From Vicinamibacterales bacterium (GTDB taxonomy: Bacteria > Acidobacteriota > Vicinamibacteria > Vicinamibacterales > UBA8438): 64,000 nucleotides of DNA. A program made the translations under genes and the position numbers. The stretch is from the NCBI GenBank assembly GCA_965116845.1, contig OZ220728.1, positions 3,970,309 to 4,034,308 on the forward strand. The letters run 5' to 3'. This document shows, piece after piece, positions 1 to 64,000 of this stretch; positions within the stretch are counted from its first letter, which is position 1; each line of letters opens with the position of its first letter. The notes under the pieces are model-generated. The model saw only the letters and a program-made list of their open reading frames with translations. It had not been told where the DNA came from and did not search any database.

Positions 1-22
1 CACGTGACTACCCATTTGGTAG

Positions 23-349
23 GTGGCAAGAAAATGCGCCTCTACGAGGGCCGGGAAAGAACACCCTGGACTCCGACGACGGGCGTGCCGTGCGAGCGTT
101 GGAGCCGTCCCCGGCGGCGTGCCGACGCGCGCGAGTTTCTCGCCGAGCTACAGCGAACTGTGTGAGCGCGAGCTGCTGGAGGCCGGCCAGTTCACGGTCC
201 CAGGCATCGCGAAGCTCGTGATGCAGGAGCGACGAGCCTGGAAGGGCCGCAACCCGGTCACCGGGCAACCCATCGTGTTCCCGGCCCGGCAAGTGGCCAA
301 GGCTCGCATCTCCAGCAAGATTCGAAAGGCCGTCGAGCGACCGATCTAG
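23..349 (+). CDS. HU/IHF-family DNA-binding protein; only the C-terminal half is recognisable (possibly truncated or degenerate)
   Basis: C-terminus GQFTVPGIAKLVMQERRAWKGRNPVTGQPIVFPARQVAKARISSKIRKAV fits the HU/IHF beta-arm pattern R..GRNP.TG..I.(I/F).A; the N-terminal ~50 aa are Arg/Ala-rich and unlike HU. Confidence 0.45.
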   Translation: MARKCASTRAGKEHPGLRRRACRASVGAVPGGVPTRASFSPSYSELCERELLEAGQFTVPGIAKLVMQERRAWKGRNPVTGQPIVFPARQVAKARISSKIRKAVERPI

Positions 350-439
350 CGGGACAGAGCCCCTGAATTGGCGACCAAGAAAATGAATGCCGACATGAGA
401 TCGCTGGGCTTCGGTCGTGCCGGATCGACAGGTCGGCTA

Positions 440-1100
440 GCGCTTCGCGCCAACGTTGCTCAAACGGCGCGACCCCGTTGGCGTGAGTGCGTCGAACGCC
501 TGCAACAACGGCCCGGTGGTGGGCGGGCACGTCGTGCCGCTTCCCGCCGTTCTCGTGCAGCGGCAGCCACCCCGCACGCCCTGCCGGAAGTAGTCCTGGA
601 GCCGCATCCCCACCGCCGCGCTCACGCGCGCGAAGCTGAACACCATCACGCTCAACAGCGCCCGGTCCCGCAGCCCGACCAGCGTCTCGGTGTCGATCCG
701 GTCGAGGAGCTCGCGCGTCTCGGCCGGCGTCAGGACCGGCGTCGCGCCCTTGGTCACGACGTGCTTCGGCCCGCGCACGGACCGCCGCCGGGTTCACGGG
801 CAGCACCTGGTGGACGACGAGCCAGTCGCAGAGCGCCCGGATCGCCCGCGAGGTGCTGCTTGACGGTCGGGACCGATCCCGCGCGCGCCGCGCCACGGCA
901 GAAACTGCCCCGCCGCACGCCCGTACGCCGCCCGCGTCCGCCCGTTCGCGATCGCGGCCGCGAAAAACTCCAGGAACCGCTCGACGGCCGCCGGCCCCGC
1001 GTCGACGATCACCGCCGGCAGCGCGACCCCGGACGAGCCCGGCCGCTCGATCTCCACCCGCCCGGCCGACGGCGCCGGCACCAGCGCCTCGCCCACCCCG
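440..1100 (-). pseudogene. Tyrosine recombinase (phage-integrase family) pseudogene with several frameshifts
   Basis: Collinear pieces in three minus frames: PAVIVDAGPAAVERFLEFFAAAIANGRTRAAYGRAAGQF / SRAIRALCDWLVVHQVLPVNPAAVR / PKHVVTKGATPVLTPAETRELLDRIDTETLVGLRDRALLSVMVFSFARVSAAVGMRLQDYF / GWLPLHENGGKRHDVPAHH. Confidence 0.6.
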
Positions 1101-1643
1101 ACCTCTCCCCCTTCCCGACGAGATCCTCGAAGCGCTCGTAGTCGTGTGTGGACGCCTCCGCGATTGCAGGCTCCTTCTTCGTGACCTCGTTCTTGAGTTC
1201 TGCTGCGCCGATTCGCCGCTACGACGGAGCGGTTTCCGAAGCCCGTGCGTGCTTCCGTTGAAGAACGGCCAGCCTTCCGGCTGGCCGACAAGAGGTTCGC
1301 GCACGGCCGGCCGCGGCGGTCACCCCGGAGGGGCCGGAGCGGAGCGGAGGAGCCGCGAAGCGGGTTGACGGCCGCGGTTGGCCGTGCGCGAGGTTGACGT
1401 CTCCGACGGATGGTACGGTGCATGCGGTCAGGTGCTGTCGTGTGTCCGGCCTCATGGATTGCGGGATGTCACGCCCAGCGGGCCTGTATGGAGATACGCG
1501 GGTCGGGTCCACAATCGCTTGTGCGTGCTCAGAGGCACCCCTCCACGGGCTGGTTCTCCCGACCCCGTCTCGTTGACCGTTTGCCCTTACCATCGTTCGA
1601 CCTGCTCGCATCCTCGACGACGCGGCCACCAGTTCCTGTCTTC

Positions 1644-2668
1644 TCAGGCTGTCCGCTGCGGTCCGCGGTAGTACTCGTTCTTCGTCAGCAGTGCCCAGGC
1701 GATGCGGGCCATCCGGTTGGCCAACGCCACCGCGACCAGCATGCGCGGCTTGCGCGCCAGCATCCGGGCCAGCCAGGGGTCCTTCGTGGCGCCACGCCGC
1801 ACCGCCCAGCTGACCGTCGACATCGCGCCGGTGATCAACAGCCGGCGGAGGTCACGCTGACCCATCTTGGAGATCTTGCCGAGCTGCGCCTTCCCGCCCG
1901 TCGAGTTCTGCCGGGGCACCAAGCCCAGCCAGGCCGCGAAGTCCCGGCCGCTCCGGAAGCTCTCCGTCGGGGGCGCGAAGGCTTGGATCGCCATCGCGCA
2001 CACCGTCCCGATTCCCGGGACACTCATCAGCCGCTTTGTCTGTTCGTCTTCGCGCGCCTGTTGGCGCAGGTCATTGTCGAGCTTTCCGATCTTCTCGTCG
2101 AGGTCGGCGATCTGAACCAGCAACAGCGCGCCCAGCTCCCGAACCGGGTCGGGCAGTCCCGAATCGGCATCTTCAACCGCCTCCGCGAGCTGCTCCACGT
2201 GAGCCGGCCCCCGCGGAACGATGACCCCGAACTCCGCGAAGTGCCCCCGCAGCGCGTTGATCGTCTGCGTACGTTGACGAACCAACAGATCGCGCGTGCG
2301 GAACAGCATGCAGCGAGCCTGCTGCTCGCGCGTCTTCACCGCCACGAATCGCATCGTCGGGCGCGAGGCCGCCTCGCAGATCGCCTCCGCGTCGGCCGCG
2401 TCGTTCTTCTGTCGCTTCACGAACGGCTTCACGTAGACCGGCGGGATCAGCTTCGCCTCGTGACCGAGGTCCCCAAACGCCCGAGCCCAGTGGTGTGAAC
2501 TCGCGCACGCCTCCATCGCGACGACGCATCGTGGTTGCGAGGCAACGAAGTCCAGAACCTTGCCTCGGCTCAGCTTCTTGCGAAAGGCCACCGACCCGTC
2601 GGGCCGCGCGCCGTGCACCTGAAACTCCGCTTCGCCAAATCGATTCCGATGATGGTAGGCTGCTCCAT
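1644..2668 (-). pseudogene. IS110-family transposase with a 1-nt frameshift near 2620
   Basis: N-terminus MEQPTIIGIDLAKRSF (ATG 2668, GGAGGAGGAGG RBS) is in one frame; the continuation QVHGARPDGSVAFRKKLSRGKVLDFV...KLIPPVYVKPFVKRQKNDAADAEAICEA...MSVPGIGTVCAMAI... is in the 1644..2720 frame. Typical IS110 DEDD N-domain plus C-domain. Confidence 0.85.
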
Positions 2669-3073
2669 TGGATGCCTCCTCCTCCAGGTGGTGCGTTGTG
2701 ACAGCTCCACCTTGGCACATCGCGATGCCGTTCGGGGGGAGGACTCCCCACCGTTAGTCAAGTTGGGTTTGTCAGTCTTCGCCGTAGGTCTCCGCTGCCT
2801 CATGTCGCTGTTTGAAGTTGCTACGAGGGGCGACGGTGTACGTCGCCAGATGTCCTCACTTCGCCACGCACGCGGTCACCACGCACGGTCGACCACGGCC
2901 GTCCTACGCTGCCGCCCAGCCCTACGACCGATTGCCGGGGCCGACGGAGCAGGAGGCCCTTGCGGGCCGCCTTCGATTAGCTGCCTATATGGGCGAGGAA
3001 CTGCGAGACCCTGCGTTCTCGCCAAGGCCGTCGACGACGATTCAGACGAGGAGCTGGCAAGTGCGGTTCCGGA

Positions 3074-4339
3074 TCAGGTAGCGACAATCTTCACACGGTG
3101 CGCGTCGAAGCGAGTTCCGTCGCGGAGCATCGCGCAGGCGACGTTGAGCAGGCGGTCCGCCACCGAGCGCAGGGCGCGCGCGTGTCCGTGGCCGCGGGCA
3201 CGTAGCGACCGGTACTTGTCGTGGCTCACCGGATCGCGTTGGGCGGCGATCCGCGCCCAATGGTAGACCGCGTCACGCAGCCGGTCGTGGGCCGCGTGTC
3301 GCTGCGTCACGATCAGACTCTTGCCCGAACGCCGAGTGACCGGAGCCACTCCGCAGAGACAACGAAGCGCGTCGTAGTCACGGCGCCCCACAGCGTCGTT
3401 TCCCTCGGCGAGAAGCGTGGCGAGCACCTTGGTACCAACGCCGGGCAGCGACAGCAGAATGGCCGCATCCGGCGGTGTTTTCGGCGATTGCCGGTCCTCC
3501 ATCGAAGCGTCCGAATCGCCCGTCGAATCTGCCTCGGTCAGCCGATGCACCAGCCCATCCAGATGACGGCGCACGTCATCAAGTTGGCGATTGACCAGCG
3601 CGAGGCGTTCGACGACGAGCCGCACATGCGTCATGGCCGCCTCGGCCGCGCCCGGCGTGAGCCTGACGGCGGGCACCCGCAACCGAGCTCGTAGCGACGC
3701 CGAGTCAATCCGGCGGATTCGGTGCTGCTTCAGCACCTTGGTCAGCGTCACCTCGCGAACCCGTTGCCCGGCGCGCGGCGTGGGCAGGCTGCGCCACAGG
3801 TCGAGCGCCCACGGCGCCGCGACGTCGTCATCAACCGCGCCGAGGAACTGAGGGTAGTAGCGCCAGAGCTGTTCCCGCATCTGATTCGCCAGGCGTATCC
3901 GCTCCCGCGTCAGCTCCTCGCTCAGACGGGACCACTCGCGCAACTCCACGATCGCCGGGTCCGTCGGCTTCAGCCTTCGAAGGCAGTGCGGGTCGGTACG
4001 CAGCGCCGAGGCCAGCACTCGCGCGTCCCGCCTGTCGTCCTTCGCACCCGCCGGCGAGAACCGATCGCGGAAACGGTCGAGCTGCTTCGGGTTGATCGAG
4101 TGGACGGCGAAGCCGCGCTCCATCAGGCTCTCGACTACCGGCCCCCGTGGCGTTTCGACGGCCACACCGACCGCGGCCGCGTCGCTCGCGAAGGCCAGCA
4201 GCCAGTCCGCCATTTGGGTCAGGCCCGCACCCCCGTGCTCGAACTCCCGTTCGCCGAGCACTTTGCCGCCGGCATCGAGCACGCATGCTTGATGCCTCTG
4301 TGAACCCCAGTCAATGCCTACGAACCACGCCAGCTCCAC
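3074..4339 (-). CDS. IS110-family transposase (intact ORF)
   Basis: 421 aa; MELAWFVGIDWGSQRHQACVLD..., KDDRRDARVLA, LLSLPGVGTKVLATLLAE, typical IS110 family blocks. Confidence 0.9.
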   Translation of the reverse strand: MELAWFVGIDWGSQRHQACVLDAGGKVLGEREFEHGGAGLTQMADWLLAFASDAAAVGVAVETPRGPVVESLMERGFAVHSINPKQLDRFRDRFSPAGAKDDRRDARVLASALRTDPHCLRRLKPTDPAIVELREWSRLSEELTRERIRLANQMREQLWRYYPQFLGAVDDDVAAPWALDLWRSLPTPRAGQRVREVTLTKVLKQHRIRRIDSASLRARLRVPAVRLTPGAAEAAMTHVRLVVERLALVNRQLDDVRRHLDGLVHRLTEADSTGDSDASMEDRQSPKTPPDAAILLSLPGVGTKVLATLLAEGNDAVGRRDYDALRCLCGVAPVTRRSGKSLIVTQRHAAHDRLRDAVYHWARIAAQRDPVSHDKYRSLRARGHGHARALRSVADRLLNVACAMLRDGTRFDAHRVKIVAT

Positions 4340-5170
4340 ATCGACCCTCCTGTCTCTCGAATCAAGACGGGCGCGCCATCGATGCTCGCCGGTGCCTGTA
4401 CTGGCGCTCTACGGCGCAGACTCCCCACAGGGCTTCCATCGATGGCTGGGCCGCCGGGGCACAAATCCTCCCCATGTGCTCGAAAACACCGCGTCCACTC
4501 GGGTGGCTCCCGGCGGCCCTGCCCGACTCCCGCGAGCATACCCGCGGTCGTCAAGCAAAACGGTACAGGCGTCCACCCCATCACTTGTCAGCGCCTGGGC
4601 GAGCGCGAACAGCTTCACGACGGCCTCCTTCGCTCCCGCAAACCGCACCTCGATCCGCCTTGCCTCGACCGTCACGCCCTCGGGGAGCCCCCCGAGCCTC
4701 GTCTGAGCGATGAGGACCTGCAGAACATCGGGTCCGGCGGCGTCCCCGCAACAAGCTGGCTTGACGGAGCTTTCCGCCGGATTCAAAGATACGGTGATCG
4801 CGATGCTGACCGTGGGTCGTCACGCTGGTGGGCGACGTGCGCACCGAGATCCGGCGCGTTCGATGACCCGCCTGCGCGCCGTCGAGGTGCCGGTGGCGGC
4901 GCTTGCAGTGGACCGATGACCAGGAACCAGCGCGTCGCTCCAGGAACAGCCGCCGGCATTTCCACGATTCACGCCAGCGCGAGCGTGGCGTTGACCTTGT
5001 GGCCGAGCCAGATAGTCCCGATCGCGCTCGGCTTCGTGACCTCGCTCGCCTTGTGGGCTTGGTGGCGCTTGCGACCGGGTTCCGCTGAGCGGCGGGGGCG
5101 AACCTCGCCTACAGACTGATGCAGGTCCCAGAGGGCCATCCTACGCCAAGCGCATCGCTCGCGGAACCCG

Positions 5171-6079
5171 TCACCGCGACGTCCGCTGCAGGATCCAGTC
5201 GATGTAGTGCGACACGCGCGTGTAGACGCCGTAGGCCCCCGGCTGGGCACAGCCGCGCCCGAAGCTCACGATCCCAATCTGCGTCCAGCCGGTCGGGCCG
5301 CCCGGCACCACCAGCGGGCCGCCGCTGTCGCCCTGGCACGAGTCCATCGTCCCCTGCGCGTACCCCGCGCACACCTGGCCGTTCTCGATCCGGCCCGGAT
5401 AGATCTCGGCGCACGTCGCGTTGTCGATGATCGGGAGGTCCACCGCGCGCAGCCGGTCCGGCAGGGCGCGACCCTCGCCCCGTTCCCGACCCGGCTCCCA
5501 CGCCTCCACGGTTCCCCAACCCGTCACCACCGAGCACGCCCCCGGGAACCCGAAGTTGGCCTCGAGCTGCCGCGACTGCAGCTGCACCGTCTCCGACCGC
5601 GCGACGGGCAGCGGCGCCGAGAGCCGGACGAGCGCGATGTCGTTGCCCTGGCTCGCCGGCCCGCCGCCCCGGTAGCGCTCGTGCGGGATGAGCCGCTCGG
5701 CCCGGCGGCGCTCCCCGCCCGCCGACAGCGACTGCGAGCCGTGCACGACCGAAAAGGCGTCCGCCCCGCGTAGCCGCCCCCGGCCGTCGTACAGGCAGTG
5801 CGCCGCCGTCAGCACCCACGACGGATGGATCAGCGAGCCGCCGCAGATGTGGCGCCACCCGTCGCGGGCGGCGAACTGCAGCGACACCTGCCACGGCGCC
5901 ATCTCCCGCGGCGCCTCCGTCCCGCCCACGATGCGGCTCACCGTCCGCTTGCCCGGGTCGAGGCACTCGAACTGCGACCGCCCCTGCCCGTGCGCCGCGC
6001 CGGCGCCGAGCACCGACACGAGCCCGAACGCCAGCACCGCACGACCCGGCCGCGAGCCACCCTGCCCCCTGTTGCGCAT
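5171..6079 (-). CDS. Secreted trypsin-like (S1 family) serine protease
   Basis: ATG at 6079 preceded by GGAGA; signal-like N-terminus; RIVGG, LTAAHC (His), NDIALVRL (Asp), CQGDSGGPL (Ser), YTRVSHYIDWI. The upstream 180 aa of the track ORF is R/G-rich and rejected. Confidence 0.92.
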   Translation of the reverse strand: MRNRGQGGSRPGRAVLAFGLVSVLGAGAAHGQGRSQFECLDPGKRTVSRIVGGTEAPREMAPWQVSLQFAARDGWRHICGGSLIHPSWVLTAAHCLYDGRGRLRGADAFSVVHGSQSLSAGGERRRAERLIPHERYRGGGPASQGNDIALVRLSAPLPVARSETVQLQSRQLEANFGFPGACSVVTGWGTVEAWEPGRERGEGRALPDRLRAVDLPIIDNATCAEIYPGRIENGQVCAGYAQGTMDSCQGDSGGPLVVPGGPTGWTQIGIVSFGRGCAQPGAYGVYTRVSHYIDWILQRTSR

Positions 6080-6108
6080 CCGCCGTCTCCTTGCCTTGTG
6101 TCCGTTCC

Positions 6109-6684
6109 TCAATCCACCACGCGGTACTGCAGGTAGCTCGACGCGTAGGGCCGCGGGTCGGGCGCCCGCGTGGCCCGGATCTGCGGGAACGCCGTCTCGT
6201 CGAATTGCAGCTCCTCCCGCCGCGTGTAGTGCAGGTACAGCGATGCCTCGCCCAGTGGCCGCCCCACCTCGAGCCGGAAGCCGTCGTCGTCCCCGATGCA
6301 CGTCTCCTCGCCCGCCGCCACCGCGACCGCCCGCTCGTCCGCCGTCTCCGCCGCGAACTCGTTCGGGTAGATCCGCGCCGGCACGTTCCCCTCGGCGTCG
6401 TGGCTCCACACCGTCACGTAGCCGTCCGCGCTCGACCGGAAGCAGAGCACGACGTGGTCGCCGACCTGCACCGCGCCGTCGGAGCCGACGCCGTCCCGCC
6501 CTCCGCCGGCCCGCCCCAGCGTCTCGAGCTGCAGGTCCAGAGACACCTCGCCGAACCGGTTGTCCGGCTTCACCGTGATGCTGCGCGTCCGGCGCGGCCG
6601 CTGGGCCTCGGCCAGCAGCGGCCACGCCACCGCCTGCAGCACGACGGCCGCCGCGACCGCCGCCCGACAGCAGAGATTCCTCAT
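6109..6684 (-). CDS. Secreted DUF4384-domain protein
   Basis: Signal peptide MRNLCCRAAVAAAVVLQAVAWPLLAEA; core VQVGDHVVLCFRSSADGYVTVWSHDAEGNVPARIYPNEF resembles DUF4384 (GD.v.l.v..s.dGYl.v...d..G....lfPN); GGAGGG RBS. Confidence 0.7.
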   Translation of the reverse strand: MRNLCCRAAVAAAVVLQAVAWPLLAEAQRPRRTRSITVKPDNRFGEVSLDLQLETLGRAGGGRDGVGSDGAVQVGDHVVLCFRSSADGYVTVWSHDAEGNVPARIYPNEFAAETADERAVAVAAGEETCIGDDDGFRLEVGRPLGEASLYLHYTRREELQFDETAFPQIRATRAPDPRPYASSYLQYRVVD

Positions 6685-6730
6685 CTCTCGCCCTCCGTCA
6701 CCTCTGCGATTCGGCGCCCGAGGCCCACCC

Positions 6731-7249
6731 TCAGAACGTCCGCACGATCTCCACCCGCCGCTGCCGGTCGTCGGCCGGCGCGAACGCCGGGAGCAGCCGC
6801 ATCTCCCCGAACCCGGCCGCCCGCAGCCGCGGCGCGGCCACCCCCCGGCGCACCAGGTACGAGACCACCGCCTCCGCCCGCCGCTGCGACAGCCGCAGGT
6901 TGTAGTCGTCGGGGCCGGTGGCGTCGGTGTGCCCCTCGAGCGTCACCTGCGCGGCGACAAGCTGCGGGTCGTTGAGCGCCGCCGCCACCCCGTCGAGGTC
7001 CCGCATCGCCCGCCCTGTAAGGTCCGCCGAGTCGAACCCGAACTCGATCCGCAGCATCAGGCTCACCTCGGACGGCCCCCCCGGGTCGCCCGCATCGTCC
7101 GGCACCACGGCCAGCGAGCGCGTCACCGCCTCCCGCGTCACCGGCCCGTCCAGCGACCGCCGCAGCCGGTCCTGCGCCCACCCCGCATCGGCCGCCACCG
7201 CCACGGCGAGCGTGAGCAGCCCCGTCACCGTCGCCCTCTTGAGCTTCAT
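6731..7249 (-). CDS. OmpA-family (peptidoglycan-associating) protein
   Basis: ATG 7249; signal peptide; IEFGFDSADLT...LEGHTDATGPDDYNLRLSQRRAEAVVSYLV..GV...RL.A.GFGE...RRVEIV is the OmpA C-terminal-like domain. Confidence 0.88.
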   Translation of the reverse strand: MKLKRATVTGLLTLAVAVAADAGWAQDRLRRSLDGPVTREAVTRSLAVVPDDAGDPGGPSEVSLMLRIEFGFDSADLTGRAMRDLDGVAAALNDPQLVAAQVTLEGHTDATGPDDYNLRLSQRRAEAVVSYLVRRGVAAPRLRAAGFGEMRLLPAFAPADDRQRRVEIVRTF

Positions 7250-7274
7250 GGCAGGTCTCCCCTTCCCACGACCG

Positions 7275-8366
7275 CTACTGCACGACGACGAAGCTCGCCG
7301 AGGCGATGGCCGTCCGCTCCCCTGCCGGGTCCGCGACCACGGCCAGGTTCCGGGCCGTCGCGCCGGCATCGTCGAACGTCGCGAACGGGCCGGCCCGGAA
7401 GTCGCCCGGCGCGCCTATCACCGGCCCCGCGCCGGTCCGGCAGAGCGCCGTCACGTGCTCCACCCCCGCCGGCCCCATCGGCACGATCGAGACCGCGGCC
7501 CCGATCCCGGGCACCACCACCGTCTGGCCGGCCCGGATCAGCGTCTGCTGCTGGTAGCGGTTCGGGAACAGCAGCCGGGACGCGCCGCCGGGGGCCGTGT
7601 TGAGCAGCGACAGGTGGCAGTCCGCCTCCGCCTTCACCATCAGCGTCACCGGGTCCGTCACCCGGTACACGGGACGGTCCGCCGCGAGCTCCAGCCCGAA
7701 CGGCGCCGACGGCCAGCCTGCTCCCGCTACCGGCGGCCGCGGCGGCGCGGGTGCCGCCGCGGCGGGCCGTTGCGGCACCGTGCGGATCACCTTGTCGTAG
7801 ACGTCCCACTCGGCCGTCTCCGCCTCCGCCATCACCACGGCCAGGTTCCGCGCCGTCTCCTGCGCACGCTGCCGGATCGTCTGGAAGACGCCCGCCTGCG
7901 CGAGCTGCGCCCCCGCGAACAGCGGCGCCGGACGCGTCGTCGCCACCACCTTGATCAGCTCCGCCCCCGTCGTCCCCGACACCGCGATCCGCGCCCGCGA
8001 CGCCGGGTCCGGCACCTCCGTCACCGTGTTCGCGCGCACCCGGTTGTCGGTCTGGTAGCGGTTCGGGAACAGCACCGTCGTCGACCCGTCCGGGCCCACG
8101 TTGAGCACCGTCACGTAGGCGTCCTTGTTCACCTGCACGAACACGCGCACCTGCTCGCCCTGCGCGTAGGTGTTCGTCGCGTGGTCCACCCACGCCACGA
8201 CGTCGAGCGGGTTCGACGCCGACCCCGGCGGCGGCGCCTGCACCGCCTGGATCGCCGTCTGCTCCACCGTCAGCACCCGCTCGTCCTGCGCCCGCGCCGC
8301 GCTGGCCCCCAGCACCGCCGTCAACGCCAGCACGGCGCCCGCGCGCCCCAGCTTCGTTCGCATCAT
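7275..8366 (-). CDS. Secreted protein with two tandem DUF4384-like domains
   Basis: ATG 8366 (AAGGAGA RBS), signal peptide; two repeats of the pattern YAQGEQVRVFVQVNKDAYVTVLNVGPDGSTTVLFPNRYQ and YRVTDPVTLMVKAEADCHLSLLNTAPGGASRLLFPNRYQ. Confidence 0.75.
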   Translation of the reverse strand: MMRTKLGRAGAVLALTAVLGASAARAQDERVLTVEQTAIQAVQAPPPGSASNPLDVVAWVDHATNTYAQGEQVRVFVQVNKDAYVTVLNVGPDGSTTVLFPNRYQTDNRVRANTVTEVPDPASRARIAVSGTTGAELIKVVATTRPAPLFAGAQLAQAGVFQTIRQRAQETARNLAVVMAEAETAEWDVYDKVIRTVPQRPAAAAPAPPRPPVAGAGWPSAPFGLELAADRPVYRVTDPVTLMVKAEADCHLSLLNTAPGGASRLLFPNRYQQQTLIRAGQTVVVPGIGAAVSIVPMGPAGVEHVTALCRTGAGPVIGAPGDFRAGPFATFDDAGATARNLAVVADPAGERTAIASASFVVVQ

Positions 8367-8449
8367 CCGTCTCCTTGTCCCCTTGAGCCTTCCCCCGCCC
8401 GACGACCGGGCTGGTTGGCGGCCCACTTTCGAAAGACCGCTGTCTCCTG

Positions 8450-9031
8450 CTACTCGACCACCTGCACGCGGGTCTCGGCGACCGCCCACGACGAGGCCGG
8501 CATCTGGGCCGTCGCCCGGTTGAGCCCGCGCAGGAACGTCCCTGCCGTCGACGCCAGGACCATCGGTCGCGTCAGCGTGCTCCCCTGGTTGTCGGCGAAG
8601 CCCACGAACGGCTGCCGCGTCACCAGGAACACCACCCGGTCGACCCCCGCCGGCAGCGACGCCCGGATCACGAGGCCGTCGCCCGCACGCGGATACTCCA
8701 CCTGTGCCCCGGCCGCCACCGGCAGGTTCTCCGCCAGCAGCGTCACCCCGCCGTCCGCGTTGACCAGGTAGAGGTGCCCGAAGCCCGCCTCGCTCGACGA
8801 CACCCGGAAGCCGATCGGCGTCCCCACCGCCACCGGCGGCGCCATCGTCGGCGTGACGCCCACCGCGAACGCCGGGGAGTCGTTCGCCGCCACGTCCACC
8901 CCGCCCGCCCCCACCAGCACGCCGTTCCCCGTCGACCGGCAGCCGGCGGCCGCCACCAGAACCAACGCCGATGCCGCCGCCAGCACGCTGGCCCGGGAGG
9001 TCCCGAACCGCGCCACTCCGTATCCGGTCAT
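8450..9031 (-). CDS. DUF4384-like lipoprotein
   Basis: ATG 9031 overlaps the kinase stop (ATGA); lipobox LVAAAGC; FRVSSSEAGFGHLYLVNADGGVTLLAENLP DUF4384-like core. Confidence 0.7.
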   Translation of the reverse strand: MTGYGVARFGTSRASVLAAASALVLVAAAGCRSTGNGVLVGAGGVDVAANDSPAFAVGVTPTMAPPVAVGTPIGFRVSSSEAGFGHLYLVNADGGVTLLAENLPVAAGAQVEYPRAGDGLVIRASLPAGVDRVVFLVTRQPFVGFADNQGSTLTRPMVLASTAGTFLRGLNRATAQMPASSWAVAETRVQVVE

Positions 9032-11892
9032 TGCTCCGCTCCCCCCGTCTTCCCTTCGGCCCTTGTCCACGCACTGACCGAGGCCGTTGCCGCTGTAGAC
9101 GCCGCGGACCCCGAAACCGGACGCGGATCGATGGTCTCCCCCGCGTGCGCCGCCGATGGGTTCGGGTGGAGCGACAGGGGCGCCGGCGGCAGCGAGTCGG
9201 GGACGAGCGTGCGGACGGCCGCCGCCAACGCGCCCGCCGTCGTCGGCCGGGCGGCGGGCGGCGCGGCCAGCATCTCGCCGGCGAACGACAACACCGCCTC
9301 GACGGCGTCCGCGTCGGCCGCGCCCGAGCGGGCGGCCGGCCGCGTCCGCAGCCGCTGGTTGCGGATGGCGTCGACCATCTCCTCGACCGTCGCGCCCGCG
9401 AACGGGCGCCGGCCCGCCACCGTCTCGTACAGCACCACGCCCAGCGCCCACACGTCGTCCGCCGCCCCCGCCGGCCGCCCGCCGAGCGCCTCCGGCGACA
9501 GGTACGCCACCGTGCCCCCGCCCAACGGCCGGCCGCCCCCGCTGATGTCCGCCAGCCCGAAGTCGAGCAGCTTCGGCGTCCCGCGCGACGTGAACCCGAT
9601 GTTGCTCGGCTTCACGTCCCCGTGCCGGTACCCCGCCGCGTGCAGCGCGTCGAGCGCCTCGGCCACCGCCGTCACCACCCACACCGCCGCCCCCGGCGCC
9701 AGGGGCTCGCCCCCCAGGCGCGCCGCCAGCGTGCCCCCGTCGAGGTGCTCCATCACCAGCAGCGGCCGCCCCCGCCACGTCTCGAGGCTGTGGATCTGGG
9801 CGACCCCCGGGTGCGCCGACGCCGCCATCGCCTGCGCTTCCCGCCGCAACTGCGCCAGGCCCGCCGCCGACACGCCGTCCAGCGTCTTGATCGCCACCAC
9901 CCGGTCCAGCCCGATGTCCCGCGCCCGGTACACCGTCCCCATCCCGCCCGCGCCGATGCGCCGCTCCACCGCCAGCTTGCCCGCCACCAGCACCGGAAGC
10001 GGCGCCTCCGCCCACTCGCCTCCGCACGCGTCGCACCGGGCGCCCGCGTCGACCGCCGACGCGACCCGCCCGCACGCCCCGCACGCCCGGGCCGGCGGAG
10101 CCTCCCCGGTCGACCCGGGCTGCCGCAGCCGCGCGAGCGTCAGGCTCGCCGCCCCCGCCAGCGCCTCCAGGAACGACACGTCCACCGGCCGCAGCCGGGC
10201 GCCGTCCGCCCGGCGACCCACCACCAGGAGGCCGGACAGCGTTGCCCCGGACCCGGCAACCGGCACGACCTGCGCCGCCCCCGTCGCCGTCACCCACGCC
10301 GCCTCGCCCGGCGGCAGCAGCTCGAACGCCGTCTGCCGGCCCTCCGGATCGACCAGGAGCGAGCTGCGGATCTCGGCCAGGACGCCGGCCAGCAGCGATG
10401 CGCGCGGCAGGGGAGCGAGCGTCCCGCCGGGCGCCGCGAACCGCTCCTCGGACGCGTCGAGCGCCGCCAGCATCCCGGCCGGCACCCCGGCGCCCTGCCG
10501 CGCCGCGCGCGCGACCGCCGCCTCGACCTCCGCCGCCTCGGTCGCCTGCCCGAGTTCGCCGCCCGCCGCCGCCAGCGCCCGCCGCTGGTCCGCCGTCTCC
10601 GGCGCCACCCACCCGTCCAGGCTCGCGAGCAGACGCTCCCGCCACGCCAGCGCCACCAGCGCCGCGGCCGCGGCCCCCACGCAACCCTGCGACAGCGGGT
10701 CCGCGAGCACCGCGCGCACCGGCACGTCCGCGCGACTCACCAGCAGCGCCGCCAGCGCCGCCAGCGGCCCCGCCGTCAGCACCGCCAGGCCGCCCCGCGT
10801 CAGCAGCCGTCGCGCCGACACCCGCACCGTCGTCCGCACGTCCAGCACCCGCAGCGCGATCGCCGCATACAGCGTCAGGTACGGGACCGCCAGCGCCGAC
10901 ACGCTCCCCAGCACACTCACCCAGTTCGCCGCGGCCACCGTGACCGTCCCCGGGGAGAACACCTCGACCACCCCTTCGACGTGCGGCGCCAGCGCCGCCG
11001 CAATCCCGCCCACGAACAGCAGTGTCCGCGAACGGTCCTCGCGCGCCACGCCCCCGACGCGCAGCAGCAGGACGGCCAGTCCGGCCAGGAGGAAGAGGCA
11101 GTGCGGGCCGAAGAACGCCGGCGCGATGTAGGCGCCCGGAACCTCCCGCGCCAGCACGCCCAGCGATGGGCTCAGCGCCTGCACCGGCGCCAGGTTCGCC
11201 ACCTGCAGCACGCCGCCCACCCCGGCCGCCAGCAGCGCCATGCGCGTCGCCCAGGCGTCGAGCCGCGTCCCCCGCCGGACCCGCGGGAACTCCCGCACGA
11301 ACAGCCAGAAGACGGCCGGCAGGAAGAGCTCCGGGTAGAGGCCCACGCCGAGACCGCCCGCAACCGGCTGCGCCCAGAACGCGCCGAGCAGCACCAGCAC
11401 CGCCCCCAGCAGCCGCGACCGGCGGTCGAACCGGCCGCCCACGTACAGCACCAGCCCGCACACCGGATACAGAACGTGGGGGACGATGCGCAGCAGGAGC
11501 GCCGCCGGCGACAGGTCCTCCACCGGCAGGAAGCCCCGCGCCGACTCGTCCGGGCCCGCCAGCGCGGCCAGCATCCCCTCGGCCGCCGCCGGCAGCAGCG
11601 CCGCTCCCGTGAACAGCCCGACCGCCGACTCGAGCAGGCCGATGGCGACCAGCACCCCGACCGCGCGCCGCGCGAGCCGCGACTCCCGGCCGTCGCGCCC
11701 GGCCCGTCGGCTCGATGCCACCGCCGCCCCCGCGGTGCGGCAGATCCCCTCCAGCGTGCGGAGCTGCGCCAGCGCGCCCCGCTCGGCAGGGTGGGCGCGC
11801 GACGTGCACCGCTCCCAGTCCACCTCCTGGCCGGCGGCGACCGCATCCGCCACCTCCGGCAACAGCCCGCGTCCCCGCGTCTCGCGACTCAC
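9028..11892 (-). CDS. Polytopic membrane Ser/Thr protein kinase (N-terminal multi-TM region, GAF-like middle region, Cys-rich ribbon, C-terminal kinase)
   Basis: GTG 11892 after GGAGGAG; kinase blocks IGAGGMGTVYRA, VVAIKTL, HGDVKPSNIGF (non-RD), LLDFGLA, YLSPE; Cys cluster CGACGRV..ARCDACG before the kinase; about 8-10 hydrophobic segments; paralog at 59626..62391. Confidence 0.88.
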   Translation of the reverse strand: MSRETRGRGLLPEVADAVAAGQEVDWERCTSRAHPAERGALAQLRTLEGICRTAGAAVASSRRAGRDGRESRLARRAVGVLVAIGLLESAVGLFTGAALLPAAAEGMLAALAGPDESARGFLPVEDLSPAALLLRIVPHVLYPVCGLVLYVGGRFDRRSRLLGAVLVLLGAFWAQPVAGGLGVGLYPELFLPAVFWLFVREFPRVRRGTRLDAWATRMALLAAGVGGVLQVANLAPVQALSPSLGVLAREVPGAYIAPAFFGPHCLFLLAGLAVLLLRVGGVAREDRSRTLLFVGGIAAALAPHVEGVVEVFSPGTVTVAAANWVSVLGSVSALAVPYLTLYAAIALRVLDVRTTVRVSARRLLTRGGLAVLTAGPLAALAALLVSRADVPVRAVLADPLSQGCVGAAAAALVALAWRERLLASLDGWVAPETADQRRALAAAGGELGQATEAAEVEAAVARAARQGAGVPAGMLAALDASEERFAAPGGTLAPLPRASLLAGVLAEIRSSLLVDPEGRQTAFELLPPGEAAWVTATGAAQVVPVAGSGATLSGLLVVGRRADGARLRPVDVSFLEALAGAASLTLARLRQPGSTGEAPPARACGACGRVASAVDAGARCDACGGEWAEAPLPVLVAGKLAVERRIGAGGMGTVYRARDIGLDRVVAIKTLDGVSAAGLAQLRREAQAMAASAHPGVAQIHSLETWRGRPLLVMEHLDGGTLAARLGGEPLAPGAAVWVVTAVAEALDALHAAGYRHGDVKPSNIGFTSRGTPKLLDFGLADISGGGRPLGGGTVAYLSPEALGGRPAGAADDVWALGVVLYETVAGRRPFAGATVEEMVDAIRNQRLRTRPAARSGAADADAVEAVLSFAGEMLAAPPAARPTTAGALAAAVRTLVPDSLPPAPLSLHPNPSAAHAGETIDPRPVSGSAASTAATASVSAWTRAEGKTGGAEQ

Positions 11893-11992
11893 CGTCTCCT
11901 CCTGCCTCGGGTGCCCGCACGCCCCATTGCCGGGAGAAGACGTCTGCCCGCGCCGAACCGGACACGGGGCGCCGGCACCGTGCCGACCTCGC

Positions 11993-12604
11993 TCAGGCGT
12001 CCATCTCCTGCGAGAGACGCACCAAGGCCCGCCGTAGCGCCTTGCGCGCCGCTTCCGCGCTGGCCCGCTCGTCCACCAGCGCCAGTTGCCGGAACGAGTA
12101 CCCCAGCTCGGCACGACCCACGATCAGCCGCCGATCGCGCGCCGTCAGCCGTCCCAGCGCCCGCAGGTAGTGCGCCCAGGACTCCCCGTCGATCGCCTGC
12201 TGCAGCGGGGACGGGCCGCCGGCCGGCAGCTCCTCCCCGTCCAGCTCGTCCTGGGGGCCGCGGCGCACCACGCGCCGCATCTCGTCCCGGATGCGGTGGT
12301 CGACCGCACGCAGGAGGTACGCCCGGAACGCCGCGCTGCTCGTCGACTCGAATCCCGTCAGCCGACGCACCGTGTGCAGCAGGACTTCCTGCACGAGGTC
12401 GCTCGTGTCGGCCACCCCTCGCGCCCAGACCGGCAGCCGCCCCCGCGTCCGACGCCGCAGCCACGGGAACCAACGCGCGAACAGCGCCCCCGCCGCCGAA
12501 CGGTCCCCCCGCCGCGCCCGCGCCAGGAGCTCCGACGACCCGGTCGTCGCCGCCGACTCGGCAGGCTGCCTCCCCGCGTGGGCTCGTCTCTCGTCTCCCG
12601 GCAT
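11993..12604 (-). CDS. ECF-type RNA polymerase sigma factor (kinase-associated type)
   Basis: ATG 12604; region 2 DTSDLVQEVLLHTVRRL and region 4 LTARDRRLIVGRAELGYSFRQLAL; paralog at 62388..63041. Confidence 0.85.
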   Translation of the reverse strand: MPGDERRAHAGRQPAESAATTGSSELLARARRGDRSAAGALFARWFPWLRRRTRGRLPVWARGVADTSDLVQEVLLHTVRRLTGFESTSSAAFRAYLLRAVDHRIRDEMRRVVRRGPQDELDGEELPAGGPSPLQQAIDGESWAHYLRALGRLTARDRRLIVGRAELGYSFRQLALVDERASAEAARKALRRALVRLSQEMDA

Positions 12605-12639
12605 CTCCCTGCCTGTGCGACCCGCCGGGAAGACGACCT

Positions 12640-12870
12640 CTCGTCGATCGAGATCCGCCGAAGGGTGTGCAGCAGCGCGTGCTGCTACAACGTCGCTCGT
12701 CTCGGCGAACCGCCGCGCCCAGCCCGGCAGGCGACCGGGCGCCCGCCGCCGCCACGGGAACTGCCGCGCGAACACCGCGTCGACCGCCGAGCGACCCCCT
12801 GCCGCACCCGCTCGAGCAGCGCCGTGGAGGCGGTCGCCTCAGCCGGCCGACTCGGAATGCCGTCTCCCGG
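12640..12870 (-). pseudogene. Diverged partial duplicate of the sigma-factor N-terminus
   Basis: EATASTALLERVRQG../..AVDAVFARQFPWRRRAPGRLPGWARRFAETSDVV parallels SAATTGSSELLARARRGDRSAAGALFARWFPWLRRRTRGRLPVWARGVADTSDLV of the intact gene; frameshifted and truncated. Confidence 0.55.
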
Positions 12871-12878
12871 TAGACCGT

Positions 12879-12910
12879 CGGAAAGAGGTAAAGAGTTGAA
12901 GATGCAAGAG
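12879..12910 (-). repeat. Conserved AT-rich element directly 3' of the target-gene stop codon (copy 1 of 3)
   Basis: plus-strand cGGAAAGAGGTAAAGAgtTGAAGatgcAAGAG; related copies at 16627..16660 and 20021..20052. Confidence 0.6.
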
Positions 12911-14734
12911 CTAATCCGGCGTCCTCGCCACGCGAAAACCGATGTACGAGGCCCGGCTCTCCGCATCGCCCCTGTCGCGATACGCCGACCGGAGGCTCCA
13001 CGGGCCGTAGAGCCAGGAACCGCCACGAACCACACGACGACTACAGTTCCCGCCCGTCGTCCAGGCCGAGCCGTCCCGCGGCGCCCGCGCGTAGTTCTCG
13101 TGCCAGCAGTCCTCCACCCACTCCCAGACGTTGCCGTGCACGTCGTGCAGGCCCCACGCGTTCGCCGCGAACGACCCCGCCGGAGCCGTCCGATCGTCAT
13201 CCCAGCGGCTGCGGCAACCATCGCAGTTGGCCCGGTTGCGGCCGATGTCGTCCCCCCAGGTGTAGCGCGTCGTCGACCCCGCGCGCGCTGCGTACTCCCA
13301 CTCCGACTCGCTCGGCAGCCGGTACGCCTCCCCCGTCTCCTCGGAGAGCCACGCCGCATACGCGGTCGCGTCCTCCCACGACACGTTCATCACCGGGCGC
13401 CCCCCACGGCCCCAGCCCCCGTCGTTCGGACGGTTCCGGCGCGTCGCCTGGGCGAAGCGGTCGTACTCCTCGAACGTCACCTCGTAGACGCCCAGCGCGA
13501 ACGAGGGCACCTCCACCTCGTGGACCGGCCGTTCGTCGTCCTCGCAGTCCCGCCCCGACACGCAGCCCATCCGGAAGCGCCCCGACGGGACCACCACCAG
13601 CTCCGGACACTCCGGGCAGTCCCGGAACACCGTTCCCGCCTCCCGCTGCTGCGGTCGGTCCGCCCCGGGCCGAGCGGTGGGCCGATCCGCCGACCCACCC
13701 CGCAGCGCCGACAGCCGGTTCGTCGCCAGCGCCCGGAACGTTCCGGCCGGAAACTGCCGCAGGTACGCCTCGAAGTCCGCCGCGCTCTCGCTGTTCACGA
13801 TCGACTGCCAGAACACCGTCTCCTGCTGCGCCAGGACCGTCGCCGACAGCCCGTCCGCCACCGTCACCGTGCCCGGGCCCGACGCGGCCCCCAGGTAGTG
13901 CTCGCCCAGCAGCGACCCGTACTCGTGCGGACGCTGCTCCCCGTCGGTCGCCTCCAGCACCTGCGCCCGCACCCGCCGGAACACGGCGCTCAGTTCCAGC
14001 GGTTGCTCCAGGTACGCCAGCAGCGCCGTCGTGTACGGACTGTTGCGCCCGTCGCCGTCCGCCGCCGTCGTCCCCGCCGCGGCGGCGTACGCCACCAGCG
14101 TCTCCTCCCCCAGCAGCGCCTCGTCCAGCTCCCCGAAGCTCCCCCGGCTCACGCTCCGCGCCGCCCCCGTCCGCTGCATCGACCGGGAGAGCGGGTTGTT
14201 CCGGCACGCGTCCAGGATCACCACCCGCAGCGCCGCCCCCGTCGTCGCCCGCAGCACCCGGTCCAGCGCCAGCGCCTCGTACTCCACGTCCGTGTCCCGC
14301 TCCAGGCGCGCGTCCACCGGCACGAGGTAGTTCACCCCGTCCACCTCCAGACCGTGCCCCGCGTAGAACACCACCGCCACGTCCGCTCCCGCGCTCGAAC
14401 GCGCGAACAGCCGCAACGACTCGTTCATCCCCGCCAGGTCCGCGTCCCGCACCGTCGTCACGTCGAACCCCAACCGCCCCAGCGCCGCCGCCATGTCCGC
14501 CGCGTCGTTCCCCGGGTTCGGCAGCGCCCCGATCGCGGCGTAGGTGCCGTTCCCCACCACCAGTGCTACGCGGCCCGCCGCCAGCGCGACCGGCGACGCC
14601 GCCAGCACCGCCAGCCCCACCAGCACCGAAAGCACCACTGCCCGCCGGAGCCCGATGCGGTGCCCCCGGCCGCACGAAGCGCAGCGTGCCGCTTCCGTCC
14701 GCCCTCCTCTTCGATCGGCACTCTCAGTCCACAT
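12911..14734 (-). CDS. DGR target 1: exported caspase (peptidase C14) - FGE-sulfatase/C-type-lectin fusion
   Basis: ATG 14734 7 nt after AGGAGGAA; hydrophobic leader; caspase dyad FYAGHGLE / ILDACRNNP; FGE domain RLPSESEWEYAARAG, HGNVWEWVEDCW, VVRGGSW; C-terminal 124 nt matches the TR. Confidence 0.92.
   Translation of the reverse strand: MWTESADRRGGRTEAARCASCGRGHRIGLRRAVVLSVLVGLAVLAASPVALAAGRVALVVGNGTYAAIGALPNPGNDAADMAAALGRLGFDVTTVRDADLAGMNESLRLFARSSAGADVAVVFYAGHGLEVDGVNYLVPVDARLERDTDVEYEALALDRVLRATTGAALRVVILDACRNNPLSRSMQRTGAARSVSRGSFGELDEALLGEETLVAYAAAAGTTAADGDGRNSPYTTALLAYLEQPLELSAVFRRVRAQVLEATDGEQRPHEYGSLLGEHYLGAASGPGTVTVADGLSATVLAQQETVFWQSIVNSESAADFEAYLRQFPAGTFRALATNRLSALRGGSADRPTARPGADRPQQREAGTVFRDCPECPELVVVPSGRFRMGCVSGRDCEDDERPVHEVEVPSFALGVYEVTFEEYDRFAQATRRNRPNDGGWGRGGRPVMNVSWEDATAYAAWLSEETGEAYRLPSESEWEYAARAGSTTRYTWGDDIGRNRANCDGCRSRWDDDRTAPAGSFAANAWGLHDVHGNVWEWVEDCWHENYARAPRDGSAWTTGGNCSRRVVRGGSWLYGPWSLRSAYRDRGDAESRASYIGFRVARTPD
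12919..13042 (-). repeat. DGR variable region VR1
   Basis: 124-nt match to TR 15011..15134; by hand 17 substitutions at TR adenines (coding strand) plus 2 silent non-A differences. Confidence 0.9.
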
Positions 14735-14973
14735 CAGCGTTCCTCCTGTTACAACCATCACCCGCACCGCAGCCTTGCTCCGCGGCGCCTGCTCCCCCGC
14801 TCCGGCCGTCACTCGCCGGTCTGCACCGCGAGCGTCGTCCGCCGCACCGAACGGCAGCCGGCGCCCGTCGCCCTCCGCGGTGGGCCAGGACGGGCGCCGG
14901 CCGTGGAGCCGCCGCGGAAGTCCGGCGGCCCCTGCTCAACATGACCGGCCCGGATGGACGCACCCGTGCGCGC

Positions 14974-14997
14974 CCGGCGGGGCCGTGACCCCGCCGG
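14974..14997 (-). other. GC hairpin (9-bp stem, 6-nt loop) just 3' of the TR
   Basis: ccggcgggg ccgtga ccccgccgg; lies 14 nt downstream (minus sense) of the TR end. Confidence 0.6.
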
Positions 14998-15010
14998 CTC
15001 CGGCCGCGGT

Positions 15011-15134
15011 GCGTGCTCGCCACGCGAAAACCGATGTTCGTGTTCCGGTTCTCGGCATCGTTCCTGTTGCGATTCGCCGAACGGAGGTTCCTCGGGTTGT
15101 TGTTCCAGGAACCGCCACGAACCACACGACGACT
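15011..15134 (-). repeat. DGR template repeat (TR)
   Basis: Non-coding copy of the VR starting 9 nt after the RT stop; reads SWNNNPRNLRSANRNRNDAENRNTNIGFRVAS with 9 AAC + 1 AAT codons at the positions that vary in the VRs. Confidence 0.9.
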
Positions 15135-15143
15135 GGGGGCCGG

Positions 15144-16226
15144 TCAGGCCCCCGGGACCGGCCGCCCGCGCGGCGCGAACCACCCGTCCCGGAAGATCGA
15201 GCGGCGCAGACGCCGGGTATCGGCGTGCGCCGCGTGCGCTACCCACGCGCCCACTCGCTGCTCCACCTCCGCCCGCCGCACGCTCCCCGCGCGCCACCGG
15301 TCCCGCAGCCCGCGCAGCCGGCGGCGGAACCGCCGCACGTTCGGCTCCGGCAGCCGCCGGCGGCCCCCGGGCAGCAACACGTACCCGAGGAACTCCGCCG
15401 GCTCCGACGTCCGTGCGATGCGCGTCTTCCGCGGGTGCAACGACAGCCGCCGTCCCGCCAGATACGCGGCCACGCGACCGCGCCAAATCCCGAGCTGCCC
15501 GGCATCGGCGGCGAACAGCGCGAAGTCGTCCACGTAGCGCAGGTACGGCGCCCGCAGCACCTCGGTGACGAAGTGGTCGAACCCGTCGAGGTAGACGTTC
15601 GCGAAGAGCTGGCTCGTCAGGTTCCCGATCGGCAGCCCGCGGCGGCGCTCATAGGGCGTGAACAGGTCGTCGCCGGGATAGTAGTGATGGACCGGCTCCT
15701 GCGGATTCGACCCGTCGATGATCCGGTCGAGCACCGCGAGCGTCCGTCGGCAGGCCACGCGCCGCCGGAGGTCGGCCTTCAGGACTGCGTGGTCGATGGC
15801 CGGGAAGTAGCGCAAGACGTCGCCGCGGAGAACGTAGTCGTGGCGGTCGCGGAAGCGCTCGAACTGACGCACCGCCCGGTGCGTCCCCTTGCCGGTCCGG
15901 TTGGCGTAGCTGTGCGCGATGAAGCCCCGCTCGAACAGCGGCCCCACGACCGCGTGCACGGCGTGGTGCACCACCCGGTCCCGGAACGGCGCCGCCGAAA
16001 CCAGGCGCCGCTTCGGCTCCGTCACCTCGATCTCGACGTAGCGGCCCGGGCGCCAGCTTCCGGCTCGGAGCTCCCGTTCCAGCCGCAGCACCTCCGTCTC
16101 CAGGTTGGCCAGGAACGCCGCCGGCACCGGCGTCCGCCGCTTCCCGGCCACGGCCCGCAAGGCCGCCGGCGCAAGCGCCTCGAACGAGGCGACGGCGTCG
16201 AACAGCCCGTCACGCGCGCGCGGCAT
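15144..16226 (-). CDS. DGR reverse transcriptase
   Basis: 360 aa; IGNLTSQLFANVYL (DGR-type motif 4) and YLRYVDDFALF (YxDD); adjacent to Avd and the TR. Confidence 0.93.
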   Translation of the reverse strand: MPRARDGLFDAVASFEALAPAALRAVAGKRRTPVPAAFLANLETEVLRLERELRAGSWRPGRYVEIEVTEPKRRLVSAAPFRDRVVHHAVHAVVGPLFERGFIAHSYANRTGKGTHRAVRQFERFRDRHDYVLRGDVLRYFPAIDHAVLKADLRRRVACRRTLAVLDRIIDGSNPQEPVHHYYPGDDLFTPYERRRGLPIGNLTSQLFANVYLDGFDHFVTEVLRAPYLRYVDDFALFAADAGQLGIWRGRVAAYLAGRRLSLHPRKTRIARTSEPAEFLGYVLLPGGRRRLPEPNVRRFRRRLRGLRDRWRAGSVRRAEVEQRVGAWVAHAAHADTRRLRRSIFRDGWFAPRGRPVPGA

Positions 16227-16575
16227 CGTGCGCCTGCTGGGTCTTCCGCCAGCCGCCGATCAGCCGGCCCGTCTCGTCGATCGACCGCGCCGCGTGCGCG
16301 TAACGCTGCCCGTCCAGGTGCCGCAGGTCCTTCGCCAGCCGGCACAGGTAGCGCAGCTTCTCGATGCCGAGGTTCGCCGCCGCCAGGTGCGGCCCACGCG
16401 CCCGGGTGTACGTCGCGTCGATCAGCCGCTCCAGCACATCGAGCGCCGTCGCCTGCAGCCGGTCCCCCAGCAGGAACTTCTGGCTCCGCGGGAACCGCTC
16501 CACCGTCGGCACCAGCCACAGCACGAACCGGTACATTGCCTCCAACGCCGGCCCCGTCCGCCGCGCGGCATCCAT
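16210..16575 (-). CDS. avd: Avd-like accessory variability determinant (four-helix-bundle, 23S rRNA-IVS protein family)
   Basis: ATG 16575 after GGAGG; 121 aa, basic and helical (MYRFVLWLVPTVERFPRSQKFLLGDRLQATALDVLERLIDA...); overlaps the RT start by 17 nt. Confidence 0.8.
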   Translation of the reverse strand: MDAARRTGPALEAMYRFVLWLVPTVERFPRSQKFLLGDRLQATALDVLERLIDATYTRARGPHLAAANLGIEKLRYLCRLAKDLRHLDGQRYAHAARSIDETGRLIGGWRKTQQAHDAARA

Positions 16576-16626
16576 CGTCACCTCCGTGCATCTTCCCACC
16601 GCCCGCGTCGCCTGACCGCCCGCGGG

Positions 16627-16660
16627 ACGAAAGAGGTAAGGAGTTGAAGGGACAAAGACC
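16627..16660 (-). repeat. Conserved AT-rich post-stop element (copy 2)
   Basis: acGAAAGAGGTAAGGAgtTGAAGggacAAAGAcc. Confidence 0.55.
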
Positions 16661-18669
16661 TAATCAAGCGTCCTCGCCACGCGAAAACCGATGCGCGCGT
16701 TCCGGGTCTCGGAATCGAAGATGAAGCGATCCGCCGAACGGAGGTCATTCGGGGGAGCACTCCAGGAACCGCCTCGACCCACTCGCCCATTGCAGTTACC
16801 GCCCGTCGTCCACGCCGAGCCGTCGCGCGGGGCCCGCGCGTAGTTCTCGTGCGAGCAGTCCTGGACCCATTCATACACGTTGCCGTGCATGTCGTACAGG
16901 CCCCACGCGTTCGCCGCGAACGAGCCCGTCGGCGCCGTCCGATTCGCGTCGTCCCAGCGGCCCTGACGACCCGCACAGTTCGCTCGGCTGCGGCCGCTGT
17001 CGTCGCCCCAGGTGTACCGCGTCGTCGTCCCCGCGCGCACCGCGTACTCCCACTCCGACTCGCTCGGCAGCCGGTACTCGTCCCCCGTCTCCTCCGAGAG
17101 CCACGCCGCATACGCCGTCGCGTCCTCCCACGACACGTTGATCACCGGGCGCCCCCCGCGGCCCCAGCCCTCGTCGCCGGGCCGTTCCCGGCCCGTCGCC
17201 GCCGCGAAGCCGTCGTATTCCTCGAACGTCACCTCGTACACCCCCAGAGCGAACGACGGCACCTCCACCTCGTGCACCGGGACCTCGTCGTCCTCGCAGT
17301 CGCGTCCCGACACGCAGCCCATCCGGAAGCGACCCGCCGGGATGACCACCAGCTCCGGGCACTCCGGGCAGTCCCGGAACACCTCTCCCGGCTCCCGGGC
17401 CCGAGGCGGGTCCACGACGGCGGGGGCGGGCGCCGCCTCGCGCAGCACCGCCAGCCGGTTCGCCGCCAGCGGCGCGTAGATCCCGCTCGGCCAGCGCGCC
17501 AGGTACGCCTCGAAGTCGGCCGCGTTCGTGCTGTCCCGCATCGACTCCCAGAAGACCGTCTCCGCCCGGGTCAGCTCCGCCACCGGCACGCTCGCCGTCG
17601 CCGGTGGCGCCGCTACGGGGGCCGGGACCGTGGCCGGCGGCGAGGGGGCGGCGGCGGAGAGGGCGGCGGCCGGCACCGGCGCCCCCAGAGCGGCCGCGCC
17701 CACCGCGTCCAGGTACCCGGTCGCCGAAGCGTCCCGCGACGTCTGCCAGCCCCGGATGGCCGCCCGCGTCGCCGGACCGAACACCCCGTCCGCCGGCCCC
17801 GGCGAGAACCCCGCCCGCGTCAGCCCCTGCTGCACCAGCCGCCGCGACGCACGGTCCAGGCCCAGGGCCGCCTCCACCGCGCGCGGCTCCACGCCCGTCG
17901 CCGCGCGCAGGTAGTGCTCCCCCAGCAGCGACGCATACTCGTGCGGGCGCTGACGCCCCTCCGTCGACTCCAGCACCCGCGCCCGAACCTCGCGGAACAG
18001 CAACCCGAGCTCCAGCGGCTGCTCCAGGTACGACAGCAACGCCGACGTGTACGGGCTGTTCCGCCCCGTCCCGTCGTCCGCCGTCGTCCCCGCCGCCGCC
18101 GCATACGCCACCAGCGTCTCGTCCCCCAGCAACGCTTCGTTCAGGTCCCCGAAGCTCCCCCGGCTCACGTTGCGCGACGCCCCCGTCCGCTGCATCGACC
18201 GGGCCAGCGGGTTGTTCCGGCACGCGTCCAGGATCACCACCCGCAGGTCCGCGCCCACCGTCGACGCCAGCACGTCGTCCAGCACCACCGCCTCGAACCG
18301 CACGTCCGTGTCCCGCTCCAGACGCGCGTCGACGGGGACGAGGTAGTTCACGCCGTCCATCTCCAGGCCGTGCCCCGCGTAGAACACCAGGGACACGTCC
18401 GCCCCCGCGCTCTCCCGCGTGAACACCCGCAACGCCTCGGTCATCGCCGCCCGGTCCGCGTCCCGCACCGTCGTCACCTCGAACCCGATGCGGCGCAGCG
18501 CCGCCGTCATGTCCGCCGCGTCGTTCCCCGGGTTCGGCAGCGGCCCGATGTGCGCATACGTGCCGTTGCCCACCACCAGGGCCACCCGGCCGGCGGCGAA
18601 CGCGTCCGGCGGCGACGCCACCAGAACGACCGCCAGCAGCAAGAGGGCGCCGAGCTTCGCAGATCGCAT
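16660..18669 (-). CDS. DGR target 2: exported caspase - peptidoglycan-binding domain - FGE/C-type-lectin fusion
   Basis: ATG 18669; signal peptide MRSAKLGALLLLAVVLVASPPDAFAA; FYAGHGLE / ILDACRNNP; PG_binding_1-like GPADGVFGPATRAAIRGWQ; FGE domain as in target 1; C-terminal VR. Confidence 0.92.
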   Translation of the reverse strand: MRSAKLGALLLLAVVLVASPPDAFAAGRVALVVGNGTYAHIGPLPNPGNDAADMTAALRRIGFEVTTVRDADRAAMTEALRVFTRESAGADVSLVFYAGHGLEMDGVNYLVPVDARLERDTDVRFEAVVLDDVLASTVGADLRVVILDACRNNPLARSMQRTGASRNVSRGSFGDLNEALLGDETLVAYAAAAGTTADDGTGRNSPYTSALLSYLEQPLELGLLFREVRARVLESTEGRQRPHEYASLLGEHYLRAATGVEPRAVEAALGLDRASRRLVQQGLTRAGFSPGPADGVFGPATRAAIRGWQTSRDASATGYLDAVGAAALGAPVPAAALSAAAPSPPATVPAPVAAPPATASVPVAELTRAETVFWESMRDSTNAADFEAYLARWPSGIYAPLAANRLAVLREAAPAPAVVDPPRAREPGEVFRDCPECPELVVIPAGRFRMGCVSGRDCEDDEVPVHEVEVPSFALGVYEVTFEEYDGFAAATGRERPGDEGWGRGGRPVINVSWEDATAYAAWLSEETGDEYRLPSESEWEYAVRAGTTTRYTWGDDSGRSRANCAGRQGRWDDANRTAPTGSFAANAWGLYDMHGNVYEWVQDCSHENYARAPRDGSAWTTGGNCNGRVGRGGSWSAPPNDLRSADRFIFDSETRNARIGFRVARTLD
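16668..16791 (-). repeat. DGR variable region VR2 (more diverged)
   Basis: Same 124-nt register as the TR; many A-site changes, plus non-adenine differences (for example TR AGG vs ATC, GCC vs TCC, GTT vs GGT). Confidence 0.75.
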
Positions 18670-18774
18670 TCTTCCCCTCCCCGTTGCGTCGACGCTCTCA
18701 GAGGAACGCCGTCTCGTCAGTGGTGGCCGCGCCCCGTTTCGAGAGGCCGTCATCGGGACGTCTGTTCCAGGATT

Positions 18775-18830
18775 CCAGTCGATGTAGTACGAGACGCGCG
18801 CCCACCTGTGCGCACCCGCGGCCGAGTTCC
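18775..18830 (-). pseudogene. Short 3' remnant of a trypsin-like protease gene
   Basis: ccagtcgatgtagtacgagacgcgcgcccacctg... reads RVSYYIDW, homologous to the end of 5171..6079 and to 22255..22870. Confidence 0.6.
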
Positions 18831-19090
18831 GGGTTCTTGTCGCGATTCCGTAGCGGACAACGGAGCCCGGTCCGTCAGGACATCGGCGCTGCACGGAGAG
18901 CTTCGAGCGTGGTCAACCGGTGCACCCGGCCGCTCTCGTATGCTGCGCAACCGGACCCATCAACGAACATGGTCGGCATTTCTTGGTGGTTGTCAAGGGT
19001 ACGGCCAGACGGTGTTTCCGCCTTCTTCTACCAATTCGATGGAGCGCGGAAAGCTATATGCCGCAGATTCGGGGTCCGGCTCCCAGAGTC

Positions 19091-19107
19091 ACTACCAATT
19101 AGGTAGT
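19091..19107. promoter_or_regulatory. Palindrome ACTACC-N5-GGTAGT, conserved in three cassette copies
   Basis: actaccaattaggtagt; a half-site ctaccaat lies about 65 nt upstream; copies at 23223..23237 and 29843..29858. Confidence 0.4.
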
Positions 19108-19204
19108 CACAAGAACGGTTGGAGCATCGGGCTGGAAACACGGGCCGAGCGTGCACCCGCGTGCCGTACGAGCTGCTGCGGTCGGTCCCGGCGCCGAAGT
19201 AATG

Positions 19205-19925
19205 AGGCGGGTAACCGGCATTGGGCGAGCACTACGCGTTCGGCGGCATCCTGGCCTCGTTGCACGACGTCATGCTCGGCGATGCCCGCTGGCCATGCTG
19301 TTCCGGACCGGAGGCCAGGACAGCCTGAACCCCCGGCTCGACGGGCCGGACGGCTCCTTCATCACCTGAGGACCTCCGAGACCCCGTCGACGCGGACGGC
19401 TGGGGGGTGTCGCGGATCGCATGGGTCACGAATCTGCTGCCCCACATCCGGCAGTGGCGTCCGTGTCCGGCAGGCGCTCGTACGGGCCGAGGCGCGGCAC
19501 ACGACCGGTCACGGCCCTGCTCGACAACCCGCGGGTCGGCGTCCTCCCACCTGGACCGGCGCGGGCCCGTCCTCGCCGCCAACGAACGCGCCCGACGCAT
19601 CCTCCGGAACGGCGACGGGCTGACGGACCGGGGACGGGATGCTCCCGCACGACGGCCGACCAGGCCCGGCTCGAGCGGATGGTGGGCGACGCGCTGCCGG
19701 GCTCCGGACGGGCTGCGGTCAGCGGGTCGATGCGGCTCCGCCGCTCGCCCGTGTTGCCGCCGTTCGTCGTACACGTCAAGCCCGTGCGCGGCCCGCAGCC
19801 CGACTACGGCGCGCGCCATGTCGCCGCGCTCGTGCTGGTCGTCGAGCCGGGGCGCCAGCATCGCCTCGATCCCGAGCGGGTCGCCACGACGCTCGAGCGG
19901 ACACCGGCGGAGGCTCAGGAGCACG
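19205..19925 (+). pseudogene. Regulator-like pseudogene (copy A), frameshifted with the C-terminus missing
   Basis: Segments GEHYAFGGILASLHDVML / MLFRTGGQDSLNPRLDGPDGSFIT* / TALLDNPRVG / DQARLERMVGDALPGSGRAAVSGSMRLRRSPVLPPFVVHVKPV...AALVLVVEPGRQHRLDPERVATTL in different frames. From memory this resembles the sensory part of a LuxR-type regulator family; no HTH is present. Confidence 0.35.
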
Positions 19926-20020
19926 AACCGGTCACATCGCCTCCAGTGCCGGCCCCGTCCGCCGCGCCGCGTCCCCCGGTCACCTCCCGCTGTGCCCTGG
20001 GGGCTCCGCCCCCAGACCCC

Positions 20021-20052
20021 CGGAAAGAGGTAAAGACCTGAAGAAGAAAGAA
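20021..20052 (-). repeat. Conserved AT-rich post-stop element (copy 3)
   Basis: cGGAAAGAGGTAAAGAccTGAAGaagaAAGAAc. Confidence 0.55.
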
Positions 20053-22158
20053 CTAATCCAGCGTCCTCGCCACGCGAAAACCGATGACCGCGTGCCGGAG
20101 CTCGGCATCGACCCTGCTGCGAAGCGCCGAACGGAGGCTCCTCGGGTTGTCGATCCAGGAACCGCCACGAACCACACGACGACCGCAGTCTCCGCCGCGC
20201 GTCCAGGAGGAGCCGTCGCGGGGAGCACCGTCGTAGTCGTCGTGCCAGCAGTCCTCCACCCATTCCCACACGTTGCCCAGCACGTCGTGCAGCCCGAATG
20301 CGTTCGGGCGATAGGCGCCCACCGGCGACGTCCAGAGAACGCCGTCCGTGCAGTCAGCCACCGTCCAGTTGTCGAAGCGCGCCTCGAACGTCCTGTCTGC
20401 ACCGTTGGCGTACGCGCACCCGTCGTCCGGGTCGTCTCCCCAGTGCCGGCGCGTCGTCGTCCCCGCCCGCGCCGCGTACTCCCACTCTGCCTCGCTCGGC
20501 AGCCGGTACTCCTCCCCGGTCTCCGCGCTCAGCCACTGCACGTACGACTGCGCATCTTCCCAGTTCACGCACACCGCCGGATGGTCCCCGGCTTGCGGAT
20601 ACCCCGGGGAGCGCCACGACGCCTCCGAACGCCACTCCCAGCGCCTCTCGTCGGCGTCGAACGCGTAGCACCGGTCGCCCGCGCCGCGACCCGTCGCCGC
20701 CACAAACGCGGCGTACTCGTCCCGCGTCACCTCGTGCACGCCCAGCGCGAAGCGGTCGACCATCACCCGGTGCCGCGGCCGCTCCAAGTCGTAGCTCTCG
20801 TCGTCCCGCCGGTCCGACCCCATCAGGAACTCGCCCCCCGGCACGATCACCATCTCCGGGCAGGTCGGGCAGTCGCGGAACACCTCTCCTGGCTCCCGCG
20901 ACCGAGGCGGGTCTACCAGCGCCGGCGGGGCGCTCGCGGCCTCGCGCAGCGCCGCAAGGCGGTTCGTCGCCAGCGGCGCGTAGATCCCGCTCGGCCAACG
21001 CGCCAGGTACGCCTCGAAGTCGGACGCGTTCGTGCTGTCCCGCATCGACTCCCAGAAGAGCATCTCCGCCCGGGTCAGCTCCGCCGCCGGCACGCTCGCC
21101 GCCGCCAGCGGCGCCGACACGTCGGCCGGCGAGGTGGCCACGGTCGACAGGGCGGCAGACGGCACCGGCGCCCCCAGCGCCGCAGCCCCCGCAACGTCCA
21201 GATAGCCCGTCGCCGTCGCGCCCCGCGACGTCTGCCAGCCCCGGATCGCCGCCCGCGTCGCCGGACCGAACACTCCGTCCGCCGGGCCCGGCGAGAACCC
21301 CGCCCGCGTCAGCCCCTGCTGCGCCAGACGCCGCGACGCACGGTCCAGGCCCAGGGCCGCCTCCACCGCCCGCGGCTCCGCGCCCACCGCCGCCCGCAGG
21401 TAGTGCTCGCCCAGCAGCGACGCGTACTCGTGCGGACGCTGACGCCCCGCCGTCGCCTCCAGCACGCGCGCCCGCACCTCCCGGAACAGCAACCCGAGCT
21501 CCAGCGGCTGCTCCAGGTACGACAGCAGCGCCGACGTGTACGGGCTGTTCCGCCCCGTCCCGTCGTCCGCCGTCGTCCCCGCCGCCGCCGCATACGCCAC
21601 CAGCGTCTCGTCCCCCAGCAACGATTCGTCCAGGTTCCCGAAGCTCCCCCGGCTCACGCTCCGAGACGCACCCGTGCGTTGCATCGAACGGGCGAGCGGG
21701 TTGTTCCGGCACGCGTCCAGGATCACCACCCGCAGGTCGGCGCCCGTCGTCGACGCCAGCACGTCGTCCAGCTCGATCGCCTCGAACCGCACGTCCGTGT
21801 CCCGTTCCAGCCGCGCGTCGACTGGGACCAGGTAGTTCACCCCGTCCATCTCCAGGCCGTGACCCGCGTAGAACACCAGGGACACGTCCGCCCCCGCGCT
21901 CTCGCGCGTGAAGACCCGCAGCGCCTCCGCCAGCGCGTTCCGGTCCGCATCCCGGACCGTCGTCACGTCGAACCCGAGGCGGCGCAGCGCCGCCGTCATG
22001 TCCGCCGCGTCGTTCCCCGGGTTCGGCAGCGGCCCGATGTGCGCATACGTGCCGTTGCCCACCACCAGCGCCACCCGGCCGGCGGCGAAGGCGCCCGGCG
22101 GCGACGCCACCAGAACGAACGCCAGCAGCCAGAGGGCGCCGAGCTTCGCAAATCGCAT
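20053..22158 (-). CDS. DGR target 3: exported caspase - peptidoglycan-binding domain - FGE/C-type-lectin fusion (divergent FGE scaffold)
   Basis: Signal peptide MRFAKLGALWLLAFVLVASPPGAFAA; caspase and PG-binding parts nearly identical to target 2; different FGE scaffold (FALGVHEVTRDEYAAF, HPAVCVNWEDAQSY, LGNVWEWVEDCW); C-terminal VR. Confidence 0.92.
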   Translation of the reverse strand: MRFAKLGALWLLAFVLVASPPGAFAAGRVALVVGNGTYAHIGPLPNPGNDAADMTAALRRLGFDVTTVRDADRNALAEALRVFTRESAGADVSLVFYAGHGLEMDGVNYLVPVDARLERDTDVRFEAIELDDVLASTTGADLRVVILDACRNNPLARSMQRTGASRSVSRGSFGNLDESLLGDETLVAYAAAAGTTADDGTGRNSPYTSALLSYLEQPLELGLLFREVRARVLEATAGRQRPHEYASLLGEHYLRAAVGAEPRAVEAALGLDRASRRLAQQGLTRAGFSPGPADGVFGPATRAAIRGWQTSRGATATGYLDVAGAAALGAPVPSAALSTVATSPADVSAPLAAASVPAAELTRAEMLFWESMRDSTNASDFEAYLARWPSGIYAPLATNRLAALREAASAPPALVDPPRSREPGEVFRDCPTCPEMVIVPGGEFLMGSDRRDDESYDLERPRHRVMVDRFALGVHEVTRDEYAAFVAATGRGAGDRCYAFDADERRWEWRSEASWRSPGYPQAGDHPAVCVNWEDAQSYVQWLSAETGEEYRLPSEAEWEYAARAGTTTRRHWGDDPDDGCAYANGADRTFEARFDNWTVADCTDGVLWTSPVGAYRPNAFGLHDVLGNVWEWVEDCWHDDYDGAPRDGSSWTRGGDCGRRVVRGGSWIDNPRSLRSALRSRVDAELRHAVIGFRVARTLD
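20061..20184 (-). repeat. DGR variable region VR3
   Basis: By hand about 15 substitutions vs the TR, all at TR adenines (coding strand) apart from the G/C switch in the last 5 nt. Confidence 0.9.
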
Positions 22159-22254
22159 TCTTCCCCTCCCAGTTGCGTCGACGCTCTCGGAGGAACGCCG
22201 TCTCGTCAGTGGTGGCCGCGCTCGTTCGAGAGGCCGTCATCGGGACGTCTGTTC

Positions 22255-22870
22255 CAGGATCCAGTCGATGTAGTACGAGACGCGCGCCCACCTGCGCGCA
22301 CCCGCGGCCGAAGCTGACGACGCCGAGCTGCGTCCAGCCCGTCGGCCCGCCCGGCACCACCAGCGGACCGCCGCTGTCCCCCCTGGCACGAGTCCAGCGC
22401 GTCCCTGCTCGTACCCCGCGCACCCCTGGCCGTCCGTGACCGCTGACAGCCGTAGCGCTCAGCGCAGGTCGCGTTGTCGATCACCGGCAGGTCCCACCGC
22501 GCGCAGGCGGTCCGGCAGGGCGCGCGCCGCCACGCGGTACCGTCCCTGTTCCCACGCCGCCGCGCGCCCCCACCGGTCGCCACCGCGCACGCGCCCGGGC
22601 CGAGGTTCGCCTCGATCTGCCCCGACTGCAGCTGCACCGTCTCGAAACCGCGACACCGGCAACGGCGACGACAGCCGGACGAGCGCGATGTCGTTCCCCT
22701 CGTCCGCAGATGCTGCCGAAGGCGTTCGCGTTCCCCGCCATCCCCAGGCTTGGCGTCAAGTTGACTCCCAGCTCCTGGCTCATATCGAGTCCGCCCCCGG
22801 ACTGGGCTCGGACCTCACCCGCGGCGAGGGCCCACAGGACCGCCAACGACCGCCCCCGCTGCGGCGCCGG
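22255..22870 (-). pseudogene. Trypsin-like protease pseudogene (internal deletion plus frameshifts)
   Basis: GDSGGPLVVPGGPTGWTQLGVVSFGRGCAQ, IDNATCAE and a signal-like LAVLWALAAGEVRAQ in different frames; nucleotide-level homology to 5171..6079. Confidence 0.75.
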
Positions 22871-23222
22871 CCGCCGCTCCCCTCAGGAAGCCGCGCCGGT
22901 CGACCGTCGTCGAGCTCGCCGCCACCTTCTGCACGGACAGTTCTCCACCTGTGGAGTTCCGGGTTCTTGTCCCGATTCCGTAACGGAAAACGGAGCCCGG
23001 TCAGTCAGGACATCGGCGCTGCACGGAGAGCTTCGAGCGTGGGTCAACCGGTGCACCCGGCCGCTCTCGTAGGCTGCGCAGCCGGACCCATCAACGAAAC
23101 ATGGTCGGCATTTCCTGGTGGTTGTCAAGGGTACGGCCAGACGGTGTTTCCGCCTTCTTCTACCAATTCGATGGAATGCTGAGGCTATATGCCGCAGATT
23201 TGGTCTCGGCTCCCCCGAGTCC

Positions 23223-23237
23223 CTACCGATTTGGTAG
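23223..23237. promoter_or_regulatory. Palindrome CTACC-N5-GGTAG (copy 2)
   Basis: ctaccgatttggtag in the duplicated leader block. Confidence 0.35.
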
Positions 23238-23703
23238 TCGCAAGAACGGCTGGAGCATCGGGCTGGAAACACGGGCTGAGCGTGCATCAGCGTGCCGTAC
23301 GAGCGCTGGGGTCGGTCCCGGCAACGAAGAATGAGGCGGGTCACCAGCAGGGGCGAGCACGACGCGGTCGGCGGCATCCGGGCCTCGTTGCACGACGTCA
23401 TGCTCGACGATGTCCGCTGGCCTGACCGGAAACGACGGCCGCGAGGCCCCTGGCGACGGCCGAGTGCTCGTCGGGGCCATCTTGCTCACCGGCGTCCGCG
23501 AGGGCCTTCGGAACACGGATCCTGCGCCCAAAGAACCGACCACGGACGCACGTGGCGAGATCCCGGCTCCGGCGAAGTTCCCCGCGGTTGACAGAACCCG
23601 TCTCATCGGACGCCCGCGCGCCGATAACCGAACAAGCCGGATAGAGGCCGCCATCCTAAAGGCTCCCAACAGCCGGCAGATGTTCTAACCCATGCCCCAT
23701 CAC

Positions 23704-24378
23704 TCAGAAGGAGAACGACGCGAGCACCAAGAGTCCCCAGCGGGGTTCCTCCTTGAAGCGAATCTCCGTCTCGCCAGGCGGCAGCGGTTCGTTGGGTCGG
23801 ATGCCATCACCAAGCGTCTTGACCGTCGGATCAAGCAGGACGCCGCCTCCGACGTTGAAACTCGAACGCGCGTCCCTCTTGAAGCCGACCATCAAGCCCA
23901 TACCGATCGCCTCAAGAATTTCGTCTCCACTGGTCTGTATGGCAGCAAACGGTCCGATTCCGATGTCTGCAACTTCGATGATCTGTGAACCGCCTTCCAC
24001 CTCCATCGGTACCTTCTCCGCCTCCAACTGCCAGAAGTAATGGGTCTCCAACAGCACCCGTGGCCGATGATTCGTCATCTTCGTAATCCGCACGACGCCC
24101 TCGACAACTTCCGCCTCCTCTACGCGGTCCTCTGCCCCCACGGTCGCCGACAACCCGAACGCTATCCCGAAGCGTATGCCCAAGAAGTCCCGGTTCGCTG
24201 CCTGCTGCGCGGCCGTTGTCGCGTTCGTCGTCTCGGCGTCATGCCGATCACCGGCGCCTCCGGTGCTTGGCCCGTCTTGCCCTGCTGCCGCCCACGGGTA
24301 CAATACGAGCACTATCAAGACGGCGAACGTGCTTCTCGCGCACGCGCCGAGCGTTTCCGACATCCTCTCTGTTCTCAC
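23704..24378 (-). CDS. Hypothetical exported protein (possibly a beta-rich outer-membrane protein)
   Basis: Hydrophobic leader FAVLIVLVLYPWAAAGQ, alternating beta-like C-terminal part ending ...LLVLASFSF; visibly lower GC than the surroundings. Confidence 0.5.
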   Translation of the reverse strand: MRTERMSETLGACARSTFAVLIVLVLYPWAAAGQDGPSTGGAGDRHDAETTNATTAAQQAANRDFLGIRFGIAFGLSATVGAEDRVEEAEVVEGVVRITKMTNHRPRVLLETHYFWQLEAEKVPMEVEGGSQIIEVADIGIGPFAAIQTSGDEILEAIGMGLMVGFKRDARSSFNVGGGVLLDPTVKTLGDGIRPNEPLPPGETEIRFKEEPRWGLLVLASFSF

Positions 24379-24707
24379 GTCCCTAACTCCTTATCTTCTC
24401 GAACGCGTGACCACGAGACTACGGCGCTCCTGCTCCCCGAGCAGCTTGGCAAGCCGCGCCTTACCGGACCGGGCCGGCTTCTCGACGGCGACGACTCGTG
24501 TGGTGACCGCCGTCGCATCGCTCTGCCCAGCTGCATGCTCGCCAGCTCCATCCTGGACCCAACCCGGACAGAATTCCCACGACCTCGCCGCACCAGCGTC
24601 ACCTCCTGCACCCTGATGGGCACGTCCCGAACGCCTTGTCGTCACCGCCGCTAAGGAGGGCGCGCTGACTTAGGTTGCCATCTTGTGCGGTCCCGGTCAT
24701 GCTCGCA

Positions 24708-24990
24708 GCATGAGGCGAGACTTGGAGTTGGAAGCGACCATCGTCGGAAAGTACAGCGCGGTCGCGCCGGTGTTGGACGAGCGTAGTCGCCGGCTGCGGG
24801 CAGCCGCCGAGTCGGCAGCGTATCGTGGTCCCACCCCACGCTCACCCATACTTCATTGCGGGCCATGTCGAAGGACGGCGAATCGATATAGGTTTGCCAA
24901 CTGCACCCCAAGCGCAGCCCGTTTTCTGCTGTCTTCCCTTGGTTGCCACGTGGCAAGGTAATTCCCGTCACCGTCCTATTCACCGCCGGC
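24708..24990. mobile_element. ISAzo13-like transposase remnants (N-terminal piece on +, internal piece on -)
   Basis: plus: MRRDLELEATIVGKYSAVAPVLDERSRRLRAAAESAAYRG; minus: SFDMARNEVWVSVGWDHDT. Both resemble ISAzo13-family blocks as I recall them. Confidence 0.3.
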
Positions 24991-26858
24991 ACCTACCTCC
25001 CCAGAACAAAACAGCCGCAGCGCCGCGATGACGAGACCACCGACCGCAAGCTCTCATCGATGGCCTCTCCATTCTTTCTTCTTGACACCCGACTGATACC
25101 ACGGCCGGGCAGGACCACCGATTCTTCCACTACGCCCTGGGGCAGTCTCCCGGAAGGCGTCTCGAAGATGGAACAGCACCGCCGTCCCCCAGAAGTGAAC
25201 ATCGGAACTGGGGCGCGCAAGTCTCCGGCTCCACTTTCGAGTTCGGCCGCAGAAGCTCGGTCGACGCGCCGTGCCCGTCGTTGCGCGGGACGTCGACGGC
25301 ATCGACCAAGGGCTGGGCCATGGGCGACGCCTCGATGTCGAGCATCCGCAGCAGGCGCGGCGGTGTAGCGCCGGAAGCGGCTGTAGCCCCCAGGACGTGG
25401 TCCAACGGGTCCGACGCGGCCTTGGTCGCGAGCCCGTCTGCCCTGGCGACCAGCTCTCCAAAGCCCTCCCATCCGGGTCCCCCCGCGATCACCGCGTCGA
25501 GCGCGCCGCGCCGGTCTTCCGCGTGCCGATCAACGCCGTCCCCAGTTCGGCGAAAATGCACGGAGCACCTCGCGGACCGCGACCGTTTCGTCGCAGAGCC
25601 GCGACTCAGAGGCGCGCGGCTTCGCGATACGTTCTGCCGTCCACCCCGTCGTGGGTCCCTCACCGCGTCGGCGACGACCGCCTCCCACTCGAGGGCGCAG
25701 ACGGCGAGAGATCGCGAGGCAGCGGTTGGTCGGGTGCTCGCTGTCAACGGTCATCCGAAACTGAACGACCCTGAACAGATCGTCGACCGCAACATCTTGG
25801 GGTCGGGGATTGGGCATCGACAGACAAGAGCCAGTCCGGACCGGCGTGCGCGGAGGCGTCGTCAAGGCCGTCAGCCCCGCGAAGCGGGGGCCGAACGTAG
25901 CGAGGCGCCTTAACGAGGGCGAGCACACGCGCACGCTGGCGGTCTGACGATGCCACCGCAGGCCACAACATCTTGTGGTCTACCCGAGGTCAGATTCGTT
26001 CGATTTTACAAGAGCGCCAACACTCGCGGAGCTCGTCGGCGAAGTAGCGCTCTTCCTGCCCTCGCACCCCGCGTGATCCCAGGTGGAGGGATGTCGCCGA
26101 AAGAGCTTTTCCGGAAACCGCGAGGCCGAGGTACTCAAGGCGGTCCAGCCGCCGCTTGTCGACGAGCAGTTCCACGACCTTCTCGTCGAGGCGCGTACGT
26201 CCTTCGGGCACGATCGTCGATGCGCTCCAGGGGCACGATGCGGTCTTCCTGAAGGGCGGCGACGCTGGAGTGGTGGGGACACATCGACCCCCGTGCACGC
26301 CAAGGTTCCGGAGTCGGTGGGCGAGCTGATCGACAAGGGGCTGTGGCGCCGTGGCTGCCACCCACCTTGCCACCATGGCAGCGGCCTTCCGGGTCGTCAT
26401 GGCGCTGGATCGACTACAGCAGGCAGGTCACGTAGCTGTTGAACGAGGAAATAGGAACGACGCCCCGCCGGGGTGGAGGCACCTCGACCGTGCACTCCGT
26501 GGGATCAGTCGACCCCCTGCACGCCGACCAGCCGCCGCTGAAAGAGCATGTCCGGTGCCGGAGCCGCATCGCCGAGGTCATCGAGCGCATGTCCGAGCCA
26601 ACGCTGACAGTCGCCAAGGAGGTCCGACGACAAAGGCATCGTCCTGCCACTTGGTCGGCAAGGCCTGGCAGAGCAGACGATCCAGCATCCCTACCGGTCC
26701 CCGCGGATCAACTCCCTTGATCACCAGACCTCCATGATCTGATGGGTCCACCCGTCGACCACCGAAGCGTGGACCGCCAGCGGCGCGCCGCACAGATGCG
26801 CGACGCGGATGCGCTGGGACTTCGGATACGCGCCGGCCCAGGCGGAAGCCCTGTCCCG

Positions 26859-27971
26859 CTACGGCAACCGCGCCTCCTCGAACGCACTCGCTAAATCATA
26901 AACCGTGACCACCACGTCACGGGCGATCGCGACCTGCCTGCCATCGGGTGTAGCTGCGAGTACATTGGCAGGCAACTCCGCCGCCTCCTCGATACCGCTG
27001 ACTGTCTCGCCGGCCCATACGACGCCATCTCCCGCTCGCAGCTCCAATTCCCCCGATGAGTCCGCCTGAAGATGCCACACCGTTCCATCTTCCGTCACAC
27101 CTCGCGCAATACCCGCAGTGTCCGCGTACCTGTCCGTCGACCGGTACTCAGTACCATTGGTCAACAAACTAACCGCCCCACGAGTGGCACTTGGCTCCGT
27201 CGCGATCCTCGTGGCCCATTCACCGGCGTTGTAGCCAACGACGGCGGGTGCACCCTCCACGAAACGCTCGAGTAACACTTCATCCTCGAAGGAATAAACC
27301 CCTCGGTTCGTCACTGGCGCAAAGTATCGCTCCTCGCCCAACACCACACCCACGCCGCGCGGACCGGCCCACAACAGTGCACCGGTGCCCAACCAATGCA
27401 CAGTACGTATACGCCCATCGACGGTCAACATAACGGTGTCATCATTATCCACATCCAGTATCCCGATACTCCCGTAAGCGTCGGCCACGGCCACTTTCCC
27501 AACGCGATCGTCGCGACTGAGCACGTCGACGCTAACGGGAAACCACTCGGCGGGCAGGGCCCATTCCCAAGCAGTACCACCAGCCGGGTGGATTCTTTCT
27601 CCCGTTGTCAAGTCAGCGAATACGACACGATTGGCGTCACCCGAGACCAAGTACGCAATAATCCCAGTGACCTCCTCAACAGCGAAATCTCGCAATCGGT
27701 TGTCTGGGTACACAATCGTTCTCGTGAAGCGTAGGGAACCCGACGGAAGGTCCCAGACGTGAAGCATGAACTCGCCCATGGTCACCAAGGTGTTGCCGTT
27801 GGCCGTAAGGTGCACGCGCCTGACATCACCGCCCTCCGCCACCACTTCCGTCAGAGGCTCAACGCGTGGTGCGGCCATCTGCGCAGCGGCCACGCCATGT
27901 GGTGCCACGAATCGGCCGCCGGCAATACTCGCGATCACACACCCTACCGCTGCGGCGTACTTGACAGTCAT
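26859..27971 (-). CDS. Hypothetical exported repeat protein (beta-propeller-like)
   Basis: ATG 27971 after AAGGGAG; leader MTVKYAAAVGCVIASIAGG; repetitive beta-strand/turn pattern (VTMGEFMLHVWDL, VAVADAYGSIGILDVD, RDVVVTVYDL); lower GC. Confidence 0.5.
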   Translation of the reverse strand: MTVKYAAAVGCVIASIAGGRFVAPHGVAAAQMAAPRVEPLTEVVAEGGDVRRVHLTANGNTLVTMGEFMLHVWDLPSGSLRFTRTIVYPDNRLRDFAVEEVTGIIAYLVSGDANRVVFADLTTGERIHPAGGTAWEWALPAEWFPVSVDVLSRDDRVGKVAVADAYGSIGILDVDNDDTVMLTVDGRIRTVHWLGTGALLWAGPRGVGVVLGEERYFAPVTNRGVYSFEDEVLLERFVEGAPAVVGYNAGEWATRIATEPSATRGAVSLLTNGTEYRSTDRYADTAGIARGVTEDGTVWHLQADSSGELELRAGDGVVWAGETVSGIEEAAELPANVLAATPDGRQVAIARDVVVTVYDLASAFEEARLP

Positions 27972-27991
27972 CGCACGCTCCCTTTGTCCAG

Positions 27992-28927
27992 CTATCGGAC
28001 GGTCAATTCTCTGCTGCCTCGCGGATATCGCTCGACGAACCGCTGGTATATGTCCTTTGGCGACGAACGGTGTGACCAACGTCCCTTATCGAGATCGGAA
28101 TCCGACGATGTTCCCTCCGGGTTCAAGACGATCTGCAAGAAGGGTCCGTCCCACTCTTCGTGGTCACGCCAGTCGCGATAGTCCTTCGTATAGCCAAAGG
28201 CCCGATGTGTGCGGTGTGCTCCCAGCGGCCATTGCCTCCAACCAGCTGTCTGAAGTGCATCCTCCGAGACTCCGTCTAGCATTAGATGCAGCCGCCACCC
28301 ATCAACTCGCGCAGTCGTGCCGGTCAATCCGTGAAAATGGGTGGTCTTCGGTTCGGCCAGCAGGCCCTCGACCGTGGTCACATGGAAGATCACGGGTTGG
28401 CCCATAAGGTCTGTGTGCTCCAGGACATGCGTAATCATGTGGAACGTCGCTTTTGCGACTTTCGAAAGGGTGCGGTCCCAACAAGCTTTGGAGGAGGCCG
28501 TGCTGGAACACTGAGGGAGTGTCCGCAACAGACGCTGTTGGGCGGGAGTTAAAGCCGAATAGGAGGGTGTTGTCACGTAGCTAATGTGATTGCGAACCCG
28601 TGTGCGGAAAGCCAGGCGCCGCTGGAGCTGGCGGCGCAGACGGGAGTTGGGTTGGGCTCGAAGCGCCCGTACCGAGGCTGACTCGCAACCGGCGCGAAAA
28701 GACAGCGAAACCGTCGATGAGTTCGGACAGAGGCCCGCAGTCATACGCGGCCGGCCGAATCTCCCGCTGGAAACGGATGGCGGAGGAGACGGGCCGCGCA
28801 CTTCTCCAAGAGCCGGCTCGATAGGCGGCGGCGACGGCGCGGCGAGCGACGGCCGAGCAGAAGCGCACCCGATGGCTAGTATGACGGCGACCAGAGTCGG
28901 TGCAAGGGCGGATCGTGGATCGTGCAT
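27992..28927 (-). CDS. Hypothetical lipoprotein
   Basis: ATG 28927; lipobox VAVILAIGCAS; 21-nt gap to the next gene; the long track ORF 27992..29638 fuses it artefactually to a caspase fragment. Confidence 0.5.
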   Translation of the reverse strand: MHDPRSALAPTLVAVILAIGCASARPSLAAPSPPPIEPALGEVRGPSPPPSVSSGRFGRPRMTAGLCPNSSTVSLSFRAGCESASVRALRAQPNSRLRRQLQRRLAFRTRVRNHISYVTTPSYSALTPAQQRLLRTLPQCSSTASSKACWDRTLSKVAKATFHMITHVLEHTDLMGQPVIFHVTTVEGLLAEPKTTHFHGLTGTTARVDGWRLHLMLDGVSEDALQTAGWRQWPLGAHRTHRAFGYTKDYRDWRDHEEWDGPFLQIVLNPEGTSSDSDLDKGRWSHRSSPKDIYQRFVERYPRGSRELTVR

Positions 28928-28989
28928 AGCCCAACATATACCATGACTGGTTCCCACGCCATAGCAGGCACCAAAACACCAGGATTTTC

Positions 28990-29338
28990 TGGGTCTTCTG
29001 GAGTCGACCAGGTTCGGCGGTCGGAGAACCGGGCCCTGCGGCAACAAGGCGACGACCGGCTGATGAAGACGCGCTACCTGTGGCTGACGCGTCGCGGGAA
29101 CATGACGCAGCGGCAACGCCGGGCGTTCACGCCGCTGCGCCGGAGCTCGTCGCGCGTGGCGCGGGCGTGGGCGTGGGCGATCAAGGAACTGGCGACGCGA
29201 CTGTGGGACTACCGCTCCCGGGGCTGGGCGGTCCGGATGTGGCGGCGCTGGTACGGGTGGGCGATTCGCAGTCGCCTGGAGCCGATCAAGAAGGTCGCGC
29301 GGATGATCAAGCGCCACTGGGACGGAGTGATCGAGGCC
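28990..29338 (+). pseudogene. ISL3-family transposase C-terminal fragment
   Basis: VDQVRRSENRAL...TRYLWLTRRGNMTQRQRRAFTPL...VARAWAWAIKELATRLWDY...WRRWYGWAIRSRLEPIKKVARMIKRHWDGVIEAV; ends abruptly against the caspase fragment. Confidence 0.6.
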
Positions 29339-29638
29339 GTGCCCCGCGTAGAAGACCAGCGCCACGTCGGCCCCCGCGCTGCGCCTCGTGAACGTGCGCA
29401 GGGCCTGGTTCAGCTCCGTCAGCCCCGCGTCGAGGCTCGTCGTCACGTCGAAGCCGAGACGGCGGAGCGCCGCCGTGACGGCGGCCGCGTCGTTCGCCGG
29501 GTTCGGCAGCCGCCCGATGTGGGCGTACGTGCTGTTACCGACGACAAGCGCCACCCGGCCGTCGGCCAGCGCGACCGAGGCCCACGCAACCAGAACGACC
29601 GACAGCAGCAGGACGACGCCGAGCCTCACGGGCCGCAT
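29339..29638 (-). pseudogene. Caspase-domain gene, N-terminal fragment only
   Basis: MRPVRLGVVLLLSVVLVAWASVALADGRVALVVGNSTYAHIGRLPNPANDAAAVTAALRRLGFDVTT...ADVALVFYAGHG, then replaced by ISL3 sequence. Confidence 0.75.
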
Positions 29639-29842
29639 CTCTTCGCCTCCACTCCCCTCTTGCAGGACCGCCTTCAGCCCCCACCCTCGCCACGGGTCTG
29701 GGCCGGCGTCCGCGCCAGCAATATCGGCGGCGTTCCCGTCGTTGTCAAGGGTGCTGCCGGGCGGTGGATCGGCTCTCTACTACCAATCTGGTTGCGGATA
29801 GCAGAAGGCGTCTCCGTAGACAAGCGGACGCAGCCTCACATG

Positions 29843-29858
29843 ACTACCAGTTGGTAGT
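29843..29858. promoter_or_regulatory. Palindrome ACTACCA-GT-TGGTAGT (copy 3)
   Basis: actaccagttggtagt; a half-site ctactaccaat lies upstream. Confidence 0.35.
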
Positions 29859-29899
29859 TCAAAAAAGGACGCCGGGGAATGCCGGGGGAGAACACCCTG

Positions 29900-30590
29900 G
29901 CCTTCGGGGGACCGGCGTGCCGTGCGGACGGGGCCGTCATGGGCGAGCAAGACGACGCGAGGACCAGGAGCGGGACTCCCTCGAGAAGTACTATCCCACC
30001 GACGAACGCGTTCCGCGCTTCCGGCTGCTGCCCGACAGCCACCTGGTGCACGGTCGGGGACCTGCTGACGGCCGACGAGCTGAAGACCTCGCCCACCCAC
30101 AACGAGATGCTGCTCCGGACCGGCGGCCAGGATAGCCTGAACGCCCGGCTCGACGGGCCGGACGGCTCCTCCATCACCTGAGGCCTCCGAGGCCCCGTCG
30201 ACGCGGACGGCTGGAGCTCGTCGCGGATCGCATTGGTCACGAGTCTGCTGCCCCACATCCGGCAGTTCGTCCGTGTCCGGCAGGCGCTCGTACGGGCCGA
30301 GGCGCGGCACACGGTCGTTACGGCCCTGCTCGACAACCCGCGGGTCGGCCTCCTCCACCTGGACCGGCGCGGACGGGTCCTCGCCGCCAACGACCGCGCC
30401 CGCCGCATCCTCCGGGAACGGCGACGGGCTGACGGACCGGCGCGAGATGCAGGGCGCCCGGGCGACGGCGACCAGGTCCGGCTCGAGCGGATGGTGGCCG
30501 ACGCCCTGCCGGGCTCCGGACGGGCGCGGTCAGCGGGTCGATGCGGCTCCGTCGCTCGCCCGTGCTGCCGCCGTTCGTCGTGCACGTCAA
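29900..30590 (+). pseudogene. Regulator-like pseudogene (copy C)
   Basis: LLTADELKTSPTHNEMLLRTGGQDSLNARLDGPDGSSIT*GLRGPVDADGWSSSRIALVTSLLPHIRQFVRVRQALVRAEARHTVVTALLDNPRVGLLHLDRRGRVLAANDRARRILR; later frameshifts; truncated before any HTH. Confidence 0.35.
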
Positions 30591-30677
30591 GCTTGCGGCT
30601 CACAGGTCGAGCTTGTCACCGATGGTCCCAGGGGTAAGATGCGCGCCGGGAGGTGGAGTGACCGGACTGAGACCCGC

Positions 30678-31420
30678 GAAGCTGCTCTGTCGGCGGCGCT
30701 GAGGCGAATCGGCTTCGAGGTAACAACGGAGCTCGACGCCGACCGCGGGGAGAGTTGACCGAAGCGCTCCGGGCGTTCACGCGCCAGAGCGCGGGAGCGG
30801 ACGTCTCTCTGGTCTTCTACGCGGGCCACGGCCTCGAGATTGACGGAATCAACTACCCTGGTGCCGGTCGACGCCCGCCTGGAGCGCGACGTCGACGTGC
30901 GCTACGAGACGGTGACGCTCGACGACCTGCTGGTGGCGACGGTGGGGGCGCGGCTGCGGCTGGTGATCCTGGACGCCTGCCGGAACAACCCCTCGCCCGG
31001 TCGATGCAGAGGGCGGTTGCGTCGCGGAGCATCAGCGGAGGGAGCTTCGGGCAGCTCGACGAGGACCTGCTGGGGGACGAGACGCTGGTGGCCTACGCGG
31101 CGGCCGCGGGGACGAGGGCGGCGGACGGGTCGGGGAGGAACAGCCCGTACACGTCGGCGCTCTTGGCGCACCTGGACGAGCCGCTGGAGATCCTGACGCT
31201 GTTCCGGCGCGTTCGGGCGCGGGTCCTGGAGGTGACGAACGGAGAGCAGCGCCCGCACGAGTACCAGTCGCTGCTGCGGGAGCACTACCTGAGCGGGGCG
31301 CCGGCGGTGGAAGCGGTGACGGTCGAGGCGGCGGCGCCCGACGTTGCCGACGTCGACGTCGGCGAGCTCGATGTCGCGCAGCTCCGCGTGCTGGCGGAGC
31401 GGGGCGACGCGGAAGCGCAC
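30678..31420 (+). pseudogene. Caspase-domain pseudogene (several frameshifts, FGE part lost)
   Basis: AALSAALRRIGFEVTTELDADRGE / LTEALRAFTRQSAGADVSLVFYAGHGLEIDGINY / LVPVDARLERDVDVRYETVTLDDLLVATVGARLRLVILDACRNNP / LARSMQRAV...RNSPYTSALLAHL...RPHEYQSLLREHYL, spread over three frames. Confidence 0.7.
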
Positions 31421-31424
31421 CGTG

Positions 31425-31992
31425 CGATACGTCAACGCCCCCCGCGCATCCACCGCGAACACGTGATGGCCCTTGTTGATTCGCGGCACCCTCCGCAAGA
31501 TGTCGAGCGCCGCCGCAGGGAGATGGTGCAACCGCCGTCCCGTCTTCGTATGCGGCAGGGTCACACGCCGGCTCTCAAAGTTGACATGCTCCCAACGAAT
31601 CGCGAGCACTTCCGAGATCCTCAGCCCCGTCAGCGCGGCTACCCTGATCGCCGCAACGCTCGCCGGGAACCGCTCGTCGAGTCGATCGAGCGCGGTCGCC
31701 AGCGCCGCCAATTCCGTCGAGTCGAGCACCCGGTCTCGGGGTTCCTCGCGGGCCCGTTCGATGCCTCGCACGGGGTTCGTGTGCTGCGGTCTCCACTCCC
31801 AGGTCTCGAACAGATTGAACAGGCGCGAGACGAACGCGAGCACGCGGTTCCGGGTCGCGTTCGGCAACGGCCGAACGGCCAACTCCACGTGCGGATGCCC
31901 AGGTTCTTGACCTGAGCATCCCACAGAAACCGGGTCTTCGACTCCGCTTTCGCGTCGCGGATCCGACGTTCCGACAGCACGCGGCCTCCCAA
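31425..31992 (-). pseudogene. Tyrosine integrase pseudogene (frameshifted, 3'-truncated)
   Basis: VLSERRIRDAKAESKTRFLWDAQVKNLGIR (arm-binding N-terminus) then RNRVLAFVSRLFNLFETWEWRPQHTNPVRGI...AIRVAALTGLRISEVLAIRWEHVNFESRRVTLPHTKTGRRLHHLPAAALDILR; abuts the caspase pseudogene. Confidence 0.65.
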
Positions 31993-32215
31993 ATTGCGGA
32001 CTGCTGGCTACGTGGTGCCGACACCGCCCGGAACGCGCGAATCAGCACGCATCATGGCAATCTCATGTCGGCACTATGTAGGCAATGAGACAGAAAAGCG
32101 CCTCAAGCCGCCGCACGCAAGCGCACGGCAAGCAAGGCGTAAGTTCCTCTATATGAGCATTTTACGGACAGATCACGCAGGAGCATGCAAGGGCGCGAAT
32201 GCGTGGCACAGGCAA

Positions 32216-32257
32216 TTCGTAATCAGCAGGTCAGCGGTTCGAGTCCGCTCGCCGGCT
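32216..32257 (+). other. 3' fragment of a tRNA-Thr(CGU)-like gene (anticodon loop to acceptor end); probable att remnant
   Basis: ttcgtaatcag c aggtc agcgg ttcgagt ccgct cgccggc t: T-arm, variable loop and 3' acceptor strand are readable, but no matching 5' acceptor strand or D-arm lies upstream. Confidence 0.55.
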
Positions 32258-32511
32258 TCAATAGAATCAATAGTTTACGGAGGTCCAGGGTTCAAACCGA
32301 TCCAACCCGTATCACCACTGTGTCACCACCAATTCGACGGTGGATCGGCCTCGCCACACCCACGCCGCGAGGGTGGACCAACTCAAGTGCACAGCCCGCG
32401 CACTCGACCCGAGGCCAGCCCGTCACCACCGCCCGGACAGATGCGGAACCGACCGGCGAAGTCCCGCCAGTCTGAAGGCGTACTATCGTGTGCGACAGGC
32501 GTGCGGGTCGC

Positions 32512-32901
32512 TCAGTCAGGCCTGCCTGTCTGCCGCGCGACCTCGTTGGCAAATGTGCGGGCGGAAGCCAGCCAAGCGCGCAGCTCGTCTGCGGTGGGGT
32601 TGAGTTCGTACGGGTGGTGATGGCAAGCCCGGCTCAGAGCCGACCAGGTCGCGGAAGCCCGTCGTGCCAGGTCGCGGTCGCCGAAGTAGATAACCAGGCA
32701 GAGCAGTTGCGCATGGCTGCTGCAACGTTCCAGCCCCGGTTCACGCAGGCGCCAGTACTGGCGCAACGCGCCCTCGATGGCCTGGCGTCCGAGCGCGGCG
32801 GCGGTTCTCGGCCAGAGTCCCGCGCCGCCGGTGGTCGAGCTCCTGATCAGCGCTTCTGCCGCGGAGAGGACCCGAAGCGGCGACATCGTGCCGGACGTCA
32901 T
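32512..32901 (-). CDS. Small helical protein translationally coupled to the ATPase (function unknown; contains RACHHH, an Rx4H-type motif)
   Basis: 129 aa; the ATG overlaps the ATPase stop (ATGA); no signal peptide. Confidence 0.6.
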   Translation of the reverse strand: MTSGTMSPLRVLSAAEALIRSSTTGGAGLWPRTAAALGRQAIEGALRQYWRLREPGLERCSSHAQLLCLVIYFGDRDLARRASATWSALSRACHHHPYELNPTADELRAWLASARTFANEVARQTGRPD

Positions 32902-35414
32902 TTCGACCTCGCCAGCGAAAGGATCGATCGGGTGACGCGGTCGGTCCGGTAGACGAGCTCCTTCAGTTGCGTCGGCGGAATGGGGTCATGGGAGCCGCGG
33001 TTGGACCAAGCGACGGCGTCGCCGGCTTCCCGGCCCCACTTCGCATTGATGTGCGGGAGGACGTCGCCGGCCCGCTCGACGTCGTCGAGGAGCGCCAGTG
33101 CCAGTTTTTGGAGCAACGTCCGGGCATCGGTCAGGGCTTCCTCGACCGCGGCGTGTGCCTCGCCGCGTCCGATGCGGCGCCGACGGACGACTTCGGTGGA
33201 CGCGGCTTCCAGTGAGAGACGGCAGTAGAGTGGCACAGCCCGCGCCGCCGCGGCGGGCGGCAGGTCACTCGTCAGGGTCAGCGACCGGGCGTCGTCCAGA
33301 TACTGCCCTGCCGGGTGGCGCGTTTCCCGGCATTCGACGACCGATTGGGCCCGTCGCGCCACTTCGATCACACGGGCCGGAATCTGCAGCCGCCGGATCG
33401 ATTCCGGCAGCCGTTCATCGTGTGTGAAGACGAGGACCTGCCTGGTTCGTGCCGCCATGTGGAGCACGCGGGCCAGGCCGTCCACCTTGCCAGGGTCCAT
33501 TGCCTGCACCGGATCGTCGATGACGACGAAGCCGAAGGGTGATTCGGGCAGCAGCACGCGCGGCAGAAAGAGACTGAGTGCCAGGGCGTGGATTTCGCCC
33601 TGGCTCATGACACCGAGGGCTTGGCCGGCAACGCCGTCGACGCTGACTCCGAGGGCGAGTCGGCGTTGCGTGGAGCCGCCGGCAAGCTCGAGATCGTCCA
33701 GGGCAACCGCGCTGTTCTGCCGCAGCAGTACCCAGACATCCCGCGCCCGGTCGGCAATTGGCTTGAAGCGTTCGGCGCGAACCGCGCCGGTTTCGTCGAG
33801 GAGCCATTTCTCGGCCTTCCGGAGCTTGGGAGCGACTCGGCGGGCGAGTGCGGCCTGCTTCGCTTCGGGCAGCCACTCGCGGAGCGAGCGCGCGATCGGG
33901 CGCCAAGCATCTTCTCTTCGCCTGAGTTCGGCAGCAGCTTGTTCGTGCAAGGTTGCCGCAGCGTCGTTCAGGCTGGCGTGGGAATGGCGCAAGTGCTCGA
34001 CGAGAGCCTCGTCCGGGACATTGGCTGGAAGGCTCGTCCAGTGTGACCAGGCCGTCGTCAGATCGGCCGCATCGATACCGACCTCTTCTGCGCGCCGCAA
34101 CTCCGGGGGTGGCTCGGTGAGCAAGGCCCGGGCCTTGTGCCGCGCTTCGTGCTGGACTTGCTGTGCCTGCATCGCGGCATGGGACTCTTGACGCAGGCGC
34201 TTGCTCTCTCCTTCGGTTCGCTCGCGCCAGTCGCCGTCGAGCGCACCGTCGCCGCAGACCGGACAGGGCTGATCGCCATGCGCTGCATGCAGGTCGAGTG
34301 ATTGTTGGAGCAGGTCGGCGATCTGTCCGGCGCGACCGGCGTCGGTCGCAGCCATATCCCGCGTCGTTTCGACCGCTGCCTGCAAGCGCCCGGCGGTCGC
34401 CAGCACGTCTTCAGCGCTTGAAATCGGCAGGGTCGCCAGCTTACCCAACAACGGAAGCCCGCCGTCGCCCTCGGGGTCGATCGCGCCCTCGATAACCAGT
34501 TCCAGGGCGTCGAGATCCCAGGCATCAGCTTTGGACGCCTCGATTGCCCGTGCACACGTCCGCGCCCGCTCGTCTTCGATTTCATCCAGTCGGGTCCGGT
34601 ATCCGCTGCAGTCCGACTCAACCGCCCTGAACTGCCTTTCCCGAGCGAGTCTCTGCTCGCGCAACCGCTTGTGCGCGTCGACCAGCGACTCGATGCCGAG
34701 CGCCGCCGACATCACGTCGAAGAGCACGGACGGCGGACTGTCAGCGATCGATCCCAGCTCGTTGTAGGGGAGGAATGGACGGTATGTCGACAGTGCGGCG
34801 TCCCAACCGAGCGCGGCGCGTCCGTCGCCACGGCGGACGCCGCGCACGGCCGTCGATGCCGCGTCCAGCTCGGTTTCTCCCGCGGGCCATGTGCAACGGG
34901 CGACCAACGGCTGGCGTTCGCCCTCGATGGCAAACGTCGCCTCGATCTCCACGGATTCCGCCAAGTGAAGATTGCGCCAGCCCTGCTTCCACACCGCCGA
35001 CCGCTCGGCCCAGCGGCGGTTCTCACCTGTCAGCAGAAACTCCAGCGCTTCGGCGAAGCTGGACTTGCCGCTTCCGTTACGCCCTACGACTAGCGTCAGT
35101 CCTGGCCCAGGCGCCAGATCGAGCGTGCTGCGGGAACCGATGCCGCGGAATCCCTGCACCGCGATCCTGTTCACGAAGACGCCGGTCGCCGGCCGATCTG
35201 TCGACTCGGTGACCTCGTCGACCGCGGTCGAGACCGATGCTGCGTGGCTTCCGTCTCTGGCCAGCGCCTGCATCAACGCCGCGGCGCCCTCGAGCGCTGC
35301 GATCACGAGCAGTCCGACGTCGACGGCGAGAGCCGTGTCGGCATCGATTCTTGCCCGCACCTGGTCGGTCAACGTCGTGCCGGTGGAATTCGGTGTCTGG
35401 TCGGGAGGTGTCAT
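32898..35414 (-). CDS. Rad50/SbcC/SMC-like ABC ATPase with a coiled-coil insert and CPVCG zinc-hook-like motif
   Basis: 838 aa; Walker A GRNGSGKSS, signature-like MSQGE, Walker B FVVIDDP, D-loop/H-loop region VLVFTHDE; long helical insert with QPCPVCGDG at its centre (nt 34251..34265). Confidence 0.85.
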   Translation of the reverse strand: MTPPDQTPNSTGTTLTDQVRARIDADTALAVDVGLLVIAALEGAAALMQALARDGSHAASVSTAVDEVTESTDRPATGVFVNRIAVQGFRGIGSRSTLDLAPGPGLTLVVGRNGSGKSSFAEALEFLLTGENRRWAERSAVWKQGWRNLHLAESVEIEATFAIEGERQPLVARCTWPAGETELDAASTAVRGVRRGDGRAALGWDAALSTYRPFLPYNELGSIADSPPSVLFDVMSAALGIESLVDAHKRLREQRLARERQFRAVESDCSGYRTRLDEIEDERARTCARAIEASKADAWDLDALELVIEGAIDPEGDGGLPLLGKLATLPISSAEDVLATAGRLQAAVETTRDMAATDAGRAGQIADLLQQSLDLHAAHGDQPCPVCGDGALDGDWRERTEGESKRLRQESHAAMQAQQVQHEARHKARALLTEPPPELRRAEEVGIDAADLTTAWSHWTSLPANVPDEALVEHLRHSHASLNDAAATLHEQAAAELRRREDAWRPIARSLREWLPEAKQAALARRVAPKLRKAEKWLLDETGAVRAERFKPIADRARDVWVLLRQNSAVALDDLELAGGSTQRRLALGVSVDGVAGQALGVMSQGEIHALALSLFLPRVLLPESPFGFVVIDDPVQAMDPGKVDGLARVLHMAARTRQVLVFTHDERLPESIRRLQIPARVIEVARRAQSVVECRETRHPAGQYLDDARSLTLTSDLPPAAAARAVPLYCRLSLEAASTEVVRRRRIGRGEAHAAVEEALTDARTLLQKLALALLDDVERAGDVLPHINAKWGREAGDAVAWSNRGSHDPIPPTQLKELVYRTDRVTRSILSLARSK

Positions 35415-35594
35415 GCACGCTCCGGGTGAGTGTTCGTGACCAGGGCGTCACGTGGTCTGTAGACGATATGGAATGACCGGCTCGCAATCGTACGGTCGTC
35501 GTGCGCGGGCACGCGACAAGGCGGCCGAGGCCGCCTACGATTCGCGGGTTGACACCAAACGCTGCGTCAGAGCCGCAGACGAAAGGAGCCGGTC

Positions 35595-36030
35595 ATGAGC
35601 GAGCCTATCACCTCCGTGGGAATCGATGTGCACAAGTGGAGTTGCACGTAGCGCTGTTGGCGCCGGATGCCGCCGCTCCCGACACCTGGAAGGTACAGAA
35701 CGAGGCTCGGGCGGTGGAGCAGCTGCGCCGAAAGCTGGAGAAGGCCGCACCGGGTCCGGTCGCCTGCTGTTACGAAGCCGGGCCGTGCGGCTATGCATCG
35801 CAGCGGCAGCTCGAACGGGGCAGGGTCCAGTGCCAAGTGATCGCGCCGGCGCTGGTGCCACGCAAGTCGGGGGAGCGGATCAAGACCGACCGGCGGGACG
35901 CGCGCAAGCTCGCGGAACTGCATCGGGCGGGGCTCTTGACCGCCGAGGGCTGCACTATCCGGGTCGACGCCGGCCGAGGAAGCGGTGCGCGACCTGTGCC
36001 GGGCTCGCGATGACGTCGGCGAGAGCGGCC
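35595..36030 (+). pseudogene. IS110-family transposase N-terminal fragment (frameshifted, truncated)
   Basis: MSEPITSVGIDVHK (GAAAGGAG RBS) then, in another frame, ELHVALLAPDAAAPDTWKVQNEARAVEQLRRKL...VIAPALVPRKSGERIKTDRRDARKLAELHRAGLLTA. Confidence 0.65.
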
Positions 36031-36229
36031 GTCTGGAATGGTCTTCCGAAGACGGTGCGTGAGTGCTCGTGGCCCCGGTGCAGGTCCGACCAGATCCAGG
36101 TTGTCGCGTCGGGTTTGGTGCACACCGCCGGGCCGATCGTGCACGCTCGCCGGATCAGCGCCTCGGTCTGCCGCCGGTTCACCCTCCGGTCTACGGGTGG
36201 TACTAGCTCGACCGTGGGTCCGGTCCCTC

Positions 36230-37984
36230 TCACAAAGAGGCAGGCGGTCCGACGCGGACCATGACCACGTCGGTATCGTGGAACTGCTGGTGGCGGACGG
36301 ACGACGCGTAGTGGCGCAGCAATCGTAGCGAGACTTCCTCCTCACCCGGGGCGCCGGCAACCTGCTCGCTGAGAAGCGCCAGCTGATCCTCCAGGTTCGC
36401 TTCGTCGGTCGTCGCCACGAACTCGAGGTCGACTGCGTCGCCGTCGTCACGCGCGACGAGCAGCAGGTGCCGGTCCACGTTGCGTCCGCCGTCGGCCTGT
36501 TGCCGGGTCAGGGTGGGCAGCAGCTCTTCGCCGACCGCCCGGAGGCGGTCGGACATCTCCGCGTTCCGCTTCCCGCGGGCAGCGAATCCGCGCAGGAACG
36601 CGTCGACCTTCGAGAAGCTCTCTCGCGTCAGAGCGGTCTTCAGCTTCCGGGCGCGCGATCCCGTCAACTCCACGAACTGCGACAGGACGATCACCGTCAG
36701 GCCGCCCACCGTCAGCCCGTTCGCGAGCAGACTGCCCCACACACCCTGGAAGTACTCCGGGAAGATCCAGTCGAGCTCGAAGGCGAGCCCCAGCCAGAAG
36801 GCGAGGCCCACCGCGACGCCCTTGCGATAGTCGAGGCCGTCGTGCACCAGCACCCGCACCCCGAGGACGAACAGCGACGACACGATCACGATGTAGTAGG
36901 CCGCGACCACCGGACCGGGGATGGCGACGATGACGGCTACCAGCTTCGGCAGGAACGCCAGGACAACGAAGATGATGCCGACGCAGATGCCGACGGCGCG
37001 CGCCGTCACCCGGGTGAGATCGGCGACCGCGATGCTGTGGACGTACGTCGTGTTGGGCACCGTGCCCATCAGGCCGGACAGGAGGTTGCCCAGCCCGTCG
37101 GCGGTGAGCGCACCCTGAATGGACTGGAAGTCGATGGCGCGCGGCCGGCGCCACGAGATCCGCTGGATGGCGATGCAATCTCCGATGGTGTCCATGGCGC
37201 CGACGAACGTCAGCAGGACGAACGCCGGCAGCAGGGTCCAGAAGTCGGGGCCGAAGCCGAGGTCGAGCCCCGGCCAGGCGAGCGGCGGCCCCCCGATCCA
37301 CGACGCCTCCAGGACGCGCCCGCTGTCGTAGATCCCGAAGAACAGGCCGCCCACGACGCTCCCCGCCAGCATCCCCGCCGCCGCGGCCCAGAGCCGCCAC
37401 GCGCCCGTGGCACGGACCGAGATGGCGGCGATCACCGCCAGCGTGATCGCCGCAGTGACCGGCGCCGCCGCCGGCGCGGCGTCCGCCGGCACGTCGGTCA
37501 GCTTGCGCACGATGATCGGCGACAGCGTCACCGGTATCAGCATCAGGACCGTGCCGGCCACGGTCGGCGTGAAGATCCGGCGGAAGAGCGACAGCTTGGC
37601 GGCGAGCACGAACTGAAACAGGGAGGAGACGATGATCAGGCTCCCCAGCAATCCACCGCCGCCCCGTTCGAGCGCGGCCACGCAGATGGCGAGGTAGGCG
37701 CTGCTGCTCCCCATCAGCAGGAGGTAGCCGGAGCCGATGCGCCCGACGCGAGCCACCTGGACTACCGTGGTCACGCCGCTCACCAGGAGCGCGGAGAACA
37801 CCACCCACGCCAGGTACGACTCGCTGCCGCGAACGGTACTGATCAGAATCGCCGGCGACAGCACGACGCCCGCCACCGTGAGCGAGGCGTACTGCAGGCC
37901 GAGCCCTATCGTGAGCGGGAGCGGCGGCTGCTCGTCCGGCTCGTAGCGGACGTCCTGCGTGGCGCTGCCGGGGCTGGAGGCCAT
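36230..37984 (-). CDS. Nucleobase:cation symporter-2 (xanthine/uracil permease) family transporter with a C-terminal soluble extension
   Basis: About 12 hydrophobic segments, NCS2-like blocks (GLQYASLTVAGVV, GAMDTIGDCIAI, ADGLGNLLSGLMGTVPNTTY); roughly 150 aa hydrophilic tail. Confidence 0.75.
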   Translation of the reverse strand: MASSPGSATQDVRYEPDEQPPLPLTIGLGLQYASLTVAGVVLSPAILISTVRGSESYLAWVVFSALLVSGVTTVVQVARVGRIGSGYLLLMGSSSAYLAICVAALERGGGGLLGSLIIVSSLFQFVLAAKLSLFRRIFTPTVAGTVLMLIPVTLSPIIVRKLTDVPADAAPAAAPVTAAITLAVIAAISVRATGAWRLWAAAAGMLAGSVVGGLFFGIYDSGRVLEASWIGGPPLAWPGLDLGFGPDFWTLLPAFVLLTFVGAMDTIGDCIAIQRISWRRPRAIDFQSIQGALTADGLGNLLSGLMGTVPNTTYVHSIAVADLTRVTARAVGICVGIIFVVLAFLPKLVAVIVAIPGPVVAAYYIVIVSSLFVLGVRVLVHDGLDYRKGVAVGLAFWLGLAFELDWIFPEYFQGVWGSLLANGLTVGGLTVIVLSQFVELTGSRARKLKTALTRESFSKVDAFLRGFAARGKRNAEMSDRLRAVGEELLPTLTRQQADGGRNVDRHLLLVARDDGDAVDLEFVATTDEANLEDQLALLSEQVAGAPGEEEVSLRLLRHYASSVRHQQFHDTDVVMVRVGPPASL

Positions 37985-38198
37985 TCGCCAATCGTCTCCT
38001 TGGGATCGTGCGGCGCGAGGACGCGGGCGAACGGCCGACTGCGACCCGACGGAAGCCCTCGATCACCGGCGCCTCGAATGCGTTCGAGCCACCGCCGGGA
38101 CGCTGCCGTTCGCGGCGATGCTCAGAGTCGCGGAGGGGAGCCGCGCGCCCCCTTTCGTAGCGGCGCGCGGCGCGCGACCTGACCTCCCGGTGTCGCGT

Positions 38199-39272
38199 CT
38201 ACTCCAGATGCCGCAGCAGGAACGCGTTCAGCTCGGCATACACCTCCATCGACTCCGGCGAGTCGGGCACCAGCAGGTAGTCCGCGTGCGACACGCCTTC
38301 GTAGACGTTGAGGTCGGCGATGGCGCCCGCGGCGCGGAGCTTGCGGTGGGTGCGCGCCGTGTCGCTGAGCAGCATGTCGCGCGTGCCCGTGACCAGGTAG
38401 GTGGGCGGGAAACCGGCGAAGTCGCCGTAGACCGGGGAGATCAGCGGGTTCTTCAGGTCGTGGTCGCCCGCGTAGAGGTGCGCCGCGGCGCGCAGCAGTC
38501 CGTCATAGGTCAGGAGCACGCGGTCCACCGCCTCGTTGGTGAACAGCGTGTCGCTGGTCTTCGTCAGATCGGACCACGGCGTGCCCGCGTACAACGCGCC
38601 CGGGACGTCCAGGCCCAGCGCAAGGAAGCGGTGCACCGCGGCCAGCGTCAGGCCGCCGCCTGCGGACGTGCCCCCCAGCGCGAGCGACCGGGCGGGACGC
38701 TGCTCCAGCACGTGCCGGTACACCGCGACGACATCCTCGACCGCGGCCGGGAACGGGTGCGCCGGCGGCATGCGGTAGTCGATGGACAGCACCGGAATCC
38801 TCGCCCGGCTGGCGATGAACAGGGCCTCCTGCACGCTCGCATCGCCGGCGCCGAAGACGTAGCCGCCGCCGTGCACGAAGAGGAACAGATGGTCGGCATG
38901 GGCGGGGTCGACCTCGTTCGGCGTCACGCGATGCACCGCCACGCCTTCCACTTCTGCGCGCTCGATCGTGACCCCGAGCTGCTGCGCGGCCGCGTCGACC
39001 CCCTGTCCGGCCGCGGCATCGGCCGCGGCAGCGAACGCCGCCCACTCGGCGTCGGTTTCCGGCAGGCCGCCCGCGTCCGCGTCGACCGGCACCGGCACGG
39101 GGGCGGCAATCGAGTTCCGCAACGCCTCGCTCGCGGCGGCCGGCACCGGCACCGTGCGGGCGTCGATGCGCCGCGCGCCGTCCTGGGCCTCCGACGTCGC
39201 CGCCGCGCCGAACAACATCACGCCGCAGGCCGCCGTCGCCGCCGCTACCGCAAGTCCCTGCCTAGTCCGCAT
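38199..39272 (-). CDS. Secreted alpha/beta-hydrolase (HSL-type esterase/lipase)
   Basis: ATG 39272 after GGAGAGGAGAA; signal peptide; HGGGYVFG oxyanion motif and GTSAGG nucleophile elbow. Confidence 0.8.
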   Translation of the reverse strand: MRTRQGLAVAAATAACGVMLFGAAATSEAQDGARRIDARTVPVPAAASEALRNSIAAPVPVPVDADAGGLPETDAEWAAFAAAADAAAGQGVDAAAQQLGVTIERAEVEGVAVHRVTPNEVDPAHADHLFLFVHGGGYVFGAGDASVQEALFIASRARIPVLSIDYRMPPAHPFPAAVEDVVAVYRHVLEQRPARSLALGGTSAGGGLTLAAVHRFLALGLDVPGALYAGTPWSDLTKTSDTLFTNEAVDRVLLTYDGLLRAAAHLYAGDHDLKNPLISPVYGDFAGFPPTYLVTGTRDMLLSDTARTHRKLRAAGAIADLNVYEGVSHADYLLVPDSPESMEVYAELNAFLLRHLE

Positions 39273-39390
39273 CGCACGTTCTCCTCTCCAGCGTGTCCCG
39301 CCGCGCCGAATCGCCGCAAGGCGATACGACCGAGCACTGCCGCTGCGACCGGCCGCAACCGGCCGCAACCGGCCGCCGGCCATTCAAACC

Positions 39391-41772
39391 CTACCGCGTA
39401 CGAGCTCGCGCAGGAGCTCCCCGCCGTCCCCCGTCCGCGGACCGCAGCACCGGCTCGTCCCGCGGACCGTCCACGAGGAAGATCTCCACCTCGTTGGCGC
39501 CAGGGATCAGGGAGTCCTCGGGAATCATGGTGGCGAACACCCATCTCCCCTCCTCCCGGAAGGAGCGGGTGGTTGCCGCGATCACACCATTTACGCTCAC
39601 CGCGAGGCTCACCGGATCCTCGGGCTCGCCGGTCAGCCGGCCCCGCACGTGGAGAGGGAGCGTAGCCGATTCGAGATCCACGTCCCGGAAATCCGCCCGT
39701 CGAGCCAATCTCGCTCCTGTCCTCGCACCGGGACGCACGTCGAGCGTCGACAGCACACGTCCCACCAGGGATCCGTGCGGCCCGAGGCCGTAGAGGTCCC
39801 CTTCGAAACGCCGCAGCTTCTGCTCCCAGCCCGGGTCGTGCGGGCGGGCCGGGTACTCCACGACTCCGACCGACCTCCGGCCGCGCTGGACGAACGTCTT
39901 GCGGGGCCGGTCGGGCTCCGAGGCATCAAGGAGCGACCGCCCGTCGACCGTGTAGGGCAACTCCGCGGACAGAGCCTCCGCAATGGTCGGAACGACGTCG
40001 ACCGTCTCCACGTTCCGGTCGCTGATCGCACCGGCCGCCTGGTGCGGAAGCTTCACGATCAGCGGCACCAGTATGATGTCGGCCGCGTTCTCTCCGTCGC
40101 CCGAGATCTCCCGGCGCCGGCTGCCGTGCAGAAAGCTCGCGCCGTGGTCGGCGGTGACGACGATCAGCGACTCGTCGTACACGCCCTGCTCCCGCAGGCG
40201 GTCCACCAGGTGTCCGATGAACCGATCCGCCACCTCCACCTGCAGGAGATGTCGTTGCTGAAGCACGACCGGCAGCCATGGGTCGCTCTTCAGAAACAAC
40301 AGCTCCCCTCCCTCCCGCCGCCGCTGGTAGCCGGGGGCCCGGTACCTGCGCCCGGACGGTACGTATTCGTACGGCATGTGCGGCAACAGAGTGTGCAGGA
40401 AGTACAGGCGCCCGTCGCGCTCCGGCGTGATGGTCTCCAGAAACCGATCCAGCTCCGAGAGACGTTCGTTCCTCTGTCGCTGCGCTCCCCCGCTGGAACG
40501 GAAGCGGCGCGCTCCGGCGAAGTCGCGCCAGTCGCCGACAATCGGCGGCAGCAGGCTCTCGACCGCGGGCGGCGCGACGATGTGCAGGTAGGCGATGCCG
40601 AGGTCGGCGGCGAGGTCTCCCAGGCTGTCGTGGACGTCGAGGTCGTAGGCGCACACATCCGCGGGGCAAAGCTGCAGGAAGCGGCCGAAGACCGTCATCC
40701 GATAGCTCTCGCTCAGTATCGTGAACAGGTTGTCCGGATAGTAGCGCCGCGTCGGGACCGCATTGGGCTGCACGGGATACCTGCCCGTGACCAACGCGGG
40801 GACGGCCCACACCGTTTGTGACGAAACCGTGCTGGCGTTGCGGTACCACGTCGCATCGTCCGCCAACCGCGCCAGGTGCGGGAAGCGGGCGCGGTCGATC
40901 CGCCGGTCGCGGTCCAGCAGCGAGCTTGTCGGGAACTCGTCGAACACGACGAATACGATGGGCGGCGCGTGTTCGACGCGGGACGCGACCGGCGCGTCCT
41001 CCGTCCGCAGGACCGCGCTCCGGACGTCGGGATTCGCCAGGAACACCACCGGCACGATGACAGCCGACGGGCTGAGGGCGGTAAGGAACAAGCCGACCAC
41101 GCGCGTCCGCTGCGCGCCGAGCACGATAAGCCCGGCGAGGAACACGGCGGCTGCCAGCAACGGGCCGGTGCCCAACGCTTCCCATCGCTTGAGCAGGGGC
41201 AGCACGAGCAGCCCCGCGAGCATCGTCAGCAGCAGCCAGTGGGCCGCATCGCCCGCGCTGGCGCGAATGCGCCGAACCAGAGCCTCCATCCCGATCAGGC
41301 CGAGGGGAAGCGCCAGGGAGACCCCGGCAACGAACGTAGCCAGCTGGCCCGTCGTGGTGTTTCGCGCCACGAAGAACGCCGGCTCGCGCGCGAGCAGATC
41401 GAACAGGGGTTGGGCCACCGCGAGGGCCGCCAGGGAGAAGATCCGCAGCGTGCCGGCGGCGGTCATGCCGGTGATCCGGACGTACGCGGGCCAGGCGCGC
41501 TCCCGCAGCCAGGTCCAGACCCGCTCGTGCAGCGGACGGGAACGGACCAGGTAATGCCGCACGCCGCAGATGACGAGCAACGCGAACAACGCCCGCCAGG
41601 GCGTCGACATGGAGAAGACCGTACCGATCCGCACCCCGCCCAGGACGACGACCCGAAGCGCCGCCAGCGCGAGGAGAACGGTCAGGATGTCGGCACCGCG
41701 GGCCCACCCCGGCAACGCGACGTCGGCTCCGCGAGATGGTGTCCCGGCGCGTGGCACGCGCCGAGAATACAC
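39391..41772 (-). CDS. Membrane-anchored sulfatase/alkaline-phosphatase-superfamily protein
   Basis: N-terminal ~250 aa with multiple TM segments; catalytic-domain blocks IVFVVFDEFP and VVTADHGASF. Confidence 0.7.
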   Translation of the reverse strand: MYSRRVPRAGTPSRGADVALPGWARGADILTVLLALAALRVVVLGGVRIGTVFSMSTPWRALFALLVICGVRHYLVRSRPLHERVWTWLRERAWPAYVRITGMTAAGTLRIFSLAALAVAQPLFDLLAREPAFFVARNTTTGQLATFVAGVSLALPLGLIGMEALVRRIRASAGDAAHWLLLTMLAGLLVLPLLKRWEALGTGPLLAAAVFLAGLIVLGAQRTRVVGLFLTALSPSAVIVPVVFLANPDVRSAVLRTEDAPVASRVEHAPPIVFVVFDEFPTSSLLDRDRRIDRARFPHLARLADDATWYRNASTVSSQTVWAVPALVTGRYPVQPNAVPTRRYYPDNLFTILSESYRMTVFGRFLQLCPADVCAYDLDVHDSLGDLAADLGIAYLHIVAPPAVESLLPPIVGDWRDFAGARRFRSSGGAQRQRNERLSELDRFLETITPERDGRLYFLHTLLPHMPYEYVPSGRRYRAPGYQRRREGGELLFLKSDPWLPVVLQQRHLLQVEVADRFIGHLVDRLREQGVYDESLIVVTADHGASFLHGSRRREISGDGENAADIILVPLIVKLPHQAAGAISDRNVETVDVVPTIAEALSAELPYTVDGRSLLDASEPDRPRKTFVQRGRRSVGVVEYPARPHDPGWEQKLRRFEGDLYGLGPHGSLVGRVLSTLDVRPGARTGARLARRADFRDVDLESATLPLHVRGRLTGEPEDPVSLAVSVNGVIAATTRSFREEGRWVFATMIPEDSLIPGANEVEIFLVDGPRDEPVLRSADGGRRGAPARARTR

Positions 41773-41860
41773 TAGGGGTGGGCGGCGTCAGCCCTCGGCT
41801 ACCGGGCGGCGACCTCCGTCCGCCGCCGAGAGAACGGACCTCGATTCCACCGCCAGCTTC

Positions 41861-44302
41861 ATGCCCGTCCGACATCCCCGGCTCCGGTGCGCTTCGCGTC
41901 ACACCGATGGTGCCGCGCGCCGTGGCGTCACCGTCCTGGGCGTTGCCCTCGCCGGCGTGCTCGCTGCGGCGCCGGCCGCGACCGCGCAGACCGTCGCCGA
42001 CGATCCGGCGGCGTCGGCCGGCACCACGGCCGGCGTTCCGGCTCCGGCCTCCGCCACCGCGCCCGGGGTGCCCATCGACGACCCGCCGCCTCCCGTCCCG
42101 CCGGCGGTGGTGACCCGCGACGGCGGGCGGGCGACCGTGCGCGCCATCCGGCTGACGACGGGACTGCGCGTCGACGGGCGGCTCGACGAGCCCGTCTATA
42201 GCGAGGTGGCGCCGGTCTCGGAGTTCATCCAGCAGCTCCCCGACGAGGGCGCGCCGGCGACGGAGCGCACCGACGCCTGGGTGATGTTCGACGACGAGAA
42301 CTTCTACGTCTCGGGCCGTTGCTGGGACAGCGCCCCGCCGGGCGAGTGGGCGGGGACCGACATGCAGCGCGACTCGCGCAACATGCTGAACAACGACCTG
42401 TTCGGCTTTCTGATCGACACCTTCTACGACCGGCGCAACGCGCTGCTCTTCTACGCGAACCCGCTCGGGGGCTTCGTCGATCAGCAGATCACCAACGAGG
42501 GGAACCCGAACCGCGACTGGAACCCGGTGTGGGACGTCAGGACGGACCGCTTCGACGGCGGGTGGACGATCGAGATGGTCGTGCCGTTCAAGTCGCTGCG
42601 CTACCGGCCGACCCGCGACCAGGTCTGGGGCATCCAGCTCCGGCGCACCGTGATCCGCAAGAACGAGTGGGCCTACCTGACGCTGATCCCGATCTCGGCC
42701 GCCGGCTTCGGGGGTCGCGGCGGCGTCTTCCGGGTCTCGGCCGCGGGCACGCTGGTCGGGCTCGAGGCACCGCCCGCCGGCCGTCCGCTCGAGCTGAAGC
42801 CGTACGCCATCGGCGGCGTGGCGACCGACCTCGGTGCCCGGCCGCCGGCGCGCACGGAGGGCGACGGCGCGTTCGGCGTCGACCTCAAGTACGGGATCAC
42901 GGAGAACCTGACCGCCGACTTCACCTACAACACCGACTTCGCCCAGGTGGAAGTGGACGAGCAGCAGGTGAACCTGACCCGCTTCAACCTCTTCTTCCCC
43001 GAGAAGCGCGAGTTTTTCCTCGAGGGCCGCGGCATCTTCAGCTTCGCGCGCGGGAGCTTCCGCACGGCCCGCAGCCTGCGGCAGGAGAGCGTGCTCGGCG
43101 GAGGCGATGCCCCGACGCTCTTCTACAGCCGCCGCATCGGCCTGCGCGGCTCCCAGGTGGTGCCGATCCTCGGCGGGGGGCGCGTGACGGGCAAGGTCGG
43201 ACCGTTCGACGTCGGCGCGCTGGCCATCCGGACCGACGACGAGAGCGGCACGACGGCCGACGACACCGCGTTCACCGTGCTGCGCGTCAAGCGCGACCTC
43301 CTGCGGCGCAGCAGCATCGGCGCCATCGTCACGCACCGCACCCGCTCGCTCGACGGCGCCGGAACCAACGCGGCCTTCGGCGCCGACGCCAGCTTCTCGT
43401 TCTTCGACGACCTGAACCTTCTGGGCTACTACGCGCGCACGCGCACCACCGGCCGCCGCGGCCGCGACGCGAGCTACCAGGCCCGGCTGGACTACGGCGG
43501 CGACCGCTACGGTCTCGAGCTCGACCACCTCCTGGTGGAGAGGAACTTCAGGCCCGAGGTCGGCTTCCTGCGCCGCGACAACTTCCGCCGCACGTCGGTC
43601 TCGGGCCGCTTCAGCCCCCGGCCGGGGTCGATCGAATCGGTGCGGCAGTTCGTCCTCGAGGCGAGCCTCGACTACTTCCTGACCGCCGACACCGGTCGCC
43701 TGGAGACCCGCCAGACGCAGATCGCCTTCCAGACCGAGCTCGAGAACAGCGACCAGTTCGGCGTGCGGCTGAGCGACAGCTACGAGCTGCTGCTCGAGCC
43801 GTTCTCGCCGTCCGGCGGCGCGACTGCCGTCCCGGTGGGAGGCTACGACTTCCGCGACGTGCGGCTGACGTATCGGCTCGGCCCGGGGCGACCGCTGATC
43901 GGAAGCGTGGAGGTGGCCAGCGGCGGCTACTTCGGGGGCCGCCTCACGTCGGTCGACCTCAACCGCGGGCGCGTCGACCTCTCCCCGCGCGTCTCGATCG
44001 AGCCAAGCCTGTCGCTCAACTGGATCGATCTGCCGGCGGGCTCGTTCCGCACCGACCTGCTCCGCGGGCGCGTCACCTACACCTTCACGCCGCGGACCTT
44101 CGCCAGCAGCCTGTTCCAGTACAACTCCACCACCCGGACGCTCGGCGCCAACCTGCGCCTGCGCTGGGAGTACTCCCCGGGAAGCGAGCTCTTCGTCGTC
44201 TACACGGAGGAGCAGGAGCTCGACCCGTTGCGCCCGAGCCGCTCGCTGGCGCTCCGCAACCGCGCGTTCGTGGTGAAGATCAACCGCCTGTTCCGGTTCT
44301 GA
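41861..44302 (+). CDS. CBM9-like / DUF5916-type outer-membrane protein
   Basis: ATG 41861; signal peptide ...AAPAATAQ; IRLTTGLRVDGRLDEPVYSEVAPVSEFIQQLPDEGAPATERTDAWVMFDDENFYVSGRCWD, then a long beta-rich region ending ...KINRLFRF. Confidence 0.65.
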   Translation: MPVRHPRLRCASRHTDGAARRGVTVLGVALAGVLAAAPAATAQTVADDPAASAGTTAGVPAPASATAPGVPIDDPPPPVPPAVVTRDGGRATVRAIRLTTGLRVDGRLDEPVYSEVAPVSEFIQQLPDEGAPATERTDAWVMFDDENFYVSGRCWDSAPPGEWAGTDMQRDSRNMLNNDLFGFLIDTFYDRRNALLFYANPLGGFVDQQITNEGNPNRDWNPVWDVRTDRFDGGWTIEMVVPFKSLRYRPTRDQVWGIQLRRTVIRKNEWAYLTLIPISAAGFGGRGGVFRVSAAGTLVGLEAPPAGRPLELKPYAIGGVATDLGARPPARTEGDGAFGVDLKYGITENLTADFTYNTDFAQVEVDEQQVNLTRFNLFFPEKREFFLEGRGIFSFARGSFRTARSLRQESVLGGGDAPTLFYSRRIGLRGSQVVPILGGGRVTGKVGPFDVGALAIRTDDESGTTADDTAFTVLRVKRDLLRRSSIGAIVTHRTRSLDGAGTNAAFGADASFSFFDDLNLLGYYARTRTTGRRGRDASYQARLDYGGDRYGLELDHLLVERNFRPEVGFLRRDNFRRTSVSGRFSPRPGSIESVRQFVLEASLDYFLTADTGRLETRQTQIAFQTELENSDQFGVRLSDSYELLLEPFSPSGGATAVPVGGYDFRDVRLTYRLGPGRPLIGSVEVASGGYFGGRLTSVDLNRGRVDLSPRVSIEPSLSLNWIDLPAGSFRTDLLRGRVTYTFTPRTFASSLFQYNSTTRTLGANLRLRWEYSPGSELFVVYTEEQELDPLRPSRSLALRNRAFVVKINRLFRF

Positions 44303-44536
44303 CGGCGGCCGTCCGTCGATCCTCCACGAGCAGGTGGGCCAGCGACGGTGGAGACATCATGCACGGCCCGCAGGCGAGCCGGGGCCAGCTCAACTGCGGC
44401 TCAAGGTATGTCACCGGTCGCCGCGGGCGAGAGTTTGCGGCGCCATCTCCTTGTGGCGCGCTCTCGTTTCGGCGCACCCGCCGCGCGGCGCGGCGGTCCG
44501 GGCTATAGTCGGGGACGCGGATTGAACGAGGTAGCC

Positions 44537-46255
44537 ATGACCATGCAGACCCTCCCAAGTGCGCGCGGGCAACGGCGTTTCGTCACGCGGATGGGCGCCG
44601 TCCTGGCGGCCCTGCTCTGCATCGGCCTGTGCGTCGGCGGGACGACGGCCCAGGCCCAGGAGCGGGACTTCGAGCCGGTCACCGACGCGATGCTGCAGGA
44701 TCCCGATCCCGCCGACTGGCTGAACTGGCGGCGGACGCTAGACGGTTGGGGCTACAGCCCGCTGGACCAGATCGACCGCGGCAACGTCCACGAGCTGCAG
44801 CTCGTCTGGGGGTGGCCGATCGGGCGCGGCCTCAGCCAGCCGACGCCGCTCGTCTACGACGGCGTGATGTACATCCCGAGTCCGCGCAACGTGGTCCAGG
44901 CCGTCGACGCCGACACCGGGGACCGCATCTGGGAGTACGGGCGGGACTTCGAGGCCGCCGAGGCGCTCGAAGCGGTCGGGGCCGGCATGCGGACGCGCTC
45001 GATCGCGATCTACGGCGACAAGATCTACATCAACACGTCTGACGCCCACATGGTGGCGCTCGACGCCCGCACCGGTGAGGTCGCCTGGGACCACGCCGTC
45101 GCCGACTACCGCCTGGGCTATCGCTACACGAGCGGCCCCATCGTGGTCGCGGGCAGGATCGTGGCCGGCATGACCGGCTGCCAGAACTACAAGAACGACG
45201 TCTGCTTCATCTCCGCCCACGACCCGGAGACGGGCGAGGAGGTCTGGCGCACGTCGACCATCGCGCGGCCCGGCGAGCCGGGCGGCGACACCTGGGGCGA
45301 CCTGCCGCTGACCTTCCGGGCGGGGGCCGACTCCTGGATTCCGGGCAGCTACGACCCGGAGACGAACCTCACCTTCTGGTCGACGTCGCAGGCCAAGCCG
45401 TGGGCTCGCGTCTCACGCAAGACGGATGGCGATGCCCTCTACACGAACAGCGTGCTCGCTCTCGATCCGGCGACCGGCGAAATGGAGTGGTACTTCCAGT
45501 TCGTGCCGGGCGAGACCCACGACCTCGACGACGTGTTCGAAAGCGTGTTGATCGACCACCGGGGCCGGCGCTCGCTCTTCAAGATGGGCAAGCACGGCAT
45601 CCTGTGGGAGCTCGATCGTGCGACCGGCGCCTTCGTCGCCGCGCACGACCTGGGCTACCAGGACGTCCTGGACGTCGACCCGGGCACCGGCGAGGTCACC
45701 TACCGGCCCGAGATGATCCCGGTCGCCGGCGTCGAGCTCGCGTTCTGCCCCGACTTCGGCGGCATCCGCAACTGGCGGGCCAGCGCCTACCACCCCGAGA
45801 CGCAGTTGCTCTACATCCCGATCCACCCGACCTGCGTGCGCGGCATGTTCACCGAGCTGGAGCAGGTCGAAGGCAACGACTACTACGCCAACCGCGGCTG
45901 GCTCTCCCGCGGCAGCACGGTCCACCCGGCCAGCGGCGAGCACGCCGGCCACCTGATCGCCATGGACATCGACACCGGCCAGATCCGCTGGCGCCACTCG
46001 ACGGCGACCCGCCCCAGCACCGCGGCCCTCACCACGGCCGGCGGCCTCGTCGTTTCCGCCGACAGCAACCGGCACCTGTTCATCCACGACGTCGACGACG
46101 GCGCCGTCCTCTTCGAGACGCGCCTACCCGCGTCGGCCCAGGGCTTCCCCATCACCTACGCGGTCGACGGACGCCAGTACCTGGCCGTCCCCGTGGGCGG
46201 GGACCGGACCAACGCCATCTACGTCTTCGCGCTTCCCGAAGGGAGGACGCCATGA
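44537..46255 (+). CDS. PQQ-dependent dehydrogenase (quinoprotein beta-propeller)
   Basis: ATG 44537; signal peptide; PADWLNWRRTLDGWGYSPLDQI, repeated W-motif propeller blades, typical quinoprotein ADH-like N-terminus. Confidence 0.8.
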   Translation: MTMQTLPSARGQRRFVTRMGAVLAALLCIGLCVGGTTAQAQERDFEPVTDAMLQDPDPADWLNWRRTLDGWGYSPLDQIDRGNVHELQLVWGWPIGRGLSQPTPLVYDGVMYIPSPRNVVQAVDADTGDRIWEYGRDFEAAEALEAVGAGMRTRSIAIYGDKIYINTSDAHMVALDARTGEVAWDHAVADYRLGYRYTSGPIVVAGRIVAGMTGCQNYKNDVCFISAHDPETGEEVWRTSTIARPGEPGGDTWGDLPLTFRAGADSWIPGSYDPETNLTFWSTSQAKPWARVSRKTDGDALYTNSVLALDPATGEMEWYFQFVPGETHDLDDVFESVLIDHRGRRSLFKMGKHGILWELDRATGAFVAAHDLGYQDVLDVDPGTGEVTYRPEMIPVAGVELAFCPDFGGIRNWRASAYHPETQLLYIPIHPTCVRGMFTELEQVEGNDYYANRGWLSRGSTVHPASGEHAGHLIAMDIDTGQIRWRHSTATRPSTAALTTAGGLVVSADSNRHLFIHDVDDGAVLFETRLPASAQGFPITYAVDGRQYLAVPVGGDRTNAIYVFALPEGRTP

Positions 46256-46959
46256 CCGCGGCCCGCATCGGCACCTGGGGGGCACTCGCCGGGAGCGCCG
46301 CCGTCTTCATCGCTCCCCTCGGCCATCGGATTGGGCTCCTGCCCCTGGGGCTTTCGTTCGCCCTCGTGGCGCTCGGCTTCCTGACCTTGGTCGTAGGGGC
46401 GCTGCTGCTGATCGTCGCGGCGTTGAGGCGGAGAATTCCCGCAGGCACGGAGCGGCTCGCCTACGGAGCGCTGGCCGCGGCGGTGATCGTCAGCCTCGTT
46501 CCGCTCTCCGCTCTCATCTCCGGCGGCGGGGCACCGCCCATTCACGACATCACGACGGACACGGAGAACCCGCCAGCGTTCGTTGCCGCAGTGGCATTGA
46601 ACGAGCCGGGACGGACGGACTACGAGGGCGAGGCCATCGCCGAGCAGCAGCGGGCCGCCTATCCGGACATCGGGCCGGTCATGCTGGCGGCGGATACGGA
46701 TGCCGCCTTCGAGCAGGCGCTCGCGGCGGTCGAGGGGTTGGGTTGGGAGATTCTGGACAGCGACGCTGCTGCCGGTCGGATCGAGGCGACCGACCGGACT
46801 TTCTGGTTCGGCTTCGCTGATGATGTTGTGGTCCGGATCACCGACGGGGGCGACGGCGACTCGCGGGTGGACGTGCGTTCTCTGTCGCGCGTTGGGGTTG
46901 GAGACCTCCGGGCCAACGCCAGCCGCGTTCGCGAGCTCCTAGCCGCGCTGGCGCAGTGA
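46252..46959 (+). CDS. DUF1499-like membrane-anchored protein
   Basis: The ATG overlaps the upstream stop (ATGA); three TM segments, then IHDITTDTENPPAF...FADDVVVRI...SRVDVRSLSRVGVGDLRANASRVRELL. Confidence 0.6.
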   Translation: MTAARIGTWGALAGSAAVFIAPLGHRIGLLPLGLSFALVALGFLTLVVGALLLIVAALRRRIPAGTERLAYGALAAAVIVSLVPLSALISGGGAPPIHDITTDTENPPAFVAAVALNEPGRTDYEGEAIAEQQRAAYPDIGPVMLAADTDAAFEQALAAVEGLGWEILDSDAAAGRIEATDRTFWFGFADDVVVRITDGGDGDSRVDVRSLSRVGVGDLRANASRVRELLAALAQ

Positions 46960-47049
46960 CGCTCCGGCCGTACTCACCACCTGACCCCAAGTCTCGCCGC
47001 TGCTCACGTGCAAGTACCTTCTGTTGTAATCGTTTCCATCGCGCTGGCG

Positions 47050-47468
47050 AGAAGAACTTTCATCGACTTCTCCGGCAAGCGGCCCAGCCTACTCGACCGC
47101 CGTACGGGGGCGCGGCGGCGCGTTGAGCTGTTCGTCGCCGTGCTCGGCGCCAGCCGCTTCACCTACGCCGAGGCGACCGCAATCGCACCAACTGCCCGAT
47201 TGGATTCCCACCCACACCCGCATCGTCCCGTACTTCGGGGGCTCGACCGCCCCGTGGGTCCCCGACCAGATCAAGAGCGCCATCACGCGGCCTCGCCGGG
47301 TACGAGCCGGACGTCAACCGGACCTACGAGGACCTCGCTGCCCAGTACAGCGCGGTCGTGGTCCCGGCACGCCCCAGGAAATCGCGGGAGAAGGGTGCCG
47401 TCGAAAGCGCCGTACTCGTAGCGCAGCGGTGGATCCTGACCCCGCTCCGCGACCAGACCTTCACGCTC
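47050..47468 (+). pseudogene. Older IS21-family istA fragment, frameshifted and interrupted by the intact IS21
   Basis: FIDFSGKRPSLLDRRTGARRRVELFVAVLGASRFTYAEAT / DWIPTHTRIVPYFGGSTAPWVPDQIKSAIT / YEDLAAQYSAVVVPARPRKSREKGAVESAVLVAQRWILTPLRDQTFTL; continues after 49864. Confidence 0.6.
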
Positions 47469-47542
47469 TGTCAGGCGACAGTGAAAACTGACCCCCTGGC
47501 GACACGAAAACTGACCCCCCTTGTCCAAGGAGGAGTCAGCGG

Positions 47543-48823
47543 ATGACGCGATGCGAAGATGTCGGCCCGTGGGCGGGGAGGCCACGGGCACAGACGATGA
47601 TGAAGTCCGACGAAGTGGAGGCGATGCTGCATCTGCACGCGCTCGGTTGGGGGTTGAAGCGGATCGCGCGGGAGTTCGGGTGCAGCAAGAACACGGTGCG
47701 GCGTTACGTGGCGGCCGAGGGCTGGATGGCGTATCAGCGGCGGGCCGGTGGCGGCAAGCTCGAGGACCAGGAGGGGTGGCTGCAGGAGCGCTTTCTGCGG
47801 CACCGGGGCAACGCGGAGGTGGTGCGCCAGGACCTGCTGCGGGAGCGGTCGATCGACGTGAGCCTGCGGACGGTGGAGCGAGCGGTCGCGCCATTCCGGC
47901 GGTTGCTGACGGCGGAGGCGCGGGCGACGGTGCGGTTCGAGACGCCGCCGGGACGACAGCTGCAGATCGATTTCGGTCAGGTGCGGGTGCCGATTTCGGA
48001 CGAGCGGGTGCGGGTGTACCTGTTCGTGGCGACGTTGGGCTATTCGCGGCGCTGCCACGTGGCGGCGTTCCGGCACGAGCGGCAGTCGTCGTGGTTCCGC
48101 GGCCTGGAGGGCGCGTTTCTGCACTTTGGCGGCGTGACGAAGGAGGTGCTGATCGACAACCCGCGGCCTTTGGTGCTCGACCACGACGCGGCCACCCGCG
48201 AGGTCGAGTTCAACGAGCGGTTCCTGGCGTTCGCCGCGTATTGGGGGTTCCGTCCGCGGGCCTGCGCGCCGTACCGGGCCCGGACGAAGGGGAAGGACGA
48301 GCGCGGTGTCGGCTATGTGAAGGGGAACGCCATTGCCGGCCATCGCTTCGAGAGCTGGGCGGGGATGGAGGCGCATCTGGCGTGGTGGCAGCGGGAGGTC
48401 GCGGACCGGCGGCGCCACGGCACGACCGGAGAAGTCCCGCTGCAGCGCTTCGCTCGGGAAGCGGAGTGCCTGCGCCCCTGTGCGGACCGGCCGCCGTTCG
48501 GCCAGTTACGGGACCTGATCCGGACGGTCCACGCCGACTGCGCGGTGGTCGTCGACACGAACGCGTACTCGGTGCCGTGGCGGCTGATCGGCGAACGCGT
48601 ACGGGTGGTCGTCAACGGCGGCCGGGTGCGCGTGCACCACGGGCCGGACGTCGTCGCGGAGCACGACGAGCACGCGGGGCGCCACGTGCGGGTCGTCGAC
48701 CGCGCTCACCTGGTCGGCGTCAACGGAGGCCCGCGCCCGGCCGAGGCGGAAGCGGCCCGGCCAACACCCGAGCTGCTGCGACCGCTCGACGAGTACGCGG
48801 CTGTCGCCGGGGGGCGTTTCTGA
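47543..48823 (+). CDS. istA: IS21 transposase IstA
   Basis: AAGGAGGAG RBS; HTH GLKRIAREFGCSKNTVRRY, DDE core QIDFGQ...YLFVATLGYSRR...VLIDNPR...YRARTKGKDERGV. Confidence 0.92.
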   Translation: MTRCEDVGPWAGRPRAQTMMKSDEVEAMLHLHALGWGLKRIAREFGCSKNTVRRYVAAEGWMAYQRRAGGGKLEDQEGWLQERFLRHRGNAEVVRQDLLRERSIDVSLRTVERAVAPFRRLLTAEARATVRFETPPGRQLQIDFGQVRVPISDERVRVYLFVATLGYSRRCHVAAFRHERQSSWFRGLEGAFLHFGGVTKEVLIDNPRPLVLDHDAATREVEFNERFLAFAAYWGFRPRACAPYRARTKGKDERGVGYVKGNAIAGHRFESWAGMEAHLAWWQREVADRRRHGTTGEVPLQRFAREAECLRPCADRPPFGQLRDLIRTVHADCAVVVDTNAYSVPWRLIGERVRVVVNGGRVRVHHGPDVVAEHDEHAGRHVRVVDRAHLVGVNGGPRPAEAEAARPTPELLRPLDEYAAVAGGRF

Positions 48824-49632
48824 TGGCCGGCGTGGACCATGACACGCTGGCCGGCTGGCTGACGCGGCTACAGCTGACCGCGATCCGCGACCAGCTCGAC
48901 AACCTGCTCGACGAGGCCGCGGAGCGGAAGCTGACGCTCCGCGAGTCGCTGGCGATGCTCGTCGAGCGGGAGGTGTCGCGCAAGAACGAGCGCCGCATCG
49001 AGATGGCGTTCAAGATCTCCCACTTCCCGATGGTCCGCGAGCTCGCCGACTTCGACTTCAAGGCGCAGCCGAGTGTCGACCGGCGCCAGGTACGGGAGCT
49101 GGCGACGTCGCGGTGGGTGGCACATGGCGATGCGCTTCTTGTCCTCGGGCCGCCCGGGGTCGGGAAATCGCATCTCGCGATCGCGCTCGGGCGCGAGGCG
49201 ATCCGGCAGAGCTACTCGGTGTTGTTCACGACAGCCCAGGCCCTGATGGCCGCGCTGGTCAAGGCGCACAGCGAGGGTCGGCTGGAAGACCGCCTGGCCT
49301 TCTACGCCAAGCCGAAGCTGCTCATCGTCGACGAGCTCGGCTACCTGCCCTTCGAGGCGCAGGCCGCGCACCTGTTCTTCCAGCTCGTCTCGCGGCGCTA
49401 CGAGCGCGGCAGCATCTTGATCACGTCGAACCGGTCGGTCGGCGAATGGGGCGAGGTGTTCGGCGACGCCGTGGTCGCCACCGCCATCCTCGACCGGCTG
49501 CTGCACCACAGCCACGTCCTGACGATCACCGGGGAGAGCTACCGGCTGCGAGAGAAGCGTCGCGCCGGCGCCCTCAAGATCCCGGCACCGAAGCCTCCGG
49601 CGCCGGAGACCCGCCCGCAGGCGTCGACATGA
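48823..49632 (+). CDS. istB: IS21 helper ATPase IstB
   Basis: The ATG overlaps the istA stop; Walker A GPPGVGKSH, Walker B LLIVDELGY, ITSNRSVGEW. Confidence 0.92.
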   Translation: MAGVDHDTLAGWLTRLQLTAIRDQLDNLLDEAAERKLTLRESLAMLVEREVSRKNERRIEMAFKISHFPMVRELADFDFKAQPSVDRRQVRELATSRWVAHGDALLVLGPPGVGKSHLAIALGREAIRQSYSVLFTTAQALMAALVKAHSEGRLEDRLAFYAKPKLLIVDELGYLPFEAQAAHLFFQLVSRRYERGSILITSNRSVGEWGEVFGDAVVATAILDRLLHHSHVLTITGESYRLREKRRAGALKIPAPKPPAPETRPQAST

Positions 49633-50257
49633 GCACTGCTGCGGGCGTCGTGTGGACGCTGCCACCGGCGTGGAAAACGCGCGGACACCGGAGCCAGGGG
49701 TTGCGTCAGGAGCGCGTTTTCCACCCCGGTTTGGACGGCACAGAACGCCGTCCACAGCCTCCACACCAGTCGAAGTTGTTGTTGACGTTGATCTACATTC
49801 ACCCTTTCTTCGGGGGTCAGTTTTCGATGTCGCCGGGGGGTCAATTTCGAGTGTCGCTTGACACGCTCGACGCGGCTGCGCCCGCACGCTATCCAGCTGA
49901 TCGCTCTCCTCGACGAGTACGGACCCCAGGAACCGGTAGCAGCGGTCGATCTCCTCCTCGAACGCGACGCCCTCGGCGCCGCCAACAGCCTGTGGAAGAA
50001 GTCTGTTCGCGGAGCAGCCTGTTCAGGCAGCCTGGCGATGGGCGAATGCGGTGACGAACGCCGCCGGTCTCCATTCGGGCCCCCAGACGCCCTCCAGACG
50101 CCCCCAGTGGCCGATCAGATGGTCGATCAGGCCCCGAATCGCCGAAAGAGCCCGCCCCTCCAGGCTCCGGGCCGTGCCAACGCCGGTCAGACAGCGCAGG
50201 AGTGAAGTTGCCCCGGTTTCGTGGACATCTATCCTTTGGGGAGGAGGAGCGTCCGCG

Positions 50258-50566
50258 ATGCCGAAGACGAGACCGCCGTACGCGGCGGAGTTCCGGCAGC
50301 AGATGGTGGACCTGGTTCGGGCGGGGCGAACGCCCGAGGACCTGGCTCGCGAGTTCGAGCCGTCGTCCCAGGCGATCCGGACCTGGGTGGCCCAGGCTGA
50401 CCGCGATGCCGGGAATCGCAGCGACGGGCTACGCACGGAGGAACGTGAAGAGCTGCGCCGGTTGCGCCGGGAGAACCGGCGGCTGCGCGAAGAACGAGAG
50501 ATATTGGCAAAGGCAACGGCCTGGTTCGCGCGGGAGACCCGACCCGGAAGGTCTACGGGTTCATGA
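50258..50566 (+). CDS. IS3 OrfA (HTH/leucine-zipper part of the transposase)
   Basis: MPKTRPPYAAEFRQQMVDLVRAGRTPEDLAREFEPSSQAIRTWV...EELRRLRRENRRLREEREILAKATAWFA. Confidence 0.88.
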   Translation: MPKTRPPYAAEFRQQMVDLVRAGRTPEDLAREFEPSSQAIRTWVAQADRDAGNRSDGLRTEEREELRRLRRENRRLREEREILAKATAWFARETRPGRSTGS

Positions 50567-51555
50567 GCGCGAACCAGGCGCGTTTTCGGGTCGCCGCGCT
50601 GGCCCGAGTGCTCGGTGTCTCCCCGAGCGGGTACTACGCGTGGCGTCGTCGTCCGCCGTCGACTCGGACACAGGCCGATGCCGAGCTCAAGGCACGGGTG
50701 CAGTCGATTCATCGTCGCAGCCGCGGGACGTACGGTGCTCCTCGGATTCACGCCGAGCTGACCGCCGACGGTGTCGCGGTGAGCCGCAAGCGGGTGGCCC
50801 GGGTGATGCAGTCCGCCGGCATCGCGGGGGTGAGCCGGCGCCGGGGCCCCCGCACGACGCGGCGAAATGTCCGGGCTCGGCCGGCGCCGGATCGGGTGGA
50901 GCGGCGCTTCGCGGCGGAGGCCCCGAATCGCCTTTGGGTCGCCGACATCACGTACATCCCGACACTGGCGGGCTTCCTGTATCTGGCTATCGTTCTCGAC
51001 GTCTTCAGCCGTCGGGTCGTGGGCTGGGCGATGGCGGGGCATCTTCGTACCACGCTGGTGGTCGAGGCGCTGGAGATGGCGGTGGCGCACCGGCGGCCGG
51101 AGGCGGTGATCCACCACTCCGACCAGGGCTGCCAGTACACGTCGCTGGCCTTCGGGGCTCGCTGCCGGGAGCGGGGCATCGCGCAGTCGATGGGCTCGGT
51201 GGGCGATTGCTTCGACAACGCGATGGCGGAGAGCTTCTTCGCGACGCTGGAGTGCGAGCTGCTGGACCGGACGAAGCTGTCGACACACGCGGAGGCGCGG
51301 GCGGCGGTGTTCGAGTTCATCGAGGGGTGGTACAACACGCGTCGCCGTCACTCGGCGCTCGGCTATCGGTCGCCCCTCGAGTTCGAGCGGCTCCACGAAG
51401 CCGGCCCTGTGGACGAATCTGTGGACAAATCTGTGGACGGTGCCCGGCCTGTGGACGCCCTGCGGGCGCCCACAAGTCCGTTGGATCCCGCGCTACGCGC
51501 GGGCTCCACACCGCCCACAGAAATCAATGTTGTTGATGTACACAGCACTCCGTGA
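50563..51555 (+). CDS. IS3 OrfB (DDE integrase-core part; -1 frame relative to OrfA)
   Basis: YGAPRIHAEL, WVADITYIPT, IHHSDQGCQYTS, GDCFDNAMAESFFATLE, YNTRRRHSALGY. Confidence 0.9.
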   Translation: MSANQARFRVAALARVLGVSPSGYYAWRRRPPSTRTQADAELKARVQSIHRRSRGTYGAPRIHAELTADGVAVSRKRVARVMQSAGIAGVSRRRGPRTTRRNVRARPAPDRVERRFAAEAPNRLWVADITYIPTLAGFLYLAIVLDVFSRRVVGWAMAGHLRTTLVVEALEMAVAHRRPEAVIHHSDQGCQYTSLAFGARCRERGIAQSMGSVGDCFDNAMAESFFATLECELLDRTKLSTHAEARAAVFEFIEGWYNTRRRHSALGYRSPLEFERLHEAGPVDESVDKSVDGARPVDALRAPTSPLDPALRAGSTPPTEINVVDVHSTP

Positions 51556-51596
51556 ATCGAAAGCGTTAACCTGTCCACGAGATCGGGGCAACCTCA

Positions 51597-52835
51597 GAGC
51601 AGCCCGAGGTTGCAGCACGCCGCCTGGATAAGCACCCGCTTGCGGACATTCTCGTGACCGCGCACCCACACCCGCCGTAGCCCCCCGGTCTCCTACTGGT
51701 GCGCAAACGGCCGCTCCACCAGTTCCCCGCGGAGGCGTCGCAGACGACGACCGCGGTCGCCGCGCGTCCGGAGACGGTTCCCGTACAGCGCCTGCTGCGC
51801 GGCACGCTTCGCCGGCGGCGTTCTGCCGGTCCGCTGGTCCTGCCAGCGGCGCGGTCCCCGCTCCGGTTCCGAGATGTAGCTGCGAACCTCGAGCTCGTCG
51901 AGCGCCGCCAGGGTCTTGTCGCTGTGGTGCCCTTTGTCGGCCACCACCTCCGCGACCTCCGAACCCTCCGGCTGCACCGCCTCGACCTGCTCGGCTACCT
52001 CCGTCAGCGTCTCCGGCAACGTCGCCGAATCCCCCTCCGAGGCATCCTGCACGGTCACTCCAAGAATCGCCCCCGTCTCCAGGTCCACCCCGTGCTCCAC
52101 CTTGTGGGCCAGGTGCGTCCGACCGTCCTTCATCTTCGCGACTTTCGCATCCGAGTCCTGCGGTGACCCCCAGTCCTCGTTCGACGTCTTCCTGTTCTTC
52201 CGCGACCGGTCGAATCGCCCCAACTCCGCCCGCGTCGGCGTCGCAATCCCCGACGCCTCCGCCAGCCGCCGCACGAACGCTTCGTACGATTCTCCCGTGT
52301 CCCGACGCTCGATGCTCCGCATCGCCGCGTTCGCTTCCAGTGTCGTCGCATCCACGCCGACCGTCTTCCCCCGTACAAGACCCGCTTCCGCCACTCGCTC
52401 CAGAACCCACGTGAACACCGCCCGGTGGTCTCCACGTCGATCCGCCGCCGCGTCCGCGACACCGTCGAGTGGTCCGGTGCCGCCTCCGGCACCTCCAGAT
52501 CCAGAAACGACCGCAGGCTCATCGAGTCCGCCACCCGCCAAGCAATCCCACGCTCCGACGACAGACCCTCGAAGTAGTCGATGAACAGCAGACGGAAATA
52601 CCGCCCCGGTCGCAGACTCGGACGGCCCAGCCCGTCCGCGTAGAAGCTCGAGCACAGTCTCTCCACGAATGCGTCGAAACCCGACTCCGTCCGAATACCG
52701 GTTCAGACGCACGAAGAACGGATGACCGCCGCTCTTCGGAAGATCCTCTCGGCTTACCCACATCGGCGACGCCTGCCGCGCCGAAGGTCTCTTGTCCATC
52801 GCCATACCGTTCAGTGTACGGAAGCCGATCGCCAC
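51597..52835 (-). pseudogene. IS1182/IS5-type transposase pseudogene, frameshifted, with an internal stop, split by the IS3 (3' end continues at 50023..50202)
   Basis: FYADGLGRPSLRPGRYFRLLFIDYFEGLSSERGIAWRVADSMSLRSFL / AVFTWVLERVAEAGLVRGKTVGVDATTLEANAAMRSI...DKGHHSDKTL...ELVERPFAHQ*ETGGLRRVWVRGHENVRKRVLIQAACCNLGLL | LRCLTGVGTARSLEGR. Confidence 0.8.
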
Positions 52836-53273
52836 CGTCTACTCCGAGCCCGTCGAAACCCGACTTCTGCCACAGGCTGCCAAGCCTCTGGTGCAGCCCG
52901 TCAGCGAACCCGTGGCGGCGCTCTGTCGCCACGCAGGAAGCAGATCGCCTTGCTGCTCCTCTCCGAAGCCCCCCAGGTCCCAATCTTCCTCGCCGACCAG
53001 CTGACGCAGTCCGACCCGGCGCGCACGACCTGAATGCGCAACCCCCTCAAAACAGCGGCCTCCCCATTCCAGGTGGCAGTGATGACCTGCCACCTGCAGC
53101 GCTACCCGGCCGACAACGGGCGCCGCCACGTACTGGACCTCGCCAGTCCGCGTGCGACGACGCACGGCCGCCCGCGACGCAGCGGGTCGGTAGGCGAATG
53201 AGGCACGGGTCGATCCGTCGGCGGCTCACAGACCCTGGTCCTATCCGACCCCACGAGGACTCGCCACGCCCAG

Positions 53274-53696
53274 CTACGGCTCCCGCGACCCCGCCGTCTG
53301 TCGCCGTTCCTTGCTCGACGTGCCTTCCCGCCGCGCCGCCCAAAACGCCCGAACCCGCCCCGCGCTCGCTTCGCGTTGCGCCGCCGTCATGGCCGGCTTC
53401 TTCTGATTCGCGATCCGTTCGGCGATGACTTCATTCGTCCACGCTCCAATGTATGCGTTGTAAGCCGCTGCAACGCAATCTTCCGGGTGTTCGTACTCTG
53501 CCATGCAAGCAATGAGCATGATCAGCGACTCGCTGTACGGGTCCAGCATGCCGCGCGACTGATCCTCTATGTACTCACCGTACGCTGCATGGCAGCGTTC
53601 GTCCATGCGTTCAATGCGGGGCCACGTGATGTCGCCCGGCTCGCCGCCGTGTTCGTTGCACAAGGCCAGTACGAGATGTTCCGGCTGATAATGCAT
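53274..53696 (-). CDS. Hypothetical cytoplasmic protein
   Basis: ATG 53696 8 nt after AAGGGAG, which directly follows the upstream stop; 140 aa; lower GC. Confidence 0.5.
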   Translation of the reverse strand: MHYQPEHLVLALCNEHGGEPGDITWPRIERMDERCHAAYGEYIEDQSRGMLDPYSESLIMLIACMAEYEHPEDCVAAAYNAYIGAWTNEVIAERIANQKKPAMTAAQREASAGRVRAFWAARREGTSSKERRQTAGSREP

Positions 53697-54574
53697 ACAG
53701 AACGCTCCCTTCAAAAGTCGAATCCAAACCGTAAGCCCAAGGCGACATAGGTGTAGTCCCTTTCCGTCCTAAACTGACCGTGAGGATTTACGCCCTGATA
53801 GAAGCGAAAGTAGATTTCCCGCAGTATCCGCTCGTCCGACTGAACTCGCGACCGCAATCCAATTACGAAGTTGAACGAAAGCTGGTCGTCCTCAACCTCC
53901 TCGGGCGACGGACGATGATAATCGTAGATAGTCCGGTCGCGTATATCGCTGGACACGAAGACCGTATAAGGCCAGGCCCGGGGCCAACGCGAACGATACT
54001 CCACCCCCAACCACGGCTCATGGTTGCGCTTCGAAATCGGAATCTCTCTTGGGTTCTCCTCGGGTTCCAGCAACTTGTCACCGTAAAAGCCGTCCCGACC
54101 AAGCACTCCAATGTAACCACCGCGTACGGACAGACCAGAGGCAAACTCAAGCCCGCCCGCCATTTCCCAATACTCCCAACTCACGTTAATCCGTTCAAAG
54201 TTGTCGTGCTTCTGCTGCGCGAAAATCGTGAACTCGTCGCCAAGATGCGTGCTTTCATGCCCAAGGCCCACGCGCCCGTGGAGATCTACGCCTCGCCGAA
54301 CGGTTCTGCTAGCCTTGAACAACCCTCCAGCCCGATAGTCTGTGTTTACAATGGGATTGCTGTTGCCGTCCATATACTCGATCATATGGAACGAGATCGG
54401 AAACCAAAACCCGAAGCCCCAAGCGCCCCGACAGCGGGACAGAGCAGAATCACCACGGTCCTGTGATTCCTGGCCCCATATTGGAATCTCACGACCAAGC
54501 GAGATTTCCCAGACCGAGTGTGTTTCTTGGTCAGTCTTCGAGAACGGAAAACTGTCAGACCGCGCCGGATACTC

Positions 54575-56029
54575 GGGGATGTCCCGGACGCTGTTGGATT
54601 TGAGCTGATGTGAAACGGGTGGCAGCTCCTGCCCCTGTCTGTGGTAGGACAGGGGATGCAATCAGGAAAGGAGACTGCCACCCATGGCGAAGCATGACAG
54701 GCGGGAGACGTCCGGCCAAGCGCCCGACTCGCGACCCGTCACGATTCAGGTGCCGTTGCCGGTGCTGGGCGTGGTGCACGGGGTTCGAGAAGCGTTGCAC
54801 GGCTTGTGCATCGCGACGGGGCTGCAGGTCCTGGAGGCGATGATGGAGGCGGACCGGGAAGTACTGTGTGGCCCCAAGGGGCGCCACCAGGTCGAGCGGT
54901 CCACGTGGCGCGGCGGGAGCGCCGATAGTCAGGTGACGCTCGGCGGACGGCAGGTCGAGGTGCCACGGCTCCGGGTGCGGAGCGCGGGCGGCGAGGTACC
55001 GCTGGTGAGCTTCGAGTGGGCGTCGGCCGCCGACCCGCTGGACGAGCACACGCTGGCCGCGGTCGCCGCCGGGGTGTCGACGCGCCGCTACGCGAGCACG
55101 TTGGACCCGGTGCCGGCCGACGTGACGGAGCGGGCGACCTCGAGCAGTGCGGTGTCGCGGCGGTTCGTGGCGCTGTCGACGAAGCGGCTCGCGGCGTTTC
55201 TTGACCGGCCGTTGGGGGAGCTGGACCTGCGGGTGGTCTGCATCGACGGGAAGGTCTTCCGGGACCACTGCATGGTGATCGCGTTGGGGATCGACGCAGC
55301 GGGCCGGAAACACGTCCTGGGCCTGCGCGAGGGCGCCACCGAGACCGCTGCCGTCACCACCGGGCTGTTGAGCGACCTGGTGACGCGCGGCTTGCCGACG
55401 GACCGGACGTTGTTGTTCGTCATCGATGGCGCTCCGGGGCTGCGCCGGGCCATCACCGACGTCTTCGGGTCTCGCGGCGTGGTCCAGCGCTGCCAGGTGC
55501 ACAAGTGCCGGAACGTGCTCGGCCATCTTCCCGAGCGGCTGCACGCCTCGGTCGGCAAGGCGTTGCGGGATGCGTGGGACCTCGATTCGGCGGACCGCGC
55601 GGAGCGGGTGCTGCAGCGGCTGGCGGGGTCGCTGGAGCGCGACCACCCCGGGGCGGCCGCGTCCATCCGGGAGGGACTTGCCGAGACGCTGACCGTGCAG
55701 CGCCTCGGCCTGACGGGGGCGCTGCAACGTACGCTGCGCTCGACGAACATCATCGAGAACCTGAACGGCAGCGTCGAGCGCTATACGCGGAACCTCAAAC
55801 GGTGGCGTGGCGGCCAGATGATCGAGCGCTGGGTGGCGAGCGCGCTCGTCGAGGCGGAGAAGCACTTTCGGCGCATCCGCGGCTACCGCGACCTGCCGCA
55901 CTTCATCAGTGCTCTGGACACTGTGGCACCGCCCGATAGGGTGGTTGCTCACGTGGCGTAAGATAGGCGACTTCGTAGAAGAGACGGGGAGCGGCCACTC
56001 CCGAAGTTCAACAGCGAACGGGACAATCC
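54575..56029 (+). mobile_element. IS256-family insertion sequence with 8-bp target duplication GGATACTC
   Basis: IRL GGGGATGTCCCGGACGCTGTTGGATTTGAG vs reverse complement of IRR GGGATTGTCCCGTTCGCTGTTGAACTTCGGGAG; GGATACTC at 54567..54574 and 56030..56037. Confidence 0.88.
54684..55961 (+). CDS. IS256-family (mutator-type) transposase
   Basis: 425 aa; VVCIDGKVFRDHCMVIALGIDAAGRKHVLGL, LFVIDGAPGLRRAI, QRCQVHKCRNVL, STNIIENLNGSVER. Confidence 0.92.
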   Translation: MAKHDRRETSGQAPDSRPVTIQVPLPVLGVVHGVREALHGLCIATGLQVLEAMMEADREVLCGPKGRHQVERSTWRGGSADSQVTLGGRQVEVPRLRVRSAGGEVPLVSFEWASAADPLDEHTLAAVAAGVSTRRYASTLDPVPADVTERATSSSAVSRRFVALSTKRLAAFLDRPLGELDLRVVCIDGKVFRDHCMVIALGIDAAGRKHVLGLREGATETAAVTTGLLSDLVTRGLPTDRTLLFVIDGAPGLRRAITDVFGSRGVVQRCQVHKCRNVLGHLPERLHASVGKALRDAWDLDSADRAERVLQRLAGSLERDHPGAAASIREGLAETLTVQRLGLTGALQRTLRSTNIIENLNGSVERYTRNLKRWRGGQMIERWVASALVEAEKHFRRIRGYRDLPHFISALDTVAPPDRVVAHVA

Positions 56030-56214
56030 CGGATACTCTACGGCGGTTCTGGCGGCCCTCGGTTCGGAGCTGAGTGGGTCGAAATAGTCCCTGTTCTCAA
56101 AGAGCCAACTTTGCGTGTCTGGAAAGCCTCCGCAACTCGACTGAGCCCAAGCTGGGGAAACGTACGCCGACGTCAAGCACATGAGACAGACGACGAAGCT
56201 TTTTGAGCCTCGAC

Positions 56215-57150
56215 GCTTCGGGACTTCGTGTGGCCGTCCACGACGACCCGGTCGTGGTCGAGCCCTCCGAGATGGAAGTACAGCGCGTTGGGGAAGCCAT
56301 CCCAATTGCGATAGCCTCAGACGCACCACTTGCTCCACTGCGTTTTGGCCTTGCCCGCCTCGGAGCGAGCGTTCCTCAGCACGGCATCGGTCATCTCTTC
56401 GGGCGAGGTTCTTGATCGCCTCCAGGCGACCCCGAACCGCACACGCGTACCAGCGCCGCCACACCCACTCCGCCCAGCCTCGCGCGCGGAAGTTCCACAG
56501 CCGCATCACGAGGTCGTTGATCTCCCACGCTCGCGCCACCTTCAACGAGCACCGAGCAACGGCGTGAACGCCCGGCGTTCGCGCTGCGTCATGTTCTCGC
56601 AACGCTCCAACCGCAGGCAGCGCGTCTCCAACAGGCAGTCGTCGCCCGAACCTTCTTGAACGCAATCAAAGCCTCCGCGTGTTCGCGCACCGACCGGATG
56701 TAGGCCGGCCACATGTCCATCGCCCACCATCTGGACGCTTCCGCACCCCACCTTCGCCCACCGCGTCGAGTGACCGTCCCAGCGCCGCGCCAGCGCCCCC
56801 GTACGTTACGTACAGCACTCGCGACTGCGTCATCGTCGGCTCGCTGACAACCCACACGCAACTCGTGCTGCCGCCCGTACGACGTCCCGTATTGCCGAGC
56901 CACTACCGCGAGGCTCGCCACCTTCAGCCAGTCGATCGCCATCGACTCGAACAGCGCCCTGAAGCGCGACTCCGCTTGCACCCACGCCATCCGCACCTGC
57001 GGGACCCCCGTGCTCGCCACACCGCGCCCGCGACCTCCACACCCATTTCGACGGCGCCCTGTTTTCCAGACCTAACCGCACGTCGCGCACGCGCCACGGC
57101 CGCTCGCTCCCCAGTAACTTTCCTCAGAACTTTCCCCGGACGACAGGTCT
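56215..57150 (-). pseudogene. ISL3-family transposase pseudogene (multiple frameshifts)
   Basis: PQVRMAWVQAESRFRALFESMAIDWLKVASLAVVARQYGTSY / MDMWPAYIRSVREHAEALIAF / NMTQRERRAFTPL / KVARAWEINDLVMRLWNF..WRRWYACAVRGRLEAIKNLAR / GYRNWDGFPNALYFHLGGLD. Confidence 0.65.
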
Positions 57151-57238
57151 CGGCTTGACTCTCCGCCCGCTGCTTTCCGGCCGGCCGATCGGGCCCGACC
57201 CACCACCGGCGGCACGCTTGAGAGCGGCCCATTTTGCC

Positions 57239-58006
57239 CTATGGCATTGCGCCTATTAGAGTCGGTCCGTCTTTCATAAGGTGAAAGCCATGGGTTTCCG
57301 CCAGCCCACCAAGGTACCTTTCCGCCTCCATCCGCGATACATCGTCGAGTTCTCCCAGCGCCTGACGCAACGCCTCGTTTGGGACGATGTCAACAAAAGT
57401 TGTGGTGGCGGCTCTGAACTCGAGGATCAAGTCTGCTAGTCCTCCGTCGAGAACGGCATCTCTGGCCAGCTCGTGACCGCAAGAAGACGCCAGCAGGAGC
57501 AAATACCGGAAGCCCCTGTCCCCCTGGAACTGTTGGTACGTAAGGCCCGCGAGTAGAGCCCCGTCATCGTAGCTTTGTCTATCTTCGACGACAACGAGCT
57601 GTTCAAGATCAGAAGAATCCACGTACCGGGCCAGTAGCTCCGAAATGTCCACCGCAGCGTCTGTGCTCTCCAGGCCGGCTTCAAAGGCGTGAACCCGTGA
57701 TGAATCTTCGAGGGTGCCGGTTGCGTCCCATTCCCAGTAGTATTCCAACGCCGCAGCGGTTGGTATGTCTACGTCGAGAATACCACGTCGGGTCAAATCA
57801 TGGACTGTCTCATGGTGAAACACCGCCTGCACCCTGGTCTCGCTAGCCTCCCCAAAGTCAATGAATATATAGTTCCCGCGTGCCGCCGGCATATGCCGCC
57901 CTCTCACTACCGAAGAGGGAAGCAACGATTCTATCCACAACAATACGACGAACACCAAAGCACCCGCCATCAGCACCAGAAGGGGTCGTGAAAATTGTCG
58001 AGTCAT
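57239..58006 (-). CDS. Hypothetical single-pass membrane protein
   Basis: The ATG overlaps the upstream stop (ATGA); TM LLVLMAGALVFVVLLWI; acidic extracytoplasmic domain; lower GC. Confidence 0.5.
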   Translation of the reverse strand: MTRQFSRPLLVLMAGALVFVVLLWIESLLPSSVVRGRHMPAARGNYIFIDFGEASETRVQAVFHHETVHDLTRRGILDVDIPTAAALEYYWEWDATGTLEDSSRVHAFEAGLESTDAAVDISELLARYVDSSDLEQLVVVEDRQSYDDGALLAGLTYQQFQGDRGFRYLLLLASSCGHELARDAVLDGGLADLILEFRAATTTFVDIVPNEALRQALGELDDVSRMEAERYLGGLAETHGFHLMKDGPTLIGAMP

Positions 58007-58398
58007 TGTTGACCTCCAGCTCTGACAGCAAGCACGGACCGCCAAAAGAAACCGTTTTGAAAAGCAAGAAGCAGAGCCGTCGCGCCGTCCGGCAGTTCTT
58101 GGGCGACCTTGAAGACGGCGAAGAAGACGATGGGCGCCACCAGTACAGCTTGTGCGAAGGGACGGGAACGCCAGCCGGGATCAGGTTCGGGGTCGGGTTT
58201 GTGGAACTGGGTTTCCGCGTACATACCAAGAAGCATCGTCACAAAGAGTAGAATTCCACGTAGGGCTGTGTCGGCGCCCGAAATGGATCGGCGGATAGAG
58301 GGATCGCCCAAGTCCGGGACGACATACATCGAGCCGCCCATTGACAACGCGACACCACACAGTATTGCGCACGATGCGATTGCAGGCCGAAGCGACAT
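58003..58398 (-). CDS. Hypothetical integral membrane protein (about 4 TM)
   Basis: 131 aa, four hydrophobic stretches; coupled to the downstream gene. Confidence 0.5.
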   Translation of the reverse strand: MSLRPAIASCAILCGVALSMGGSMYVVPDLGDPSIRRSISGADTALRGILLFVTMLLGMYAETQFHKPDPEPDPGWRSRPFAQAVLVAPIVFFAVFKVAQELPDGATALLLAFQNGFFWRSVLAVRAGGQQ

Positions 58399-58647
58399 GC
58401 CGGGGTTCCTCCTATAGTGTACCGCAATGCTGCACCTGCCGCGTTAAGCAGGCGTGGTGGGACCGCCCGGTGGTACTTCGAAAACAGTTGGTCCCCGGCT
58501 CCACAAATTGATGCTCCTATGAAACCCCGCGCGGAAGACACCAGCGTTCCGCGACCCTGGTTCGTGGAACAATTGGCGCGGCACTACTTCGGTCCCTGCA
58601 AGCATTGTCCCCGATTCGGAGCTTCCGCGAACTTCACCCCTGGGACG

Positions 58648-59136
58648 CTAGCACGGGATGGGAAGACACCAGAATCCTGCCAGTCGGGAACTGCCGCCCG
58701 GGCCAGGATCTCCGGTTCGTGACGCTCGTCTTGAGCGGTGTTGGCAGTAGCGTTCGACGTCGGCGGCGGCACGACGGGCCGCCTCAAGTCCGATTGAGTC
58801 ACGGCCTGCCGCATGGCGCACGGCGCGCTCCGCTAACATCCACCCGACGGCGGTGACGGTTTCTCGGTCCTCGCGCCAGCTTTTGCCGTGACGTCGCAAT
58901 GCTGCCAGAAACTTGGCGCGAAAATGATCGTGCCACCAGATGACGGCCTCGTAGTCGACGGTCGTTCGCATGCCCACCGTCTGGCCCACCGCGAAGAAGC
59001 AGTCGGCCAGAACGTACTCGACCATCTGCTCCAGGTCCCGTGTGTCGGCGGCGGCATCAGCTAGGCCCCCTTCACCGAATTGCCCCGTGGCGCCAGAAAC
59101 TGTCTCCGGTCGCAGGGCCCGAGTTGCTTCCTTCAT
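58648..59136 (-). CDS. Small cytoplasmic protein, paralog 1 of a tandem pair downstream of the kinase
   Basis: ATG 59136 2 nt after the upstream TAA with GGGAGG in between; LEQMVEYVLADCFFAVGQTVG...VIWWHDHFRAKF...DRETVTAVGWMLAERAV...AADVERYCQ. Confidence 0.6.
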   Translation of the reverse strand: MKEATRALRPETVSGATGQFGEGGLADAAADTRDLEQMVEYVLADCFFAVGQTVGMRTTVDYEAVIWWHDHFRAKFLAALRRHGKSWREDRETVTAVGWMLAERAVRHAAGRDSIGLEAARRAAADVERYCQHRSRRASRTGDPGPGGSSRLAGFWCLPIPC

Positions 59137-59138
59137 CT

Positions 59139-59552
59139 TTACCTCCCTGTCGTTGGCGCGCGACGCGTTCCCGAACGGCTCCGAAACTGGAACGCCGCCG
59201 CCGCCGGATCCGTACACTGCTCCGGCGAGGGACCTTCGCGGGCCGTCCTCATTTGGCAGCCTTGCTCGACCTCGTCAGAGGCCCGCGACGCCGCCGGCAA
59301 ATCGATGACGGCCGCGGGACCGCAAGTCTCGACCGCTCGCTGACCGAGGTATCGACCCACCGCCGTCACTCGGCGGCGATCGGTGGACCAGACGGCCCCT
59401 CCCGTCGTGATTGCGTGGTGGAAGGCCCGGTGATACCTTTGGTGCCACCAACTCACCACGTCGAGGTCGAGGGTTTTTGTCGTGCCGACGGCCTGCCCTA
59501 CGGCCAGGAAGCAGTCGGACAGGATGTAGTCGAGGTCGGGGACCTCAGCCAT
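59139..59552 (-). CDS. Small cytoplasmic protein, paralog 2
   Basis: ATG 59552 after AAGGGAGG; VPDLDYILSDCFLAVGQAVG...VVSWWHQRYHRAF...DRRRVTAVGRYLGQRAV...SDEVEQGCQ. Confidence 0.6.
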   Translation of the reverse strand: MAEVPDLDYILSDCFLAVGQAVGTTKTLDLDVVSWWHQRYHRAFHHAITTGGAVWSTDRRRVTAVGRYLGQRAVETCGPAAVIDLPAASRASDEVEQGCQMRTAREGPSPEQCTDPAAAAFQFRSRSGTRRAPTTGR

Positions 59553-59625
59553 GGGCGCCTCCCTTCGCGGAATTCGTCGCTGAGGGGAGAACGCTCCGGG
59601 CGCCGATTCGGTACACCTCGACCGG

Positions 59626-62391
59626 TCAGTGAGCGTGCTGCGGCATGGTGCGTCGAAGACGGTCCAGTTCGTCCCGCATCGCGTTCGCGCTTCCCGGTCG
59701 ACGCGCGATGCTCGATGACAGCGCGTCGCGGAGAAACGCGGCCAACCCGCTGGGGCACGTCGGTCGGTAATCGCGGATGTCGGGCACAGCGGCCCGTTCG
59801 ACGGCGGCCAGCACCGTCGCGGTGTCCCCCGCAGCGAACGGGTGACGGCCCGCAAGGGCTTCATACAGCACAAGGGCCAAGCCCCACAGGTCGAAGGACG
59901 GCTGCGGCACGGCGCCGGCCAGCGCTTCCGGTGCCAGATACAGAGGGGTGCCCACCAGTCGTTCGGCGACGGTCACTGTGGCGCCAGGGTCCGTCGACCG
60001 ATCTAGCGCTTCGCGCAAGCGCGCCGAGATTGGCTCCGTCCGGGGCCGGACGTCCGAGATCCGATCGAGCAAGGCCAGACCGAAATCGAGTAGCTTCGGC
60101 CGACGGTCGCTGGTGTATCCGATGTTGCTCGGCTTGACGTCGCGGTGGAGCACGCCCGCGCCGTGCACACGTTCGAGTACGTCCGCGAGCACGATCCCGA
60201 GGTCGATCGCCTCCTTGCACGACACCGGGCCCCGACGGATCCAGTCACGAAGCGTGCCCCCGTCCAGGTATTCGACAACCAGCATCGGCGCACCGCGCCA
60301 CTCCTCCGTGCCGTAGATGAGCGCCAAGTTCGGGTGTAACACCCTGGCCATTGTCCGGGCCTCCCGGTGCAGCCGAACAGCCGACTGGGACTGGAGCAAC
60401 GGCAGAGTCTTGATGGCCACCCTGCGATCGAGGACCATATCGACTGCGAGGTATACGACGCCCATGCCTCCTGCACCGAGGAGGCGCTCGAGTCGGAACT
60501 TGCCCTGGATCAACCGCGGGAGCGCGGCGACGACGGTGGTTGTTCCGCACGAGCATCGGCGCTTGTCCGGGCTCCAGACCAGCCCGCAGACTGGGCAGTG
60601 GACGGCCGGCTCGTCCCGCCAGTTCGGTTCCCGCTCGTTGCGACCGCGAAACGGACGAGCGCCCTCGGCACAATGGCCACTGAGCCGCCGATTCTCAAGC
60701 TGCATGGCTACCCGGCCGCAGGCCGCCGTCGTTAGGGCGAAGTGAGGCGCTGCATACGGCAGACCGCTTCTGTTGTCCCCGATAGCGACCACGCCCAATA
60801 ACGCCCCGGTGGAGCCGATAAGGGGAGACAACAGGTGGGCGCCGGTGTCCCGCAACCACTCCCGATCCGCGGGCAGGAGCAGCCTCTCAATGGACTCCAA
60901 GGCGCGAAAGTCGAGCGGCACATCGCCTCGCGTCGACCGGAGGATCTCGGCCAGGGTCGAATCTTGCCGAATCGGACCCGTCGTTCCTTCGACCGGAACC
61001 AGCTCGCTCCCGTCCTCGTTGACGATCAGGACCGCCACGGATGGCGCCCGCAACGTCCGGCTCAGCTCGACGGCGAGCGCCTCCGTCACGTCACGCAGGC
61101 CACCCGCCATCCGACAACGTTGCTCGAGCCGGGCAAGGGCCTGCGACTGGTCTAACGGCTCGACGAGAAACCACCGGTCGATCGCATGGAGCAGATGGTG
61201 CCGAAGCGTAAGGGTGACGAGTCCCAACGCTGAGAGCGCGAACGGCCCAACGGGTCGCGAACGTTGGAGGTACTGCGCGATGGTCAACTGCTGATTCGTG
61301 TAGATGTCGAACCCGACGTAGGCGACGGGCCCCAGGCTCACGGCCCATACCGCATGGCGTGCCAAGGCGTACTTCAGCGCCATCCGGATGAAGAACTGCA
61401 GGTCCATCACACGGTCCACTGCAACGGAGTAGGCGGTAACCGGCACGATAAGCGCGAGCGCCGCGTAGAGAACGATGCCGACATGGTGCTGCACCGAGAC
61501 GTCCGAGAGCGCGGGTACGAACGGCGTGGCAACCACTGCGAGGACAAAGGGCGTCAGCCCTGCCACAAACGCTCCGACGAACACCATGACGCGACGCCGA
61601 TTCTCGTACGACTCGAGTCGGACCTTCCAAAGGAGAAACGGTATGGCGGGAGCGGCGGTGGCGAACAGCAGGGGCCAATAGACGGATTTCGGGTTGTAGC
61701 GGTCGAGCAGCTCAAAAGGGTTCATCAACCGGGCCGGCATCGTCCAGTCGGTCCACGAGCCAATGACACCGGTCGTGAACAGAACCGCGCCAGCACCGAA
61801 CGAGGCGTTCACGAGGATTCGGGAGATTCGGGCCTCCTTCGGCTTCTGCCCGTCGACCGGAAACCTCTGGACGAAGCGCCACAGCATCAGCGCCAAGAAC
61901 GCCTCTGGTTGGAACGGACGAAGCGCCGCGGCCGTCGCGTCGTCGAAGCAGTTTCCGCCCGACGGCATCAGTGCCGTCACGAACGCCGACCCTATGGCAA
62001 GAAAGAGACCACCAAGCAGCGGTAGTCGACGGTCGCGCCCGCCGCCCGCCAACAACACCACGCCCCCGAAGCCGAATAGGAAAGCGTTGACTACGTTGGG
62101 CCACGCCGTCGGACAAAGCGCGGCGGGAGCATTCACGATTACCAGGGCAAGTCGAGCGATCGCAATACCGAGCACGACGGCCACAACGGCGTCCACCGCG
62201 CGGCTCCACCAACCGGGGACGGGCGATGCATCGAAGCGGCGACCCGCCCCAATGGCGGAAACGACCTTGAGTTGGTGGAGAAGGTCGGCGTCGCGGGTCT
62301 TCGCGGCCGCCCGCTCGACGTCGGGCCAGTCCACGGCCTCGCCGGCGGCAACGGCGTCAGCTACGGATTCGAGCAGCCTGCGATCGCTCAT
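59626..62391 (-). CDS. Polytopic membrane Ser/Thr protein kinase, second copy
   Basis: The ATG overlaps the sigma stop (ATGA); N-terminus MSDRRLLESVADAVAAGEAVDW as in kinase 1; multi-TM; GAF-like region; HCPVCG...RCSCG; LGAGGMGVVYLA, VAIKTL, HRDVKPSNIGY, LLDFGLA, YLAPE. Confidence 0.9.
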   Translation of the reverse strand: MSDRRLLESVADAVAAGEAVDWPDVERAAAKTRDADLLHQLKVVSAIGAGRRFDASPVPGWWSRAVDAVVAVVLGIAIARLALVIVNAPAALCPTAWPNVVNAFLFGFGGVVLLAGGGRDRRLPLLGGLFLAIGSAFVTALMPSGGNCFDDATAAALRPFQPEAFLALMLWRFVQRFPVDGQKPKEARISRILVNASFGAGAVLFTTGVIGSWTDWTMPARLMNPFELLDRYNPKSVYWPLLFATAAPAIPFLLWKVRLESYENRRRVMVFVGAFVAGLTPFVLAVVATPFVPALSDVSVQHHVGIVLYAALALIVPVTAYSVAVDRVMDLQFFIRMALKYALARHAVWAVSLGPVAYVGFDIYTNQQLTIAQYLQRSRPVGPFALSALGLVTLTLRHHLLHAIDRWFLVEPLDQSQALARLEQRCRMAGGLRDVTEALAVELSRTLRAPSVAVLIVNEDGSELVPVEGTTGPIRQDSTLAEILRSTRGDVPLDFRALESIERLLLPADREWLRDTGAHLLSPLIGSTGALLGVVAIGDNRSGLPYAAPHFALTTAACGRVAMQLENRRLSGHCAEGARPFRGRNEREPNWRDEPAVHCPVCGLVWSPDKRRCSCGTTTVVAALPRLIQGKFRLERLLGAGGMGVVYLAVDMVLDRRVAIKTLPLLQSQSAVRLHREARTMARVLHPNLALIYGTEEWRGAPMLVVEYLDGGTLRDWIRRGPVSCKEAIDLGIVLADVLERVHGAGVLHRDVKPSNIGYTSDRRPKLLDFGLALLDRISDVRPRTEPISARLREALDRSTDPGATVTVAERLVGTPLYLAPEALAGAVPQPSFDLWGLALVLYEALAGRHPFAAGDTATVLAAVERAAVPDIRDYRPTCPSGLAAFLRDALSSSIARRPGSANAMRDELDRLRRTMPQHAH

Positions 62392-63041
62392 GCACGCTGC
62401 ATCTCTTCGCCGAGGCGAAGCAGCGCGCGTCGGACGGCCAGTCGGGCCGCGGGTCCGGAGGGCTTGTCCAGCACGAGGGCGAGCTGCTCGTAGTTGTAGC
62501 CGAGCTCGATGCTCGCGACGATCGCCCGGCGATCGATCGGTCGCAAGCGCTTCAACGCAGCTTCGTAGCGCCGCCGGTCGTCGTGCCCGATCACCCGGTC
62601 GAGCGGCGACTCGGCGTGGTTCGGCAGGCGTTCGTCCAGCCCGTCCGCCAGCGGGTCCACCTGGGGTCGGCGCGAGGCCCGCCGGAACTGGTCGCGGACC
62701 CGGTTGAGGAGCGAGCGCCGGAGATACCCCAGCAGGGCGCCGTCGCGCTGCGGCTCGAACGAATCGAGACGGCGCAAGGTGTGGAACACCGTCTCCTGGA
62801 CGAGGTCGGCGGTATCGGCCGCATCGCGGGCCCAAGGAGGTACGCGTCGGTGCGCCCAGCGACGGAGGCGCGGGAGATAGCGAGCGAACAAGCGATCGAG
62901 GGCTCTGGCGTCGCCTTCACGCGCCCGGTCGAACAGCTCCTGGGAGGACGAAACCGACGCCTCCCCGGACGACGTCGATACCTCTCGAGACGATGCCGAC
63001 GCGTCCGGCCGCATCGGCTCCAGTCGGTCCATTTTGGGCAC
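62388..63041 (-). CDS. ECF-type sigma factor, second copy
   Basis: DTADLVQETVFHTLRRL (region 2), LRPIDRRAIVASIELGYNYEQLAL (region 4); the start may be GTG 63041 or ATG 63032. Confidence 0.85.
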   Translation of the reverse strand: MPKMDRLEPMRPDASASSREVSTSSGEASVSSSQELFDRAREGDARALDRLFARYLPRLRRWAHRRVPPWARDAADTADLVQETVFHTLRRLDSFEPQRDGALLGYLRRSLLNRVRDQFRRASRRPQVDPLADGLDERLPNHAESPLDRVIGHDDRRRYEAALKRLRPIDRRAIVASIELGYNYEQLALVLDKPSGPAARLAVRRALLRLGEEMQRA

Positions 63042-63246
63042 CTCGCCGCACCGCGCCGGCCTGGCGCTTCCAAGCTCACGCAGTCCGGGGGAACGGCGTC
63101 ATTCTCCTAGCTTGCCCGAGAGAATATCACGGACCCGGCAGGCGGCTGAATCTGCGGCCGTCGGGGCGACTTCGAACGCGCGCTCGCGACGGCTTGAACG
63201 CTCCAAGACCATCCTGCGGTCGCAGCTCACGGCGGGTTTGCGGAAC

Positions 63247-63293
63247 GGCGCCTCCGTGTGTATGATTCTGGAAAACACACACACGGAGGCGCC
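63247..63293. promoter_or_regulatory. Perfect 15-bp inverted repeat whose right arm contains the vapB RBS
   Basis: GGCGCCTCCGTGTGT (63247..63261) ... ACACACGGAGGCGCC (63279..63293), directly followed by GTG 63294. Confidence 0.6.
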
Positions 63294-63488
63294 GTGCGCA
63301 CCAATATCCACATCGACGACGATCTCATGGACGCGGCCCTTCAGGTGGCTCGACGGAAAACCAAAAAGGCGACGGTGGAGGAGGCCCTGCGACTCCTCGT
63401 GCGCACGCGGGCCCAGGGCCGCCTCCGCGAACTGCGCGGCAGGCTGCGCTGGGAGGGTTCGCTCGAAGAACTGCGGCGCGACCGGTGA
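63294..63488 (+). CDS. vapB: VapB-type antitoxin
   Basis: VRTNIHIDDDLMDAALQVARRKTKKATVEEALRLLV...; GTG after GGAGG; stop overlaps the vapC start. Confidence 0.8.
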   Translation: MRTNIHIDDDLMDAALQVARRKTKKATVEEALRLLVRTRAQGRLRELRGRLRWEGSLEELRRDR

Positions 63489-63874
63489 TCGTCGTCGATT
63501 CCTCGGTCTGGATCGCCTACTTCAACGGTGCGGTCACTCGCGAGACCGATCTGCTGGATGAGCTCCTGGGCACAGAGCCCATCGTGATCGGCGACCTCAT
63601 TCTCGCCGAGGTACTCCAGGGCTTCCGCTCCGATCGCGACGGCGTCACCGCCCGGACGGCGCTCGACACCCTCCTGTTCCAGCCGATGGTCGGTCGTGAC
63701 GTCGCGCTTGCCAGCGCCCGCAACTACCGGCGCCTGCGCGGACGAGGCATCACGGTCCGCAGCACCATCGACATGCTGATTGCGACGTTCTGCATGGAGA
63801 ACGGTCACCGCCTGCTCCATGCCGACCGTGACTTCGCGACGATTTCGGAACATCTGAGCCTGGCGACGCTATGA
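63485..63874 (+). CDS. vapC: PIN-domain toxin VapC
   Basis: MIVVDSSVWIAYF..., LAEVLQG, TIDMLIATFCMENGHRLLHADRDF: PIN acidic residues in the expected order. Confidence 0.88.
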   Translation: MIVVDSSVWIAYFNGAVTRETDLLDELLGTEPIVIGDLILAEVLQGFRSDRDGVTARTALDTLLFQPMVGRDVALASARNYRRLRGRGITVRSTIDMLIATFCMENGHRLLHADRDFATISEHLSLATL

Positions 63875-64000
63875 GAGGCGGTCCACCCATGTCTGCGCAA
63901 GTCTGATGCAGCACGAACCACTCCGTGCTCCGCGGGACCGAGCTGGTCGTGGCATCGTTCTCTCTCACCAGCAATCCAGTCAGGTTTCCCGGAGAGCGCG

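Follow-up and report, generated by a model that had tools for sequence, protein, structure and literature searches.

A chromosomal avd-RT-TR diversity-generating retroelement with three caspase-lectin targets in a Vicinamibacterales bacterium

Gene content and layout of the locus

The window analysed here is a 64,000-nt stretch of contig OZ220728.1 from a Vicinamibacterales bacterium (Acidobacteriota). Its minus strand carries a diversity-generating retroelement (DGR) in which the gene of the accessory variability determinant (avd), a reverse transcriptase (RT) gene and a template repeat (TR) follow one another in this order, and variable repeats (VR1 to VR3) form the 3' ends of three nearby genes (Table 1). 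The sequence-only reading from which this study started had claimed all of these elements, and each of them was located. The cassette is chromosomal and has architecture B2 (avd-RT-TR). The reading had further pointed to the placement of the TR downstream of the RT. This position is correct, but the order is not unusual: it is the published B2 arrangement and the commonest layout among related loci.

Table 1 Features of the DGR locus, in coordinates of the window
Feature	Position	Strand	Remarks
Target gene 1	12911..14812	minus	Signal peptide, Peptidase_C14, FGE-sulfatase (Pfam)
VR1	12919-13042	minus	3' end of target gene 1
YYTTAC element	12880..12910	minus	Pyrimidine-rich; directly 3' of the VR1 stop codon
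YYTTAC counterpart	16629-16659	minus	After VR2; three copies conserved
YYTTAC counterpart	20022-20052	minus	After VR3; three copies conserved
Target gene 2	16660..18669	minus	Signal peptide, Peptidase_C14, PG_binding_1, FGE-sulfatase (Pfam)
VR2	16668-16791	minus	3' end of target gene 2; canonical position just upstream of avd
avd	16210..16575	minus	Accessory variability determinant, 121 aa, pI 10.4
RT	15144..16226	minus	DGR reverse transcriptase, 360 aa; stop codon TGA, 15144-15146
Clamp helix, 5' arm	15137..15146	minus	UGACCGGCCC; RT stop codon lies within it; 2-nt gap to the TR
TR	15011..15134	minus	124 nt; starts 9 nt past the RT stop
Stem-loop	14974..14997	minus	9-10 bp, UCACGG cap; 13 nt after the TR
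Primer strand	14955..14962	minus	UGCGUCCA; base-paired to the TR 3' end
Clamp helix, 3' arm	14942..14951	minus	GGGCCGGUCA; followed by conserved CAUG(U/A)UGAG
Variable hairpin of spacer RNA	14905-14932	minus	Single-sequence fold
Terminator-like hairpin	14858-14900	minus	12-15 bp, then a weak U run; single-sequence fold
Target gene 3	20053..22158	minus	701 aa; signal peptide, Peptidase_C14, PG_binding_1, FGE-sulfatase (Pfam)
VR3	20061-20184	minus	3' end of target gene 3
GC-rich hairpin	19996..20016	minus	9 bp; downstream of VR3; IMH-associated inverted repeat
avd 5'-end remnant	19920..19987	minus	68 nt, start codon lost; downstream of VR3

The basic Avd protein is read from the ATG at 16575, which is preceded by a GGAGGT Shine-Dalgarno sequence, and avd overlaps the start of the RT gene by 17 nt. 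Avd scores 101.3 bits against the NCBIfam equivalog model NF033474 (DivGenRetAVD; cut-off 80) and matches Pfam bAvd (1.5e-17) and PHROG 3206, "Avd protein of DGR" (2e-22). The RT shows both motifs that the sequence-only reading had named, IGNLTSQLFANVYL (residue 200) and YVDD (residue 231). Its best match in the PDB is 8ub7 (146 bits, E = 1.9e-41), a 328-aa protein named only "Reverse transcriptase" that we take to be bRT, the DGR reverse transcriptase of Bordetella phage BPP-1. In the alignment, PIGNLTSQLFANVY of the RT corresponds to PIGSLTSQLFANVY of 8ub7, and the motif PIGxLTSQLFANVY is common to both. An (I/L)GxxxSQ motif of the bRT type is a hallmark of DGR reverse transcriptases. The RT also matches PHROG 1423 (1e-101). 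Proteins identical to the RT or to Avd were not found on record in an exact-protein look-up. A scan for promoters and terminators of the locus returned no promoter-like site; the one match resembling a terminator coincides with the VR3 stop codon.

The three target genes are paralogs of mosaic make-up; block by block they share 72-94% nucleotide identity. The true start of target gene 1 is probably the ATG at 14758 or 14734, and its product has the His/Cys dyad motifs YAGHGLE and LDACRNN; target gene 2 encodes 669 aa from the ATG at 18669 (on record as P0143). In all three proteins the FGE-sulfatase domain (E = 1e-56 to 1e-65) extends to the last 3 residues, and the VR forms the extreme C-terminus of this FGE-sulfatase/C-type-lectin domain. 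The PDB matches of target 3 include PvdO, FGE and the Treponema denticola DGR variable protein 2y3c (5e-7). Due to the Sec-type signal peptides and the peptidoglycan-binding domain, an extracytoplasmic location is suggested. From their domain content, the targets would be exported caspase-like proteases, two of them with a peptidoglycan-binding domain, and the locus thus suggests hypervariable exported proteases with a lectin sensor.

Adenine-specific divergence of the variable repeats

The TR is non-coding; read in the frame of the targets it ends with ...SWNNNPRNLRSANRNRNDAENRNTNIGFRVAS and contains the 9 AAC codons and 1 AAT codon that had been claimed for it. Its 29 adenines fall on codon positions 1 (17) and 2 (12) and never on position 3. 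The window contains 4 occurrences of a 17-mer taken from the repeat (0.31 expected) and no second TR copy. The adenine-directed divergence proposed in the sequence-only reading was borne out by all TR/VR comparisons (one-sided Fisher test of A against non-A sites of the TR). VR1 differs from the TR at 19 positions, 16 of them adenines (A sites changed 16/29, non-A sites 3/95, p = 8e-10), and VR3 at 16 positions, 15 of them adenines (15/29 and 1/95, p = 1e-10). VR2 has 29 mismatches, 15 at adenines (15/29 and 14/95, p = 1e-4).

The identity between VR1 and VR3 is 97.9% at non-A sites, 37.9% at A sites and only 74.7% in the 150 nt upstream of the repeats. Such an excess of non-A identity over that of the flank is the pattern expected if both repeats were recently overwritten from one template. 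VR2 is 84-86% identical to the other VRs at non-A sites, which is close to the identity of its flank, and its non-A likeness to the TR does not exceed that of its flanks to the paralogs; it looks as if it has not been rewritten recently. The possibility that VR2 derives from another template was rejected, as its own TR fits best with 14 non-A mismatches in comparison to at least 18 for 37 TRs of related loci. Lack of the GC-rich hairpin was likewise rejected as the cause of VR2 decay because VR1 and the avd-adjacent VR of one related locus (L001) both lack this hairpin and yet differ from their templates in the A-only manner.

The repeat ends in a 24-nt invariant GC-rich segment, ATCGGTTTTCGCGTGGCGAG[G/C]ACGC (IMH/IMH*), with one fixed difference. 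At this discriminator, base 15015, the TR has C and VR1, VR2 and VR3 all have G. In related loci the TR has C or T and the VR has G or A at the same position (44 TR-VR pairs, the window included). The spacer base opposite the discriminator complements the VR base and not the TR base in 44 of the 45 triplets scored, three of these being A:U cases; the sole exception is a mis-located discriminator. A spacer base that complements the VR, as read from these alignments, fits the primed cDNA synthesis described for BPP-1 by Naorem et al. 2017 (PMC5703328). The co-variation from G:C to A:U between DNA target and RNA primer supports the published BPP-1 hypothesis in so far as the primer may act as a short guide that chooses the VR over the TR.

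The DNA directly downstream of the VRs carries further signals. A GC-rich hairpin at this place boosts homing in BPP-1. In the window only VR3 is followed by such a hairpin; the DNA fold z scores downstream of the VRs are -3.4 for VR3, +0.3 for VR1 and -1.0 for VR2, and the fold gave no significant equivalent hairpin after VR1 or VR2. According to Wu et al. 2018 (PMC5758913), a GC-rich inverted repeat lies downstream of the IMH in about 34% of DGRs. Next to the VR3 hairpin, the avd remnant is 87% identical to positions 16520-16585; it is a relic of a duplicated cassette. All three VRs are followed by a G-poor YYTTAC repeat (TCTTTACCTCTTT...), which is also found after remote VRs that have no avd behind them. 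The motif occurs after 49 of the 62 VRs of the clade in comparison to 1.4% of background windows, and to our knowledge it has not been described before. It is a testable candidate for a part in the cDNA-integration step. One could go further and suppose that this element, by target recognition or by pausing of replication or transcription, together with the VR-matching discriminator and primer guide, is the real determinant of homing site and direction; we regard this as possible but doubtful.

A conserved spacer RNA downstream of the template repeat

The stretch of about 190 nt downstream of the TR corresponds to a conserved RNA that consists of a clamp around the TR, a stem-loop of 9-10 bp and a primer strand. 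Its helices were assessed for covariation across 32 loci from several phyla. The clamp helix is 98.6% paired, and 7 of its 9 pairs are changed on both sides; RNAalifold predicted it independently. In the stem-loop, 93% of the cells are paired, compensatory changes occur in 8 of 9 pairs, and both RNAalifold and the single-sequence fold contain it. In the helix between TR and spacer (helix 2), the primer strand contributes UGCGU, which pairs with ACGCA at 15010-15014 (TR 3' end), and C14956, the partner of G15016; C14957 stands opposite the discriminator. Pairing in this helix amounts to 93%, both sides have changed in 3 of 5 pairs, and RNAalifold has its G171-C234 pair. Taken together, the three helices are 95.2% paired compared with 77.6% in shuffles, with 18 of 23 pairs changed on both sides. 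None of 500 shuffles reached the observed values, and slid controls gave 35-45% pairing. An alternative small hairpin, GCGCAC-GGG-UGCGU, which would compete with the duplex between TR and spacer, was not adopted; it is not consistently formable in the relatives.

T, C and A are invariant columns of the primer strand in the 32 loci. By analogy with BPP-1, the invariant A14955 is a candidate priming nucleotide, and the stem-loop is a candidate Avd-binding element when set beside the BPP-1 ribonucleoprotein (RNP; bioRxiv 10.1101/2023.10.23.563531). Further downstream, the region 14858-14932 with its variable and terminator-like hairpins has a z score of -3.1 in the single-sequence fold, and counterpart hairpins of differing sequence were seen in related loci by inspection. 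The module of TR and spacer, including the clamp, is also kept in loci where it lies upstream of avd instead.

Mechanism, alternatives and related systems

The locus is a complete and ordinary DGR of a well-known kind, and its type of caspase-lectin target is already known. We are highly confident that it is an avd-RT-TR (B2) element with three caspase-lectin targets; for its RNA-primed retrohoming we propose the following route, which is modelled on BPP-1. avd, RT, TR and the spacer RNA would be co-transcribed from the minus strand, and the 10-bp clamp, with one arm (5') over the RT stop codon and the other (3') in the spacer, would close the TR. Avd would be recruited by the stem-loop just 3' of the TR. 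Pairing of the primer strand with the TR 3' end would allow cDNA priming in cis, after which the RT would copy the TR faithfully except at adenines and halt at the clamp, giving the sharp 5' limit of TR/VR homology. The RNA-linked cDNA would then replace the VR at the 3' end of the three paralogous genes. Directionality would come from the one base that discriminates TR (C) from VR (G), with the primer RNA complementing the VR form. The binding of Avd, the priming in cis, the stop function of the clamp, the route of integration and activity at the present day are likewise carried over from BPP-1 and should be taken as presumptive. As outcome we propose that about 15 residues become hypervariable on the face by which the C-terminal FGE-sulfatase/C-type-lectin domain binds its ligand.

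The element could alternatively be a recently inactivated relic that looks intact and no longer retrohomes, so that the VR patterns would record past activity only. We consider this unlikely. The spacer contains a 3-nt insertion, UCC (14952-14954), between primer strand and clamp that is absent from all 31 aligned relatives, and it has CATGTTGAG in place of CATGATGAG; this A-to-T change and the insertion affect the best-conserved section of the spacer. However, all three RNA helices are still formable in the window sequence, and the CATGTT variant also occurs in a related locus (L068) whose VR is A-biased. The exact spacer sequence including the 3-nt insertion was found 0 times in a metagenome scan. 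A gapped scan (GCGTCCA N1-6 GGGCCGGTCATG) returned 120 hits; the 40 of these that were inspected lay in unrelated coding DNA and are no measure of how well insertions are tolerated. Decay of the canonically placed VR2 at 14 non-A sites and the missing GC hairpin at VR1 and VR2 would also be in line with inactivation. Against this, the non-A mismatches besides the discriminator amount to only 2 in VR1 and 0 in VR3, and with so few of them any loss of function must be very recent. The many IS elements, truncated paralogs and the avd remnant of the neighbourhood would fit inactivation as well, but the avd and RT reading frames are intact, the catalytic YVDD is kept and GC3 is high (0.93). A working DGR is our preferred reading.

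There is hardly any chance that the RT belongs to another prokaryotic class, such as that of group II introns, retrons or Abi/DRT defence systems. Generic RT similarity does exist: the NCBIfam model group_II_RT_mat (TIGR04416) scores 121.8 bits, a generic RT model of PADLOC (158 bits) and several of its DRT models match, and some database sources call homologs "retron-type reverse transcriptase". However, the curated cut-off for TIGR04416 is 300 bits, and the scores for the retron model NF038233 (28.3 bits, cut-off 235) and for Drt2 (37, cut-off 390), Drt3a (30, cut-off 200) and Drt4 (25, cut-off 450) of NCBIfam are also far too low. The DRT models of PADLOC reach at most 88 bits, below its generic model. 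In the PDB comparison the best group II RT (71 bits, 7e-19) and the best retron RT (39 bits, 7e-9) rank behind 8ub7, with which the SQ-containing motif aligns. Rfam at gathering score detected no family in the whole window, including group II intron and retron RNAs, and at E <= 1 it gave no match in the RT 3' flank, the TR or the spacer. Avd and an A-rich TR adjoin the RT. The sequence-only reading had named clustering with these RT classes and TR/VR mismatches free of adenine bias as findings that would speak against a DGR; what we found are scores far below the cut-offs and A-biased mismatches.

Ordinary paralog evolution, in which the 124-nt copy is a pseudogene fragment beside an unrelated RT and the likeness of the VRs stems from gene conversion and diversifying selection, is effectively refuted by the adenine bias and deserves next to no credence: recombination does occur among the mosaic paralogs, but gene conversion fails to explain why 46 of 64 mismatches of the three VRs hit the 29 adenines of the template, each of which is at codon position 1 or 2, and it leaves unexplained a fragment 9 nt past a DGR-type RT with Avd, the recurrence of the layout in most related loci of several phyla and the covariation of the flanking RNA.

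The working DGR proposed here belongs to a very large RT clade. At E <= 1e-20 it takes in 7985 of the 8000 candidates scored, and the best 120 listed are 68-89% identical. The arrangement target-avd-RT-TR with A-biased VRs was found in most related loci, which come from Acidobacteriota, Proteobacteria, Binatia, Nitrospirales and Gemmatimonadota. In the papers that were text-searched for the phylum name, no DGR of Acidobacteriota is described, and the locus adds one well-formed DGR to the Vicinamibacterales lineage of this phylum. The comparative RNA result is more useful than a single new DGR. Since the clade is large, spans several phyla and has cleanly covarying helices between TR and spacer, its natural variation supports the model of clamp/stop duplex, Avd stem-loop and cis-primer derived from BPP-1. 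The clade comparison also supports primer-IMH pairing as the setter of directionality.

Compared with BPP-1 (mtd-avd-TR-brt), the locus is alike in its closest solved RT, in Avd, in A-specific divergence, in a C-terminal VR within a C-type-lectin fold and in the IMH/IMH*-type difference. The RNAs are alike in the stem-loop just 3' of the TR and in a spacer strand that forms a duplex with the TR 3' end and has an invariant A as its last base, and in both systems the primer complements the VR better than the TR. In structural terms, the spacer RNA of the window maps onto the bRT-Avd-RNA RNP model of BPP-1 by Handa et al. (bioRxiv 10.1101/2023.10.23.563531). In contrast to BPP-1, TR and spacer lie after the RT and not between avd and RT, the RT stop codon falls within the 5' arm of the clamp, and the predicted duplex offers no U as partner for the candidate priming A. 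The element is chromosomal and not phage-borne, it has three targets instead of one, these are exported caspase-lectin proteins instead of a tail fibre, and a GC hairpin is present at one of three VRs.

The order avd-RT-TR (architecture B2) and protease-FGE targets have been described, as far as the accessible sections of Wu et al. 2018 (PMC5758913) show. The B2 DGRs treated there, with CLec1/FGE-sulfatase targets of category b including the protease subtypes b4/b5, share with our locus the order, the VR class, the VR-bearing domain and the N-terminal protease. The same sections also mention multi-target cassettes in which one target differs at non-A sites and another is A-only. In comparison to the B2 DGRs covered by these sections, the host lineage is here another one (Vicinamibacterales), and the targets also have PG_binding_1 and signal peptides. 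The TvpA DGR of Treponema denticola resembles the locus in its FGE-sulfatase-type C-type-lectin target (2y3c) and in having several targets per TR. It differs from the locus, in which the order is avd-RT-TR and no HRDC gene was noted, and TvpA is without a protease domain.

In two further groups a caspase-type peptidase is combined with a diversified C-type lectin, as is the case here: DGR variable proteins of cyanobacteria whose N-termini are orthocaspase-like (Vallota-Eastman et al. 2020, PMC7517822), and the conflict-system sensors of multicellular bacteria that Dore et al. 2024 (PMC10907252) described as DGR-diversified. Compared with the systems of both studies, the targets of our locus are distinguished by Sec-type signal peptides and a peptidoglycan-binding domain, and STAND/NTPase, TIR or adapter domains were not detected next to the cassette. 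A repeat family at 18.8-19.8, 22.9-23.4 and 29.7-30.6 kb had no Pfam match. The window does contain many non-diversified paralogs near the cassette as well as trypsin-like and caspase-like genes and Ser/Thr kinases, and this neighbourhood resembles that of the systems in the two studies just named.

Core genes, template and variable repeats

Judged by its sequence, the locus is a genuine and complete diversity-generating retroelement (DGR) of known architecture and with a known class of targets; what deserves attention in it is the RNA model drawn from the comparison of loci, and the YYTTAC element. The coordinates and description of the reverse transcriptase (RT), Avd, the template repeat (TR) and its copies in the sequence-only reading proved exact on the minus strand, and its interpretation as a DGR is supported by the RT and Avd matches, the adenine-biased mismatches and the C-terminal position of the variable repeats (VRs).

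Features of the retroelement and its surroundings
Feature	Position	Strand	Description
RT	15144-16226	minus	360-aa ORF; IGNLTSQLFANVYL at residue 200, YVDD at residue 231
Avd	16575 (ATG) to 16210	minus	121 aa, basic, pI 10.4; upstream of RT
TR	15134 down to 15011	minus	124 nt; starts 9 nt past RT stop codon
VR1	12919-13042	minus	TR copy at 3' end of target gene 1; 19 mismatches to TR, 16 at TR adenines; changed: A sites 16/29, non-A 3/95 (Fisher p = 8e-10)
VR2	16668-16791	minus	TR copy at 3' end of target gene 2; 29 mismatches, 15 at TR adenines; A sites 15/29, non-A 14/95 (p = 1e-4)
VR3	20061-20184	minus	TR copy at 3' end of target gene 3; 16 mismatches, 15 at TR adenines; A sites 15/29, non-A 1/95 (p = 1e-10)
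Clamp around TR	15137-15146 (RT stop codon inside) with 14942-14951		98.6% of cells paired; 7/9 pairs changed on both sides
TR 3' end:spacer primer strand helix			ACGCA with UGCGU; 93% of cells paired; 3/5 pairs changed on both sides
Stem-loop	14974-14997		13 nt past TR; 93% of cells paired; 8/9 pairs changed on both sides
YYTTAC-repeat element	12880-12910, 16629-16659, 20022-20052	minus	G-poor, pyrimidine-rich; directly past VR1, VR2, VR3 stop codons; ...TTCAACTCTTTACCTCTTTC; TCTTTACCTCTTT...
avd 5' remnant	19920-19987		68 nt, downstream of VR3
Peptidase_C14 paralogs without VR	27992-29638 (-), 28922-29857 (+), 30755-31915 (+)
Trypsin-like serine protease C-terminus fragments	18774-18825, 22260-22382		GDSGGP...VSYYIDW; just upstream of target genes 2, 3
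Repeat family, ~0.5-1 kb	18824-19781, 22954-23422, 29738-30592		87-100% identity
IS110-family transposase	3074-4339	minus	DEDD_Tnp_IS110 + Transposase_20
ECF-type sigma factor	11993-12775	minus	downstream of VR1
Ser/Thr protein kinase	9028-12114	minus	1028 aa; long multi-pass N-terminal region; downstream of VR1

The closest solved relative of the RT is 8ub7 (E = 1.9e-41), a 328-aa chain named only "Reverse transcriptase" which is presumably bRT, the DGR enzyme of Bordetella phage, and the motif PIGxLTSQLFANVY aligns between the two. Other solved RTs matched more weakly (group II 7e-19, retron-type 7e-9), while PHROG 1423 (RT) matched at 1e-101. The NCBIfam models for group II, retron and Drt RTs all scored far under their cut-offs, and the PADLOC DRT models matched weakly. 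Avd was recognized by the NCBIfam equivalog "diversity-generating retroelement protein Avd" (101 bits, cut-off 80) and also by Pfam bAvd and the PHROG "Avd protein of DGR". In the window, which has a G+C content of 69%, the avd start codon is preceded by a GGAGGT Shine-Dalgarno sequence and the gene overlaps that of the RT by 17 nt.

Each of the three target proteins combines a Sec-type signal peptide, a Peptidase_C14 (caspase) domain with the dyad motifs YAGHGLE/LDACRNN and a C-terminal FGE-sulfatase domain that stops 3 residues short of the C-terminus; PG_binding_1 is additionally present in targets 2 and 3. Relatives of the C-terminal domain in the PDB include PvdO, FGE and 2y3c, a DGR variable protein of Treponema denticola. 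The architecture of Peptidase_C14, with or without PG_binding_1, and FGE-sulfatase is common (2590 proteins at E <= 1e-30).

Read in frame, the TR gives ...SWNNNPRNLRSANRNRNDAENRNTNIGFRVAS and contains nine AAC codons and one AAT codon; every one of its 29 adenines lies at codon position 1 or 2. At non-A sites, VR1 and VR3 share 97.9% identity; at A sites the figure is 37.9%, and for the 150 nt immediately upstream it is only 74.7%. Repeated overwriting from a single template would be predicted to homogenize non-A sites and scramble A sites in this way; ordinary paralog evolution would not be expected to do so. Because the non-A identity of VR2 to the other VRs (84-86%) is similar to the identity of its flank to gene 1 (88.7%), VR2 has apparently not undergone recent rewriting. 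Of its non-A mismatches, six fall in the initial 18 nt and seven in the variable core, and the last is the discriminator base described below; the 40 nt nearest the 3' end before the discriminator hold mismatches at adenines only. A different template for VR2 finds no support among the TRs of 37 related loci, none of which explains it better, and no second TR was found in the window. Comparable multi-target DGRs, with non-A differences in one target and not in another, have been described (Wu et al. 2018, PMC5758913). The avd remnant, which matches 16520-16585 at 87% identity and no longer has a start codon, indicates that VR3 derives from a duplicated cassette which later lost avd-RT-TR, so that VR3 would now be served in trans.

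A conserved RNA around the template repeat

The ~190 nt downstream of the TR (spacer) are conserved across phyla. The three helices listed in the table were tested for covariation by aligning the window to 31 related loci. Overall, 95.2% of cells were paired compared with 77.6% in shuffles, the observed values were reached by 0 of 500 shuffles, and slid controls gave 35-45% pairing. RNAalifold independently predicts the three helices, and the single-sequence fold of the window agrees with them; RNAalifold additionally pairs a G with a C such that TR base 15015 faces spacer C14957 in a 1x1 mismatch. The helices are followed by two additional spacer hairpins, the second of which is terminator-like. 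Rfam yielded no match, either for the whole window at gathering score or for the TR/spacer region at E <= 1.

In the BPP-1 ribonucleoprotein (bioRxiv 10.1101/2023.10.23.563531), an Avd-binding stem-loop of commonly 9 bp lies just downstream of the TR, a cPRT-stop duplex joins upstream to downstream sequence, and the template-primer duplex (TR:Sp) ends at the priming adenosine. The predicted stem-loop, clamp and TR:spacer helix of the window correspond one-to-one to these elements. The clamp base is 2 nt from the start of the TR/VR homology (15134) and would be well placed to halt cDNA synthesis. In the window, a UCC insertion (14952-14954) that is present in none of the 31 aligned relatives separates the primer strand from the 3' arm of the clamp. 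Position 14939 is U in the window and nearly always A in the relatives (CAUGUUGAG versus CAUGAUGAG); the CAUGUU variant also occurs at L068, a related locus whose VR is A-biased. At L068, L071 and L076 (Accumulibacter, Zoogloea; same RT clade), the TR-spacer lies upstream of avd in the order target-TR-spacer-avd-RT and the clamp helix and primer strand are kept. The TR-spacer therefore behaves as a portable module that moves as a unit.

Near its 3' end, the TR carries C at 15015 where all three VRs carry G (12923, 16672 and 20065), with 14957 as the opposing spacer base. Among 45 scoreable TR/VR/spacer triplets from related loci, the window included, 41 combine C or T in the TR with G in the VR and three more have A in the VR and U in the spacer (L021, L050, L073); in the remaining one (L013) the discriminator was mis-located. 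The spacer base complements the VR base (C-G, U-A) in 44 of the 45 triplets and never the TR base. At L012, L029 and L046, both repeats have A and the spacer has U. At some loci the difference is synonymous, namely the arginine codon CGG in the VR versus CGC or CGT in the TR, and therefore the discriminator is selected at the nucleotide level. For BPP-1, Naorem et al. 2017 (PMC5703328) proposed that the cDNA-linked RNA primer pairs more with IMH (the VR type) than with IMH* (the TR type), which gives directionality. The concept is not new; the covariation between discriminator and spacer provides, at the level of sequence comparison, support for it in a distant clade.

Relatives and gene order

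The RT family is very large, as 7985 of 8000 scored candidates matched at E <= 1e-20; the best 120 relatives listed are 68-89% identical. The closest genomes among the matches listed are Vicinamibacterales MAGs; the L001 locus (RT identity 89%) is laid out like the window, as target-avd-RT-TR-target. Further relatives occur in Alpha-, Beta- and Gammaproteobacteria, Binatia, Nitrospirales, Gemmatimonadota (Palauibacter), Bryobacterales and Myxococcota. In a self-BLAST screen of 66 loci, most contained TR/VR pairs in which A sites accounted for at least 75% of the mismatches, and in most of these a VR ended ~450 nt before the RT, leaving space for avd, and the TR started within a few tens of nt past the RT. 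Thus avd-RT-TR is the norm of the clade, and it is also the published architecture B2 (Wu et al. 2018, PMC5758913), so that a TR downstream of the RT, to which the sequence-only reading drew attention, is not unusual. Many database RT ORFs have 424-428 aa, ~65 aa more than the RT of the window, and one of them (P0092) even has an FGE-sulfatase Pfam match, consistent with ORF calls that read on into the in-frame TR. Exact look-ups of the RT and Avd proteins and metagenome scans revealed no independent copies or population variants of the element.

Elements downstream of the variable repeats and neighbourhood

YYTTAC was found within 65 nt past 49 of 62 clade VRs and in at least two copies past 23 of them, compared with background rates of 1.4% and 0.09% of windows, respectively. 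It persists at remote VRs that lack an avd behind them and whose sequence diverges at once afterwards. In the clade, a GC hairpin with a T run often comes after the element; in the window, VR3 alone has such a hairpin (z = -3.4). The element might serve in target recognition, in pausing of the replication fork or of transcription, or in pairing with the Shine-Dalgarno sequence of avd.

One of the Peptidase_C14 paralogs is truncated after ~100 aa beside an ISL3 transposase fragment and another is a fragment on the opposite strand. The trypsin-like fragments resemble a region near 5.2 kb (5194-5333); the one upstream of gene 3 seems to be frameshifted and could be a pseudogene or an assembly error. 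Members of the 0.5-1 kb repeat family precede target genes 2 and 3 and also occur close to another caspase paralog, and a Pfam search of their ORFs gave no match. Downstream of VR1, the minus-strand region 6109-12775 encodes, besides the sigma factor and the kinase, two DUF4384 proteins and an OmpA-family protein, and could provide the caspase-lectin proteins with a signalling neighbourhood.

Follow-up and report, generated by a model that had tools for sequence, protein, structure and literature searches.

A Zinc-Hook ABC ATPase Paired with a HEPN-like Paralogue of Its Own C-Terminal Domain: A Possible RloC-like Two-Gene Conflict Module

Introduction

What task falls to a Rad50-like zinc-hook ATPase whose constant companion is not a nuclease of the SbcD/Mre11 type but a small helical protein? 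This question is raised by a gene pair from a Vicinamibacterales bacterium, which we analyzed within a window of 64,000 nucleotides (the whole stretch of DNA under study). Bacterial immune systems employ ABC and SMC-like ATPases as sensors more often than any other proteins, and the defence repertoires of Actinomycetota, Acidobacteriota, Chloroflexota, and Dormibacterota, groups in which this family is abundant (Streptomyces and Nocardia within the Actinomycetota), are poorly charted. To our knowledge, communication from a Rad50-type hook and head to an effector is known only from the biochemistry of RloC, where no partner proteins are involved. An initial annotation had described the pair as a sensor ATPase with a separate small effector, possibly of the HEPN type, and as a candidate defence module that it could not place in a named system. 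Our own reading, offered tentatively as quite possible yet somewhat short of probable, is that the two genes make up a conflict module that is autonomous, moves horizontally, and follows the design of the anticodon nuclease RloC.

The Gene Pair and Its Distribution

The pair is real: both open reading frames lie where they had been placed (Table 1), and every motif quoted for them was confirmed by translation. The ATPase stop codon overlaps the start codon of the small gene as ATGA (minus-strand AAATGAC, 32897-32903), and a 4-nt overlap of this kind recurs in 47 of 75 loci. Conservation of the two genes together extends far beyond this genome. Among 80 genome loci, drawn from at least six phyla, 76 have the small gene directly downstream of the ATPase gene and on the same strand (the groups covered are Acidobacteriota, Actinomycetota, Chloroflexota, Dormibacterota, Gemmatimonadota, and Spirochaetia); the four loci that lack it are three contig ends and one decayed, frameshifted copy. 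As a module, the genes for the zinc-hook ATPase and the small protein are strictly conserved and coupled in translation, and the two proteins co-evolve, as seen in the correlation of their identity matrices (r = 0.85, Mantel 0/999). No third gene is conserved around the pair in the 80 loci. The reported lack of an SbcD/Mre11-type partner holds both for the genes beside the pair in the window and for conserved genes across the related loci. Some gene callers overlook the small gene altogether.

Table 1. Features of the cassette and its surroundings, in window positions
Feature	Position	Strand	Basis
Two-gene cassette, the unit of homology	32483..35432	(-)	blastn against the closest genome locus (L001)
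ABC ATPase gene, 838 aa: Rad50-like split head, zinc-hook insert, C-terminal HEPN-like domain	32898..35414	(-)	ORF
Conserved N-terminal region of ~55 aa (VRxRLDAD...GLLVLAALEG..AL), followed by a variable linker	35250..35414	(-)	Block in alignment of 26 homologues
ABC head N-lobe, aa 80-235, including Walker A GRNGSGKSS 35058-35084	34710..35177	(-)	Pfam, alignment, translation
Insert of ~354 aa between head lobes, presumed antiparallel coiled coil	33648..34709	(-)	Pfam SMC_N match splits around insert
Zinc-hook motif CPVCG, aa 384-388	34251..34265	(-)	Translation
ABC head C-lobe, aa 590-689: MSQGE 33594-33608, Walker B/D-loop FVVIDDPVQAMD 33510-33530, H-loop FTHDE 33414-33428	33348..33647	(-)	Translation, alignment
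ATPase C-terminal domain, aa 690-838	32901..33347	(-)	Paralogy to small protein, conservation
R732-x3-E736 of C-terminal domain	33207-33221
H809 of C-terminal domain, in NxGxH	32988-33002
Small gene: 129-aa HEPN-like helical protein, translationally coupled to ATPase	32512..32901	(-)	ORF
R39-x3-E43 of small protein	32773-32787
H94 of small protein, in SRACHHHPYE	32605-32634
tRNA-Thr(CGU)-like 3' fragment, context outside the module	32216..32257	(+)	Direct reading of sequence
Degraded tyrosine-integrase remnant, context	31376..31992	(-)	Pfam Phage_integrase, profile positions 2-124 of 172 only
IS110-type transposase fragment, context	35501..36013	(+)	Pfam DEDD_Tnp_IS110, E 2.2e-5, 24.7 bits, below cut-off 29

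The closest genome locus, at 89% identity, aligns with the window by blastn over the cassette alone, that is, over the two genes with 18 nt upstream and 29 nt downstream, and its flanks are unrelated. The family is sporadic, with representatives in at least 518 of 185,579 species genomes (well under 1%), and it occurs on two Streptomyces plasmids; it was absent from the phage collections searched. Defence and mobile-type neighbors include genes for ResIII, GmrSD, BREX BrxL/BrxC, SF1 helicases, NB-ARC/TPR proteins, and VapBC. Since many neighborhoods consist of ordinary metabolic genes, and several loci lie amid housekeeping genes, one for a DNA glycosylase among them, enrichment in defence islands is only suggestive. 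In RefSeq, the GO term "double-strand break repair" is assigned automatically. The window pair had also been placed at an island junction between an integrase/tRNA remnant and an IS110 fragment, a description that stands in part. The tRNA-like fragment can be read directly (anticodon loop, variable loop, T-arm AGCGG-TTCGAGT-CCGCT, and acceptor CGCCGGC), and its 25-nt string of T-arm and acceptor occurs nowhere else in the window, but neither ARAGORN nor Rfam calls it; it is a probable remnant of an old attachment site. The integrase is readable as a partial, frameshifted remnant with its N-terminal part in another frame (ORF 31639-31992), and the IS110 match falls below the Pfam cut-off.

Anatomy of the ATPase

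The ATPase has more than 3000 homologues, about 815-840 aa long, and its layout of a split ABC head with a central CPVCG hook bears out the initial annotation. The head is recognized by Pfam SMC_N in a split match spanning aa 81-673, AAA_23 and AAA_21 match as well, and PDB sequence matches are limited to Rad50 and SMC heads, the Rad50 chains aligning with aa ~94-270. The conserved N-terminal region of ~55 aa matched no Pfam family. In an alignment of 114 homologues, the G/N/G/G/K residues of Walker A, the signature MSQGE, D633 and D634, and H665 are kept in every sequence, as are C384, P385, and C387 of the hook; G388 is kept in 103. Such invariance means that the ATPase and hook motifs are not a product of chance. 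The insert between the head lobes is presumed, from the architecture of Rad50 and RloC, to fold as an antiparallel coiled coil. In Walker B (FVVIDDP by translation of 33510-33530), the pair D633-D634 places an invariant Asp where the catalytic Glu is usual, a change that points to slow switching.

A zinc hook and a Rad50-like head would equally suit a housekeeping SbcC or RecN orthologue of this genome that has its partner encoded elsewhere. We regard this explanation as refuted and scarcely credible. Scores against the NCBIfam models lie far under their cut-offs (sbcc 14.8 versus 478.5, rad50 24.2 versus 453.75, and recF 32.2 versus 172), the protein carries an extra C-terminal domain and has an obligate small partner, and a family found in so few species genomes, partly on plasmids, does not have the distribution of a housekeeping gene.

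The Small Protein and Its Paralogue within the ATPase

Sequence-based searches place the small protein in no known family. It belongs to a family of 1290 clusters at 50% identity, yet no Pfam family matched any of 115 members, PDB sequence searches likewise came back empty, and no PADLOC model matches it. The AF2 model (pLDDT 88.7) consists of five helices, in agreement with the all-helical protein first described, and nearly all of the top 16 Foldseek matches in the PDB are HEPN folds, HepT toxins included (probability 0.96-1.0, TM 0.54-0.66), although the E-values, at 0.03-0.4, are weak and none of them gets down to 0.001. The small protein models as a HEPN-like bundle, in keeping with the four-helix up-down fold of the HEPN superfamily, and matches HEPN folds best, which bears out the HEPN hypothesis as to the top folds, if not by a strong E-value. 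The motif on which that hypothesis had been built fares differently. R91 and H96, the two ends of the proposed Rx4H motif, are present in the window protein, but across 76 diverse loci position 91 is R, N, G, S, D, E, K, or A and H96 varies too; the invariant His is H94. In the ATPase C-terminal domain, R806 is just 60% conserved and the invariant His is H809, so that the Rx4-6H motif of HEPN proteins is not a feature of this family in either copy. What is kept in all 76 loci is R39, E43, and H94, spaced as R-x3-E-x50-H, and the best-conserved part of the small protein is the SxxCH-x-x-x-YE block.

The C-terminal domain of the ATPase, ~150 aa in length, turns out to resemble the small protein. 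Comparison by hhalign of the domain with the small-protein profile gave full-length alignments with E-values of 8.5e-6, 5e-5, and 6.7e-5 over 109-116 columns, while six controls gave 0.017 or worse over at most 19 columns. The alignments pair R732xxxE736 with R39xxxE43 and H809 with H94, and R732, E736, and H809 are kept in all 114 homologues, with H754 as a further conserved residue. On this profile evidence, the domain is a distant paralogue of the small protein. Its AF2 model has seven helices (pLDDT 94.5) and gives weak Foldseek results, the best geometric matches being HEPN (1wol, TM 0.50/0.59) with E above 1; the domain is tied to the HEPN fold through its paralogy with the small protein. 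It matched no Pfam family among 44 members, and aa 690-838 of the window protein, like the corresponding region of 44 homologues, lie outside every PADLOC model, those for RloC and PrrC included. The initial picture of a sensor with a separate small effector is incomplete, because the ATPase carries its own paralogue of that protein.

Proposed Mechanism and Alternatives

Its resemblance to RloC makes it probable that the cassette serves in defence or as a toxin, sensing DNA and cutting RNA. We envisage that the heads and hook of an ATPase dimer would detect a DNA signal, with ends or breaks and phage or plasmid DNA as candidates, and that ATP binding or slow hydrolysis would rearrange the heads. 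This movement could reposition the C-terminal domain and the small subunit as a putative heterodimer, creating an asymmetric HEPN-type active site from two copies. Cas13 likewise uses two different HEPN domains. The composite site would then cut tRNA or other RNA, stopping translation and leading to abortive infection or growth arrest. In its fullest form, this proposal describes a previously undescribed, cross-phylum two-gene immune or toxin family in which the ATPase assembles a DNA-gated, Cas13-like asymmetric HEPN RNase from its own domain and a free paralogue, and we consider this form possible but on the unlikely side. Against an RloC-like module in general stand the lack of any sequence-level link to RloC or PrrC, the weak Foldseek values, the variable arginine of the canonical HEPN Rx4-6H motif, a Glu-His spacing of 72 in the fused copy, the many metabolic neighborhoods, and the absence of the family from phage collections.

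The paralogy also admits another division of labor within an RloC-like system, in which the small protein is an antitoxin-like decoy that caps the C-terminal domain as an inactive heterodimer until ATP and DNA displace it and the two C-terminal domains of an ATPase dimer pair into an RNase. Faster evolution or lower order is usual among antitoxins, but here the two proteins evolve at the same rate (mean pairwise identity 0.43 versus 0.42). A pure decoy would not need putative catalytic residues either, yet R39, E43, and H94 persist in every locus compared, and conservation within the small protein peaks in the block around H94. Those points make the decoy rather unlikely to our minds, even though HEPN nucleases usually work in dimeric form and often have partners that restrain them, as in RnlA-RnlB and PrrC-EcoprrI, which gives such restraint a precedent (PMC3710099). 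Paralogy would provide a ready-made mimic of the interface, toxin-antitoxin pairs typically control their stoichiometry by tight translational coupling, and RloC itself is active without a partner.

A third possibility dispenses with cleavage. The pair could be a non-nucleolytic, SMC/Rad50-like complex for DNA tethering or maintenance, with a role in repair, recombination control, or plasmid or chromosome handling, whose C-terminal domain and small paralogue would serve as non-catalytic adaptors or nucleic-acid binders comparable to non-catalytic HEPN domains or kleisin-type subunits. Some HEPN domains are indeed non-catalytic (PMC3710099), the canonical Rx4-6H motif is not conserved, several loci lie amid housekeeping genes such as that for the DNA glycosylase, the automatic GO term names break repair, and phages lack the family. 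We nevertheless judge this improbable in view of the polar R/E/H constellation that is invariant in both copies, the sporadic cross-phylum distribution with plasmid occurrence, and the cassette-sized homology block between unrelated flanks. Scores against the SbcC, Rad50, RecN, RecF, and SMC equivalogs are far below cut-off, and neither a nuclease nor a kleisin partner is conserved.

Returning to the RloC-like module with two HEPN halves, its appeal is that the family joins to the RloC architecture an obligate paralogue that duplicates the effector-like domain. This combination is a natural experiment on whether fused and free halves can form a HEPN-type nuclease under ATPase control. Were the asymmetric site real, it would bring a new regulatory logic to ABC-HEPN systems, with HEPN halves in cis and in trans, and a tractable model of Rad50-type hook signaling to an effector. 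The cassette is widespread yet undescribed, the family being invisible to Pfam, NCBIfam, and PADLOC; should it prove active, DefenseFinder and PADLOC would gain a new family of defence or toxin systems, and the cassette might supply an RNase with a programmable trigger.

Comparison with Known Systems

The ATPase shares with Rad50/SbcC its split ABC head, coiled coil, and CPxCG hook, and Rad50 heads are its best PDB sequence matches. It differs in having no Mre11/SbcD gene, far shorter arms, an extra C-terminal domain with a small partner, and a sporadic distribution. As the initial annotation had suspected, the pair fits none of the named systems that PADLOC covers. A diverged member of an SMC-like defence system is an explanation that we hold to be largely refuted and very improbable. 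PADLOC LmuB models do match the ATPase (E 3e-15 to 1e-10), but the matches cover the generic ABC head (aa 78-140 and 598-689), the small protein and the C-terminal domain match neither PADLOC nor Pfam, and no genes for LmuA or LmuC, JetA, JetB, or JetD, or ABC-3C middle components or effectors are conserved nearby. Lamassu (LmuA/LmuB/LmuC) was rejected on these grounds. Wadjet is a four-gene operon that includes the kleisin JetA, JetB, and the Toprim nuclease JetD; with two genes only and JetC not among the top PADLOC matches, the cassette is not a JetABCD system. Krishnan et al. in 2020 reportedly defined ABC-3C by an ABC ATPase, a middle component, and an effector with a dedicated C-terminal domain, which again does not suit two genes and a small protein with no match in Pfam (newest models 2025).

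PDC-S06, a candidate single-gene ABC ATPase of ~850 aa in PADLOC, is similar to the 838-aa ATPase in length and layout, and since it matches at profile positions ~53-119 and ~620-712 of ~860, it has a comparable C-terminal extension. However, the match does not run the full length but covers the generic head (aa ~59-125 and 598-689, best E 1.3e-13), the C-terminal region of PDC-S06 does not match the domain described here, and PDC-S06 is defined as a single gene. HEPN toxins (HepT/MntA, SO_3166, AF_0298, and the sacsin HEPN domain) are the best structural matches of the small-protein model and are also all-helical bundles of ~130 aa. The small protein departs from them in its variable Rx4-6H arginine, weak fold E-values, and lack of a Pfam HEPN match, and a HEPN-MNT (type VII) toxin-antitoxin pair was rejected because the partner here is an ABC ATPase and no MNT gene is conserved nearby.

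Closer in logic are the ABC-HEPN fusions. [quoted passage not shown] 2013; PMC3710099). In PrrC and these fusions, which belong to conflict systems, a C-terminal HEPN-type RNase is under the control of an ABC ATPase. The R-x3-E...H triad of our family resembles R320/E324/H356 of PrrC. In contrast, PrrC has neither coiled coil nor hook, and a linked type I restriction-modification enzyme keeps it silent, while no such linkage is conserved here; none of these fusions is reported with a stand-alone HEPN-domain paralogue, and none gives a profile match.

The nearest known architecture is that of RloC, not that of Lamassu, Wadjet, or ABC-3C. RloC, an anticodon nuclease that excises the wobble nucleotide, is an ABC ATPase of 658-897 aa with a CxxC zinc-hook coiled coil, and its nuclease is switched by hook mutations and by a DNA-dependent ATPase (PMC2610378, PMC3458546). 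The 838-aa ATPase falls within this size class as one polypeptide, and its parts follow one another as in RloC: head N-lobe, coiled coil carrying a central CxxC hook, C-lobe, and an all-helical C-terminal domain of ~150 aa. GRNGSGKSS, MSQGE, VIDDPVQAMD, and THD, as expected of an RloC/PrrC ATPase, are invariant in the 114 homologues, and C384-P-V-C387 is present in all of them, inside the ~354-aa insert presumed to be a coiled coil. Both families show R-x3-E followed by a distant invariant His. Of the two copies, the small protein (R39-x3-E43-x50-H94) fits the Arg-X3-Glu-X36-52-His triad of the RloC C-terminal nuclease (PMC2610378), while H809 of the fused domain, 72 residues past E736, lies outside that range. 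Sporadic distribution through horizontal transfer, Actinobacteria included, and the usual lack of a linked restriction-modification system or nuclease partner are further shared traits. The differences are also clear. Pfam AAA_13 reaches 22.8 bits where its cut-off is 36, over the N-terminal P-loop only, which does not amount to membership by sequence, and the PADLOC models for RloC and PrrC do not match the C-terminal domain. Walker B is D-D in this family and D-E in RloC, and RloC works as a single protein while this ATPase has an obligate second gene, a free-standing paralogue of its own C-terminal domain. Though outside the Pfam, PADLOC, and NCBIfam models for its tail and partner, the cassette is RloC-like in architecture.

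Gene pair and ATPase motifs

Both open reading frames proposed in the initial annotation are present exactly as described, an ATPase and a small protein on the same strand, and the ATGA overlap that it reported between the ATPase stop and the small-gene start was borne out on the sequence. All of the motifs that it quoted were also recovered by translation of their exact coordinates. Pfam places a split SMC_N/RecF-type head over ATPase residues 81-673, and the PDB sequence matches of the protein are Rad50 and SMC head domains. Walker A, the hook residues C384, P385 and C387, the signature, D633/D634, and H665 show no variation in 114 full-length ATPase homologues, so these motifs are functional elements and not chance strings. 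The Walker B motif (residues 629-635) has the form hhhhD-D, with D634 invariant in the 114 homologues. Rad50, SMC, and ABC proteins usually have the catalytic glutamate at this position, and an invariant D-D instead of D-E suggests a slow, switch-like ATPase. Residues 1-55 form a conserved, helical-looking block (VRxRLDAD..L.V..GLLVLAALEG..AL) that gave no family match and is followed by a variable Ala/Pro-rich linker and then the ABC head.

Features of the gene pair and its surroundings in the window
Feature	Position (nt)	Strand	Basis
ATPase gene, 838 aa	32898-35414	-	
ATPase aa 1-55 block	35250-35414	-	
Walker A GRNGSGKSS	35058-35084	-	translation
Hook CPVCG	34251-34265	-	translation
Signature MSQGE	33594-33608	-	translation
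Walker B FVVIDDP	33510-33530	-	translation
H-loop FTHDE	33414-33428	-	translation
Small gene, 129 aa	32512-32901	-	
Small-protein Cys68	32698-32700	-	
Small-protein Cys93	32623-32625	-	
Small-protein motif SRACHHHPYE	32605-32634	-	translation
tRNA-Thr(CGU) 3' part, 42 nt, 5' half missing	32216-32257	+	direct reading only
P4-type integrase remnant	31376-31992	-	Pfam Phage_integrase
Peptidase_C14 domain, N-terminal part	27992-29638	-	
ISL3 transposase fragment, between both Peptidase_C14 parts	28922-29857	+	
Peptidase_C14 domain, C-terminal part	30755-31915	+	
Trypsin-like protease	5171-6625	-	
1171-aa DUF4384 protein, in ~80% G+C stretch	8450-11965	-	
IS21 IstB-type ATPase ORF	47521-49632	+	
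1069-aa Ser/Thr kinase	59626-62835	-	

A probable second copy of the small protein within the ATPase

The ATPase runs about 150 residues past its H-loop (residues 690-838), a feature that the initial annotation had missed. Conserved positions in this C-terminal domain are D708, A709, C731-R732-x3-E736, R744-R746, G751, H754, D777, and N805-x-G807-x-H809, with R732, E736, and H809 invariant in 114 ATPase sequences. When the profile of the domain was compared with that of the small protein by hhalign, it aligned over its full length (116 columns, E 8.5e-6, probability 83%), and repeat comparisons gave E 5.2e-5 and, with a 98-sequence profile, 6.7e-5. Six controls went through an identical comparison: the reversed domain, three coiled-coil segments, the head C-lobe, and the N-terminus. 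Their alignments never extended beyond 19 columns, with E-values between 0.017 and 0.26. The alignment places R732-x3-E736 on R39-x3-E43 and N-R-G-S-H809 on S-R-A-C-H94, and the fused domain corresponds to the small protein with two insertions. On this evidence we regard the small protein as probably a stand-alone paralogue of the ATPase C-terminal domain. The original picture of an ATPase with a separate small effector is thus right about the pairing of the genes but incomplete, since the ATPase itself carries a copy of the small-protein domain.

Fold and conserved residues

The small protein had been proposed to be HEPN-like on the strength of an Rx4H motif. Its AF2 model is confident (pLDDT 88.7) and has five helices, and its best PDB matches by Foldseek are almost all HEPN proteins (the sacsin HEPN domain, AF_0298, SsR10, ST0689, and TM0613), with the HepT toxins 7bxo, 6m6w, and 5yep also among them. 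Probabilities of 0.96-1.0 and TM-scores of 0.54-0.66 accompany these matches, but the E-values are only 0.03-0.4, so that a HEPN-like fold of the small protein has moderate support. For the C-terminal domain, modeled very confidently with seven helices (pLDDT 94.5), Foldseek matches in the PDB were weak, and the HEPN entries 1wol, 2hsb, and Csm6 had E-values above 1. Foldseek comparison of the small protein with BFVD viral structures returned nothing useful, and PDB sequence searches with the profiles of both the small protein and the C-terminal domain gave chance-level matches only.

For the small protein, the fold half of the HEPN hypothesis is favored by the model matches, whereas the Rx4H motif does not hold across the family. 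Over 76 diverse loci, position 91 is occupied by R, N, G, S, D, E, K, or A, and positions 95 and 96 are likewise not fixed as His, which led us to reject Rx4H as the family-defining motif. R39, E43, and H94 are conserved throughout the same loci. In the fused domain R806 is conserved in only 60% of sequences, while H809 is invariant. The conserved constellation is therefore R-x3-E...H, and each copy of the domain keeps it (R39/E43/H94 in the small protein, R732/E736/H809 in the fused domain). Glu and His are separated by 50 residues in the small protein and by 72 in the fused domain because of the insertions in the latter. Cys68 and Cys93 of the small protein are nearly invariant in most lineages and are lost together in members from Nocardia, Actinoplanes, and Planosporangium (LALR...SRAAHHH; loci L057-L080). 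This covariation suggests contact between the two residues, whether through a disulfide, metal binding, or packing.

Pairing, distribution, and inheritance

Database searches give the ATPase more than 3000 relatives, about 815-840 residues in length, and in a scan of one genome per species it occurs in at least 518 genomes. Clustered at 50% identity, the small-protein family falls into 1290 groups, almost all of 110-150 residues. For neighborhood comparison we kept 80 loci from the ATPase scan, drawn from Acidobacteriota, Actinomycetota (Streptomyces, Nocardia, Blastococcus, and Actinoplanes), Chloroflexota, Dormibacterota, Gemmatimonadota, and Spirochaetia. The pairing of the two genes is conserved: the small-protein HMM matches the directly downstream same-strand ORF in 76 of the 80. 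Of the four misses, three fall at contig ends, and the other, L025 (3837-6385), is a decayed copy with a frameshifted, truncated ATPase and no partner. The start and stop overlap by 4 nt (ATGA, GTGA, or TTGA) in 47/75 loci, and most others lie between -23 and +7 nt. Pairwise-identity matrices of the two proteins correlate with r = 0.85 (Mantel 0/999), and mean pairwise identity is equal in both (0.43 and 0.42). All-vs-all clustering of flanking ORFs from the 80 loci revealed no third conserved gene; the largest cluster, of 12 loci, reflects Dormibacterota synteny. DNA homology to the closest genome relative, L001 (89% identity), is limited to positions 32483-35432 of the window; it reaches past the two genes by 18 and 29 nt, and the sequences on either side are unrelated. 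The pair is also found on two Streptomyces plasmids, where RefSeq labels the products "AAA family ATPase" and "hypothetical protein". No member was found in INPHARED phages or IMG/VR, nor was any promoter or terminator consensus found around the cassette. The pair is a conserved, self-contained, mobile two-gene cassette, inherited as a single unit with tight translational coupling and co-evolution of its products.

Individual copies depart from this arrangement in annotation or integrity. In L001 the ATPase is split into two overlapping ORFs (6989-9962), and in some MAG loci (L086-L088; 10390-10884 in L086) the small gene is skipped by public gene calls yet present (HMM E 2.6e-51).

Proposed mechanism

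The cassette encodes an intact zinc-hook ABC ATPase and, in two copies, a helical HEPN-like domain, once fused to the ATPase and once free-standing. We tentatively favor a composite hetero-HEPN active site built from the fused domain and the small protein, a reading we hold at slightly less than an even chance. An ATPase dimer would use its heads and hook to detect a DNA cue, as in RloC. Its conformational change would then set the fused domain and the small subunit in a configuration able to cut RNA, perhaps tRNA, with translation halted as a result. The small protein could instead be a decoy or antitoxin, which we consider unlikely: the polar triad is retained in both copies, neither of which evolves faster than the other, and for these reasons the composite site is preferred. 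A non-catalytic role of the module in DNA maintenance appears more improbable still.

Genomic surroundings and defense role

In the window, the cassette is set within a mobile-element junction that has decayed, marked by pieces of an integrase, a tRNA, ISL3, and IS110. The island-junction context of the initial annotation mostly survives. The partial, frameshifted integrase remnant is recognized by Pfam, the IS110-type fragment near the cassette scores under the Pfam cut-off, and the tRNA remnant, for which neither ARAGORN nor Rfam (gathering or E-value thresholds) gave a call, is seen by direct reading. Its parts are an anticodon loop TTCGTAA, variable loop AGGTC, T-arm AGCGG-TTCGAGT-CCGCT, and acceptor CGCCGGC. 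Since it adjoins the P4-type integrase remnant, the fragment is probably an old island attachment site. A caspase-family (Peptidase_C14) gene nearby appears broken and rearranged. Taken with the fragments of ISL3 and IS110, the IS21, kinase, protease, and DUF4384 content suggests that the region is highly plastic and rich in IS elements.

The case for a defense role is circumstantial. We count towards it the sporadic and horizontal distribution and the plasmid occurrence. Neighbors of family loci include ResIII, GmrSD, BrxL/BrxC, SF1 helicase, NB-ARC/TPR, Nmad3, and VapBC genes, and many are ordinary metabolic genes. On Streptomyces sp. M92 plasmid pM92 (L081, 74003-92186), genes for a DUF6119 protein, a 1185-aa AAA ATPase, and a Ser/Thr kinase, together with a STAND-like NB-ARC and TPR gene pair, flank the cassette, and this locus may be a cluster of conflict systems.

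Comparison with known systems

The initial annotation could not place the pair in a named system, and our scans agree. When both proteins, the C-terminal domain by itself, and 44/115 family members were searched with PADLOC, Pfam, and NCBIfam, the only matches were generic ABC-head ones (mad3, LmuB, HEC-01A, PDC-S06, AriA, GajA, and PtuA), with nothing matching the C-terminal domain or the small protein. The suspected absence of an SbcD/Mre11 partner was upheld, and a housekeeping SbcC/RecN ortholog is ruled out: scores for SbcC, Rad50, RecN, RecF, and SMC are far below equivalog cut-offs, and the distribution is sporadic. Lamassu, Wadjet, and ABC-3C were rejected on generic head matches and absent partner genes, and HEPN-MNT toxin-antitoxin on the absence of an MNT gene. 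The PADLOC candidate PDC-S06 resembles the ATPase in length and layout, but its match is confined to the head, and it was also rejected. [quoted passage not shown]

Systems that couple an ABC ATPase to a HEPN-type domain are already known. None of Pfam, NCBIfam, and PADLOC covers this ATPase-small protein family, and in the literature consulted, short of the classification of Krishnan et al. 2020, we came across no zinc-hook ABC-HEPN protein whose effector-like domain also exists as a separate paralogue encoded beside it.

The closest likeness is to RloC, a bacterial protein of 658-897 residues that combines ABC ATPase motifs with a Rad50-like coiled coil bearing a CxxC zinc hook (PMC2610378, PMC3458546). 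Its C-terminal nuclease domain, later classed as HEPN (PMC3710099), is activated by zinc-hook mutations and switched on by DNA-dependent ATPase (PMC2610378, PMC3458546). The catalytic triads of the anticodon nucleases PrrC (R320/E324/H356) and RloC (R692/E696/H737) generalize to Arg-X3-Glu-X36-52-His (PMC2610378). The 838-residue ATPase shares the order of parts and size class of RloC as published, and both domain copies share the R-x3-E...H pattern, with the small-protein spacing of 50 inside the X36-52 range and the fused-domain spacing of 72 outside it. The Pfam family AAA_13 (PrrC/RloC-type) reaches 22.8 bits on the ATPase against a cut-off of 36, over the P-loop only. PADLOC models including RloC and PrrC do not cover residues 690-838 in the window protein or 44 homologues, and no Pfam family matches the C-terminal domain (44 members) or the small protein (115 members). 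By analogy, the module appears to be built, and would work, like RloC, yet it is not a demonstrable RloC-family member, and where RloC has no obligate partner it adds an obligate second gene.
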